64,000 nt of DNA from contig OZ249441.1 of assembly GCA_965235115.1 (NCBI GenBank), positions 4,836,001 through 4,900,000 on the forward strand, written 5' to 3'. The notes under the pieces were generated by a model. The model did not search any database. It saw only the letters and a list, made by a program, of their open reading frames with translations, and was not told where the DNA came from. This document shows positions 1-64,000 of this stretch, piece by piece; position 1 is the stretch's first letter; the number at the start of each line of letters is the position of its first letter. The position numbers and the translations under genes were made by a program. This DNA comes from Laetmonice hystrix (taxonomy: Eukaryota).

Positions 1-1225
1 GACTATACCCCTAGAAACTATATGATTCACCTTTTCGACGATACATGGGCTCAAGTTCAATCACGACTATTATCTACTAAAATGACACATTTTATTCAAA
101 GAACTGTCATGAAAGAATTACAACTTGGCAGTATACCACTGACTAAACAATTACATCTAGTAGTCAATGAGTACGATTCAGCCTGGAGAGAAATCTCTAA
201 GTCCATTTATTGCCACCAGATGGCGACTCTCGTGTCGTGATTTGTCCCAACTCGTTCTGACCTCGCTCTAAATTTAATTCCAAATTACAAAACACAGCGA
301 TCATGACCACATGAAGACCCGAACAACAGGGCCTCAGCTCACCAAACTGCCACTTGTGTGAAAATAGTTTTCCTTTATACGTCTTATTTTTCCCCTCAAA
401 GACTTTTATTTGACTTCAATCCTGCCACCCCTTTCAAACTTCCCAATATCACTGTGTAATACTATGAAGACTTATTATGACCCATATAAAAACAAGATTA
501 GGAAAAACACACATGAAGAACCGTTATATTCATGATCTGTTAACAACAATTTATACCTAAGTAGACAGAGAAAATCTGGCTATGGAACATCTTATCTGAA
601 TAACCCTTCAAACTTTACCCGGACTGTCAATTATAACAACTAACCCGTCACAGAGTAAAACTACTCGATATATTGTACTATAGTGATCCAGGTTATGAGG
701 CAGGTCTTACTTACTAAACACACTTTCACGATGTGATATTATTCATAATTATCACACTTGCACAATTAAACATGACGTCAAAAACTTTCCACAAAGGTAA
801 ATTAATTTCAAAGTAGTATTCATTAGCCTTAGGGGCAATGCAACGTCCAAAACAAGCACAAAGTGCAAATACCGACATTGGACAAGAAAATGTCCTCAAG
901 GACAGTGTAGTTGTCACAGGTTGTAATCTGACCTTCTTGCTATATCCCATGCATGAAGATAAGGGCTAATATATCTTAAATCAACGACCTCCAGGAGTTG
1001 ACCTTTGGTCTCTCTCTAACCCAACTGCCATCAGTGTGCCAAAACCAACTAAATTGACACACTGTGACATTGGTAACAGTCTGCAGCTGGGAACCTTCGT
1101 ATATACAACTTAATTAAGTAAAAAAACATGATTTAAACAGCTGAAGAGAAAGAACACTGCTTCAAAGGGTCGCTATCTAAGGTTACCTCAGTTACGCCTG
1201 TTATGTTTAACAATTCAACTCCCCT

Positions 1226-4200
1226 TCATGGCTGGCAGAAATCATCTGTTGAACCACTGAAATCTGCACTATCGATCGAGTAGAAGGAGTTAGTATCATA
1301 TGAGGGGGCGTGGCCAGTCAGAAATGAATCCAGGTCTTCTGTTGAGGTGGTTTTGTTACAACATGTCCCTCCCTCGTGGTGGTGGCAGCCACACTCGGGG
1401 CCATTGGGACATTGCGTCGCCCCAGTTCCATCGCTGTGGGCAGGCTGGCCAAGATGCATACCAACAGGTCTGTCTTCGACGTTGGGTGATCGCAAAAGTT
1501 TCCGGTTAGACATCATTTCCTCATCTACTATGTGTGTAACTGCCAACTGCTGACCAAAGTGTACTCCCACCGGTCGGTCCTCTTGTTTAGGAGACATCCA
1601 CATTGAGCCGGAATCTCTCTCCCTTGGCTCATGCATACTTTTATTTTTTGGCGTCAACAACTGCGCTCTGTTTGAATCCAAACTGTACAACATGTGGGGC
1701 TCGATGTCTGAATGCCTTGCACGTTTAGCCTTGCTGTAATTCTCCGGAGTTGACGACGTCCAGGTCCGTCTCAAAGCTTTGGTTTTCCTCTCCTTCCAGG
1801 GACTGTCGACAAGGAAGATACTTCCTGCTGGCCTCACACTGGGGTCCCTACCTGGAGGACAGGCATTCAAGTGGGCTTTACTGGGAGCAAGTTCTTCCCC
1901 ATAGAAAAAACTTCCAGCTCTCTTCCAATCAACATGGGGCCTCTCGTTTTGAGCAAGTGACTGCGTGTGTGGATCTGTGCTAAACGTTCCTCCTGACTCT
2001 GCAGAACCCGAACACGATGACAGACCTCCCCGGATGATGGCCACAACTCGGCCTCCACTTCCTTCCGAATCAAGATGAAACCTCTCAAATCCCCAGCTGC
2101 TCGCCTCACTTTCAGGCCTTTCGTCTAGAAACGGTACATCAGGCCCCATCACTGCATCCTCTGAGCTTATACCAGAACCATCTTCGCCTGCTGTGTAACA
2201 TTTGTGGACAGTTGGCATGACAAGACTGGATGGGGTGTGAGGACTCCTAGAGATGGCCTGCTCTTCTTCCATGATCACCTCCTCATGTTCAGGTCCAGGT
2301 TCTGAGGCTGACTGACTCAGTGCAGAATGCCACAGTTGCCAGTTATCCAGGCTGTCACTGTGGGAATCCTCACAGCCAGGACCTTCTGGATGGACCAGTG
2401 GTTGTGTCACACACCCCTCTTCTGTGCTCTTCACCTTCTTGGCAGCTGGAGATTTGGTAGATTTGTCTGAGAAGTGTTCTGCATGATAAGCTGCAAACTC
2501 GGACAACTTTTGCTGCATGTCCTCAGCTTCTTCAGGCCTAACAGGCATGGGTGCTTTACCAAAGAAGGCATCTACAATGTCCATTAACTCACTAGTTTTG
2601 TCTTGTCTTGAAGGTGTTCTGAATCCCTCAATCAGCATAGGGCTGTTACTTCTGAGAACTGGTGAACTGTTGTTGTTCGGTTGTTTCCGGACCACAGTCA
2701 AGTTGTGACCGTCTCCGTCGTCAGTGTCAAAGAAGGTTCGGACATCTTCATTGGTAATGAGACTTTCATCACAATCCTTTTCTGTGAATAACTGTGAGGT
2801 TCCTGGACAATTAGACCCCTTGAAGTCATGACTGCTCGTCACCCACTTGAAGAATTCTTCATTCATCATTTCATAATACGTACGGCCTTCAGGATTAGCA
2901 TTCAGGTTGACATTTAACCCTTCATAGCTAACCTCCTCACAATTTTCAGTCTGACATCCTTTTGCTAAGCATACTTCAACTTCTGTTCCCTCTTGCCTTC
3001 GTCTTGCTTCCTTCTCTAGCATGTGATCCAAGTATGTGGTTCCTTTCTGGACTGACCGCTGTGGATCTTCTGTGGTTAGCTCAAACTGAGCTTTCTGCAA
3101 GGCAACATCCACCAAACACCATGCCATGAAGTCTTCCATCTCAGTGCCCGGGGCATTCTTAATCGGGCTGGTGCCGAACACAGCTTTCTCCTCTGGCTGA
3201 ATGTTCTTCAATGTGTAGCTGACAAGTTCTTCCGCAATTTTTTCCTCTGCGTCATTGTCCTCTGGCTGAATTTTCTTCAATGTGGAGCTAACGAGTTCTT
3301 CTGCAATTTCTTCATCTTCATCTGTTTGCTGTGCTACATGTACTTTGTTGAGGACTTCGTCTCTGTCCGACGCTTCATCTAGATAGCTGAAGAATCTGTC
3401 CACACTATCTAAAACTTCCTGTTGATTATTGTCCCTTTCTTCCTTTGCCTGTGGTATGATTAGGCTCTCCTTCACTGCTTTGTTCTCAGAGGTCTTTTTA
3501 TATTTCTCCAGAAGTGCTTCGACACGAGTTTGGGCTGTTTTCAATCGATGAGTCTGTGCAGCTTCTTGTGTGCATGTTGCCTCGTTGAGCATCATTTTAC
3601 GTGGTAACTTTGGAGCAAAAGCTGAGCTGTTATTTGCTATCCACCTGTCTCCTCTGTCTGGAGAGGATTCTACCCTCCACACCTCAAGAGACCTCCGTCC
3701 TCTTCTGTAAGCGTCAGACGCAGTGAATTCACTGACCAGGTGAGGTTCGTCCTTGCATTCCTCACTTGGTTCATCATAGAGAATCAGAACATTGCGAGCA
3801 TCTTCTGGGCCTGCCAGAGTGACCCGTCGGTCCTTTTTAACGGGCCTGGACCTGGGGGCTTGTTTTGATGACACATCATTTCCTTCATGCCATCTATCTG
3901 GGTCAGTAACCACATACGTCTTTTTTACGTTTCTCCTCAAAGATAACCTCTTCCGCAATGACCCAAAAAGCGACTGCTTCTTCTTAGGGGTTTCTTCCTT
4001 GGGTACTTCATCCCCTTCCTTGGGTACTTCATCCCCTGTAGGTTTGTATGTATTGAGACTTGGTGGAGCATCTTTCTTCCTATGCAGAGAGAATCTCTTC
4101 CGTTTGATGCCGGTCTTTTTTTGCTTGTCTTTCTCTTCACTTTCCTGTTTTGTCTTCTCTTCATGATGCAAACTTTCACCCTCTGCCCCAACATTTCCTC

Positions 4201-6219
4201 TCTGTCTGGGCCACGTACCAAACCCTAGACCAAACAAAGACTTCTTCTTGGGCTTTTTCTTGTCTGCACTTTCTTCTTTCACAAATGCGTCCTTGTTGAT
4301 GTCCATAACTTTCCCAGTGCTGACTGACTTGCGCTTTGAACTTTCCAAAGTTTCTTGTTCTCCAGATCTACGGTTAGAAGTGATGAAGTGCCCCAATGTT
4401 TGGGGTTTGTTGGATATGGCCACATCATCCATGCTTGCAGCTTTGGTACCCGTCAATGGATACTGTGGCACTTCACTACTCGTGGTTTCAACACTGTTGA
4501 TGCTGGCAGCCCTCAGCAGCTCTAGAGACCTACTAACTTCAAGGCCAGGCTGAAGAATTGAGTAGCGCTCAGACAGACGGCGTAGTGATGGCGAAAGCCT
4601 ATTTGTTTCCTGCAAAGTTTCCAGATAGGTGGGTTTCGTGATTTCCTCTGGTACTTCTCTGTGCTCATCTTTAGAGACGGCCAGAAACTGATCACATTTA
4701 TTGTCATCGTCCTTGGTGTCAATTGGGATGACTGCCATTGGTGACACTTTCCTGGTTGGTTTCCGCAGGCCGGTGAATGGAAACAGCCAAGGCCACCTGT
4801 GTGTATGTGACTTGGGTGATTTCCTGTCCATATCTTGGTCAGGATCAGGACTCACTAACTCCAACACATCAACTGGCTTGACCTTGGAATGACCTTCAGT
4901 GACCTTTTCCACATCAGTAGTCTTTGCAATAGAATCCTCCAAGCTGGGCATTACATCTTCCTTGTCAATCTCTCCTTCACTCTTCCTAAGTTTGCTTCTT
5001 TTGCGATGCGGAGAAATGGCAGCGAACATATGGGCAGCCCAGGTCCTGAATCTGGTTTGGCGTCGATTTCCAGAGAAAGGTTTTGGTTGTTCAGGTGGGA
5101 GCTCCTGGGCATCGGTTTCGAGTGGCAGCAGATCGTTTTCTTTGGCATTGGTTGGAGATGAGGGATTCAGTTCTTCAGAGGGGTGCTCTGTGATTCCCTC
5201 ATCCTTCCTATCCTCACTTTCTAATCCTGAGTTGATGTTCCCAGTAGCATTAGTGACAAGCTTCTTCCGATTAAGTTCAAGGCTATCTTTGATTTTCTCA
5301 GCATGAATCGTCCCCATGGCTTCTGTTTCAAGTGGGATAAGATCTCTTTCTTTGGCATTACTTTGCGAGTTTGGTTTGATGAATTTACTGTTTCCTCCAA
5401 AAGACACCCATTTCTTTATTGAAGGGCTGCTGCTGTTTGGTATGAAGAATCCGCCCTGGGTGTCATATCCCCACAGTACCGGTGCTGACCGAGTCTGGCC
5501 ACAGTCTTTCGGACTTCGCTGGGTCAGTTTAATATCAGTCAGCAGCCTCCCACCTGACGTCACCTCCACACTTACGCCTGCTTGAGAAACTTCACGTTTA
5601 GATTCAAAAACTCTGGGCTTTTTCTTCGGGGGTTTCTCAGATCCCAGAACACGCTTGGGAGGACTTTCTTGTAGAAGGAAAGCTGGGGAATCTTTCGGGG
5701 TGCCCTTTGATCTGCGCTTGCGGAAGGTCATCTTTGGAGGTGGGGTGCACCTTGCCTGACTAAGGGAATTGTGGTCAATTGGTACATCAGACAAAGATGA
5801 AGTTTTTGAAGTTGCAGACCTTCTCCCATCAAATACATTTGGTTCGCTAGCTTTGAGAGCTTCAAGTAAGGGTGACTTAACCTCAAAGTTATCTGGACTA
5901 CATGGAAACATCATGCTCTCACCAAACTCTACCGAGGTTGGACTAAGAAACCTACAGCCTTCACTATCTAGGCTTGTATGGTCAGCATCATGGAGAGGAT
6001 CCTCGTCGTCTTCATCAGCAGTGTATTTGGAAGCATCCAGTGCCTGAGATCCTGTGCTGTCTTCGAGACAGCTATGGGTCGGTACTGTGTGACCGTCTTT
6101 GGAAGCTGCATGTTCAGGAATCACCTCAAGGGGCTGACTGCTGGCTGCTGTCTCAGACTGAACACATGATTGATCCAGGTGAGCCTCATCACTACAGCTT
6201 ACGTCCAAGCCACCATTTA
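1226..6219 (-). CDS. Giant (~4994 nt) low-complexity coding exon/ORF, probably an alternative terminal exon of the SH3 adaptor gene
   Basis: Uninterrupted 1742-codon ORF (1226-6454, TTG start). A polypyrimidine acceptor tgtgtcttctctttccctcag|TA at 6219 is phase 1, matching the phase-1 donor at 7342. The sequence is rich in S, E, K and P with basic clusters, and I recognise no globular domain. TGA stop at 1228-1226. Confidence 0.75.
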
Positions 6220-7066
6220 CTGAGGGAAAGAGAAGACACAGTTCCACCATCAGCAGGTGACCATGCTGCCAAGTAGCTGTGTACCAACCTTCTCGAACTG
6301 GCAACGAACAGTGCCAAAAACGTCCAACTCCAATCAAACGAACCAACAGGAACGCAAAAAAGATAACATGGAACCAAAGGCAAATATTGCTTTCTTCCAA
6401 GAACCCTTGTATTATGAAGGGCTCAAAATTGCTACGTGGGGTCAACAAATGCAATCGATTTGACCAATGGAGACCATTTTGAAAAACAAGGTTGCCACTT
6501 TTTATTCCTAAACAGTGTCCCTGGCTCCCAAATAGAAAAAGTTGATGCCTAGTTGGCTGCTAAATGTTTTGGCCAACTTTGAGCCCTGGTATAACGTCTG
6601 AAATGAATAACTATTTATAGTAGCACTAACTCTCAGGAAGATGCTACCAGCCCATAGAACCAAGAATTATGATTTTATCATATTGCACGAGGGTCATGTT
6701 TCATGTAATGTGTGTGCCATTCTTGGTATCAGCTCTGTCAATATTTGGTTTACTGGGTAAGAAATCATTCCAGGCATCTAGAGTGATGTTGAGATATGCT
6801 ATTTACTTCAATATCTCCCACAACGGTCAACCTCCTCTTTCATTCTATCTATCTACCTGTCTACCTCCCTATCCTTCTCTCTTTACTTTACTGACTGACC
6901 TAAGTCAGAAACAAATGTCAGTGACAATATGTCAAAGTGAATGATACACCATCATTCAAATGTAGAAAGATTTCCCACTATGTGGAAGGGTTGGCAGGTA
7001 TGTGATGTCGATACAAGTTCTGGGATTAACATTATCAAACAAACATGTCCAGCACAAGACACTTAA

Positions 7067-7304
7067 TGCCTGCCACACACTATACGATTTTCCTATGATC
7101 TGATCGCATTCTGGGGCTTACTACCCACTTACGACTCGCCTACGACAATCGGAAGGGGTCACAAGGCCCCAAACAGCTGATTAGAATTTTGAATCAGACC
7201 ACAATCGGATCTCAAAGTGTGCGCGGGCTTATGACTCGAGTTGTATAGTGTGCGTGGGGGTGTGATTTGCCGCCCACTGGGAATCGTATAGTGTGTGGCA
7301 GGCT
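7067..7304. mobile_element. PIF/Harbinger-like MITE
   Basis: 22-bp perfect TIR GCCTGCCACACACTATACGATT (7068) / AATCGTATAGTGTGTGGCAGGC (7282-7303). Flanked by TAA and TTA (TWA-type target). Confidence 0.7.
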
Positions 7305-7341
7305 TTATGCACTCCTTAGTTATTAAAATTAAAGAAGTTAC

Positions 7342-10300
7342 CTTTTTTGTCCTCAGAGGCGTCCCTTGGTGGTAGTGTGGGCGGCTCTTTGGGTAACGGA
7401 GGCGGGGCCTTTTTCAGAGATGACGACTGCAAAAAGTTACAGACTCATAACAGTGATGGTTCAAACTTATAGAATCAAATATCCAGTTTTGAAAATTTTA
7501 TGTGGCACATTCTATTAAATCGTAAGTGCAGGTAACCTAAGATATCTTCTCTCTTTATTATCAGGACTTGATTTGGTAACTATTAATTTCCAGGCTCAAT
7601 GATCCTACCTTTTCCTCCTTTGGGTGTGCTGGTGCTCGTTGTGGCTTTGGCTCTGTTGGTTCAACTTTCTCAGAAGTTTTCTTGTTTCCTATGTCACCAG
7701 TTCGTCTCAAGTTGATGGGACCATCTTTGAATATATTCCCTAGTCCTACACCCATAACCTTCTTTGCTGGGATGACATCTTGCTTGTCGGAATCTGGTAG
7801 AAGACAATATATTTTTGTAAAATTGATACATACAGATCCATGATTTTTTTCCCTATAGACCCCTACCAAATATACTCAATTTTCATCCCCCAGCACACAC
7901 ATCGTTTGATCATTTTCCCCAGGTGTGGAAACGTGTGCCTCCCCATAGTCTACTCATGGACTATGAGGGTGTTTTGGAACCACCCCTCCAAAAATTGGCA
8001 CACTAATATAATTCATAATGATATTTAAAGTACTGCACCGTATATGAATGTGACTTAGACATTTCGTAGTCCTTAAGCATATTTTGTCAATGTGGAGAAA
8101 CTTGTCTTATGACAGCCCCACAAGTGAAAGCGAAAACAGACATACCTGTTGGTTTCTCCTCCGAGTTTTCATCCTCGACCACCTCTACAAAGTTGGAAGG
8201 GAACATTCCCATCTTGCCGTTGATGCTACCTTCCCACCAACCTTCCTCCTCCTGTAAACAACAGCCACAGTCTCACACAATGATCACCAACATAGCCGAT
8301 GGCAAGGCCAAGTTCACACGTTACCATTCCAAAATAGGTTTCCTTCAAAGCAACCACCAATTACAGTCGACTGTAACCATAACAAAATACTAGATCTTCT
8401 TTTTAACTACCCTTCAATTCTGAATAACTGACTCTTTCTAGTAAGCAGCTTGCAAGCAGACTGTCCACTTCTGATCTAAACCTAACGTGCGATTATTACT
8501 TCAACCAATAAATGATAAATCTGGTATGTATCATGCATATAACCACAGATCTTTTGCAATAAATTACCCACAAATGACTACGGTGGAAGGAAACAGGAAC
8601 GTTGTTCTGTTATTATCAGGATTAAGTTGTCCTAATGAGATAAGGCAATCCTTGACCTGTTTTACCTACTTCATGTCCTTGGACCTTAGCTTACAGATCT
8701 GCCTCAGGGTCAGGCTACACCGGCCCACAAACCCACAAACCAACTCTATAAATATGTCTAAACTTGTCCAGTTATCATTCAGTTTTTTAACAGTAAAGCC
8801 ACTGTTAGATACATGGCTGTGTACACGGAAGATTAAGGTAGTAGAATTCAATTTACAAGTGACCCAACCAAGGTTGTTTTAAAAAGGCCAACCTATACTT
8901 ATTCTTATCGTCTATCCATATACCAGTAAATGGAAGCAGATATAAAAAAATTCTGTTTTATTTTTCATAAAATAATTTTTTTCTGACTCGCAAGTATTTT
9001 TTTTTCCACTCATGTTAGCAGAATTTTACACTTAATTTATTTTGACCTCATCCCTACAGTTGCAGACTCACCTGTTTGATAATGTCCACTGTCTCGCCAA
9101 CCTCCAGTCGTAACTCGTCTTCATTTTCTGGCATGTAGCTGAATGCTACTTTGGCTCTCATCTTCCGTTTGGAGTGATCTGTAACACGAAGGTGCACTGC
9201 CATTATTAGCGTCTCTCAGCAATCCAATCAGAGCCTCCCAGTTGGCTGTGATGGTTTCAATCTCTCGCTGCGACAAACCTCTTTAGTTTGCCTCACCCTG
9301 AGGTATAGCGTCCTCGCGACCCTGTGGTGTTACACAAACTTAATCAGAGGTAAATAATGATGTCCTGAATTGTTCAAATATTTCTCGTAACCAGCGGCAG
9401 GCTAATCTTGTTAAGGAGACGTCACCAAATGCTAGCACTGCAGCCAAACTGCCTGTAAGTAGGCTGCCGTCGAAATTCACACCACCGGTAATCCTCTACC
9501 AACTGTCACACAGTAAATCCACGACCTGCTAGATAGGACCACCTCACACAGTCTGACCTCAATTTGGTATTCTCCCCAAAGGAAGAGATCAACTTGTTCA
9601 TGTCCAAACGCTAGGAGCTCCTGCCTTACGGTCAGTGTGACAGAGTACTACCAGTCCTTCAGTTGGACTCAATTGGCCTCCGTTATCACTGACATGATAA
9701 TAGCTCAAGGGTGACCTTTACACATACAATGTCTCCACCACTGTTTAATGTAACCTCTGGCATTTCCTGCTTGGCTTTTGTTAGTCTCCACTTACAAATA
9801 TGCAGATCAGTACACGAGTTCAGCAGTCGTTCCGTTCATCACGGATATGTAACTATATTATACTATACATAATACTATGTATTGGTAAGGACATGCATAT
9901 TACTCTGTATTGGAAAAATCCAATAGACCCTTACAGAGTTCAACAGAAGAGCAAAGAATAAAATCTGTAATATATTTGTAACCAGTCCATAACTGGCTTA
10001 CAATTTCTCAGCTGTGAAATTTCACAATTCCACCTTCTGATAACACGCCCCCGTCACATTGCGAGGTGTTCCCCTCTTTCTGACAGAGAGCAATACCCCC
10101 ATTCTGAGTTCTGAGTCAGAACCGTCGGCTGGGAGAGTGGAAGGTTGGCTTTGTGACCCATGAACAGGTACTGTCGAGGTCACTCACCTGTCAATGACTG
10201 GAGGTTCTCTCAACTCTAACTCAGTCACTCTGTGGTCTACTGGCTGTTTACTGGTCCAAAACTCGTCCCAGCCAAGTTCATACCAACCCCCTCCCTCTGT

Positions 10301-13300
10301 TATGTCTATACCCCCTGGCTATCCCCGCCGGCAACGTTATCACAATATGCATATTTTGTTTCAAGGAGAATATCCACATACAAATGAATCTGTATCTGAC
10401 ATCAATAATACATTTTACATGTTTGGGGTTTTAAGATAAATTCATTAGCCACACAAAAAAAGCTCTCACTCACGGCTTGTTCACAGTTTATGTCTGATCG
10501 TCTCATGGTGTCATACATTGACATACAACACTACACCGTCACACACTGCTAGGCGACCATAGTATTAAATCAACTGCACTTGTATAACAACTCAAACCAG
10601 ACCCCCTGACGGGGAATCCCATTTCCTACATTCTATTCAGACTATTTTTAGAAACACTGACCCGCCATATTTGGTCTGCCCTCATAACACGAAAAAGCAT
10701 TACGGTAACGAAAGAAATGTGCCAAATGAACTATTTTTTTAGGTTCCAGTGTTAAATTGGTCAATAAAAGAGAACATCAAAACCCCCTGCCTTTGTTTTT
10801 TATTGTACTATCACCCTGTATATCATCATGCTGGTGCAGCCCTTCACTTACTCATAGAATGTACAACATGTACATCCAAACACCTAGCCCTGGTCCCCTC
10901 TGTGTCCCTGGCCCGTTTACTCTCAGCAAATATCCTGAGCTAATATCTGGCTTTACACAAACTGATCCTATCACTGTGTATCAGTGTCCCGTATCAAGGC
11001 GAGCCAGCGGGTTCTACTAGGCATACACTGGGTGCCGACCCACCCCCTACCACCCTCACTTTGTATCAGTGTCCCGTATCAAGGCGAGCCAGGGGGTTCA
11101 CTAGGCATACACTGGGTGCCGACCCACTCCCTACCACCCTCACTTTGTATCAGTGTCCCGTATCAGGGCGAGCCAGCGGGTTCTACTAGGCATACACTGG
11201 GTGCCGACCCACTCCCTACCACCCTCACTTTGTATCAGTGTCCCGTATCAGGGCGAGCCAGTGGGTTCTACTAGGCATACACTGGGTGCCAACCCACTCC
11301 CTACCACCCTCACTTTGTATCAGTGTCCCGTATCAAGGCAAGCCAGCGGGTTCTACTAGGCATACATTGGGTGCCGACCCACCCCCTACCACCCTCACTT
11401 TGTATCAGTGTCCCGTATCAGGGCGAGCCAGCGAGTTCTACTTGGCATACACTGGGTGCCGACCCACTCTCTACCACCCTCACTTTGTATCAGTGTCCCG
11501 TATCAGGGCGAGCCAGCGGGTTCTACTAGGCATACACTGGGTGCCGACCCACCCCCTACCACCCTCACTTTGTATCAGTGTCCCGTATCAAGGCGAGCCA
11601 GCGGGTTCTACTAGGCATACACTGGGTGCCGACCCACCCCCTACCACCCTCACTTTGTATCAGTGTCCCGTATCAAGGCGAGCCAGCGGGTTCTACTAGG
11701 CATACACTGGGTGCCGACCCACTCCCTACCACCCTCACTTTGTATCAGTGTCCCGTATCAGGGCGAGCCAGCGGGTTCTACTAGGCATACACTGGGTGCT
11801 GACCCACCCCCTACCACCCTCACTTTGTATCAGTGTCCCGTATCAGGGCGAGCCAGCGGGTTCTACTATAGGCACACACTGGGTGCCGACCCACCCCCTA
11901 CCACCCTCACTTTGTATCAGTGTCCCGTATCAGGGCAAGCCAGCGGGTTCTACTAGGCACACACTGGGTGCCGACCCACCCCCTACCACCCTCACTTTGT
12001 ATCAGTGTCCCGTATCAAGGCGAGCCAGCGGGTTCTACTAGGCATACACTGGGTGCCGACCCACCCCCTACCACCCTCCATATTCCCATGATCAAACTCT
12101 GACAGGATCACTGTGGAGATAGCTACATGACGTCATCTTTCTCAGTGGGTACTGTTGGCACCAGCATCCTCACTGATTTGACGTCACTCAACTAAAAATG
12201 AGCTTGCAAAATACAGCATACAACTCGGAGTTAGTGAAGGTTGTGAGGCCTCAACCAAAGTGGACAATTTACCCAGAGAGTGGAAAATAACAAAAGATCG
12301 GGATCAAGACCAGGACCCAGTTTGTAAAAACTTAACATCTTGCGTAAGTTTAAGGCTTCTGATTTGGCTGGTCTGCTTAGAACTGCCAATCAGAACCATC
12401 AAGCTTAACATTCAGCAAGATCTTTTAGTTGTTTCGAACCGAGCTCAGGAAAAACTTGTTATTCATTAGTCAATATCAACAGAGATCAACTTCTACACAC
12501 AGCAGTATCACTATATTCATGTTATATTTCATGAGAGGACTGAATCTAGTCAGATAGGACAGCAGACACAAGAGTGTATGTAGGTTTATCGTGTACACGC
12601 AAACTTTGAGATGTCACACAGCAAAACTTTAATTCCTATATCACCTGAATAATCATCATGATCATACGTATCATCTTGCAATACGGTGATTCCATCCAAG
12701 TCTGCTGGAATTAGATGAACATGTTCTCACAGCACGATGGTCCACTAAAATCCATGAGTTTATGCAAGAAATCACTTCTATTCTAATTTCATAACACTCA
12801 ACCTTAATGAAGGCAAATTAAAGGCATCATAGAAGTAAAAAGAAATGGAGATAAACTAAACTGTAAGACTCCTTATGCATAGCGCTATTAGAAAACTGTC
12901 AAGGAGCAATCAGAGAGAACTTTTGCTGCTTCACAGTTCGATAAGCTACAAATTGTTCTGTAGCTCTACTTCAATCACAGCAAATTGTGTCACCCTCAGT
13001 ATGTACAAAGAACCCGTGTAAAACAGAAAAATCACGCAAGATTCACACTGGATGTGTGAGTGTGAGTGAAGACGTAGTTCTGAGAATTGTAACTACCACA
13101 CAGAACAATGTAATGGTGTAACCCTCACATCACCTCTAACAGCACAATACGTACGGTCTCTGCCCACAATGCTTTCATCAAAGTTCACTGGAAATCAGAG
13201 CAACAGTCTTCATGTAAAGGTCACTGGTGTCATCAACATTTACATAGAAGAGCTGACTAGAGCAGTTACACAGAAACTGGAACAGCTAGCCGTCATTCAT

Positions 13301-16300
13301 GTAGAATTAGACCAAGCCAAGTAAAAATAGAAGGACCCCTGCTCGTTAGACAAGCAGCCAGCCGTCATTCATGTAGAATTAGACCAAGCCAAGTAAAAAT
13401 AGAAGGACCCCTGCTCGTTAGACAAGCAGCCAGCCGTCATTCATGTAGAATTAGACCAAGCCAAGTAAAAATAGAAGGACCCCTGCTCGTTAGACAAGCA
13501 GCCAGCCGTCATTCATGTAGAATTAGACCAAGCCAAGTAAAAATAGAAGGACCCCTGCTCGTTAGACAAGCAGCCGGCCGTCATTCATGTAGAATTAGAC
13601 CAAGCCAAGTAAAAATAGAAGGACCCCTGCTCGTTAAGTTCTTTCATGTAAGGCAATGCATCAAGTAGTAATTCTTCTTTCAAATATTTTAATTAAAACA
13701 TTTTGGACCCAGAGGATTCTTCAACAAAAAATGGCCAAATGATTATCTCCAAGACACACGAACACATTCGGATCGTATTTGCGGTATTGACTGTTTTTAT
13801 CTTTTCAATGACTATCTCCAAGCACACAAACACATTCGGATCGTATTTGAGGTATTGACCGTTTTTATCTTTTCAATGATTATCTCCAAGACACATGAAG
13901 ACATTCGGATCGTATAGGTACCGTATTGACTGTTTTTATCTTTTTCAATGATTATCTCCAAGACACACGAACACATTCGGATCGTATTTGAGGTAGTGAC
14001 CGTTTTTATCTTTTCAATGACTATCTCCAAGCACACAAACACATTCGGATCGTATTTGAGGTAGTGACCGTTTTTATCTTTTCAATGACTATCTCCAAGC
14101 ACACAAACACATTCGGATCGTATTTGAGGTATTGACCGTTTTTATCTTTTCAATGATTATCTCTAAGACACATGAACACATTCGGATCGTATTTGAGGTA
14201 GTGACTGTTTTTATCTTTTCAATGACAATCTCAAAGACACACAAACACATTCGGATCGTATTTGAGGTATTGACCGTTTTTATCTCTATCTCCAAGACAC
14301 ACGAACACATTCGGATCGTATTTGAGGTATTGACCGTTTTTATCTCTATCTCCAAGACACACGAACACATTCGGATCGTATTTGAGGTATTGACCGTTTT
14401 TATCTTTTCAATGACTATCCCCAAGACACACGAACACATTCGGATCGTATTTGAGGTATTGACTGTTTTTATCTTTTCAATGACTATCTCCAAGACAAAC
14501 GAACACATTCGGATGGTATTTGAGGTATTGACCGTTTTTATCTTTTCATTTATTTATTGTAAAACAGGAAATCCAGAACGTAGTCTCGCTTCCTCTCCAC
14601 CACGATTAATTAGGCAGCAAGACCAGAACAAACCCCACATCTAATTAGCCGAGAATGCCTGACATACCTGGGTAAATGATTACTCAACGAGTTTTTTTTT
14701 TCACGTCATAAATATTTTTTATGATCACGGTGCACATATTTATTTAGGGTCGGTTGTTTTCTAGGGCCAGGCCCAAGGCTTCACAAACCCGGCCATCATG
14801 TACAGTACTGGGTCTGAGTGAACTGGTTAGAGTGAACAATTAGTGTCATGGCGAGTGGACCCAGCTACAGTGAACTCGCCTGGTCGAACTGGCACCAGAA
14901 GACGGATGACAGTCGAGGAGGGGGGGGGGTGTCGGCGAGGGGAGGGGGGGTTAAATTATCCTACAGGACATCACTGAGTCATCCCCTACCCCCCACATCA
15001 TCGACATCGTGGACTTAATCACGTCACTCTATTCTGAAACCTTTGACATCATGAGCTGTTAATAAATATCACATCACAAATACATCACATTTCACAGTCA
15101 TCAAGTGGTCAAGTGGTAAAACACATACCAGTCACACAGAATGTGAACTCAAGTGGTAAAACACATACCAGTCACACAGAATGTGAACTCAAGTGGTAAA
15201 ACACATACCAGTCACACAGAATGTGAACTCAAGTGGTAAAACACATACCAGTCACACAGAATGTGAACTCAAGTGGTAAAACACATACCAGTCACACAGA
15301 ATGTAAACTCAAGTGGTAAAACACATACCAGTCACACAGAATGTAAACTCAAGTGGTAAAACACATACCAGTCACACAGAATGTGAACTCAAGTATTTCA
15401 GTCTCCACCTGACATTTAACTGTGCTCAAGTGGTAAAACACATACCAGTCACACAGAATGTGACCTCAAGTGGTAAAACACATACCAGTCACACAGAATG
15501 TGACCTCAAGTGGTAAAACACATACTAGTCACAGAATGGGAACTCAAGTGGTAAAACACATACTAGTCACAGAATGGGAACTCAAGTGGTAAAACACATA
15601 CCAGTCACACAGAATGTGAACTCAAGTGGTAAAACACATACTAGTCACAGAATGGGAACTCAAGTGGTAAAACACATACCAGTCACACAGAATGTGACCT
15701 CAAGTGGCAAAACACATATCAGTCACACAGAATGTGACCTCAAGTGGTAAAACACATACCAATCACACAGAATGGGAACAAGTGGTAAAACACATACCAG
15801 TCACACATAATGTGACCTCAAGTGGTAAAACACATACCAGTCACACAGAATGTGACCTCAAGTGGTAAAACACATACCAGTCACACAGAATGTGAACTCA
15901 AGTATTTCAGTCTCCACCTGACATTTAACTGTGCTCTAATCACTGATCGTCACTCTGTTTTGGCTCCGCCCCCATAAATGGGAGCTAACCTTTACACCTG
16001 ATGAACTGCAGTTCGTCAAACTGGGTGTGTTGATTAACAATATCCAATCCCCCCACCCCGCCCGCCACAAAAATAAGAGAAAAGCAACAGAAATCACTCC
16101 AAATGGGCTAAATATTTTCATACGGATCACTATACCACTACCTACGCTAATTATCTGATAATCAGGGCATCCGCCAGAGGGGGGGACGGGGGGGATTTAT
16201 CCCCCCCCCCATGAATGGGACATGAGGGGGATATCCCCCCCATAAATCTGCAGAGCAGTGTTTTTTTTTAAGCTATTCTCGCTCTGAGAGGCCAGGAAAA

Positions 16301-19300
16301 CGCATCTCCGGAGTTCATGAAAAAAAAATTTCTGGGGGAGGGCCCCCCGTCCCCCCATTAATTATTTTCTGGCGGAAACCCTGATAATAATGTGTTTTGA
16401 TAAAAATATTTTAACCATACAAAATATTGTGTTTGGTTTTCCGAACGAAACAATAATCTGACAAGAGGTTTGTTTTATTTTCTGAGAGTAGATGTTTAGG
16501 GAGTCGTTTCCCGTGAGTCAGTGTGTGTAATCAGTGATTAATAAGAGCTTGGGTGAATTGGGTGGGCGTGCCATGGCTGGCCGGCTGTGCGTTCACATCC
16601 AGGGTTTAACGGGACCTCTTAGTGAAGGTGGCTCGCTGCCATGGCCGGCTATTGGACCGTACAGTTCTACCTGATGGCTGATGCCTGCTGCCTGCTGCTG
16701 CTGGCATCTAAACCAAGCAGATACTTCTGCCTGCGCCGCTTCCCTACTCCCCCGTGAATACCATGTATAGGTGCATTTCTTCAGTCGTTTTATTTTTCAA
16801 AGTTCCAGATAAACGGCAATAACCAATGTGGACAACACAAATCATTGCCCCCTCTGGCTTAATTCCACTGGTCACCAAATACATATCGGTCACACGGCTA
16901 GCTCCTCAATACATGTATGTACTATGACTGTTTAACCAAATGGCCAAATTACTACATATTCACTAGTAGAACTGTCTGAAATCAGAATACTTTTTCAAAA
17001 ATTTTTACCAGGAAATAAAGTCTACACAATCTTCTCTGGGCTGTCAGTTGAGACGACCTGATTTTATCCTCATGTCTACAGGGTAAAAGGATGACTACCA
17101 GATATAAATGATCCAATTTTCTTTACCTTCCTTCTTCGAGAGGAATGGTCTCAACTATAAATTGCCCCTATGTTCAGTGCCCAATAAGTACCGCAACTAG
17201 TACATCCTAGTAGTACAGCACTTACATTTACTGGCAGTAACCATAATTAACCTACATCAATATGCAATAGAAGGTACACATTACTGGCAGCAAATAACAC
17301 TGTCTAAACATCCTAGATGGGCCAGCAATACTGACTTATTATAATACTTACTCTGAAATTATTCCACAAACGTCCTGTTCCCACTACAGGCGACAACAGC
17401 CAGAATACACCCGACTTCTACATGCCATTATTTACCCTTCCAGATAGGCCTCACTCTGGTCATCTGTACAATATTAGCTTTGTGACCTGACATTCGATAT
17501 GATAAGACAGGTCTATTGACTCGGAGTAGATCCCGGTTTGGAGTTCCTTTTATAGGATTCTCACATTGCGCTGAGCAGGAATTTGTCATGCTAAATTTGC
17601 TGAATGTCCAAAAATTGCCCGACAGTGCCAAAATTATTGAATTTATGATTTTTCACTGAACAGACCCAATGTTTGAAAATTTACAGGGCTTCTTGCTCTC
17701 ATGATACCCGGCGTAACTGTGAGTGTGACTGCAGCAGTTATCCTCAGCACAGGCCGCAATGTCAAACTTTAGACATGGGAGGTAGTGAGACCTTCTGCTT
17801 GCTGCCAGCACCATCCACAGAATTTCTTCCTAGGACTTGGTCCTAACATCTGACAGCAGTTTATGGGTCCATGCATTGAGGTTTACAGGATGTAAGGTAT
17901 TTATTTACCATGAACCTCTATTATTGGTACATGTTTCTTGTGTTTCATGATTTTTAACATCACACTTTACCATTTTCTGGTGTAAAACAGCTCAAAATAT
18001 GAGCAAGGAAACTTTTGGATTATTTTACCGAGAGTCCTTATACCGGGGTAATTATGTTTGGGCAGATTCCCACTGGACCACGGGGGGGGGGGAGATGCAA
18101 AGAAATAAATGCATGCACAAGTGACTCCTAAATTGACAGCGTTTTCCCCTGTCTGTCGATTGTCTACGAATTTTAAACATCATTTCCACTCTTTCCCTCT
18201 GACGTCTAAAAGCTGATCTCCTCTGTAGAATGACCACTCTAGATACATTTGACACCTACCTGCTGATTGGACATGCTGATCACGCAATATATCCGACCGC
18301 CCGTCACGGTTACGTGTGACAGGTGTACGTCTTTTGATTGCACCTCTTCTCTGCATTTATTATCCCGACACTGTGCGCCTCAGTTAGTTCAGTCAACCAT
18401 GTGACGGCATAACGACTGAGCAGAGAGTGATATGGTCGGATACAACCGGTCTTCCTAGAAACTGGCAATCTTTTTCACTGTTTCACTTTTAAATGTTGCC
18501 TGTGAAGTGTTGAAATGTGATATTTTCCATAAACTTTTCACAGAATACAATACACAGTGTAAATGCTCTGCAGGTACTTCCTTTTCTCCACGCAAGAGAA
18601 GATATTATCAGGCAGACAGCAGAAAGAACTGACTTTGTGACGCCAAGTGTTTGGTGTGCTCTGAACCATGTGCCAACATGGAGTGAACATTCATGGAATG
18701 GAAAAGTTGTCGCTGACCACATCGAGTTTTGCTCATAATTCCGGAAAGTTCTCTAGCCTCCTGCTGTTATGAAGGGGGTGGGGGAGGGGGCTCCTGCCTG
18801 TCTGCTGTCATATCAACATGACCAAAGACTGCCCCGTCACAGCCCCCTCCTGTCTGAGGTGTGTGCCAAGGGTAAAAACCCGTGTCACTTCCTTTGGTTA
18901 GAACTTATGATGATCATTTTGAAGTTATTGCACCACTTGAGGAGGCTGCCTTGACCTGAGGTCCTTCCGTTCGTCAGTCAGTGTGCTGGGTCGCTGTGTG
19001 GTGAAGTTCAATCAGATGATGCCATTGGCGCTCTGTGACGACAGATCATCCTGGTAGAGTCCCCGCCTACTGTCAGTCAGTCAGTGGGATGGACTGCCTG
19101 TAAAGTCCTGGTTCAGTGCACTCCATGACACAATACGACCTAGTTGTGTCACAAGATGTGTGCCTTGCCTCGTAGCTAGGTAAGCCTCCATCTCTATAGT
19201 TCTTACGACATCTCTATGGTACAAAACTGTGTCCCCGATACGTGCATGCCACCTGGGTCACACCGACATAGTTCTGATCCATGTTGGATTCCTGGTACTT

Positions 19301-22300
19301 TGACCATCCAGGAAGACCTCCTGATGCAGAATTCCTGAGTATGCCTCAACTGCCTAAAACTGACGCTAGTCCTGATCAGGCTCTGATATATGCCACTGTG
19401 TTCAGATCATTACACGAGCACCAAAGTCACCAGCCAATAATTGGCATACAATGAATATAAGCCAGAAACGTTTTCGCCGGTCAACCAACTAGTTTTTACG
19501 TAGGTCGTCCAGTACAAGCCAGGGAGAAGTTAATCAAGCCAGAATGTACCATGGTGCTGTTGGTAGCACCCCTACAGGCCGGGTGCTGGAGGGAGAAGGG
19601 GCACGAGGACTACAGAAGGCTTCCCTCCTGGAGGAGGTGCACCCTCCCTCCCTGATTATCCCTTCCCCAGATCAGGCGGATCACAGGCCTCGTCAGTCTA
19701 CCAACCTGAGTGTAGTTCACCCACAACTGGCTGTTCCTACCTGCCCAGAGTCTGCAGATAAAGTGGCCAACAACCTACCTTCTTGAATAGTCGACATCTC
19801 GGCAGGTATAAAGTTGGATAACTTATAGATCTAAATAATTCATATCAGAAAAAGGTTTGTTAAAGATCACTCTAAATAATATCAATGTCATTACAAACCA
19901 GCTCAGGGTCCACGAATCTCATGTCTTCTATAAATACATGCAAAATGCACACAGAGATTTATATCTTAATGCACCCAGTCCTTGACAGCTCAATGAAAGT
20001 CACTGACTCAAGTCTGTAGGTCTCCAAGAAGAGTTTACTGTATGAGAACAGTTACTGGTGCCTTCCAGTGTTACTGTAGTCTACCGGTGTTATGCTGAGA
20101 AACCGGGCCAGTGAGCATCCAGGTCACCTCCGCCCAGACTGTGGCACTGACTCCCTCCACTGTTTTCTATTTACCTGCTCATGCCGGGTCCACGCAGGCG
20201 CATATATATTTCCCACTGGTTTGATTCTGAGATAACTTTGGCGACCTTTCCCATGTACGATACCTGTAAAGGTCTTGGTGATCAAGACACCGGCAGAATC
20301 TGTAATGTGTTGGTATGATCTTGTCACTGACTTGACTCAGAATATGTGTGGACACCCACAGGCCAACACTTTACGACTTGATGACGCCTTCGCAAAGAAC
20401 CAAATAAAAAAACCGCATAGCTCACTCAACTTCCCCATACAATTGGTTGACGAGACTATAGTACAGAGCATGGCCAGCGTGAATAACTCAGCCCACCTGT
20501 GTCATGAAAGGGGCGTCCATAAAGACCATAATGTACCCCCTAAAATTCTGAATTTTGCTCTTGTCATCATTTCTATTGACCATGTGTTTCGTGAACCATT
20601 ACCTATAAAAATCTCTTCTCACAGGATGTATATGTACACCTCTCCAAGTGATACTTTAAAAAACATATTTTCGAAAGGAAAAAGTTAGAGTGCCTTGCCA
20701 ACATTCATTTCAAGTCACTTTACTTTCAATTTCATCTTGAAAAACCATCTTGGAGACTGTGCCTGTTTGATTGTTAAAGACTCCCTCTAAGTTCTAACAA
20801 TATGAGGTACACCTGTACCAGTACATCTTTCCCAGTTTACTATTTAAAGGAGACTGTAATGTCCATTTCAGGATAAGCAGCATCATAATAAATTAAAACA
20901 CTGTTAATTAATCTATTTCATACTCGACATCCTTTTTGTTGATGTGAAACAATACTGTACAGTAAAAAACCTGTGCAACATCTTGATAATTTCATGGTTT
21001 TCAAAAACTGAATGAACCTCAAATCTAGCTCAGCAATTAGGTTGTGATGACAACCAACACAGGGCTTGAAAAAACCACCATCCGAGATGACTAAGATATC
21101 TGGTCCTGCTTTGGGCAAGTAAAATATAATGTTCATTGTCTGATCGGATGAGTGTGGAAACTAGTAAGAAAAGAAACAACCTTCTGTGGTGAATGCATGC
21201 ATGCCTTCATTATGGTTGATAATGTCTCTAGGAAACACTCCCCCAGAGACAGGAGATAATTATCAATAGGTTCTCCAGCATTTCAAGAAAATACATTGAT
21301 GACAAATTCGGTTCAAAATACACATGCAAGACATACAACATGTATATTTATGAGCTGAATTCAACGGTGAAAGCAACAATGTTGAAATTAAAGGATTTTG
21401 GGGCAAGTGAAATACTGTCAGGCAAGTGGCTGATGGCTGCTGCTTGCCCGCAGGGCAAGTGGAGTTGACAGATTATTTTTGGCTCTGCAACAAAACATGT
21501 ATACACCAGTTTCCCTACATTTGTGAAACGGACATAATTACATAAATCTGCATTCAGACATCTTTTTTCAATCCTGAAAACCATTCTATTTCAGAGATTC
21601 CTGTCCAAAAGGGGTCCCTGAAAAATTCACAGTCTTACAGGCCTTGCCATTGCCATTGCGTGCCTAAAATCTGCACTAGGGGTCATTACTAATACTCTTT
21701 TCTTAAGACAAAGCCCGATATCTCACATGTTCAAGACAGTTTCAAATATAATACACAGTACTAGTACTACTACTAGTGCCCTGCAGTACACGACTTAGCT
21801 TCTGCAGCCATGCATGTAGGTTTGTTGTGAGAATAATTTTTCATATTTTATGCATGGTGCATACTGTGCATACATTCACCAATTTAAGAGCTGTATTGGT
21901 AAAATTAAAAAGTATTGAGGGCCCTCCTGCATCTCACTGGCCACTTGAAGGATAATCTGTACTGTAGGTAACTGGTACCGGTTAACAGTAACTCGTGTGT
22001 AGGTAATAGTTTTAGTAATGCGTGTCTCACCTCTCTTGACCACTTTGGCACCCGACGACGGAGCGGGGCCCATCTTGAGGCCTTCCTTCCCGAGTTTGTT
22101 TGCCATTTCAGCCACGTGGCTGCCAGGGTTTTTCTTGGGGGCATCCTTTAGTTTTGCCTTCTCTTCCTTCCTCAGCTCCTGCAGAAAAAAAATATGAATG
22201 ATTCACAGGTACGGTTTTCAGAGGCAGTTCTCACTTAATTCAGCTTCTATTTCTAAGAAAGTCCTTACCACTATTAACAGACGTAATCATAACGCCCCTT

Positions 22301-25300
22301 GCCAACAAGTCATGTAAATTATACCTCACCAGACCTCAGACTCTGTCCAGGGCAGGGCATTTAACTGTAATTGATCATAACCATGGGCACCCGTGGGCCA
22401 CACAATACCCATTCATATAAACCAATTCTGAAAACTTACCATCGTTTCATACACACACATACTTCATCCAGATTGATTCCTACAGTAGCCCCGAGATTCC
22501 TGGGTTGGTGCGGAGCCATCAGGAGCTACCGGTATATCTCAAACCCAAACATTGCGTGCCTACCCAACATGATTGGTTCAGGGTTTAACCTAGTTAGCTT
22601 GGTGGGACAGGTAGTTAACTAGATGCCAGCCCACAGCTGATGGTGAACTGAGCTAAACACCAAGCAATCCTGACCTCTGTACCACTAACTCCACTGTGTG
22701 TTTACAGAGTGGTGCTTGACTGACAAACCACCAAGGAGGTCGCCATGCAATTCTAGGAATGCACCTTTGCTACAGGATGCTCGCAACAACCTGGATTTCC
22801 CAAGCGTAGATTCCCAGGCTTTTTTTGACCAAGTCCACACCTATCCATCCACTGCCACAAGAGGTGTAAAACCAAATGATGAGCTCGGTGGATATGTTCT
22901 ACTGCTGATCAGGACAACTGTGTGACATCTCCTTGATAGCTGCTTACAATTGTAACTATGCATATATGTAGATCATGCAGAACGAGTCGTATAACTGGGT
23001 CCAGCGTGCCATAAAAATCTCTCTCTTTAAATTCAGCACTAATATAAGCATCTAGTGGGCACCCGGTGCTCATGTTCTAATTAACTGTACATGTATATCA
23101 ATACTAATTTAAAGCACAGAAATTCAAAACTCTCTTTCGTCCTTATATTTTAAAATTAGGCAGATAAATGAGAGACATAGAAGGTCCTTTTGGGCACAAC
23201 TAATATTAAATATTTAATAAAAAAAAATAAAAAAACTGCACAGCCATGTTTTGCCATAGTCAAATTTTCCTGTACTTTTGCCAGCTTTGCCATCTTAGCT
23301 AGTCTTCCCTACTACTAAGGCCGATCAACGCTATTTTCAGGGTAGGGAATTTCAGACCTCTTTACCCTATCACAGGGCTCAAAATACTTAAAACTACAGC
23401 AGCCATAGTCTAAATTGGATGGGGAACTTGGGAAGAAATGAACACTACCCAAATAAAGTCATCCACAGCTGCCTATTCCTTCACATACTCATTTAGGGCA
23501 GCTTTCTTTCTTCCTTGAAATTACAAATTCAATCATTGTGTCATCCGAAACTTCCACCCGCTTCTCTAACTTCAGCTGTTAAAATGTTAGAAAATATCTT
23601 GAGCCACTCCCCCTGCCCCCCCCCCCCCCCCCTCAAAAAAAAATCTTGATTTATTATTTTTATATTTACCTTGACAAAGTTGTCTGGGAAGACACCTCGC
23701 TTCCCGTTGAGGTCTCCTTCCCACCATCCATCGCTGACAACATTAACGTTTGTGATGATGTCACCGGGTTTGATGGTCAACTCATCGTCCTCTACTCCAG
23801 TGTAGTCATACTCCACCAGCACCTCTAAAAACACACAGCAACCAAATCATCACATCATCTAACTCCACCAGCACCTCTAAAAACACACAGCAACCAAATC
23901 ATCACATCATCTCAAACTCCACCAGCACCTCTAAAAACACACAGATCCCAAATCATCACATCATCTCAAACTCCACCAGCACCTCTAAAAACACACAGCA
24001 ACCAAATCATCACATCATCTAACTCCACCAGTACATCTAAAAACACACAGCAACCAAATCATCACATCATCTCAAACTCCACCAGTACATCTAAAACACA
24101 CAGAAACCAAATCATCACATCATCTCAAACTCCACCAGCACCTCTAAAAACACACAGCAACCAAATCATCACATCATCTCAAACTTCACCAGTACATCTA
24201 AAAACACGCTCAACCAAATCATCACATAATTTCAAACTTCTGCAAACAAGGACAATTTTCATGCATGAATCATAAAAATGATCAGGGTTGTATTAATTTG
24301 TGTGAGGCATAATTTGTTTATTTCCAGACTAGATTTTGAGTCAGATTTTGTAGGGTTCACCATCATCATTAATATGTCACACATGATGTCCCCATCATTG
24401 GTGCATTATGACATGTCAATCATCCATGACCCATGATATGGTTCCTCATAGCAAGTGTCACAAGCATGCATCATCACGGAGGACACCAGAGGGCAGTACT
24501 GACTCCAAGGCCTGTCCCTACACTCATCTGACCCAGTCGGCCTACCAGAGACATGTGTGCACAGAGCAGCACAAATAATTCAACCCTTTTCAAAGCCACA
24601 TTGACAGGCCCATCGTGTATGTCCTCCTAGCAGCCATCTCGAGTTTTAGACAGTGCAGTCAGTCACTGGCACTTTCACAACTTTAGATGGCATAAACATT
24701 TTTAATCATTTTAAATTGATCACCATAATTGTTGACAATGGAATAGATCTGAGCCTGAGGATCTGAGCACTGGAACTCTGAATATATACTCTCACTCCTC
24801 AGACCATTATCAGTGCTTCCCATTTGAAATCTTTACGGGAGTCATCCATCACTCTCCTTGGTTATCCGAGGAGAGCTAAATCACGCCCCTAGAAATTGTT
24901 CCTGTCCCACGTTTGGGTATTTCCAGGTAAACTCAGGGTAGTTAATAAGGTTTGGCATAGGCTAAAGAGGTCCTGGGAGCCGTCTCGGGAATGGTTGGCT
25001 CAATGACTGGGGGACAAGGAGGAGACAGAGGGCGTTTTTGACATGGCTGATGGTTCACCTCAGTCAGAGAGTCAGGGAAGTTGAGGGGCGCGATGAACAG
25101 TGCTTCTTAAAGAAATTTTACGGGTGCTTAGGGGCGCAAGCGCGATCGCGCCGGTCAAATGGCAAGGCCTGCATTATTATGGATGCATGATAATTGATAT
25201 CAATAACGACATTCTATTCTAGTGGTACACTACCTACACCACTAGATATCATCTGTAAGTCTAGCTCCCAAGTGGGGTTATAATTAAACTGTGGAAATGA

Positions 25301-28300
25301 AATGTTTCATATGGTTATAACATACCCATAGCCTAGTTATGACTGCCATAATTATTACAACATTTTGGAGTCAAACACTCAAAGTTTGTTCCCATTTTCT
25401 GTAACAGTGTAAGATCCATGTGTGTATTGATCCATGTGTGTATTGATCCATGTGTGTATTGATCCATGTGTGTATTGATCTCAGATTGACTTCCAGAATT
25501 TGCTTCCCGTCACCTAACATCTTGTTTTCACGGCATCCCTAAAGATGCCAATTAGGTCATATTTCTCTCCAAGGGTCATGTCCATTAATTTGCAAAAGAA
25601 AGATCCTTTTGATCATTGGTCTAATTTGGCTGCCAGCTGCCCTTCCATTCAATATCAACACCTCACAGTTTAATGACGGTGCCCTGCGATTATCTTAGGT
25701 TGCCCAGCAATCTGATGATGATCTCTGGAATTTCCAGTATTCTCCAACTTTCCATTGGCATTTAGACTACACAAGCAAAATCTTAGCCCTAAAAATCAAA
25801 TGATTCTTCTTTACAATACATGTAATTTTTATTTCATTCACAAAAAGTGACACAAGATCCAGGATGTGCTCTGTACAACTATTTGTCTGTGAAGTTTTTT
25901 AGGATTTAAATGGTTCTTGGAGAGTATGTTGTACTCTCCCACAATCCTAGGCTCTATCTTTTCATGTTCACTTTTTTTCACTTCTTTTCAACTATTGTCA
26001 CTATATGATCCAGGGTCTGCCAAATCCCCCATAAATGTGGTTGCCCAGTGGGCAACCACAAATTCAAAAGTGGTTGCCCGACAAATAGAACTGGTTGCCC
26101 AGGATTTTTTGGTTAAAATATGAAGAAAAGCTTTGATTCACAAAAAAAAAAATTATTGCCTCAAAAACTTGAAAAGCGTATGGCCATCAAGATGGCGATA
26201 GCCTGGGCTATCTGTCAGCCATGGTCTATTGCAGTGTTTGGGTCAAAATCCTCAAACTTTGGCCCATCAACTGCAAACGTTATGTCGGCCGACTCTGCAC
26301 TGTCAGCACCAACAACACTCTTATGCTCAGATGCTGGCGGCCGGCAACATGTAGGCTTCAGCCCAGCCCCAGGGCCAGGCACCAGTCATGTGACATGTAC
26401 TGATGTGGTCGCCCGACGGGCGACCGATCTATTCAATCCAGTTGCCCAGACCATAATTCTGGTTGTCCCGGGCGCTCGGTCCCTCGATTTGGCGGACCCT
26501 GTGATCATATGTCAGTATTGACTGAGACGATTGTGCAGGCAGGAATTTCTCTGGTGTAGAATTTCAGAGTTTTGTCTGAGTTTGTGTATGTCCGCTATTT
26601 TACATTGACATAAAACTTTTCAGAATCATTTAAATTATAAACAGGGGTCAATTTCAATGGGAGTCAAGTTCGAGACTCCCAAAAATCATGACGGACGCCT
26701 GGTAGCCTGCTGACTATGAGCCCAACTGTCTCCCCGATATTTACAGACAGATTGATGTAGATTTTAACTGAGACTAGCTAGGTGACAATCGCATCAGTCC
26801 ACATCTCTATCAGTATGATTCTGTGATCCTGCCGGGACCCTACATGTTCTCAAGAACCTCACACACCCTCACAACCAGATTATTTGATCGATGATGTGAG
26901 TTCCGAAGGATCACCAGTGTTGTGCTAATCTGCAGTAAATGAAACCCTACTGCCGGCTACTGCCCCACCTTGTGTTTGTGTTGTTTTCAAAGACAGGGTC
27001 TGATAAAGGTTTTCAACATGTTTCATTTTAGATTATTTAAAAATCTTTTCAGAAACAAAACATTAAAAATAGTCCACATAAAAAGGTTCTATAACGTTTT
27101 TGGTCCTCTGCAAATATTTTAAACATGTTCGTAAAACTTTTTTTATATATCAGTGAAATTCTGAAGAAATCCTCGCCACAGTCGCAAGATTTGGCCAACA
27201 AATCAGCAGGCGTTGCAGTTTGAAAAATGGTGGAGAGCTATTAACAGTCCTCCTAAAATGGCCAGGAGAGTGATTTGCTCTCCTGTCTAAAATGACACTT
27301 TGTTACATCAATTGAATGTTCCATGTTTATAATACATTGACTGATGAATTATATTTCAGAAACTGATACCATACGATAATTTAAACAATATAAAAGTACT
27401 GAATCCAGCCGTATGAATTCCTTTCTTGAACCGTAATCTTCCGTGTACAAGCCACACTTTTTTCATCCTCAAACTACTCATAGATTGGGGGTGCGGCTTA
27501 TAGATGGACACATGTGTCTGAGGATGGTCAAGAAGTTAGTTCAGTATATTATCCCTGGGTCTCTAGGTTCGCAGTGGGAACTGGCCTGCTATATACCAAA
27601 AGCTGCATGGTGTTCCCCCATTGTTTTACGTGTGAATATATGATGAATTCCACAAATAAAGGTGTGCCCTATTGTTTTCAATGCCCAGGGAAAGTAACAG
27701 CCCGATTAACAATGGGAGGTGATGGTGACCCTGGCGTTTGGACAGTGAGTTTTCACACTAGCCAGTCTGGTGAAGCATCTAGCTGATACCGTGCGCTGAT
27801 ACACGTCTCAGCATGTTTCATAGGGTTGACGGTTGCACTTGCAGCCCAACTTTGCTGTCACTGGCGTCATTAGCCCACCTCCCTTGTGTACAGTTGTAGT
27901 TCGTTTTCCTAAGCCATGGAGCGCGAAAATACACGCGCCAAAAAGAGAATTTAGGTGCGCGAGAGCGATCGCGCACCTCAAAACGCAAGGCCTGAATCAG
28001 CAATTGCCAATCTTAGACAAGGAACCCATGCTGCACTCAGCCTTTGGGTCTACTATTTTAATTTCAAAATTCGCTTCAAATTAGGGCAAACTGTCGTTCA
28101 CATCAGGCGGGACTCCAGTCATTATTTATAAAATATTAGTGACACACATCTATGCAATGGCTTTTTGAGACAGTATCAGGGCTCGAAAAACCTACGTCCA
28201 ATCGTCCGAGATGACTAGAATATGTCTCTGGGCAAGTGAAATTTAAGGTTTGTGTAGTATGTCTTGGTTACTACTTGCCCGAAGATCAAGTTCGGGCAAG

Positions 28301-29466
28301 TAAAATTGGTAGAACTTTTTCGAGCCCTGGCCTGGGTAGTATGGCCTGGGCGGGGGTGCAGGGCCCTTATGGGGGTGTCTATCGAAATCGGCCGCACGTA
28401 AGTTAGGGGCGGCCATAGTGCTCAACCAGGTGGTCGCAGTGGGTTGAAATCAGCTGGGCCTAGGCAGTTTAAAAGGTTCAGGTTAGGCCTAGGGTTAGTG
28501 TTAAGGCCAACACACACACTGCGACTGCTTGCAACTCCTTGCAACTCCTTGCGACGCGACCGTCGTGACCCAGTTTTTGACCCGCGCTCATCTATACAGG
28601 ACGGAATGGAGTCTTGCGACGGTCGCAGCGGTTCTGGCACTGTCAGAACGTCTGCGACCGTCGCAGGCTGTTGCAGGCCACTCATTGCCATAGCGACGGA
28701 CCGTCGTGAGACCGTCGTGAGACCGTCGTGCGACGGGTAATCGCAGTATGTGTGTTGGCCTTTAGTAGGGTTAAGGTATAGGTTAGGCGTAGGGTTAGTG
28801 GTAGTTTAGTTCTGCGGGCGGCTACGCCGGCAGAGCTGCCCGCGTGCTATGCCCGCTCGTCCGTAGGTTATTGCGGGCGGCTGATTTCAAGCGGCGGCTG
28901 ATTTCGAGTGTGACCCTTATGTGGGTACCCCCTCATGCCATGGTGTGCACGTCTGTAATTCCATCACATCAGATATGCATACAAAATTCCACTGTCACTG
29001 ACGAACATAATTTTGTCAAATTATAATATTTTTAATTAGACCTAAATCAGTAAATGACGATGACAGTGACACTGTGACTGATACTAGTGACAGCACACGT
29101 CCTTCAGTTTGGAACTTCCTTCCCTCCATAAATAATTATCAATCATTTCTCACAAACCAGCATGCAGAAACTGCTGCAGTGCCAGTGCACCGTACAAGCA
29201 ATTAGAAAAGAGACTGCCGTCTTTCATCGACAAATGCAAGTAGAGGCTCCCTAAAAATGCCGGAATGGTGACTCTGTATCCCTTTGCAAACGTTTGTGTC
29301 AACATCGAAATCTGAGCCCGTTGTTGGTTCACCGCCTTCACCTCGAATTTGCAATGACACTGACAGCAACACAGTCGTCACCGTGTCAACATTTCTATCG
29401 TATCTCGCGATCCTTGACTGAAATACCCCAAAACAAGAGGTTGAAATGAACACATCACTTACCCAT
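7342..29466 (-). CDS. SH3KBP1: CIN85/CD2AP/cindr-family multi-SH3 endocytic adaptor, 5' part (SH3A, SH3B, conserved linker); canonical 3' exons (SH3C, coiled coil) not in window
   Basis: Phase-consistent exons: 29466-29463 (ATGG|gtaagt; an alternative copy lies at 29706-29703), 23824-23670 ([52 protein letters not shown] = SH3A), 22178-22031 (linker), 9178-9072 and 8251-8146 ([54 protein letters not shown] = SH3B), 7793-7609 ([20 protein letters not shown], recalled as matching the CIN85 [21 protein letters not shown] motif) and 7426-7342 (Pro-rich, PTLPPR). All junctions are GT-AG. The choice of first exon is inferred. Confidence 0.9.
10972..12078. repeat. Minisatellite, 85-bp unit, ~13 copies (intron of the SH3 gene)
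   Basis: Unit TCAGTGTCCCGTATCARGGCGAGCCAGCGGGTTCTACTAGGCATACACTGGGTGCCGACCCACYCCCTACCACCCTCACTTTGTA recurs at 10981, 11066 and onward. One copy has a 3-nt insertion. Confidence 0.95.
13287..13636. repeat. Minisatellite, 72-bp unit, ~5 copies
   Basis: GCCGTCATTCATGTAGAATTAG... starts at 13289, 13361, 13433 and onward at a 72-bp period. Copies are nearly identical. Confidence 0.95.
13741..14548. repeat. Minisatellite, 69-bp unit (with 60-bp variants), ~12 copies
   Basis: Unit TCTCCAAGACACACGAACACATTCGGATCGTATTTGAGGTATTGACCGTTTTTATCTTTTCAATGACTA. It explains the 23-aa repeating ORFs on both strands. Confidence 0.95.
15110..15936. repeat. Minisatellite, 40-bp unit, ~19-20 copies, with two identical interruptions
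   Basis: Unit CAAGTGGTAAAACACATACCAGTCACACAGAATGTGAACT. The spacer AAGTATTTCAGTCTCCACCTGACATTTAACTGTGCTC occurs at ~15391 and ~15900. Confidence 0.95.
16163..16383. mobile_element. Non-autonomous DNA transposon (CAGGG-ended MITE, hAT-like) with 5-bp TSD
   Basis: TIR CAGGGCATCCGCCAGA / TCTGGCGGAAACCCTG (2 mismatches). ATAAT is duplicated at 16158-16162 and 16384-16388. Confidence 0.75.
23811..24240. repeat. Minisatellite, 52-54-bp unit, 8 copies, containing the splice acceptor of the SH3A exon
   Basis: Unit starts at 23811, 23863, 23917, 23971, 24023, 24077, 24130 and 24184. On the minus strand each reads ...tgtgtttttag|AGGTGCTGGTGGAG or a variant. Confidence 0.95.
25413..25480. repeat. 16-bp tandem repeat, 4 copies
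   Basis: (GATCCATGTGTGTATT)4. Confidence 0.9.
26011..26501. mobile_element. Non-autonomous DNA transposon (CAGGG-ended MITE, hAT-like) with 5-bp TSD
   Basis: TIR CAGGGTCTGCCAAATC / GATTTGGCGGACCCTG (1 mismatch). TGATC is duplicated on both sides. Repeated subterminal TGGTTGCCC motifs. Confidence 0.8.
28177..28329. mobile_element. CAGGG-ended MITE (153 bp)
   Basis: Perfect 14-bp TIR CAGGGCTCGAAAAA / TTTTTCGAGCCCTG and an internal hairpin TACTTGCCCGAA...TTCGGGCAAGTA. A related partial copy starts at 21060 (CAGGGCTTGAAAAAA...CCGAGATGACTA...GGGCAAGT). No clear TSD. Confidence 0.65.
28372..28915. mobile_element. TIR element with degenerate telomere-like (GGTTAG) interior, carrying a nested MITE
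   Basis: Imperfect TIR ggtgtctatcgaaatcggccgc / gcggctgatttcgagtgtgacc. The direct repeat CCCTTATG occurs at 28364-28371 and 28914-28921. GGTTAG-like repeats lie on both sides of the nested insert. Confidence 0.55.
28504..28761. mobile_element. PIF/Harbinger-like MITE nested in the 28372-28915 element
   Basis: TIR AGGCCAACACACACACTGCGA / TCGCAGTATGTGTGTTGGCCT (1 mismatch). TTA TSD at 28501-28503 and 28762-28764. Confidence 0.75.
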
Positions 29467-29582
29467 AATCTAATGCATAAGTATATCCACGTAGTTTAGT
29501 CCACGACTGACTGAAAAAAATATAAATATCAGTTCAGTAAGTCACCTCCCGAGACTTCAAACTTTACAAACTTTCGTGACCA

Positions 29583-29605
29583 AAGATGGCGGTGGTCACG
29601 TGACC
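29583..29605. promoter_or_regulatory. Candidate core-promoter motifs of the SH3 gene: YY1-type AAGATGGCGG plus palindromic E-box/CLEAR GGTCACGTGACC
   Basis: Both motifs are read directly at 29583-29592 and 29594-29605, in CpG-rich DNA 120-140 bp upstream of the first-exon ATG at 29466. Confidence 0.45.
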
Positions 29606-31755
29606 AAGCACTTGATGGGCTCTGATGTCGTGCAGTGGGAAAAAAAGTTCCTCTCCCCTCAAAAATTATCGGATGTTATAAAATCTCTAATGTGTAACTT
29701 ACCCATTACTTAGAGAAAGATTCGAAAATTTACAATGAAAATACCCTTTACGATATGCGCGCCTGGCATCTTTGCGGCACACTTAAAGTGCCCCTTTTCT
29801 ACAACAGAGGGCGCGTCTTTACATGTTTCCCGCGCTGACGCACTTGGCCTCATGGTCGTTGGGAGGAAACTGAAGTCAAGCCACTTGCGCGGCCTAAATA
29901 AAAAAAAATTGTGGAAATTCAAGAAAAAAAATCCTCCTAAACCTAATAACGAAGTTCTGTTGACTCGGAGCAAGAAATTGGCCCACGAAATTAAAATCAT
30001 AGCCAAACTACACACGTTGTGGTGATAGGCCTAGATATCGAGCAAACACTAGATCTACAGTGAGGGCTCCCTCCAGGTCTGGGTCAGCGGGCCGCGGTAT
30101 AATTTAGGCACAGGCCACATGGAATTTAAAAACGGGTGAATAACTTGATCCCAACTTTGGACGTTGGTGAGGAGGTGTCCTAGAATATGTCAGGTTCGTC
30201 TAAAACGACACCACCGCCTATTACCCCCCCCCCCCCCCCCAAATACTTTTACTGCTGCGCGTGTCCTATTTAAATTGCGCCCTCAAAACAAAGTCAGATA
30301 CTTTGGTTCCAAACTTGCAGGGTTTTTATTCTATTCGGGAGATACTGAGGGGTGTAACCGGAAAGATTCATAATGATCCATATTCGGGCAGAAAGACACA
30401 GCAAGCGTGGGATTTCGCTATCAATTCCCCAGCCGACAGGCGGCCGGTTGCCGTGACCGGCAGCGTCGGAGCCCGCGTGCAGGGTGGATTCAGGTCGGGG
30501 TAGCTGTATGGGAAAATTACGGAGGGTCCGTATTTAAAAAAGTACTGAATCCTTTTATCCCAAACTTAAGACATTTTACGGCAAAAGGTCTTGTGAACAT
30601 AAGCAAAGTTGGAGCCTATGAAAGTGAATGAAATGTACCCCAAATAAGCGATTAAAACAGGCAGACAGATGTATTCAAAGTTTCCTATTCCTGACAGAAG
30701 GTTGCGCCACAAGTACACTTAGCCCTAATTATTTAGGTTATTAATTAACCAGTTTTCTGTTATAATGGAGTAGAAATGGAAGACTCATTGGAGATTTGGT
30801 ATTCCTAGCAACGTTGAGAATTTCATTAAGGTTCCTCCAACAGTAAAGTGGATAACAATTTATTTCATTTAAAAGTATAATTAATTCTTAAAGTGTATTT
30901 CTATAATCAGGATTGCGGGGTATGCGTACATAGAGAGTGACCATGCATGCCTGCATACAGGAGCAGTATGATTACTCCCCTGGCATTATCAAAAGAGCAG
31001 TGTTCAGATTGTGGAGTGCACCTTTTTATTCAGAATTAATTAATTAAAAATACTTTACCTAAGAAATCTGAAATAGAATTCACTTAGAAATGTGTAGAAC
31101 ACCTAGGGCTATAATAACGCCACTTTTTATAGAATTTGAACCATTTTTGACCAATTACCGCAACTTTAGGAAATATATCACCTTTCAGTGCAACTCTCCA
31201 ACAACGTCTGGGCGGGCCAGAAATGTGATCTAGTCAATTTTCTTAATTACGCATAAATTCACCTAATTATGTTAATATATCCTCCTTGCCACCTAAAGAA
31301 ACGATCTGTGATGTTTTTTCTGATTGTTTAAAATTGTACGGGGCCAAAACCCCTCAATTAATCACCCTGTCCCCCCAGGCACTTGTGCTGCCACCTATCG
31401 GTTATCGGACGTTGTGGCCACTTTACTATTGGTATATAACTTTACTTTTCCCCGGATTCATTTTCAGATATCTTTTTTCACACAAACACTTCAGTGTTTA
31501 AATGCACATATAAACCTACGGTGAGGATACCACGTGTATCTTTCGCTATGGATTTGTACAAATACAACGAATAGAGTATATTTATATATCAGACCCATAG
31601 AGGAGTTATGGCCGTCTACTGAGGTCAATTTGTCGACGTCCTGTTAACGTAAGACAGACGTTGCAATATGGTTGTCAAGGTGGCAACTATATAAGATTCA
31701 CCCAAAATATGATGTCCTGCGCCCACTGGGTATCTCCAATGGGATATAGCCTTGT

Positions 31756-32720
31756 CACCAACATGTCACAGAAAGCTCACAGAAAGCTCACGGTGTGACC
31801 TCACACTGTGAGAAGTTGTGACACCACTGACTACATCACCATGCACGAATTCACCATGCATGAACTCACAGCAACCTCATATTGTGACCTCTCAGGATGA
31901 CCTCACTATGAACTCAAAGACCATGATACGTCAGTTAGCTAACGGATAGATCACAGTATGACCTCACAATGTGAGTTCCCTGTGTCATCATAGTGAGGTA
32001 GTTTTTCGTGAAGTCACATCATGATAGAATTGTGACATCACTGTGATGCTTTGACAAATACATCACCAACAGGTCACAGAAAGCTCACGATATGACTTCA
32101 GAACTTGGCATGGTGAGACCTCACCATAAGCTCACAGAAAGCTCACAGTGTGACCTCACACTGTGAGAAGTTGTGACACCACTGACTACATCACCATGAA
32201 CTCACAGCAACCTCATATTGTGACCTCACAGGATGATCTCACTATGAACTCAAAGACCATGATGTCAGTTAGCTAACGGATAGATCACAGTATGACCTCA
32301 CAATGTGAGTTCCCTGTGTCATCATAGTGAGGTAGTTTTTCGTGAAGTCACATCATGATAGAATTGTGACATCACTGTGATGCTTTGACAAATACATCAC
32401 CAACAGGTCACAGAAAGCTCACGATATGACTTCAGAACTTGGTATGGTGAGACCTCACCATAAGCTCACAGAAAGCTCACAGTGTGACCTCACACTGTGA
32501 GAAGTTGTGACACCACTGACTACATCACCATGAACTCACAGCAACCTCATATTGTGACCTCACAGGATGATCTCACTATGAACTCAAAGACCATGATGTC
32601 AGTTAGCTAACGGATAGATCACAGTATGACGTCACAATGTGAGTTCCCTGTGTCATCATAGTGAGGTAGTTTTTTGTGAAGTCACATCATGATAGAATTG
32701 TGACATCACTCTGATGTCAG
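31756..32720. repeat. Tandem repeat, ~334-355-bp unit, ~3 copies, built from CTCAC/GTGAG/GTCAC/GTGAC motifs
   Basis: GCTCAC(A/G)GTGTGACCTCACACTGTGAGAAG recurs at 31786, 32141 and 32475. Confidence 0.85.
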
Positions 32721-32796
32721 TGTTAGGTCATCTTTATGATCTCATCCTGTGACTTTCAGGTGAGCTCATTATGAGTATGGCATGAGCTCACGTCTT

Positions 32797-33552
32797 CACT
32801 GGGAGGGCTCCCCACATGTACTGACTGGCCTTAAACTCGAGCAAACACTTGAGTGAGGCTCTCTACATGTATTGGCTGACCTTAGACTGGCCTTATTGTC
32901 GAGCAAACACTAAAGTGAGGGCTCCCTACACGTAATGACTGGCCTAGGACTGGAGCAAATCTTGGGGCCGGGGTTCGATTCCTGTAGAGGACTATACAAC
33001 TTTTCTCTTTAGGGACATTGTCAAAGTAATTGGATTACGCCTGATGCCCGTGCATTTCAAAAGAAAAATACAGTGAGGGCTCCCCACTGTATACTGACTG
33101 ACCTTATACTCGAGCAAACACTAAAGTGAGGCCTCCCTACATGTATTGACTGGCCTTATTGTCCAGCAAACACTACAGTGAGGGCTCCCTCTATGTAATG
33201 ACTCGCCTTGGGCTGGAGCAAACAGTACAGTGCATGCATGAGGACCCCCTATACATGTATCGACTGACGTCATACTCGAGCAAACACTGCAGTGAGGGCT
33301 GCCCACATGGACTGATCGGCCTTATACTCGAGCAAACATATATGAAGGCTCCTATTGACTTCCATCATACTCGAGCAAACACTACAGTGAGTGCTCCCTA
33401 TGTATTGACTGCCCCAGGGCTGGAGCAAACACAACAGTAAGGGCTGCCCACATGGACTGACTGCATGGCCTTATACTCAGCAAAGACTGCAGTGAGGGCT
33501 CCCTACATGTATTGACTGCCTTTCGGCTGGAGCAAACACTACATTGAGGGCT
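32797..33552. repeat. Diverged ~60-bp tandem array (GTGAGGGCTCCCTACATGTATTGACTGGCCTTATACTCGAGCAAACACTACA-like)
   Basis: About 11-12 degenerate units sharing GAGCAAACAC and GTGAGGGCTCC. A lone copy of the motif is at ~30037-30072. Confidence 0.75.
32962..33066 (+). mobile_element. 5'-truncated tRNA-derived SINE-like fragment
   Basis: Pol III B-box GGTTCGATTCC at 32972-32982, with no A-box and no cloverleaf. It interrupts the diverged ~60-bp array around it. Confidence 0.4.
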
Positions 33553-33771
33553 TTAACAGTAGATGCTCCTAGCCTATGCCTTTCATTTCCATTACTTGCA
33601 CCCCCCCCCCCGACTAATATGTAGGCTAAATTTTTTGTTTTCATCTCGTACGTTCGCAAGTCGCCTTCTGGAGCTTATAATCGTCCATGTATGGTTGCCA
33701 AACAATCTGTTGTGTCTAAAACCATTGTACTACCTGTGTTTTCCTCCAGTGTTATAGGGGAAGTATCTTCG

Positions 33772-34551
33772 TGTAACGTCCCCTGGTGGGGCGTTACCCA
33801 AGTTCAAAAGGATTGTCTCTCTTTGTGGTATTAAAATGAAATAACACAAGAAAAGGATGTGGTACAGTAAATAACAACTTTATTTCATAACGGGCAGTTC
33901 TAACTAATGTAACTAAAGTATAAATAACTAAACCATTACTCCGCCTTCTTGGGGAAAATTACCGTACTTACTCGTTGTGTCTTACGATTAGGAGAGGAGA
34001 AATAGAATAACTTGAATAGAACAGAACAATAACTAGCGAACCCTCGGTCAAGAGGAATTCACTAATTATGAGGAGAAAAAAAAAATAGATGTATTAGTTT
34101 TAGAGACAGAGAAAGAAAGCAATCCGTAAGAGAAATACCAGACAGAGGGCAGTCTGTTCAGCAGCAGGGGAAGCTACTGCTGGGGAATACCATGTCCGAT
34201 ACTCTCGTAGGAATGCTTGAAATGTTAAACTTAAGACTAAACCATAGATGAATGAGCTTTACCTTGCTGATTTCTCAGATCCGGGTAGTTCTGCTGCTTG
34301 TGGGGTTATGTACAGATGGTGATGGCTTACTTTTAGGCAGCCAGGCACCACAGAAACGGTGTGTTATCAGAAATAGTTAATGGGCTACAGTAGTGAGTAT
34401 AGTACTGCCCCCTGGTGATGAAGGACAGAACTAGAAAATATACCAGGCAGAAAGGGACACAGTTGAGAAGATTATAAAGAAAGAAGAGTACTGACGATAG
34501 CTGAGAGAGTAGAGTTTAGAGACAGGTTAGTATAGAGCCTAGGACATTACA
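33772..34551 (-). mobile_element. Solo LTR (~780 bp), Gypsy-like by its 4-bp TSD
   Basis: Begins TGTAACGTCC and ends GGACATTACA (10-bp terminal inverted repeat, 1 mismatch, TG...CA ends). Exact 4-bp TSD TTCG at 33768-33771 and 34552-34555. AATAAA on the minus strand at 33884-33879. No coding sequence. Confidence 0.85.
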
Positions 34552-34936
34552 TTCGCAAGGATAATGGGTAGACCCCGGAAGGACAACCCCAAACCCCTTG
34601 CTGTAAGCCAGCATAATTAAGTTCAGGGAGGGAGAAAAAAAACAGCTGACACTGGAGGTGTACCCTACCATCTTTGACTCTAGCTATGTTGAGGGTCCCG
34701 TCGACTCTGTGGTCGACCACAGAGCCACCAAGCGAGGGAGCCGGGAAACAGTTTATCGAAGCTATAGTTCTCATTTAATACGCTAGGTGTCTTTCTTAAT
34801 TCTTGCGTTTCTCGTCAGATGTCGCTTTCCGTTCCTTGCCACATCCGGTAAAGTGATCTGCGGCAAGCGTGAGATACTTGAAGTTACTCCGGTGTAAACC
34901 CAAGCCAAGGCAAAGTTGTGTGCCAACTTTCAAGCG

Positions 34937-37900
34937 ATGGCAGAAACACACTTTCTCACTTGCTACCGCAAAGGTTGTGGTAAAGATTACGACCCGGCTG
35001 AAAACAAAGAAGGTGAGATTTGGGCTTTGTAAAGTGTATTACACATTTACAGTAAGCAGCGAGTGAGCGAACCGTGGCGTGAACCTCGCACTCGCAGTGC
35101 CACTGCGGTACGAGTTGGGTCCTAGAACATTCTGTCAATCTCAGTTGTGTTTAGTTCCGACCGGAGCCTCCCGCACGCAGCCATGCAGCAAAGCCACCAT
35201 TCATTTAGTAGATCCAAGGATAATCCTTGGTCGATCTATTTTCTCCATGATGAAGGGGTGAGGGAGGCGGGATGTCAAGGAGAGCAAGTTCCAAGTTCAG
35301 CCCTCTCGGCCTCAGGGCTCAGCCAGGGAGAAAATATTCTATCAACTGAATTGTGAAAAACAAATCTAGGCCTAGACGTGTATGCTTGTCTAGATAGAAA
35401 TTAATTTAGCCTACGCCTAGGCCTATGGCTATGTTACACTACAGTACTTTCTGCCGCTCGGAACTAAAGTACATTTTCCAAAAAAAAATTATGTGATTAC
35501 AGAAGATCCTTACCTTAGCAGATAAAATGAGATATTTGTCCCTATTAATTCTGACGGCAAGGTGAAAGTGAAAGGTGGGCGCTATCGACCAATGATGGGC
35601 CCCATCGACCAACTGGGTGGGCCCCATCGTCCGGGCCCAATCGACTGGAGCCCATGGGCACCTTAAAAAATATGACTGCGATTTCACTGGTAATCGAATC
35701 ACAGTCAAATTTTGTGTACTTTTGGGTGCCCACAAAAAAAAACAAGATTTAGAATCTAAATTTTTATAAATCAGATCTTGTTTATTTAAGCAGTTTTCTG
35801 ACTTTATTTCTTCAAAATGCTGTACCCGAGGTTACCCTCAACCAAGTCCTTCAGATCCTGCCAAAAGGTGAAATCCTCCAGGAAACCCTCTTCATGATTG
35901 ACTTTTCTTTACTGTTCCTATACTATAGATAGCTGCAAGTACCACCCGGGAGGCCCAATCTTCCATGATGCTCTGAAAGGCTGGTCATGCTGCAAGAAGA
36001 GAACATGTGACTTCACAGAATTTCTTAATATACCGGTATGCTAAGATCTGTGTCTTTTGATATTTTTCCTGTCCAGAATTATGGTAGAAATTTAATGGAA
36101 ACTGCTATAATTTATACAACATTTAATGCCAATGGTCATAGTTAAGTTATCACATGCTGCATCAACCCTCTGACTGATGTAAATGGTTGGTAGTTCCAGT
36201 TTAAAGCCATCATTTGACCTACTGTCTGTCATTTCTGCTGAGTTGCTTGAAGTGATTATAATGAATAAGTTGCTTGAAGTGATTATAATGAATAAGTGAT
36301 TAAATGGTTAAATAAAACGAAGAGAAAATCATAAAATGTAAATTGGTGATCAGGTAATTTGCTGTAACTTCCGATGTTATGAGTGTGAAGCATTGCGATT
36401 ATCTTCTGTTTATTTTATATAGGGATGTACAATAGGCCCTCACAGTAATGAGAAACCAGTACCTCCTGAAAGTAAAGAACCAGACCAACAAAATACAGCT
36501 TTAGAAAAATGTGTAAGTATATAAAAATTCTACACCATGTGATTGTACAAAAACTGTGTTATGTGAAGCCATATGACACCATGTGATTGTACAAAAACTG
36601 TGTTATGTGAAGCCATATGACACCATGTGATTGTACAAAAACTGTTATGTGAAGCCATATGACACCATGTGATTGTACAAAAACTGTGTTATGTGAAGCC
36701 ATATGACACCATGTGATTGTACAAAAACTGTGTTATGTGAAGCCATATGACACCTTGTGATTGTACAAAAACTGTGTTATGTGGAGCTATGTGCTCAGGG
36801 CCTTTGCTACTCGGCCACCAATTCACCAATGAATTAGTTTCTTAACTTGCCAAAGGCATTTTTAGAACAGAGATAGTTTTGGGAAATTGTACATCGAGGT
36901 CTCTTCCAGTATGATATGCTGGCTACCAGGGTTGAATTTTTCGCTAATGAGACAAAGATTTGACTACCGTAATGCACTGGCTATTGCCCTAATGCCCACG
37001 AGCCTGTATAGCCGTCATTTTACAGACCTGCCAGCAGAAGGGGGATATCCCCCTCCCAAACCTAAAAGAAATTTGGTTATGTTGAATTTATAATCACATA
37101 TCTATTTCTTGAACTCAGCACTACCAGCTTTTTCCTTTATTTCTATTCTTGACTGAACAGTTGGAGACCATCATTATCAAAGGACCAGAAGACAATATAA
37201 AACCAAGAAAGACAGAGAGACCTTCTGAAGAAGAGGCTCGTATATCACTCAAAGCCACGGTAGGAGGAAGCCTTAAAACTGCTTTAGAAAAGGCTCTAAA
37301 GGAGATGGACCTAAATGCAGAGGAAGGAAAAGGTAAATTATTCATGTAAATCAGAAAATATAATATTTTGAAAAACTTTACTGACGGCAGGTTGGGTCAG
37401 TTGGACTTTCCACCCCAGATGGGGGAGGGCAGGCATGAAGGCCTGTATAAATACGAGGTTTTTATTGAGTGTTCAACAAAATAGGTAGATAAGATACTCT
37501 GGTGTTGGAGTGGGGCACATCTGGAAATGATGTGTAAAACATAACTTCTAACACAATGGGGGGGGGGGGGGGGGGGGGAAATGGCACATATCCCAGAAAA
37601 CGAAGAGATATTGTTAAAAAATCTTCCCAGTAGCTGTAATAAAAACCAATTTTCTTTCCATTTTGCAGAAGGTTATTCCAGCACAGAAGTAAAGCCAGGG
37701 ACATCTTGTAAAAATAAAGGCTGCTCCCAAGTAAGTTGATCTTGTAAACTGCATTGAATCCAGTGTAAACTTTGTTGAATGCACACATTAGCATCCTATA
37801 TTAGTTTCAGAGTGTCAGTTTTAGGGTCCTCTAACCACATGAGGCAAACAGTTTTTAATTTAAAAATTGGGATTCTGTTTTCACAACCCACATGGTGTCA

Positions 37901-39289
37901 AAGCCACAACCTGGTTAGACAGGTGAGATTCTAGTCCCTGGCCCCCTCAATATTGATATTTATTAGATTGAAATAAGAAGAGGAGTGATTTAAAGTCAAT
38001 ATTTGTATGGGCAAAAAGTACAGTTTGAGAAATTTATCCAATACCTGTTTTTCCCCCTTTTCCTTTACAGTCATATGTTGACGAGTCGAGCACTATCGCG
38101 CCATGTACATATCATTCAGGAGTTCCAGTTTTCCATGAAGGGTAAGTTTTTCAAGACATGCCTTTGACTGGCTAAACTCAGAAAGGTTTCTGATTTTGAA
38201 GTGGTGGTATTTGTTATTACATGCCAGCCAACCTAAATATTAAATTAAGCCAAGCTTAAAAGTTCACTTAAATACCGAGTATATTCACTGTTTCACTCTT
38301 TCTCTGTCTCTTTTGGTGGGTAATGGATTTGAAATATACATCTACTACAGTTGCCATATTAAAATATTTCAGGTTAAAGTACTGGTCATGCTGCCAGAGG
38401 AAGACGACCGAGTTTGACAATTTTCTGGCACAGGAAGGATGTACCACAGGCAGGCACTGCTGGTTCAAGAAGGAGGTACGAGACACGTGCCCCATAGAAA
38501 AATTTACATAAATTTTAATTTAAAATTGCTAAAGCAGATCCACGTTACAATGAATGCTTTTAATTCCTAGTCACAATTGTTTATTTCAATTTGAGAACAG
38601 ATGAATTTGAGTCAGATGGCTGACGTATAATAACTTTTTTTTCAGGATGAAAGTAAAACTGTGAATTGTCGCATAGACTGGCACCAAACCGCTCAGTTTG
38701 TTACAATATCAGTTTTTGCCAAGGTCGCTGTGCCAGAAAAGACAGAAATTGAAGCCAATAGGGTCACAGTCAACATGAACATAACATTTGACGGGGGCAA
38801 GTGCTCATTTAACAAAAGGATAATTCTCAGAGGGGTGCGTATATTTTTATTTACTGTTGGGATATTTTCCTTCCAGCGCCTTTCACTGTGTGTTTGAATA
38901 CGTGCACGGGACTGGCCAGCAACAATGTGAACCATATAGAACTACATGCGCTACCTTCGCCACTTTGTAGTTCACCAGTGCAAATATGAGAAGCCATCAG
39001 CAACGTCCTTCCATAATCCACAATAGCTAATCTTTAACAGATATCTATATCCCTCTCATCTTCAACAGATATCTATATCCCTCTCACATATCTATATCCC
39101 TCTCATCCATTGCAGGTTGTAGATCCAGAAAGAAGCAATGTAAAGTTGCTTGGGACGAAAGTGGAAATAAATCTCCGTAAAGGCGAGCCTGGTACGTGGT
39201 CAGCATTAGAGATGCCACCAAACAATCCAAAGCAAACTGAACTGGCCAACCGAGGTCTCAATGATACAGACGATCTGGACGGGGTGTGA
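34937..39289 (+). CDS. CHORDC1: Cysteine- and histidine-rich domain-containing protein 1 (CHP-1/Morgana; HSP90 co-chaperone with two CHORD zinc domains and a CS/p23-like domain), complete, 347 aa
   Basis: Exons 34937-35012, 35929-36035, 36423-36512, 37161-37332, 37669-37730, 38071-38141, 38373-38475, 38646-38834 and 39116-39289 total 1044 nt with consistent phases. CHORD I: [10 protein letters not shown]...[43 protein letters not shown]: CKNKGC...[38 protein letters not shown] domain: CRIDWHQT...[22 protein letters not shown] at 39515 and 39548. Confidence 0.96.
36532..36787. repeat. Minisatellite, 44-bp unit, ~6 copies, in CHORDC1 intron 3
   Basis: Unit ACACCATGTGATTGTACAAAAACTGTGTTATGTGAAGCCATATG, starting 20 nt after the donor. 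Confidence 0.95.
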
Positions 39290-40849
39290 TTGGGAAAAAC
39301 AGATGGATGGAATGTTGTGAAATTGAAAACTCGAGCTCAACAACATGACAACTCCAGAATCCATCAAGTCCGAGTTCATGCAACCATACAGACTCTACCG
39401 CCCATCATCAACTTTCATCAAATCATGAACTGCATGCTGTATACTGGATACGTGTCAAAGTGCTGTTCACAACAATCACTGATGCTAATGCAGTTAAAAT
39501 ATGCTCAGATTTAAAATAAAATCGATCGGCTGAAGGTGTCATGCAAGAATAAAACATAAACTGCCTGAAATGTATTTTTGTTTGAGGAACTGGAAGTTGC
39601 CATTTGTTTTAAGTACTGGTATGCAAAGTAACATCAGTGGTGTTGGGCTTTATTTTCACTTGTGTATCAGAATGCTCTCGCATTTACAGCAATCCACTGG
39701 TTGGGAAGACTTTTAATTTACACATCTGATTGGGATTGCTGGGGCACATGTATTTAGTTGTTAAGGATAGAAGCAAGGATATTGGCGAGTATCTCTCGTT
39801 CCAAAATTCAGACATGGGCCATTATTGTGGAAATCGCGCAATGAATCTCATTGGCTGTTCAAGTCTGTATACCTGATCAACAACCAAGCCATACAACGTT
39901 CACTTCATGGTGACAACAGGCAACTGGAATGTTGAATTTTATTAGATTTCTCCATTTCAGTGGGTAAACATTTATTGATTTAGCTAGTCTTAAGGCCTTA
40001 AACCGAACCTAACAGCCCATGTCTACTCGCCGGTTGCTTTAAGTGCATGGTTATAGATTTCACTGCAGCATTACTGGTAAAAGTCACAGAAAATCTAAAA
40101 TGTCTCTGGTTGAAACTAAGGCTTCTCTATACAGATTGGCGTCATGAATTGAACCAGTGCAATAAAAAGTGAAAATGGTTTCTACGTTTTCATTTGTACA
40201 CAAGCCGGGTTGTAGGGGTCATGGACTTTTGAAAATTCAGACTTTCCAAGGCAGACCTAGAAATGGTTTGATGAATGTATTGTATGGATGACACGGGTGT
40301 CTGAAACTGGGTTCCCCCAGCAGAGGCAATACCAATCACACGGCAGCCAATTTGGCCCCACATGACACGTTCACTATACAAAAATGGGTTTGCAGATAAA
40401 AAATAAAATCGCTGAATTTCTGCAAAGAAAGCTTCTACATTCCTCTAATCACCCAATCTTAAATAATGCATTTTCATAATTTGGACCTTGGATAGTTTTC
40501 TCAATTCAGTCTTCCTTTTTTAAGGGACCACAATTAATACAATTCTGTCTAAAACTAGGAAACAGTAATCAATCACCACTTTTGAGATAATTTTTATTTA
40601 TTTTTCTGTACAAAAGAATGTGAGATGTATATTGCCATAAAAGTTGCACTCAATCACACAGTGAGGGTCCTCAATACCCTATTCTGATGGCATGCGATTC
40701 TTTCCTGCACACCACCACAACAGATGTCTACAAACACTTTTCCATGTTCTTTCTTTCATTCCTATGTAATACTATTATACACTATAATTATATAAGGAAT
40801 CTGAGGTTGTCCACTTTTTGTTTGCGTCCTAACTGAGGTCAAAATTCTA

Positions 40850-42513
40850 CTACTTGTTATGCTCCTTTTGTAGTCGATTGGTGTATGCCCGAGAAACGAG
40901 GTTCCATGCATCCATGTATCGGTCCATGCACATTGCTATACATTTCTGAAATGGAAAAAAGAAAGTAATGTACATGTCCTAGAAGAACATCTTTGTCTTT
41001 TGGATTATAACAAAATATCCTGTTAAATGCTGATTGATTTTTGGATTGTCATGTAAAGATTTTCAGTAACAAATCTGTCAGGAAACTTTATCATAACACA
41101 GGCACAAAAGGTATGGAAAACTTGTGTCAATATATTCCCAGTCTTTAACTACATAAATAACAAAAGTACAAAATTTATGACTCACTGTTTCAGAGCTATC
41201 AAGTGATGTTCCTGGCTTTGTTATACACTTTTTGAAGCACTTGTCAGACATTTTCTGTAAATATTGAAAAATCAATTTATGTTAAAAAACACTCTGCCGA
41301 TCGGGGGGGGGGGGGGGTGGAATCTCATCCAGGGTTCTCACCAGAAATTTTCGACAGCGTAGTGGTCAAACCAAGCGCAAGAGGGGTACAGGCGGGGCAA
41401 CCCCCCCTCCCTTCCAAGCTCTGGTAATTTAGGCTATTTTAGGGCCTTATCTTGCAGTCTAGATAGATAAGAAAAGCTTTCTAAACTGGATAGTAAACGA
41501 ACAACTTTTTACAGGTATTCTTATGGGTTCTATTGAATTTAGGCAAGTTTTTGCCACTACGCTGGTCAAGAGACAGGGTAGCGGCCTCAAAGACAGCGTA
41601 GTGGCCTAAATACACTACGTAGTGGCCCGCTATGCTGAAAAAGGCTGGCGAGAACACTGTGAATGGACCCTGGTCATGCATGGAGTGGCGGTGTGGCTGG
41701 CAGTGATGTGCACTGGCTGTCGTCCGGTCGTAAATTACGACCTAAAATGATTCCGGACGACCTAATTGTCCATTTCAGTCATCCGGAAATACGACCTAAT
41801 CATCGCATTGCACACAGACCCCGAGCCAAACCCAACACTGCCGATACCACACTTATCTTGAGCAACTCCCAGCCATCTAGCTAGGTTCCCGCATAACCTA
41901 CTAGATGGCGCCCCGGTGTGCGATCTGTAACGTTAAATGTTGCCACTTCAGGCTTTAGCACCTAAGTGATTTGATAACGTGAATTCTGATTGGCTGTCAC
42001 TGGAAAGTCACCCAATCAGAACAGGCTATACACTGAGCTTTGCAGCTGTCGTTCAAGGTCGAAGCCGGCAGCTGTTACGACTGCGGCCGCTCTCGAGAAT
42101 CATGTGGAAGTATCTTACTGGGGCTAAAAATAAAATTAAAACATTTTGCAACTGAGTTGTGACTTTGTTGGGATGTTCAAGACTAATGCCAAATCTGACT
42201 TATAAATCTTCTTAGTCTTCACTCTAATAATTAGTAGTTCACTGAACAGTGTCAATGTGCCATGCCCATGATGGATACCCATGCCATGCCCATGGGCTGG
42301 CCATGGTCATGGACATGGTCCATGGATCATGCCATGGGGGTGGGGGGAAGGGCACTCATGACATGACACTCCAGTGGAGTCTGACGACACCGACGTCCGT
42401 ACCTGTAAGAGTTCCTGCGCATTTGCTACGGCGATCTGGGCCTTTACTTGGTCCATCAACTGGTCTCTCTGTCCGGCATCAATTTTACCTCCAGCTGGGG
42501 ACGAGAAATCCAT
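40850..42513 (-). CDS. TIMM13: Mitochondrial intermembrane-space small Tim chaperone Tim13, complete, 91 aa
   Basis: Exons 42513-42403 ([37 protein letters not shown]), 41254-41186 ([23 protein letters not shown]) and 40945-40850 ([31 protein letters not shown]). Twin CX3C motif, phase-0 GT-AG introns, candidate AATAAA on the minus strand at 40598-40593. Confidence 0.96.
41330..41659. mobile_element. CAGGG-ended MITE in TIMM13 intron 1
   Basis: TIR CAGGGTTCTCACCAG / CTGGCGAGAACACTG (2 mismatches) and repeated GCGTAGTGG subterminal motifs. No TSD seen. Confidence 0.55.
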
Positions 42514-43235
42514 CTTGTTTACTGGATGATGAAGGGCACAACAAAACCAGATCCCCGGGACGATCTCTTCACACGTGAGGGACAACTTTAGATGCCGGCA
42601 AGGGCAGCAGAAAATACAGCACATAAATCCAAGAAAGTTCAAATAGCTAATATTGCCATTGCATTTAATCATTTATTTTATTTTATTACATTTCTCTTTT
42701 AATTCAAAATAAAAGATGTACTTTTTAACTTGATACATGATTTCTAAAATGATTTATTATCCGATCGCAGCAAGGTCAAAGTGCACGCTGGAGGAAGCGA
42801 GAAATGAGCAGGGAACCAGTCACCTCGCTTGCGACCATCAGCGCCAAGGAGCGAAGCGGCGGGTAGGGGAACCAGGCTAGGTTCCCGCTCAGGGAAACCG
42901 TCGCCTATCACAGGCCTAGGCATATAATTTGGAATAAATTGGACTAGCAATATTCCGACAGATGGTGAGAAAGTGAAGGAGGGTGTGGACAAAGGAAGCA
43001 AGGAATTATGAGATTGTTAATGTTTCTCAATCCTTACCAGTCTTTACCTCCCGGTCCATTCTATACCATGGTGCCACCTTACGATAAACACATGAACTAC
43101 ATAATATTAAAACTAAGCAGTGTGGACGGACTACTGGACGAGCACAACAACTTCGTCCGTCGACACTGGAGCACACAGTCAGAGGAAGATGGCAGAGCCT
43201 AATAAACAACCTGTTTTATTCACTTGGAGATAGAG
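42514..43235. promoter_or_regulatory. Probable bidirectional promoter of TIMM13 (-) and DOP1 (+), including a putative non-coding DOP1 exon 1
   Basis: Head-to-head arrangement, with a CpG-rich core at ~42770-42920. A strong donor GAG|GTAAGT follows 43235, and an acceptor tttattgacag| lies 17 nt before the DOP1 ATG (44743). Confidence 0.5.
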
Positions 43236-43960
43236 GTAAGTCCTAGTAAGAGTTTTCTCTGTGTTTTTATATGGCAGGTGCACAACGTTTGTCATCGCTC
43301 GGGTGAGAGTCCTGGGATGATCATGAGTGATGAGATTAGGTCAGGGACAGGCCACAGCCAGGTACACCGTACAGCACAGCAGGCCAGACTCAGACTCTCA
43401 GGCCAGGGAGGATGGGCACCGGAGGATGGTGGTTGGTGTGGCAGTGACACTGCCACTGACAGTCAGTCACTGTCACTACCCATCATCATGGCTCAGGCTG
43501 ACACTGGACTGCTGACAATCCTACAGTGTGACAGTGTGCCTCGACTGTGGAGCCATTGCCTGTAGACATTTGTACTGTACGCAGCCATAAGTGGTGTGAA
43601 GTCGGGGGGGGGGGGGGGATTGGCTGTGACCTTATCATCATCACGTGACATGTCATATGTCAGTCCAATCCTGACACATCCCCTGGCCCTGTCTGCCTTA
43701 TACTCATAGTCATACTCTTCGAGTTAGACTTGGTTAGGAACTTAGGGAAGAGTGGGAGAGATTAGCTAGGCCCCACACTTTTTGATTTTTTAAAAGTTTT
43801 ATGCCATGATCAACCATGGCATATGAGGGGAACCACCAACCTAGGATATTCAATTCAGAAAAATCATTTTGTCAACGAAACCGCACCATGTTTTTTGGAA
43901 AAATATATCTCCTTTAAAAAAAATAAAGTTACATTTAAGTTTCCATGTGGTGTCAACTAG

Positions 43961-44153
43961 GGGTACATTGCCATGACTAATTTAAACCCTATGAAATTTG
44001 GTCGAAAGAAAAAATCCATAGCCCTGACCTTATCCCTAACCCTTAACCCCAGTCCCGCACCTCCCAAAAACATATCCCTATCCCTATCCCTGACCTTAAC
44101 CCAAACCCCTGCCCAAAAATTTTGTGGGAAAGTTATCATGGGGGAATATACCC
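43961..44153. mobile_element. MITE with degenerate TAACCC-like interior and 6-bp TSD
   Basis: Imperfect TIR GGGTACATTGCCATGACTAATTT / AAGTTATCATGGGGGAATATACCC. AACTAG is duplicated at 43955-43960 and 44154-44159. The interior reads ccctaacccttaacccc...ccctgaccttaaccc. Confidence 0.65.
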
Positions 44154-44742
44154 AACTAGGCCTATACTTTCTTTGAAATTCCAACACTATAGAGAAAGTG
44201 CCAGTAGGAGAATACTTTATAGTGGCAAAGCTGCGATATTTATACAATTGCTTTATCTATTTTGTTGTTCAATGTGCCAGCTGATTATTGGATTAGTAGA
44301 GTGCTCAGTGTTTGGCTGGCACATGTGATCAGCAGATGTTCAAATACACATCTGTGCAGCATTGATGCACCTCCATGTATTGACAGTCACGGTTTACCAT
44401 CAAAATTCTCTATCTTTGTTGAAACCAGGAATACAATTCTTCTTCACTTGACAGATATTGAAACATTATAGATGCTCTCGGTAGAGAAGGACCTCAGGAT
44501 TACCAGGGCTCAACAAATCATGAAATATTGACATGGCAGAGGCTTGTGTGCTCCATAGGCAGCAGGTGGTAAAATTATCCACTCTCGCTCCATGCCGGGG
44601 AGTCTAGCTGGTCACACTGTGAGGATATATTTAGGAGATGGTGCACAATCGCTTGCCTCAAAAGACGATGCCTAGTTCTATAATTTACAGTTTTTAACAG
44701 TAATATGTGCTATCTTTATTGACAGAAAAGTGAAGCATCACC

Positions 44743-47700
44743 ATGAACATTGTCAGTATTGAGGAGTGCGAGCTGCTTGGCGACTCCAAGTACCGTGCGT
44801 ACATCTCACAGGTGGAGAAAGCTCTCAGGAACTTTGAGAGCACAAGTGAATGGGCAGACCTCATATCAGCTCTGGGCAAGCTGAACAAGGTGAGTGACTA
44901 CCAAAGAAAAAAAAACGCCAAAAAAGAAAAGAATTTTTTGAGGTACCTGTACAGTACAGGGATGGTTGATTCTTATTGCCCCGCAATGACCAGTCAATCA
45001 AATGTTTCGTTGAACCTAGCAGATTACATATACAGTAGTACCATGGCAATTACATGGACTTAAAAACCAATCTATGAAATTCTTTGGGCAGTTGATTTCA
45101 GAGAACAGCAATTTGAGCAAATGGAATTTTACAGCCCAGATTGAAAAGTGGGTTGAGTTAACAATTATAAAAGATCATTACCATCAGTACCATCACCAAG
45201 TTGTTTTCTACAGGTTCTCATGAGCCATGTGAAGTATGCAGTGATCCCAAAGCGTGTGACCATTGGGAAGCGTCTGGCCCAGTGTTTGCATCCAGCACTC
45301 CCGTCAGGGGTCCATCTCAAGGCCCTGGAGACCTACGACATCATCTTTAAGTGTGTCGGCACCCAAAGGCTGGCGGCAGACCTCTTCACGTACAGCGCTG
45401 GCCTGTTCCCATTGTTGGCATATGCAGCCATGAATGTAAAACCAGTCCTGTTGGCCCTGTATGAGACCCATTTTGTGTCACTTGGACGTTACATTAAACC
45501 AGGCCTGACCGGGCTCCTCCTGGGTCTACTTCCTGGTCTGGAGGAGGGATCTGAACACTTTGACAGGTGGGCACTACTTTAGTTTTGGTTCATGTTAGCC
45601 CTGATACCATGTCGGCTTATATAGTACTCTATATAGTCTGGCAGTAGACATACATCTGTCTAGGAAAAAGGGAATCAAAATTTTGAATGTAACAAGCAAA
45701 GTAAGCATGTGGAACTTTACTGTGTTCATAATCGTTCACCAAGTCATAAGCTAACATCCTTGGCTTTGTTACATTTTTTTTTGCTCATTTTTGAGTAAGC
45801 TCCCTATTGTTTACTTTTTGTCACTGTTTAACAGGACCAGTAAGTTACTGGGAGACTTCTGCGAGGCAACAGAACCAGCCTTTTTCTACGGTTGTCTCTG
45901 GGAGTGTGTACTCACTGTGCCAGGGGTCAGGCTGGCTGCCATCAATTTTGTCGTCTCCAACTTCAATAAGAAACGGTCCATGGAAGATCAGCTCTACTTC
46001 ATGGGTACAAACATAGACGTCCTGGTGAGTAACACAGAGTCAGTGCTATAGTCAGTCAAATCAAACTGGTTCCATGACAAACATAGACGTCCTGGTGAGT
46101 AGCACAGAGTCAGTGCTATAGTCAGTCAAATCAAACTGGTTCCATGACAAACATAGACGTCCTGGTGAGTAACACAGAGTCAGTGCTATAGTCAGTCCTG
46201 GTGAGTAACACAGAGTCAGTGCTATAGTCAGTCAAATCAAACTGGTTCCATGACAAACATAGACGTCCTGGTGAGTAACACAGAGTCAGTGCTATAGTCA
46301 GTCCTGGTGAGTAACACAGAGTCAGTGCTATAGTCAGTCCTGGTGAGTAACACAGAGTCAGTGCTATAGTCAGTCAAATCAAACTGGTTCCATGACAAAC
46401 ATAGACGTCCTGGTGAGTAACACAGAGTCAGTGCTATAGTCAGTCCTGGTGAGTAACACAGAGTCAGTGCTATAGTCAGTCAAATCAAACTGGTTCCATG
46501 ACAAACATAGACGTCCTGGTGAGTAACACAGAGTCAGTGCTATAGTCAGTCAAATCAAACTGGTTCCATGACAAACATAGACGTCCTGGTGAGTAACACA
46601 GAGTCAGTGCTATAGTCAGTCAAATCAAACTGGTTCCATGACAAACATAGACGTCCTGGTGAGTAACACAGAGTCAGTGCTATAGTCAGTCCTGGTGAGT
46701 AACACAGAGTCAGTGCTATAGTCAGTCAAATCAAACTGGTTCCATGACAAACATAGACGTCCTGGTGAGTAACACAGAGTCAGTGCTATAGTCAGTCAAA
46801 TCAAACTGGTTCCATGACAAACATAGACGTCCTGGTGAGTAACACAGAGTATAGTCAGTCAATCAAACTGGTTCCATGAGAATGTAATGCACTGAAACCC
46901 CCAGACTGACTAGTAAAAGTCATGCAGCACTAATTCAAGACTGGACTCAAAAATTGTTACTTTTTTTTCCAGCTTAACCATTGAGTGAGTGAAATACTTG
47001 TTGTGTACAGAGGTACGTTTTACTGCAGGCTTGTCCCAGTATTGAGTTTGAGATATTGTCGTGTGTTTCAGGTGGAGGCTATGTGTAACTCCATCCAGGA
47101 CACGAGCGTGTTGGTACAGCGGTCAGCCCTTGACTTGCTGCTGATCGGCTTCCCCATGCACAACAGCCAGTTAACGCGGCCAGACATGGCCATCCTAGCC
47201 ACGGCGGCCATCAAGGCTGTCCTCCGCAGGGACATGTCTCTTAACAGGTATTAAATACCATTCATCCTCCGCTGATTTATTTTTGAAGCCAGCATGACAA
47301 GTTCTCTAGACTTTCTATGATGTTCAGTCTCAAAGACGTACCTAATCATTTCATGTTATTTGATTAGGGAACCCACTGATATTTCCTTAAGGTATTATGT
47401 TTGTAAAACAATGGCCTTTTTTCCCATTCTTGTTAATCTTTGCCTGATCTACAGACGTCTGTATGCCTGGCTGCTTGGCACCGATGCGAGTGGGAACCCA
47501 CTCTCAGTGCCTGCGAGCATGATGCCCGTCACAGCCCGTGACCGCACTGACAGCACAAGTACCACCAGCGAACCTGAACTGGCCTACTTCAACACTTTCT
47601 CCAAAACTCTGCTCGTCAGTGGCATCCGCACCTGCATCCAAGAGGCGACCAAGAGCGATGCTGTGATAGATGGGAAGCCTGCGAACCTGCGACCATTCCG

Positions 47701-50700
47701 GATATTGATAAGTTTGTTAGATAAACCAGAGATCGGCGCTGCCATCCTGGAGGATGTTCTAATTGATGTATTCCGACACATGTATCGAGAGTGTGAAGCG
47801 TTAAACACTGACTCGGGAGAGGGTACCAGGACCACCAGTGGCGCCCTGTATGAGGCAGTGGCCAATCTCCGAATTAAAAAGGTATATTTTTAGGAGCATG
47901 GGAGAAGAATGTATGTGAAATCTCATTTATAAAGTAACCTTCTCTTTCTTTTTTTCCTTTCTTTTGGTATTCTCAATAGACATTACAAGGAGAGGAATAG
48001 AAAAGTGCATTTATTCAAAGCTAACATTTCAGGAATATGGATATTGCATTTTTTGTGGATACCTTAAATTTTCTTGCTTGGAATCTTTTGCTGTGAAAGG
48101 CCGGAATGTTTTACAATACTTTCTGTAATGAAATACTTCCAGGCCAAAGACCCAAAACAGCGCAAGGAGGAGAAGGTGGTCACAAGTGAAATAATCAAGA
48201 CAGCAAACCTATTGTTTGGAGCCTTTGAGCCATACTTCATGTGGGACTTTTTGGCCCGAACCTTTGAGGGCGTGTGCAGGGACACGGGAAGCAAGGACTC
48301 TGGGATCAGTAAAGACATAAATTCAACTGGTGCCGTTCCTGTAACACTCACCGAATTGTGTAGTCTCATTGAATTCCTGCTCGACAAAGTAGCACTGGTA
48401 TGTCATGTTATCAATAAATAATAAGTTAAAGTTTACTTAACCTTGAATTAACATTGAGAGGTTGACGTTGTATTGATGATATGACTCTCTGCATGATTAT
48501 GTTTAGTTACGGTTATTTAGTACCTTTTTGTTTAGATGTATGAACCAGAAGGAATTATTGGTTCTGAGGATTAAATAAAAAAAGAGAAAATTTTGTAAAT
48601 ATAATGAAAAAGAAGTGGCATTTGAAAGTACATGTGTGACTTGAAAATGAATTTATACTTATTTAATTTTGTAGGAGACATATACTGAGACCCAGACCCA
48701 GCATTTACCGGAGCTACTGCGTCAGATCACGATGGCCCTCTGCACCCACTGTCCACGTCTGTCTGAGGATGAACTCGTACATGGACTCCGACTCTGTGCA
48801 AAACTTCTCACTCGAGTATTACCCTCAATGACCCCACTCAGTGGAGGTACCAGTGATGTGGACAGTCGCTTCAGCTCCCCATCTAGAACATTCTCCAAGT
48901 TGGCGTCACTGGATCGGTACCGAAACGTCAACACGTTTGAGTCAGACATTGACACTGAGACAATGATGAGTGAAAGCGAGGTGTATGTGAGCGCTGACAG
49001 TGACAACGATGGTGGACCTGAGAGTTCGTCAAACTCTGCTGCCATCAATAACATCATGGACGCAGCCAAACAGGAAACCACTTCTTTCTCTGACTTTGTC
49101 CAGTATGACGACAACAAAAGTGAAACTTTTCCCACGTCTAAAATGTCGCCAAACCCTTCACCAAAACATGAGGCTAAAGGTTCTGTTGCAAACACAAGTG
49201 TAACAGAGTGCAGCGACCTCTCTGCTCCAGAAGGCATTGAGACTCTGATGCAGGCTTGTGTGCAGTGTTTCCAACAGTTCTTCTGTACACTGGTGAGGAG
49301 TTGGATCGTAAGTGATACAGATGTATCTAACATGTTGGCCACCCAGATTCACATGTCTCCAGGTACCTCCCTATCATCTGACCTCCCACGGCTCCAGGTG
49401 CCACCACCTTCACCACAACATGCACATCTCTACTCCATGGTGGGTTTACTATAAGTACATTTAGTATTATACCAGATATAGTTCAGCCAGTTTTCCTATT
49501 TTTTCAAAGAGGTTTTTTTAAAAACATGAGATATATTTACAGATATCATGCACTGAATGTAATCTACCATCACATTATAAAAGGTCTTGCAGTTTGTTGG
49601 GATTTAGCCCTAAAGGATGATGCCAAAATTTATCCTCCAGTTTCTGCTTGCCATGCAGAACTTTCAATATATGAGTACCAGATACAGAGACCCTATTGAT
49701 TGGTTGCAGGTTAACATCATTGCGGGCGAGGTGAGGTACACAGAGGATTGTAGTACCCCAGGTGGACAGTGTGAGGAAGTCAGGGTACTACCACTCGATG
49801 ACCTATCGCCAGGCCTAGCACGAGCCTTCTCCTGTGCCTGCCAACTACTGGTGGATTTCTCTTGCTTCCCCATGTACTGCACCAATTATCACAAGGTGCT
49901 CTTCTCGTCCTTCAGGAAAGGTACGCTCAGTTGTCTTCTTGGCAAGTAAGAAAAATGGGGCTGGAATGGTGATTTATTTTCTTACAGTGTAAAAAATTTT
50001 TCCCTTCATGTATTTTCACTATTTCCCCATTAGAGGGTAATTCAGTAGTACTGTTTATAAACAATCAAAACGGGGCACAATATAATGGGTATCATGGTTG
50101 TACATTGTGTGATGCACAATCTGAATTGTCTCTGATCTATTCCAAGCCCTGACTTAAAAGAGTAGCCACTGCACTAGTCCGTGTAAGACACGGCAGGCAG
50201 TACAAAATCTTTAAATTAATGGGCTGAGGTTAACGCATCATGTTTTTCTGATCTTTTTCTTTCAGAAAAGGATGTAGCGTTTCCAGACTGGCTACAGTTA
50301 CTGCTGACGTGTGCATGTTTTGTCAGTAATTTCCCCATCCAGAGTGCAGCCATCTCGACCCTATTGGACCTGATTAGTCTGACCCAGTCAGTGATTACTG
50401 AGGCAGAGATTAAAGAACCAGATGAAACTGATGGTGATGACTCGGTATCGTCTCCACGATCTCTAAGTGAAGGCACCGTATCGGTGGTCATTGTGCCATC
50501 CTTCTCACCGTACCATCTCAAGTACCTCAACACCAAGACCAACTTCTACAGGGTATAGCAGCTTATTGCAGGGATATTAAACAACATGGAAGAGTTAAAA
50601 AAACAAGATTTACTCAATTCTAAAGTAACCAAGTGAATGGGATCAATTTTTAAGAAAGTCAATCAAATGCAAAATTTGTTTCTTTTTCCCAAAGCTTCAC

Positions 50701-53700
50701 AAAATATATTTTTACGTTTAAGGTACTTTATTGTATGGTTTAAGGAAAGTAAAACAAATTTTACACTTGCCGTAGCTTTCCATATTTCCCCATTCACTCC
50801 TCCTTCTCTGTCCACTTTAACCTCCAGATTGTATCGACACACCTGTGGAACTATCTGGGTGAGATGACACCGGTGTATCACCAACGGAGTGTGGACCTGC
50901 TCTACCAACTCCATCAACTCGCTCCCACACCCTGGGTCTGTGAGGACGTCATTGGCAATGCTCTGCTCTCAGACAACAAGGTAAAATTTTACCTGCTAGG
51001 ATGGGGACAGGATAGACCCTGGTTTATAACGTCAAACCAGTTGTGGTTGGCAAAGTGCTCATTTCATTGATTACAAAGTTATGCAAAGCTACCGAGTTGG
51101 GTCGTTAAAACAGACTTGTGGTTGTTTTTATTGTTTTTTTTCTGTTCAATAACACTGAATTTCTCAGCCTAAATTGCACTGGCTAATCTTTTTCAGAGTG
51201 TGTATTTCTTCTTTCAATAGACCCTGGTGAATTATGGCAGTAATTGTTGGACTTGGTGCAGAGATGATGGTTTTGTAACTTCAAATCTATCCAAACTATT
51301 TGTTGGTTACTCTTTTCTAAAATTGTTAATTACACATGTTCATTCCACATTTATGAACTGGGCTCATTTGGTTAAAAAGACATGATCTTTAGACAAGAAT
51401 TTCATAAGACGAGGCAAAGAGCCAACCTTCCTTCCCAAAGATGCAACCTTGACTGGTTCAAACATACAAATATATTCTACCTAGGAACGGAAAAACAAAT
51501 CTTTAGACAACAAACCTGTTGAATCAGTTGTTGTGGCATGTAGACTGGCAATAATTGGACTCACACTAAAAGCAGAAGTGTTTGAATGTCGCTGCTTTTT
51601 CCTAACTGCAGACCACTGATCGAAAGCATGGAACCATCGTATGTTTGTTTTCAAAAGCTTAATGTACACTATTTTGTTTCACACACCATCAGTGTGATCC
51701 CGAGTGTCATTATTGATGCTGTGATCTGTCTGAACATGTCTACACATACTCGTAGAATGGTAAACCTTCATATTTCACAGCCACCATTGTTACACATCCA
51801 CAATAGTGAAATGAAACTTGTAGATAAGTCCTGTGAATTTGTAAATGGAAGTTTGTGAATCGCACTGTTGTTCAGACATCCTAGGTCAGTCCCACACCTG
51901 TGCTAGCCTTTTGTCTTCATTGTTGTGGGAACAGGTTAGTGGACTGACCATCCAGTGTGTCAGGTACACCTTACATCTTAATGTAAATGTTAAATCCTGT
52001 CCCCACTAAAAATAATTTTGTCTTCTTTCTAGCATTCAATTTGAGATGATTCCATATAGAGCTGCATTGAGTCATTTTTTATTGTACCCAAAATATCAAA
52101 ATATTGTCTCAAAAACATGCAGTAAGAACAGAGAAAGGTTGTGTCCCATGATGACACTCAATATCATCACAGGAAGGCTGACATTGCTTGTGTGTTTTAT
52201 CATTCAGAGCATCCGCCTGTCGGCACATAAAAAGTTTGCTGTGTTGTGGCACCTGCTCCGAGAACAGCAGCACAGCGCCAACCCGAATGTTCCTCCAAGG
52301 ATGTTTGACAGGTGAGTCCGGAACCCCTCACATTATGAAAGTTCAGAAAACCAATGACTAGGGAAGGGCGGGAGCATATGGTTTGTGTAATAAAACATCC
52401 ATACACCTATAACCTAATATTCAGGGAAATTTGATTTTATGATGCAACCTATTTGAATACAGTCAGTGAGGAAACCAGAATTCTGTGCACAGTCGTTTTT
52501 CCTGTGGCTAATAGTTGAAGTAAAGGTTATAAATGTATCTGAAAGGTATGATTAAAAGTGTGCTCCATACCTTGATTCCATAGCATTGAGTTTGTATAGT
52601 TTAGGCCAATTTTTAGAACAACCATGTGATTTGTTTTTGTGATTGTGGCAGGTCAATGTTCCTGATGCTGGACAGTCTACAGAGCGACGTTAACCCGTGC
52701 CGTGCCTTGACCCAGACATGGCTTACCCATGCCATTCAGCGGGGCGATATAGCACGAGTGTTAGAACCCGTTTTAATGATGCTTCTTCACCCAGATACTG
52801 CAAGGTATTAGTATAATCACAATTATCCAATCAGGGGCTGATCACTCTAAGAGTAGGGCTTTCACCAAGAGCAGATATGTTGGTCAGGAAAATTAATATA
52901 TTGTTGTTACTTAATAAATTTGCAGGATTTCTATCCAGCATGTCAACATACACGAGCCCCGTAAGGTACGCATCTCCCAGAGCACCATGGATACGGAGCG
53001 GGCAGAGACAAAGATCTATGCCATTAGCAGCGAAGGTGGAAATATCATTTACCACGTCAGCAACCAAGGGAAGCCATTTTCAAACCGAACATCAGAGGAG
53101 CTGCGAACATATGCCCTTACCACTATAGCAGAAGGGGCCTCCGGCACCAAACTAGCGCGGCCCAGGGGAGACATGGACTTACCCTTTGAAAGGGTCAGCA
53201 CCAGTAACCTAAATCTAAGGGTTAACCCCTTTGGTTCGGAGAGTTCCCTGGACAAGGTCATCTTTGATGGCTATGAGCCCCCTCCCCAGGTGGCTAATAT
53301 ACACAATGTGAAGAGGCTAACTGCAGAGACATGTAAAAAGGAAGGGATTTATTTTGATGATCTTGACGACACGGAGGAAGCTCAGGAGGCCACGGAGGAA
53401 CTCTCACAGAAAGTACTGGAGGAACAGCACGCAAAGGACACGCAGCGAGTTGATGACGCTCAAATGTCTGGGGAACCTGAACAGACTTCCAAACCACACG
53501 AAGTTGAAGAATCTGAGCACATCGTGGAATCTGAAGTTGGGGAGGCAGGTTGCATAGAGGGGGTGGAAAAGGAGACCCCTGAAGAGATAGTGGCATTGGT
53601 GCTATCTGAGCTCATCCAGCAGATAGTACAGGAGGAAGAAGACAGCCGTGTGGTGCTCCAGGTGACACGGGATGCAGATGTTGACATGCAGTTGGGCAGC

Positions 53701-56700
53701 TCAGACAACCTCAAGGACAGCGTCAGCACAGAGAACGGGTCAGATTCTGGACAGGTGCGTCACAGAATCTTGAGCACTCAGTCCAAAGACAGTATGAACA
53801 TGAGCCCAGAGGAGCTCCTCAATGCAATCGACAGCAAGGTGTCCGAGGCTGATGCCTTTTCCGAGGTGGACACTGACATGGAAGCCTCCAAGGGATCTGG
53901 GGAAGAAATTCCTGGCGTTCACCCTCTCCACACTCACATCCTGCTGTACTCCCAGAAGTATGACGCTCAGAGGACGCTGTATGCTCTGACATGTCTGAAG
54001 GCAATCATTACGTCCACCCCAAGGCTGGTTACTTGTGCCATGGCCACCACCAGCATCACCAATGTTCGCACCCCTCAACACACCCGACTCCAACACCTCC
54101 TTGCCCGCCACCGACGCTCCGTCTTCGGCAAGAATTTCTTCAGTGAGATCCCCGGCGACGCCCTCCTCGGCTACCGCAGCAGTATGTATGTGGAGATTCT
54201 TATCTCTGTCTCCCTGTACTATATCCGCAGTTACTATCCCAACCTCATGATGAGCAAGCTGACAGAGAGCGAGCTCAATGGCAACAAAGAAGTTCAGATA
54301 CTCAGCTGTGAAATCCTCACCCTACTGTTGTCCGAGCTCGTCAATGTAGCCAAAGATAGCGGTAAGGGTTTCTCTACGTATATCGGGGATCTCCTATCAA
54401 GGTGTAAAGTACAGAAGGCTCTCCTGCACTGCCTGCTGGCCAGCGTGTACAACGCCCGCCAGAAACCAGCCAATCACTCCTCCAGTCAGAACCTGACTGA
54501 AGCTATCATCAGCTTTAATGAGGAAAACATGGATGCTAACACAAACGAGACATTCCAAATAAAACTGCTGAAACTTGTCCTTGTCTTGATACTCCTGGAG
54601 GACCAGATCCGAAAGGCAAAGACCGAGACGGAAGGCGGCACCCTGCTGCCACCTGAGTGGGACAAGTTGCGAGTCAACTTCCAGCAAACATTAACAAGCG
54701 TGAGGTACCTGCAGTCACGGCCGATCGTCCACCAAGGGATGATGCTGTCAGCTATACTCAGCGCCCTCAAACAGCGGCATCTGTCCCACATGCACAGGCA
54801 CTGGATTGCCATGGTAACCAGCAGTCTGCCGTACCTGAACCGGGCACTTAGTCACACCGTGGTCACAACTGTCAACCAACTGTGCCAGAATCTCGAGATG
54901 CTGGCTGGTGGTTACGAGCTGGGAGCAGACCATTACAGGTATGTCATTTCATCATCCAATGATTACTTACAAACTGTATTTTAACACTTACAATTCCCTT
55001 CCACGTTACTGCCATGGTGTCCAAGAGATGATGCTAACCGTTGTTCTACCACTCCTAGCTGTGCACTCTCTCGACATTCCGTCTCGGTTCTCGTGCTGTG
55101 ATCTTGGGCCACACACTGAAAATCATGTTTAAACTCTTAGTCAACATCAAGACCGAATGATATTTACAGTAAATACAAAAGTTGTCAGTGAGAAGTTGTT
55201 ATTACAGAACTGTTTTTTTTTCACAGTGTTATAGGCACAATGCCAGACAAGGTACCGCCAGACCACCTCGTTACCCTGCTGGAAGGCTTGACCACCATCT
55301 GTCACTACTGTATATTAGACGCCAGTCAACAGGACATCACCATCGGTCAGCACATGCCCACATCCAGCAACAACATTGTCAATGACACGGCCACCGCTGG
55401 GCAGATTCTTAGTAATCTCATCCATGTCTTCAACCCCTACAGTAACAACAGGGTAAGTGGTAGCCACAAATATCAACTAGCAACCGTATCTCTAGGAAAA
55501 CTACTCCCTTCAAGATTTTAATATTTCAGTCATGACATTATAATTTTTGTAAAGTTATAATTTTGTTTGGTTTCTATATGCAAAGGTTTTATTTAGTCTA
55601 CCTTAATCTCCCATATAACAGGTGAATTTGTTTTATGGTGGACAGGTAGGCTGACCTTCTTTAGGCCAACACATTTACTGCAACGTGGCATGGCACAGGG
55701 ATGAGATTGTTCCACCAATCGGCAGATTTCAACCGTATTTTGTGCTACCATGCAATGTGTTTCCGTTTTTATAACGATCACTCCATCTCATCCCTGATGG
55801 CAGCAAAGCAACAGTCATAATGCAGTTTCCATAACAAGTTTGTTGCCACTGTTACATACATATTGTTTCAAAAGTTCTGAAACTGTTCGAACATCTCTGA
55901 CACATGGCAGATCATTGTCATAGCAACAAACCATGTAGTTGCAGTGTGTGTTGGTCACTGTAACCATTGCAAACTTAGTTCTTTCTTTTGGTTTCGATGT
56001 CCAGTCATTGATTTATTGAAGAGTTATTATTTTAAAGGCTATGTATACCGTATGTTGTACACATCATTGTTTCAGATCATTGACTCTTTGAGGGTTTGTA
56101 TTCATGTTTTGTCGCCTGTGTCCTGTCTCACCATGATCTGGGCCCCAGTCTTTATTTACCCGGTATTGCCGAAAGCCTACACACAGTTTATCAGAGTCGC
56201 AGTATTTGCTGAAGTTTGACTGGATGCTCCTGCCTTGGTGCCTTGTGATGAGTTTCTAGTAAAAATTACCATCTGCCTCCTTTGTCCTGGTAATCAATTG
56301 TTAGAATTTGAAAGTGACGTGACTTTAGTGGACTTTGAGCATCCCCTGTATCAAATCTTCTTAAGATTCTCATACTATTTGTTGAAACCTCTGAATGTAC
56401 AACCAAAATAACACCTTTATGTTAATTTTCAGTTTAAATAGTCACAGTCTGAATTCAATTACTAACATTTAATTTTGTCATCCCTGAGTAAGGATGTCAT
56501 CAGAACTTTGGACTCTTGCCCCTAGATGGCGTTTTTATGGGAACTGATGTTATATAGACGTCACAGATAAAAATGTTGATTTGAAAAATTTAATATGGCT
56601 CTCCAAGAAACTAACATTTATAATGTTCAGATGAAACTTTTTGAACATCTAAAATCGAGAGTTCCGACACAGACTTTTCTTTGTCCCATACGTCCCCATT

Positions 56701-59700
56701 TGTATTATGTTGTGATTGACGGTAATTTATTGACTAGACAAACATTATTATGTCCCAGGGTGAGACTGGGCACGGTTGTATCACTCTGCTCACTGCAAAT
56801 CTCATTAATACAGTAACAGCTCATCCAGTATGAGGCTTGGTTTCACGCAGTGCCGAAGCTTTGCATTCAGCACTGGGTACAGACGTTTGATATGAAATAA
56901 CTGATTGAGTGTTTGGAGAGAGACGAATACTGGTAATTTACTGGCATGGCGTGTTCGCATTCCAATTTAAAAAATATTTTTCACAGGTGGACTAGAAAAG
57001 GTTATACTTTACCAAAGCTAGAATTCTGCAACATGACATATTTGTTGCATGACTCATTTAGTGTTAGAAGTTTAGTGTTCTAAATCCTAGGCTGTAAACG
57101 TATTGAGATTTGCAGTTTATGTGTTGGTTGGATAGGGGTGGGGGGTAACATTTTATTGTGCTCCTATGATTGTGTAAGGTTGTGTGACGTGTGTGGACAT
57201 TGGAAGTAGCATGGCCATGGTTTTATGAATTGTGACAACAATTCATGACTCATTTCTTTGCTAGGTGCATAGTGGTTTACCCAGTAGACGTAAGGAAATA
57301 TTAAGGGCATTTTACAGTTAAAATGGATCTTGGATAGGCTTACAGAGGAGGAAGATTTAAGAAGGTGTGCAAGTTCCATTGAAATATCAATGAAACCTGT
57401 TGAAAAAGTGTTAACATGCCAGTCTAAACCACTGACTATGAGACTAGACTTGGATGAGAGTTGTTTTGGCACACAGCAAAAGTATAAGGATTTCCATAAT
57501 ATACAGCCTTTCCTTTCATAAAAGTTCATTCTATATATTTCCAAAATAAGATAAGATATAATTTTCCAAATAATAAAGTAGAAACGAGACCTAGAGTCTG
57601 TGAAGTCACTGGTTTCAGCACTTCTCTTCAGCTTATGATTTCACTTGGCCGCAACACCTGTAAACTGTAGAATGGTCCGTACCGATAGAGGATTCTCTTA
57701 TCATTCAGTGCACTTGGAATTTCACAAAAAGACAAAGTTACATTGTTGCAACTATTGTAATCATGTTGCTTTGGAATTTCTGTTGCAGTTAGTCTAAAAT
57801 TAGGTTCCTGAGGCTAAGCTTTGAGGCTGTGCCTTAAGTTGTATTAATATGGTTGAGTCCTGCATAAGATTTGGAAACACTGCAGTAACATCACTTGCCG
57901 TGTTTTATGAGATCCTGTTAATATTTACCTGAGAAATACAATTATTAGATGTTTTTCCCAGGCCTTGGTCTACATTGTGAGTTATCTTTTGATTTATTGA
58001 TTGGTTAACTGTCAGGAGCCGAGCCCTGCCAAGGAGGTGACCAACCTGGTTCCTCCAGTGATGGAGGCACGGCGTAACCTCCTGAGCATCCTACCCCGGA
58101 TCTTGGCCAGCCTAACGGCACTGTGGAAGGCAATCAACATATCAGAGGCTAAGCACTCATCCGGTCAGCAGCAGGCCTGGTGGACTCTCGGCAGCCCCAA
58201 GGTAGGTGTCCACCTTCCCTTCTTCAGCTCAGTCTAGGAACCAAAAACTAACTCCTCGGTTCATCAGCTCATCAGGGCATGGTGACGTTCAGAGTGTGCG
58301 AGGGAGCAGAATTCTGACACTCGATTTGTAGAGAGCCAGGAGTCGTAAGTGCATTAGAAGCAGGGTAGCTGCCAACCCAAGGAACCCAGCCAGTCAGCAG
58401 GTCATGGCATAATTTGTAGGTCCTTATGACTGGTGTAAGATTCATTACTTGATATAAACAGGCTGGCGGCTGCTGCCAACCCAAGGAACCCAGCCAGTCA
58501 GCAGGTCATGGCATAATTTGTAGGTCCTTATGACTGGTGTAAGATTCATTACTTGATATAAACAGGCTGGCGGCTGCTGCCAACCCAAGGAACCCAGCCA
58601 GTCAGCAGGTCATCACATAATTTGTAGGTCCTTATGACTGGTGTAAGATTCATTACTTGATATAAACAGGTTGGCTGCTGCCAACCCAAGGAACCCAGCC
58701 AGTCAGCAGGTCATCACATAATTTGCAGGTCCTTATGACTGGTGTAAGATTCATTACTTGATATAAACAGGCTGGCTGTATTTATTGCATTGCTGATTAT
58801 TCTGATGTCCATATGTTGGTGTGTCATTGCAGACTGTTCGCCAGTACATCCTGGAGTTTGTCAGTCCTATTTCTCGACACCACGGCGTCAACATGCTCGG
58901 TGCTGTGGCTGTCGTCTGGAATGATCGCAGACAGAGGCGACCAGCTGGCGGGAAAAAGGTACGGTCCCTCAGCTCAAAAACACCAAGCTGCCTTTAAACA
59001 TCGACTTCTTCATCGTTAATGTAACAGTTGTGTACTACTGCCCCGATGTATGCAATTCCTGGTTTGTAATTGATGTTAAGTGAGCAGGGGTCTAAGCCTT
59101 TGGCTCATGGTCACCAAGCGTTGTATTTCTTGGGTTATCTCTGACATGGCTCACCTGAAAAAGTTTATCAGTTCCTTTCAAGGTCAGTTGTTTTTGCTGA
59201 ATACTCCAGTTTTCTAAGTCTAACAGACCAGGTTGATATGACCCTGGCTGTTGCTGATGACCGGTATAGTGACTGCTGACTGCCATGTTGTTGTTGAAGG
59301 TGATTCCTGTGGCGTGCCCTGACCAACTGCTCCTGGTAGAACTTGTCGGAGCCATCAAGGTACTGCCCACTGACACCCTCATGCAAACAGTCCGCCAAGT
59401 CATCAAACAACCGCCACCCACCAACCTGGACAAAAACCGGGTAAGTCAACCCAGTCTGTCTCTGCACCTAGTTGGCAGATGGGACGGGGGACTGAGGCTT
59501 TGGCAGGGTAGAACTGCCTGCCAGAAGCTTGTCACTTGGAGGTGGAAACTTGAAGAAATGGAAAAATGTCTGCTTTATGTTTGTGCGCACTCTGGCTGTG
59601 TAGGGGATTGTAGAAATCAGCAGGCTTGCTTTCTATCTGATCACATGTAAGAATCTTGACTTGCTGAAAATGATAAGATCTGTAGAGTTATGTTCAAAGC

Positions 59701-62452
59701 CACTTATATAATGTTGGGTTATAGTTACATGTTGTAGAAAATCTACAAAATATTTCAGGAAATAATTTTTTTCTGATGTACCAACCCTATTTTAAGGGGT
59801 TTACGTAGCCAGAATTCTAATTTTGATCTATTTTTTACCTAAGTTAGAGAGTGTAGATTATTGGATTGAGGTGTTCGGTTATGGCTGACTTCAGAGCCAG
59901 GCAGAAGAGGGCATACAACTTATTGTACAGGAGACAGTAAGGGGTGAGGGGTCAGAGAATGCCGCTGTAAGTACACGGCTACAAATCTGACCTTTACAGG
60001 GACTTGAAATCAGTACTCCTTCTCCATCTGTCATGTGGTGATGAAGTTACCTCTTCATTGTATGGAACCCCCTTAAAACTGTGTAGGAAGAAAGTAAGAT
60101 GAGCGTGTTAGTGGTAAAAAATCTAAGTTATGTCCCAGTATATCTGTGTAAGCTTTCATCACCATGTGATAGATCAAAGATCCCGTGAAAACAGTCACCA
60201 TTGTAAGTACAGTGCTAACTTCCAAAAGTTCGATCTCATCTGCTGAAAATTTCTTTTCTTGAGCCATTGGAATAGTTTCCCAAAGAAAAGTTCATGCTGG
60301 GAAGTTGACAGAAAAGATATGTTGCTAATTTACAATTGACACCTGGCATCTGTTTGGGCAGCTATAGGGTGTAGCATTGTATGGTGGAGATTGAGGGGTC
60401 TGAAGGAGTACAATGATAACGGTCCTAATCTAGCTGACCTGCATGGTGCCTGTCAATGTCAGGTCCCGGTGTCTGCGTGTATGTGAACATGGAGTCCACT
60501 GACTGTCTTCTGAAAATTACTGGTATATGTGTGCTGAAAGCTTGTCGAATTTCTTTTAGGTAAGCTGTGTTAATTGTCATAAGCTTCAGAGTAAAACAAA
60601 ACAATGTTTCAAAAGAACTCTTGCTATCCATATAAATGCATGCTCTTTCGGGATAGACGCGTTATAAAAATGTTATGTTTCTGGCAAGTCAGACAGTCAC
60701 TGGTTGGTGTGTGTGTGTGTGCGTGTGTTGTCTCCACGAACTCCTGCCTCGAAGTACAATAAAACAAATAGTGTGGAAGTGTGTTGAAACTAATCCAAAA
60801 ATCTGGATGAACGTCTTCCTGTAATCTTGTTTTAGTTTAACGTTTGAAAATGTCGTCCCGTCAAGCTGTTAGGTTACTAAGCATCATGATGAAGTCACTG
60901 TAACGCTTCTAGTATTATAACACTAACCAATCGCTTATGATCAAAGTTGTCAGGAGGAGAGTACAATGTATATCTTGTAGTCAGGTCAGGTCGAGATGTA
61001 TATGAACTAAAAGTCAGTAAAGTCAAACGACTTCTTCATAAAGCAAAATATCATTCCATCAGAGGTGGCCATGGCCATACAATCATTTACTCCCCTGGTC
61101 AAAGCAAACTCTCAAATTACGGATATCAAGAAGGAACCAAATGTATAACTTAACATACTGATGATGAAACTTGCTCAAAGAAAACACTGACGATATGAAT
61201 GCATGTGAAGGGTCCACCTTATGTTAGCTATATAACAACAGTGATTGTTTGAGATAGAGTACCGGTAGAACGTAAAGTCTATCCATGATATGCTGAGTTT
61301 GATACCGGTCTCCCCCCCCCACCCCACCCCATTCCGACCTCCGCCCCACAACGACCGAGAGTGACTGGTCTCACTTTGTTTCTATCACAAGAAACCTGTA
61401 CCTGACGTGAGTATATCAGGAACAAAGGATAGTTGTACACCCCCCTCCCCTTCCCAACACACACACAGCACACTGGGCACACCAGCCGTTTATTTCCATG
61501 CAAAGCCTTTCCATATTGCTAATGATATTGCTGAGAAAACTGTCACATTTCAGGTCACAGACTACCCACACATCATCCACCGTTATCAGTTCATTTGTTA
61601 TGGATACTTTTCATAAGCATATTCCCATTATTATATTCATTATAAAGTTTAATTTATATAATCCCTTAGTTTTTCTGGGGTTATATCGAAGCTAGCTACC
61701 TTCAGTGACCTTGTTAATTCAGTTTTGCTATCTCAAGAATAAGAGTTTTTGTTTTGTCCTGGCTTGCAGTCAGTTTCCACTGGAGACATGATTAGGAGCA
61801 TGGCTATGATCTTAAGTCCAGCATGACTAGTTTTGCTGCAGCCCAGATTGTCCTATTTACTAGATCAGATTTAGTCGCAGACAGCATGGATTATTATGCA
61901 GTTAGCATTTAATAGTTTTATAGATACTCCTGACCTTTCTCCAGTGCATTATCGATTAAGAAATTGCAATTAATTTTATGATAGCACTCTTTGCTGTATA
62001 AATTTGACTTTTTTTTATAATTTGTAATATGATTACAGCCTGTTATGAAGTATTATCTCTATATAAGATTGGTTCCCAGTTCGTGAATATAAGGAAATAT
62101 TTTATTTGCTATAATTTAAGCATGAATTCATATATTTCATCCTATATTTTTCTAATGTTAGTTAACTGAAATTAAACATCTTAACACATGTGCACAAACT
62201 GACATGAAACCAAACTATCCAAGAATAATCCCAGATGGAATCATTAATCCACTAGTAGTATGTAAGATTCTGAACGTTAATCTGCCTACAGAAGCGAACT
62301 CCACTAGAAGTGTCCATGCTCCAGTTCTTCTACGCCTACATTAAGCGAACTCCTGGAGTTCAGCTACTCGATTCATGGCCATCATTCTTAGCTCTCCTCC
62401 GGGAAAGTCTCCAGCTCAACCTCACCCCTCCAGGCCAGTTCCTCCTGCTTGT
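44743..62452 (+). CDS. DOP1A: Dopey/DOP1 family leucine-zipper-like Golgi-endosome trafficking protein (MON2 partner), 3'-incomplete
   Basis: Exons 44743-44889, 45214-45566, 45835-46024, 47072-47247, 47455-47881, 48143-48397, 48675-49439, 49659-49920, 50266-50552, 50828-50980, 52208-52311, 52652-52804, 52926-54938, 55227-55452, 58016-58201, 58833-58958, 59300-59440 and 62292-62452 (~2041 codons, no stop yet). Dopey_N hallmarks: [65 protein letters not shown]. The last exon, [14 protein letters not shown]...PPGQFLLL, matches the DOP1A interior as recalled. The 47881/48143 and 49439/49659 junctions are less certain. DOP1A is the closest vertebrate name; invertebrates usually have one DOP1 gene. 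Confidence 0.93.
46007..46878. repeat. Minisatellite of mixed 70-bp and 36-bp units containing the DOP1 coding exon-3 donor (15 copies of CTG|GTGAGT)
   Basis: CCTGGTGAGT occurs at 46021, 46091, 46161, 46197, 46267, 46303, 46339, 46409, 46445, 46515, 46585, 46655, 46691, 46761 and 46831. Confidence 0.95.
58366..58778. repeat. Minisatellite, ~104-bp unit, 4 copies, in a DOP1 intron
   Basis: GCTGCCAACCCAAGGAACCCAGCCAGTCAGCAGGTCAT... starts at 58368, 58472, 58576 and 58677. Confidence 0.95.
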
Positions 62453-63675
62453 GTAAGTACCCCTTTTTACTCTCTCAGAAATTTTGCATATGCAGGCTGT
62501 GTGATAAACACCCAAAAGGGTTTCTTTGGGCGGAAGGGTGATTTCACTATGGTAACATCCCTATGACATTGAGGTAGATCCCCAATGTCACAACCCTTCG
62601 ATATTGACGGGGAATATTCTGATCCCGTTTCAGGAATTTTATGGCAACTTTACTATGGAGGATTAACCATATTGGGTATGTGTAGGTAGGGCAGGCCTGG
62701 GAATAGGATGGAGGGTCGGGGTGTGGTCTGGGGGATGGGGTTATGGGATGGGGTTAATTTCAAGAATATGGATAGATTTTCTTTCTCTTTAGGTGTGAAA
62801 ATGTGTCATTATTTGTTCTGCATGACTTTTTAAATTATTTTTTTATTCTGTTCACACATGGATGTATATAATCAGTACTCAATATTAGTATCACATTGGT
62901 CTGATTGGACAGGGATGCATACCTAAGCTCGAGCCTAATTAACTTAATTACCTTGTCAGGTAATAATGTGTTAAATATCACATTACACATATCACACCTT
63001 GCTGACCCCCCACCCCCCCCCCCCACCCCACCCACACCCCCAATACACACTTGACAGATCTGGATTTAATGGATACCAGAAACAATAGCATGGTCCCTCT
63101 AATGCCAGGTAATACAGCCTGCCACCCCTGTTTAACAGAATGGTTCAGCTAGCTTTCTCCAACTACTCCCTGAGAAATAAAAAAAAGTGTGTCACAGTCA
63201 CAGCCGGTTGCATGGGGTGGGAGGCACATTGTCAGACGTGGTTATGTGACAGGTTGTAACAACTCAAGCATGCAATGAGTGGACCACTGATTTGTGGCTG
63301 CGGTGTGACCCAGTGGTTGGAGTGTTGGCACTGAGGCCCGGTACTGACCAGGTGTCAGTGTCAGACTGACCTCCTAACTGCATACATCAACTCAGTATAT
63401 GTGTCACACCTGTGCGCATCAGCAATTGCCTTTACCACGTACCCAGCAACTACTCGTGTGACTGACGGCACTGAGGGGTATTGTATTGATCGGCCCAGGC
63501 CGTGGCCATGTTGGAAGTGGGCAGGTTTAGGTGGTACATGGTAAACGAGAGTGAGCCATATTGATCAGGTTGTTCATAGACTGTGGCCAGTGTGGCAGTG
63601 ACTGTACGGTGCGCAGTCAGTCGACCAACAAAACACCCGACCCAAAACACGTCAGCAGCTACAGGGACCCCCAAC

Positions 63676-64000
63676 ATGGCGGCCCGCTATCCTGAGGACT
63701 CGCTGTCGGAGGATTTCCTCAGCTGTCTGATCTGCACGGAGCCCTACGAAAACCCCAAGGTGCTGCCATGCCACCATACGTTCTGTACGGGTTGTCTGGA
63801 CCGCTACTTCACCACCGTCCAGCAGGAGGGGCTGCAGGAACCGGGCACCCTGCCGTGCCCCGTGTGTCGGCGGGTGGTCACTATTCCCACGGCAGGCATA
63901 CAAGGTATTAATCAAGATGGCAATCTGCCTGCGCAGAAAGCGGCGGCTGCCACTGCAGAACCAATAGAGGATTTAGTGCTCAAGATTGAAAAGACTCCGT
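63676..64000 (+). CDS. RING-HC (C3HC4) zinc-finger protein N-terminus, TRIM-like (TRIM2/3/45/56/NHL type); runs off the window end
   Basis: My translation: MAARYPEDSLSEDFLSCLICTEPYENPKVLPCHHTFCTGCLDRYFTTVQQEGLQEPGTLPCPVCRRVVTIPTAGIQG... This gives C-x2-C...C-x-H-x2-C-x2-C...C-x2-C with the TRIM-typical PKxLPCxHTFC and CPxCR. ATG context is aacATGG. It is absent from the ORF track because no stop is reached. Confidence 0.85.
   Translation, partial: MAARYPEDSLSEDFLSCLICTEPYENPKVLPCHHTFCTGCLDRYFTTVQQEGLQEPGTLPCPVCRRVVTIPTAGIQGINQDGNLPAQKAAAATAEPIEDLVLKIEKTP

Follow-up and report, generated by a model that had tools for sequence, protein, structure and literature searches.

Gene layout and exon borders

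The window, a stretch of 64,000 nucleotides of Laetmonice hystrix DNA, carries on its minus strand the SH3A and SH3B exons of a CIN85/CD2AP-type adaptor gene, followed by one giant exon. The gene order of the mitochondrial genome points to an annelid. The open-reading-frame listing shows a single minus-strand ORF here, at 1226..6454 (1742 aa), and the frame is without stops from 6559, that is, for 1777 codons. By our own estimate, such a run has a probability of (61/64)^1777, or about e^-85, which excludes a giant ORF by chance. The features of the gene are given below in the order of transcription; X4 is an RNA-like sequencing run and P0001 the closest relative.

29458..29706, minus: two candidate first coding exons, with ends ...ATGG/GTAAGT at 29706-29698 and 29466-29458 (pattern search, sequence alone)
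23670..23824, minus: SH3A exon, phase-1 acceptor, AG/GT borders (Pfam SH3_1, 2.4e-16; best PDB matches CIN85 SH3A, 2bz8, and CD2AP SH3A, 4wci)
22031..22178, minus: linker exon between SH3A and SH3B (AG/GT borders, in frame)
9072..9178, minus: first half of SH3B (sequence reading, gene model)
8146..8251, minus: second half of SH3B, EEEGWWEG...FPSNFVEV (sequence reading, gene model)
7609..7793, minus: linker exon GVGLGNIF...PKEEK, phase-0 end (gene model; last bases match the loose end of an X4 contig)
7342..7426, minus: 85-nt exon with PTLPPR, phase-1 end, AG/GT borders, the isoform branch point (gene model; X4 coverage by the junction contig only)
6220..7341, minus: intron spliced out in the giant-exon isoform, GT..AG (X4 joint; zero X4 depth at 6230-7029)
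1229..6219, minus: giant alternative last exon, coding part, 1664 codons, the first of them split (ORF, X4 joint, homologues)
1226..1228, minus: stop codon of the giant isoform (translation; C-terminus conserved in P0001, whose stop lies within 4 residues)
91..1225, minus: presumed 3′ UTR with AATAAA at 410-405, 211-206 and 96-91 (pattern search; X4 depth climbing to 1430, the limit of the mapped stretch)

AG/GT is found at every border of the gene model, and either candidate first exon would give Met plus one base, phase 1. The acceptor ...tgtgtcttctctttccctcag immediately precedes 6219 on the minus strand; it is of phase 1 and matches the phase-1 donor at 7342. The codon split at this joint takes g from the donor exon and ta from 6219-6218 to give V, next to which comes NGGLDV..., and the translation of 6217..1226 runs for 1663 residues to the stop. 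Joined to six upstream exons and an inferred first exon ending ATGG, the giant exon gives a protein of 1927 aa in which SH3A, SH3B and the PTLPPR linker are retained. A sequence-only reading of this DNA had already paired the phase-1 end of exon 7426-7342 with a phase-1 acceptor at 6219 and 1664 stop-free codons, and had predicted a 1927-aa product with SH3A, SH3B and the linker motif. Translation and exon borders confirm the former and the exon model reproduces the latter. The AATAAA that it had placed at 410-405 is likewise present, along with the two others.

Canonical exons downstream of the giant exon

The same reading had proposed that SH3C and coiled-coil exons be sought beyond window position 1. 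SH3C, proline-rich and coiled-coil exons were indeed found outside the window, 8.4-22 kb beyond the ORF, which places the giant ORF within the intron that precedes SH3C. The SH3C exon, 8.4 kb downstream, has the CIN85 SH3C structures 2ydl, 2k9g and 2k6d as its top PDB matches. Its acceptor is also of phase 1; thus, the acceptors at 6219 and at SH3C are alternatives. Pieces of proline-rich ORF follow at -7789..-7959 and -9268..-9504 in window coordinates. The consensus of the capping-protein interaction motif is LxHxTxxRPK(6x)P, and LTHLGAGRVKAPPTRRP, at about -11990, keeps the L, H, R, K and distal P of this consensus, not the T and the P of RPK. The last canonical exon has the CIN85 coiled coil (2n64/5abs, E 0.002) as its best PDB matches.

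The gene has what defines a CIN85/CD2AP/Cindr gene, namely three SH3 domains at the N-terminus (SH3B by sequence reading), then proline-rich sequence past SH3C, and a coiled coil at the C-terminus. The stop codon at 1228-1226 precedes the SH3C, proline-rich and coiled-coil exons, so the giant isoform has none of the three. In other words, the giant isoform is the product of a CIN85/CD2AP/Cindr family gene, minus half of the family architecture.

Transcript evidence for the joint

Four sequencing runs of the same sample were classed by their behaviour, X4 as RNA-like and X1-X3 as DNA-like, and the assembled contigs were used. One contig, from run X4 of this one sample, carries the exact 7342/6219 joint, skipping 1122 bases; its ends, CT..AC on the plus strand, are GT..AG on the minus strand. 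The loose end of this contig beyond 7428 reads into the end of exon 7793-7609. X4 depth is zero across 6230-7029, within the intron. The joint is absent from X1-X3, which cover the intron evenly. The junction for which RNA had been sought is thus present in X4 and absent from the DNA-like runs. The depth of X1-X3 is 10-50-fold in excess at 7030-7429. A dispersed repeat lies inside the intron 6220..7341, at about 7030-7310.

X4 depth over the 5′ part of the giant exon is 135 and that of the junction contig is 136. This equality indicates that the transcripts covering the 5′ end of the exon are spliced in. Along the exon, mapped down to 1430, depth rises sixfold from 5′ to 3′ (135 to 810). Furthermore, X4 contains a 0.71 fraction of the sequence words in the canonical 3′ exon, and therefore both 3′ ends are expressed.

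The sequence-only reading had offered as its alternative a single-exon gene lying inside the intron. Such a gene would have a promoter and start codon of its own, and the spliced contig would be a minor read-in. An in-frame ATG at 6250-6248, 10 codons before the acceptor, could serve such a gene; the sixfold 3′-ward rise in depth is what an internal start would give, and could also conceal one within the giant exon. However, X4 depth is zero at 6230-6429, the site of that ATG, and a minor read-in does not sit well with a junction contig as deep as the 5′ part of the exon. Comparison with other genomes bears on the same question.

Conservation in other assemblies

Tail homologues form nine clusters in other assemblies: P0001, seven found by an exhaustive HMMER search whose profile was tail residues 45-1100, and P0012, found later. 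Among the matches listed in word-based protein searches, P0001 appeared alone twice, and an 8-sequence profile gave P0001 and P0012. The conservation that had been sought in related genomes is thus present, at the same position in the gene. P0001 aligns with 97% of the tail at 48% identity; the C-terminus ...YSIDSADFS.STDD is conserved in it, with the stop within 4 residues. Identity of the distant homologues is about 20%. Same-strand SH3 exons stand beside or around the ORF in all six loci with enough flanking DNA (P0001, P0002, P0005, P0007, P0008 and P0010). In L010 the order is SH3A, SH3B, an 82-nt exon, the ORF and SH3C, and the 82-nt exon, homologue of the 85-nt exon, likewise ends in phase 1. 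In each of the six loci for which DNA was at hand (L009, L010, L014, L015, L016 and L023), the ORF opens at a phase-1 polypyrimidine acceptor, and a stop codon terminates it in every homologue. In the public protein collections, every tail homologue is an unnamed stand-alone ORF call.

These data weigh further against a nested gene. Tail residues 51-101, which precede the first Met within the exon (residue 102), are 56% identical to P0001, and a phase-1 acceptor matching an upstream phase-1 donor is found in the window and in six other loci. No conserved ATG was seen among the homologues; a number of their annotated starts, chosen by a prokaryote-style gene caller, are GTG or TTG codons. A tail-only protein would still retain all four of the widely kept islands described below, as they lie downstream of Met102. 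On balance, we regard a nested gene as improbable.

A further possibility is that splicing noise leads into a fortuitous or decaying ORF without function, such as a former mobile element. No domain can be recognised in the tail and its sequence changes rapidly, as the identities above show, and both would suit such an origin. Against it, ten lineages keep 1000-1660 codons open at this place in the gene, and the islands contain invariant columns. Synonymous changes make up 19 of the 38 polymorphisms listed in the giant exon, whereas 22-34% would be expected (p between 1e-4 and 0.03). A search with the tail found no paralogue or repeat copies in its own genome, and RNA-like depth is high. As the arrangement is kept although tail identity falls to about 20%, we take the exon to be functional, and noise is hardly credible as an explanation.

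Two probable routes after the 85-nt exon

Taken together, it is highly probable that the locus is a single CIN85/CD2AP-type adaptor gene in which a giant alternative last exon is joined after the 85-nt exon, the canonical SH3C route being the other choice. The marks of an alternative last exon seen here are the 7342/6219 joint in X4, an SH3C acceptor of equal phase, a stop of its own, AATAAA sites past that stop and both 3′ ends in X4. From the phase-1 donor of exon 7426-7342, two routes would be open. In the first, the proximal phase-1 acceptor at 6219 would be used, leading into the 5-kb last exon with its own stop at 1228-1226 and its own 3′ UTR, probably ended by a poly(A) site near 405-410. 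In the second, the giant exon would be skipped to the SH3C phase-1 acceptor about 8.4 kb on, giving SH3A-SH3B-SH3C, the proline-rich region and the coiled coil. By the first route, a tail of 1,664 aa would stand in place of SH3C, the capping-protein-type motif, the proline-rich region and the oligomerising coiled coil. A terminal exon that replaces SH3C and the coiled coil had been the proposal of the sequence-only reading, and the X4 joint, gene layout, phases and conservation all support it.

The giant exon might instead be an internal cassette, as in the giant ankyrins, with a donor before the stop leading on to SH3C and a product above 2,300 aa in length with three SH3 domains. Its position between SH3B and SH3C permits this, and the X4 mapping stops 200 bases short of the end of the ORF. 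However, every homologue stops; the stop is conserved in place of the in-frame read-through of an ankyrin-type internal exon, and the C-terminus of P0001 is kept up to its stop. Furthermore, X4 gave no loose end inside the mapped part of the exon, and depth is still climbing 3′-ward, as for a last exon. We therefore consider an internal cassette very unlikely.

A predicted disordered tail with conserved islands

The tail that the alternative last exon encodes (1,664 aa) is acidic and rich in S, E, K and P. Pfam gave no family for the tail or for seven homologues, and ESM Atlas, with the whole tail and with residues 100-340, returned nothing usable. A charge-hydropathy test called 16 of 17 100-residue bins disordered. 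AlphaFold2 gave a pLDDT of 35 for residues 860-1300 (2 sequences) and 54 for residues 120-340 (10 sequences), with no fold and isolated helices only. The tail is thus predicted to be intrinsically disordered, in agreement with the disordered-looking, S/E/K-rich tail described earlier. Within it, four islands are kept in 7 to 10 of 10 sequences.

5681..5791, minus: island 1, SDVPIDHNSLSQARCTPPPKMTFRKRRSKGTPKDSPA, a cluster of basic residues that includes PKA-type and Ser/Thr-Pro sites (eleven invariant columns, 10 homologues)
5375..5416, minus: island 2, KKWVSFGGNSKFIK, an RVxF-type motif with a hydrophobic pair after it, candidate PP1 dock (V and F invariant, 10 homologues; coil in the low-confidence model)
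5258..5308, minus: island 3, IHAEKIKDSLELNRKKL, with the sole helix predicted within residues 120-340 (alignment, model)
4553..4630, minus: island 4, TYLETLQETNRLSPSLRRLSERYSIL (alignment)

Such a pattern suggests that the tail may act as a string of short docking motifs and may have the role of a scaffold. Two further candidate motifs were rejected. For an A-kinase-anchoring helix (AEELVSY.LK.IQP), regular-expression matches fell at non-homologous positions and in about the number expected by chance (0.77), and the tail's PKKKPR, as a ligand of CIN85 SH3 domains, is not conserved in P0001.

A candidate PP1 dock

At one aligned position, [KR][KR]xVSF is invariant among 10 homologues; the window has KKWVSF there, and the others have K[SRNH]VSF, RSVSF or RRVSF. 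Island 2 fits the RVxF pattern [RK]-x(0,1)-[VI]-{P}-[FW], lies in predicted disorder and is conserved among orthologues; the KWVSF of the window fails a stricter published-style pattern. RVxF-type matches per tail are no more than chance (about 1 expected), and therefore only the positional invariance counts. From this we infer that the island may function as a PP1 dock.

Previously, the ASPP SH3 domain has been shown to bind the PP1 C-tail motif PxxPxR, together with a contact by the RVSF motif, each of the two adding to the binding (PMC6377682). Both PP1 genes of the present genome end ...GRPVTPPRG..., and no intronless PP1c is found in it, its three PP1-like loci all being split into short exons. 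One pull-down paper on the SH3 domains of human CIN85 gives the consensus PX(P/A)XXR, which the PP1 tail PVTPPR does not match, and PP1 is not mentioned in that paper. A complex prediction for SH3A with the 34-residue PP1 C-tail scored 0.04, a value that counts neither for nor against such a contact.

The likeliest specific mechanism, conceivable though doubtful, is that the invariant [KR][KR]xVSF recruits the PP1 catalytic subunit, which the SH3A/SH3B head would then bring to the proline-arginine ligands of the adaptor. A fuller version is rather unlikely: the giant isoform would be a lineage-specific PP1-targeting subunit, its dock possibly aided by an SH3A/SH3B-PVTPPR contact as in ASPP, so that the choice of last exon would switch CIN85/CD2AP from an adaptor in endocytosis and actin function into a phosphatase-recruiting scaffold, with phospho-regulation acting through the basic Ser/Thr-Pro island that lies 100 residues upstream. 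If the RVxF island does bind PP1, the isoform would represent a new class of phosphatase-targeting subunit.

Comparison with known systems

NIPP1 and KNL1 are disordered PP1 regulators in which a hydrophobic pair follows RVxF. Island 2 resembles them in its basic run, VSF, a hydrophobic pair about five residues on and a disordered context, and nothing else is similar; the other three islands have no known counterpart. ASPP1/2/iASPP (PPP1R13) likewise combine an SH3 domain with RVxF (RVSF in Drosophila ASPP, PMC6377682), and the giant isoform has SH3 domains, an invariant ..VSF and, in its genome, PP1 tails with a putative PVTPPR ligand. In contrast to ASPP, ankyrin repeats are absent from the giant isoform and its domain order is reversed, with about 530 residues from the SH3 head to the motif.

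The giant-exon analogy with ankyrins, drawn in the sequence-only reading, stands in that one huge exon adds a disordered segment to an adaptor. It does not extend to the position of the exon. In the 440/480 kDa isoforms of ankyrin-B/G, as in similar neuronal scaffolds, alternative splicing brings in a very large exon that provides a long, mostly disordered segment. In the ankyrins this exon is internal, with the domains after it retained, whereas here the exon is terminal and the downstream domains are replaced; the sequences are not similar.

Much work has been devoted to the adaptors CIN85 and CD2AP, in the contexts of receptor down-regulation, B-cell signalling, the podocytes of the kidney and the risk of Alzheimer disease. 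Internal promoters and small exons give rise to their known isoforms, which fall below the canonical protein in length or exceed it only slightly; to our knowledge, all stay within the SH3-proline-rich-coiled-coil plan. In our literature search, no paper reported a last exon of giant or alternative type for CIN85, SH3KBP1 or CD2AP. Giant alternative exons of this kind are missed by automatic annotation, which has left the tail homologues as unnamed ORF calls. The present gene resembles CIN85 (SH3KBP1), CD2AP and Cindr in SH3A-C domains nearest to the matching CIN85/CD2AP domains, in its proline-rich exons, and in a CIN85-type coiled coil; at the position of the capping-protein motif it has a partial match, LTHLGAGRVK...P. 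The giant isoform differs from them by ending after SH3B and the linker and gaining 1,664 residues from one exon. Thus, in one adaptor gene, the choice of last exon would yield a protein three times larger, which keeps the ligand-binding head, loses oligomerisation and its links to actin capping, and gains a predicted disordered tail of some 1,660 residues with conserved candidate docking islands.

The giant exon and the canonical 3′ end

The window is C6:4836001-4900000; the assembly holding it is of an animal (627 Mb), and the adaptor gene lies on its minus strand. A minus-strand frame free of stop codons extends from 6559 to 1229 (1777 codons; the ORF listing gives 1226..6454), and translation from 6217 yields 1663 residues followed by a stop. 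Past this stop, AATAAA sites occur at 410-405, 211-206, and 96-91, and one of them may act as the poly(A) signal. Exon 7426-7342 (the 85-nt exon) has AG/GT borders, and its last base is the first base of a split codon. Bases 6219-6218 complete this codon, directly behind an acceptor made of a polypyrimidine tract and an AG ending at 6220. The joined product of 1927 aa, a length that includes an inferred first exon supplying ATGG, comprises SH3A, linker, SH3B (two exons), linker, the 85-nt exon, and the giant exon, with AG/GT borders throughout. The sequence-only reading had described this in-phase giant exon and the 1927-aa product, and it was right in every detail checked.

That reading also pointed to the DNA before window position 1 for the missing SH3C and coiled-coil exons. 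We examined 60 kb past the window start, and both were found on the same strand.

Canonical 3′ exons (negative window coordinates lie before window position 1, downstream for this gene)
-7219..-7446 (C6:4828554-4828781), minus: SH3 exon (SH3C); the best-matching solved structures are those of CIN85 SH3C
about -7.8 and -9.3 kb, minus: proline-rich exons
about -12 kb, minus: exon with LTHLGAGRVK...P
-15717..-16007, minus: last exon; best-matching solved structures 2n64 and 5abs, both of the CIN85 coiled coil

The best solved relatives of SH3A are SH3A of CIN85 and CD2AP. Since the SH3A, SH3C, and coiled-coil exons all match CIN85/CD2AP structures best, the locus is a complete CIN85/CD2AP-type gene. 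The giant ORF sits in the intron separating the 85-nt exon from the SH3C exon. Donor 7342 is compatible with either acceptor, because that of SH3C has phase 1 too.

Two acceptor regions of the gene carry tandem duplications. At SH3A (23824-23900, minus), a 39-nt stretch comprising the polypyrimidine tract, AG, and first 15 bases of the exon is repeated 52 nt upstream; use of this copy would lead to a stop. At SH3C (C6:4828780-4828860, window about -7220..-7140), ggttgtgtttacagtgcag is present twice upstream of the exon. These duplications may be decoy acceptors or neutral.

Transcript evidence

Contigs from four sequencing runs of one sample (X1-X4) were placed on 1430-7429, and their RNA- or DNA-likeness was judged by coverage, the library type being unrecorded. 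X1-X3 cover exon and intron evenly and therefore look like DNA. X4 has zero depth at 6230-7029, and its depth over the giant exon climbs in the 3′ direction, starting at 135 and reaching 810 at position 1430. The 7342-6219 junction predicted from sequence is present in one X4 contig, which skips 1122 bases; the skipped segment has plus-strand ends CT..AC, reading GT..AG on the gene strand. The depth of this contig (136) equals that of the 5′ part of the giant exon, and its loose end past 7428 consists of the last bases of the upstream exon 7793-7609. Because X4 has both the joint and the intron gap, and the joint is absent from the DNA-like runs, we interpret X4 as RNA, with the joint representing the predicted splice. 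Of the words sampled from the canonical last exon plus 3′ flanking sequence, X4 contains 0.71; thus, this sample expresses the canonical 3′ end as well.

Could the ORF be a separate gene nested in the intron? Such a gene would need its own start. Upstream of the acceptor the frame contains a single ATG, at 6250, where X4 depth is zero, and the next methionine, residue 102, is downstream of a block 56% identical to the homologue P0001. The sixfold depth rise along the exon speaks for a nested gene or internal start, but the nested gene is a weak explanation next to splicing from the 85-nt exon. Since depth climbs in this way, an additional internal start may lie inside the giant exon.

Two further features were seen here. 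Position 7385 in the 85-nt exon is heterozygous C/A (Glu/Asp) in the DNA-like runs, and the X4 junction contig has the A allele only. This may mean that expression is allele-specific or that the assembly collapsed a bubble. A dispersed repeat occupies 7030-7310 of the intron, where the DNA-like runs reach a depth of 380-2750, against about 50 in the flanks, and show many loose ends.

Conservation of the exon and its arrangement

The sole match of a word-based search, P0001 (1645 aa), is 48% identical across 97% of the tail, with a same-strand SH3 ORF 3 kb upstream. Its stop is at most four residues from that of the window, inside a conserved C-terminal motif. An exhaustive HMMER search with the two-sequence profile gave seven further clusters (P0002-P0008, 405-1661 aa), and a later search added P0012. 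All homologue clusters come from eukaryotic contigs and consist of ORF calls alone, with neither a Pfam domain nor a name. Where flanking DNA or gene calls are present, the ORF adjoins SH3 exons on the same strand.

Arrangement in homologues (all same strand)
P0002: ORF downstream of SH3B exons
P0007: SH3 ORF upstream
P0005: SH3 ORF downstream
P0008: SH3 ORFs on both sides
P0010 (locus L010): SH3A, linker, SH3B, GVGLGNIF exon, 82-nt exon, ORF, SH3C

At L010, the 82-nt exon ends in phase 1, and the ORF and SH3C acceptors are both phase 1. Phase-1 acceptors with polypyrimidine tracts also open the ORF in L009, L014, L015, L016, and L023. By our own estimate, the same phase in the window and six loci has a chance of about 1 in 700, (1/3)^6. 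Within the ORF, 19 of the 38 listed heterozygous sites are synonymous, versus 22-34% expected from its codons. A search of this genome found no tail paralogue. P0006 lies on the contig of L024 (ENA ERZ23486783, scaffold labelled METAG), from a sample labelled metagenome; animal DNA in that sample has the same ORF as NCBI assembly GCA_013332975.1.

Conservation of the ORF in relatives, one of the checks named in the sequence-only reading, is borne out by homologues with the same position beside SH3 exons and phase-1 acceptors. Such conservation contradicts the reading of the ORF and its splice as noise, and the conserved stop and C-terminus contradict an internal cassette. We conclude that this CIN85/CD2AP orthologue has a genuine alternative last exon, which is both expressed and conserved in evolution; the spliced contig, the downstream SH3C, and the conserved arrangement all support the alternative terminal exon first proposed from sequence.

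Neighbouring DNA and the mitochondrial contig

Side features of the surrounding DNA
13696-14553 and 46064-46795: minisatellite arrays giving long repetitive minus-strand pseudo-ORFs
42310-42672, minus: exon with small Tim-type sequence, upstream of the adaptor gene; probably a Tim8/Tim13-family gene
C6:4835783-4836000, directly before window position 1: long simple repeat, (SLPP)n in three frames
C6:4790083-4793319 (window -42681..-45917), minus: open ORF of 1079 aa resembling, on visual inspection, a non-LTR retrotransposon ORF2 (endonuclease/reverse transcriptase)

The mitochondrial contig (C35, 16.8 kb) carries every gene on the same strand, in the order cox1-N-cox2-D-atp8-Y-cox3-Q-nad6-cob-W-atp6-R-H-nad5-F-E-P-T-nad4L-nad4-C-G-M-rrnS-V-rrnL...nad1-I-K-nad3-S-nad2, which is the annelid ground pattern. 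At its positions 1-2045 a 512-bp unit is repeated in tandem about four times, as judged from ORF-position periodicity; this is presumably the control region.

The tail and a candidate PP1 dock

The tail is rich in S, E, K, and P, with a net charge of -52. The charge-hydropathy test classes 16 of its 17 100-residue bins as disordered. AlphaFold2 models of residues 120-340 (pLDDT 54) and 860-1300 (pLDDT 35) contain nothing more than isolated helices. When eight to ten homologues are aligned, overall identity is about 20%, and four conserved islands stand out.

Conserved islands of the tail (homologue alignment)
Island 1: [DE]VP..S.LS.AR.TPPP..TFRKRRS.GTPK.SP.
Island 2: [KR][KR]xVSF...D.[hydrophobic][IL]
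Island 3: ID..KI.DS..L.R.K.
Island 4: TYLETL...GRLSP..R.L..[RK]Y.I.

The tail also contains repeats. A 23-residue tandem duplication at 3220-3360 (residues about 968-1008), IAEELVSSTLKKIQPE... / IAEELVSYTLKNIQPE..., is absent from P0001, and a unit SP.xEDRPVG.H.GQ near the C-terminus occurs twice in the window and in more copies in P0002.

Island 2 conforms to the general RVxF pattern by which proteins dock on protein phosphatase 1 (PP1), its V and F, tail residues 271 and 273, being invariant in 10 of 10 sequences. A stricter RVxF pattern is also fitted in 8 of the 10. Since one RVxF-type match per tail is expected by chance, the whole argument for a PP1 dock lies in positional invariance. 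PP1 docking by the tail is a doubtful candidate function.

The sequence ...GRPVTPPRG... lies at the end of both PP1 genes in this genome. Two observations count against two-point PP1 binding: PP1 goes unmentioned in pull-down work on the SH3 domains of human CIN85 (PMC2702278), and PVTPPR mismatches the SH3 ligand consensus of that work, PX(P/A)XXR. A two-point PP1 complex for an SH3A-SH3B-RVSF protein is conceivable by analogy, because the PP1 tails here carry PVTPPR and the SH3 domain of ASPP proteins binds this tail motif alongside an RVSF dock (PMC6377682). In ASPP, SH3 and RVSF both contact PP1; the giant isoform likewise has SH3A-SH3B and an RVSF-type motif.
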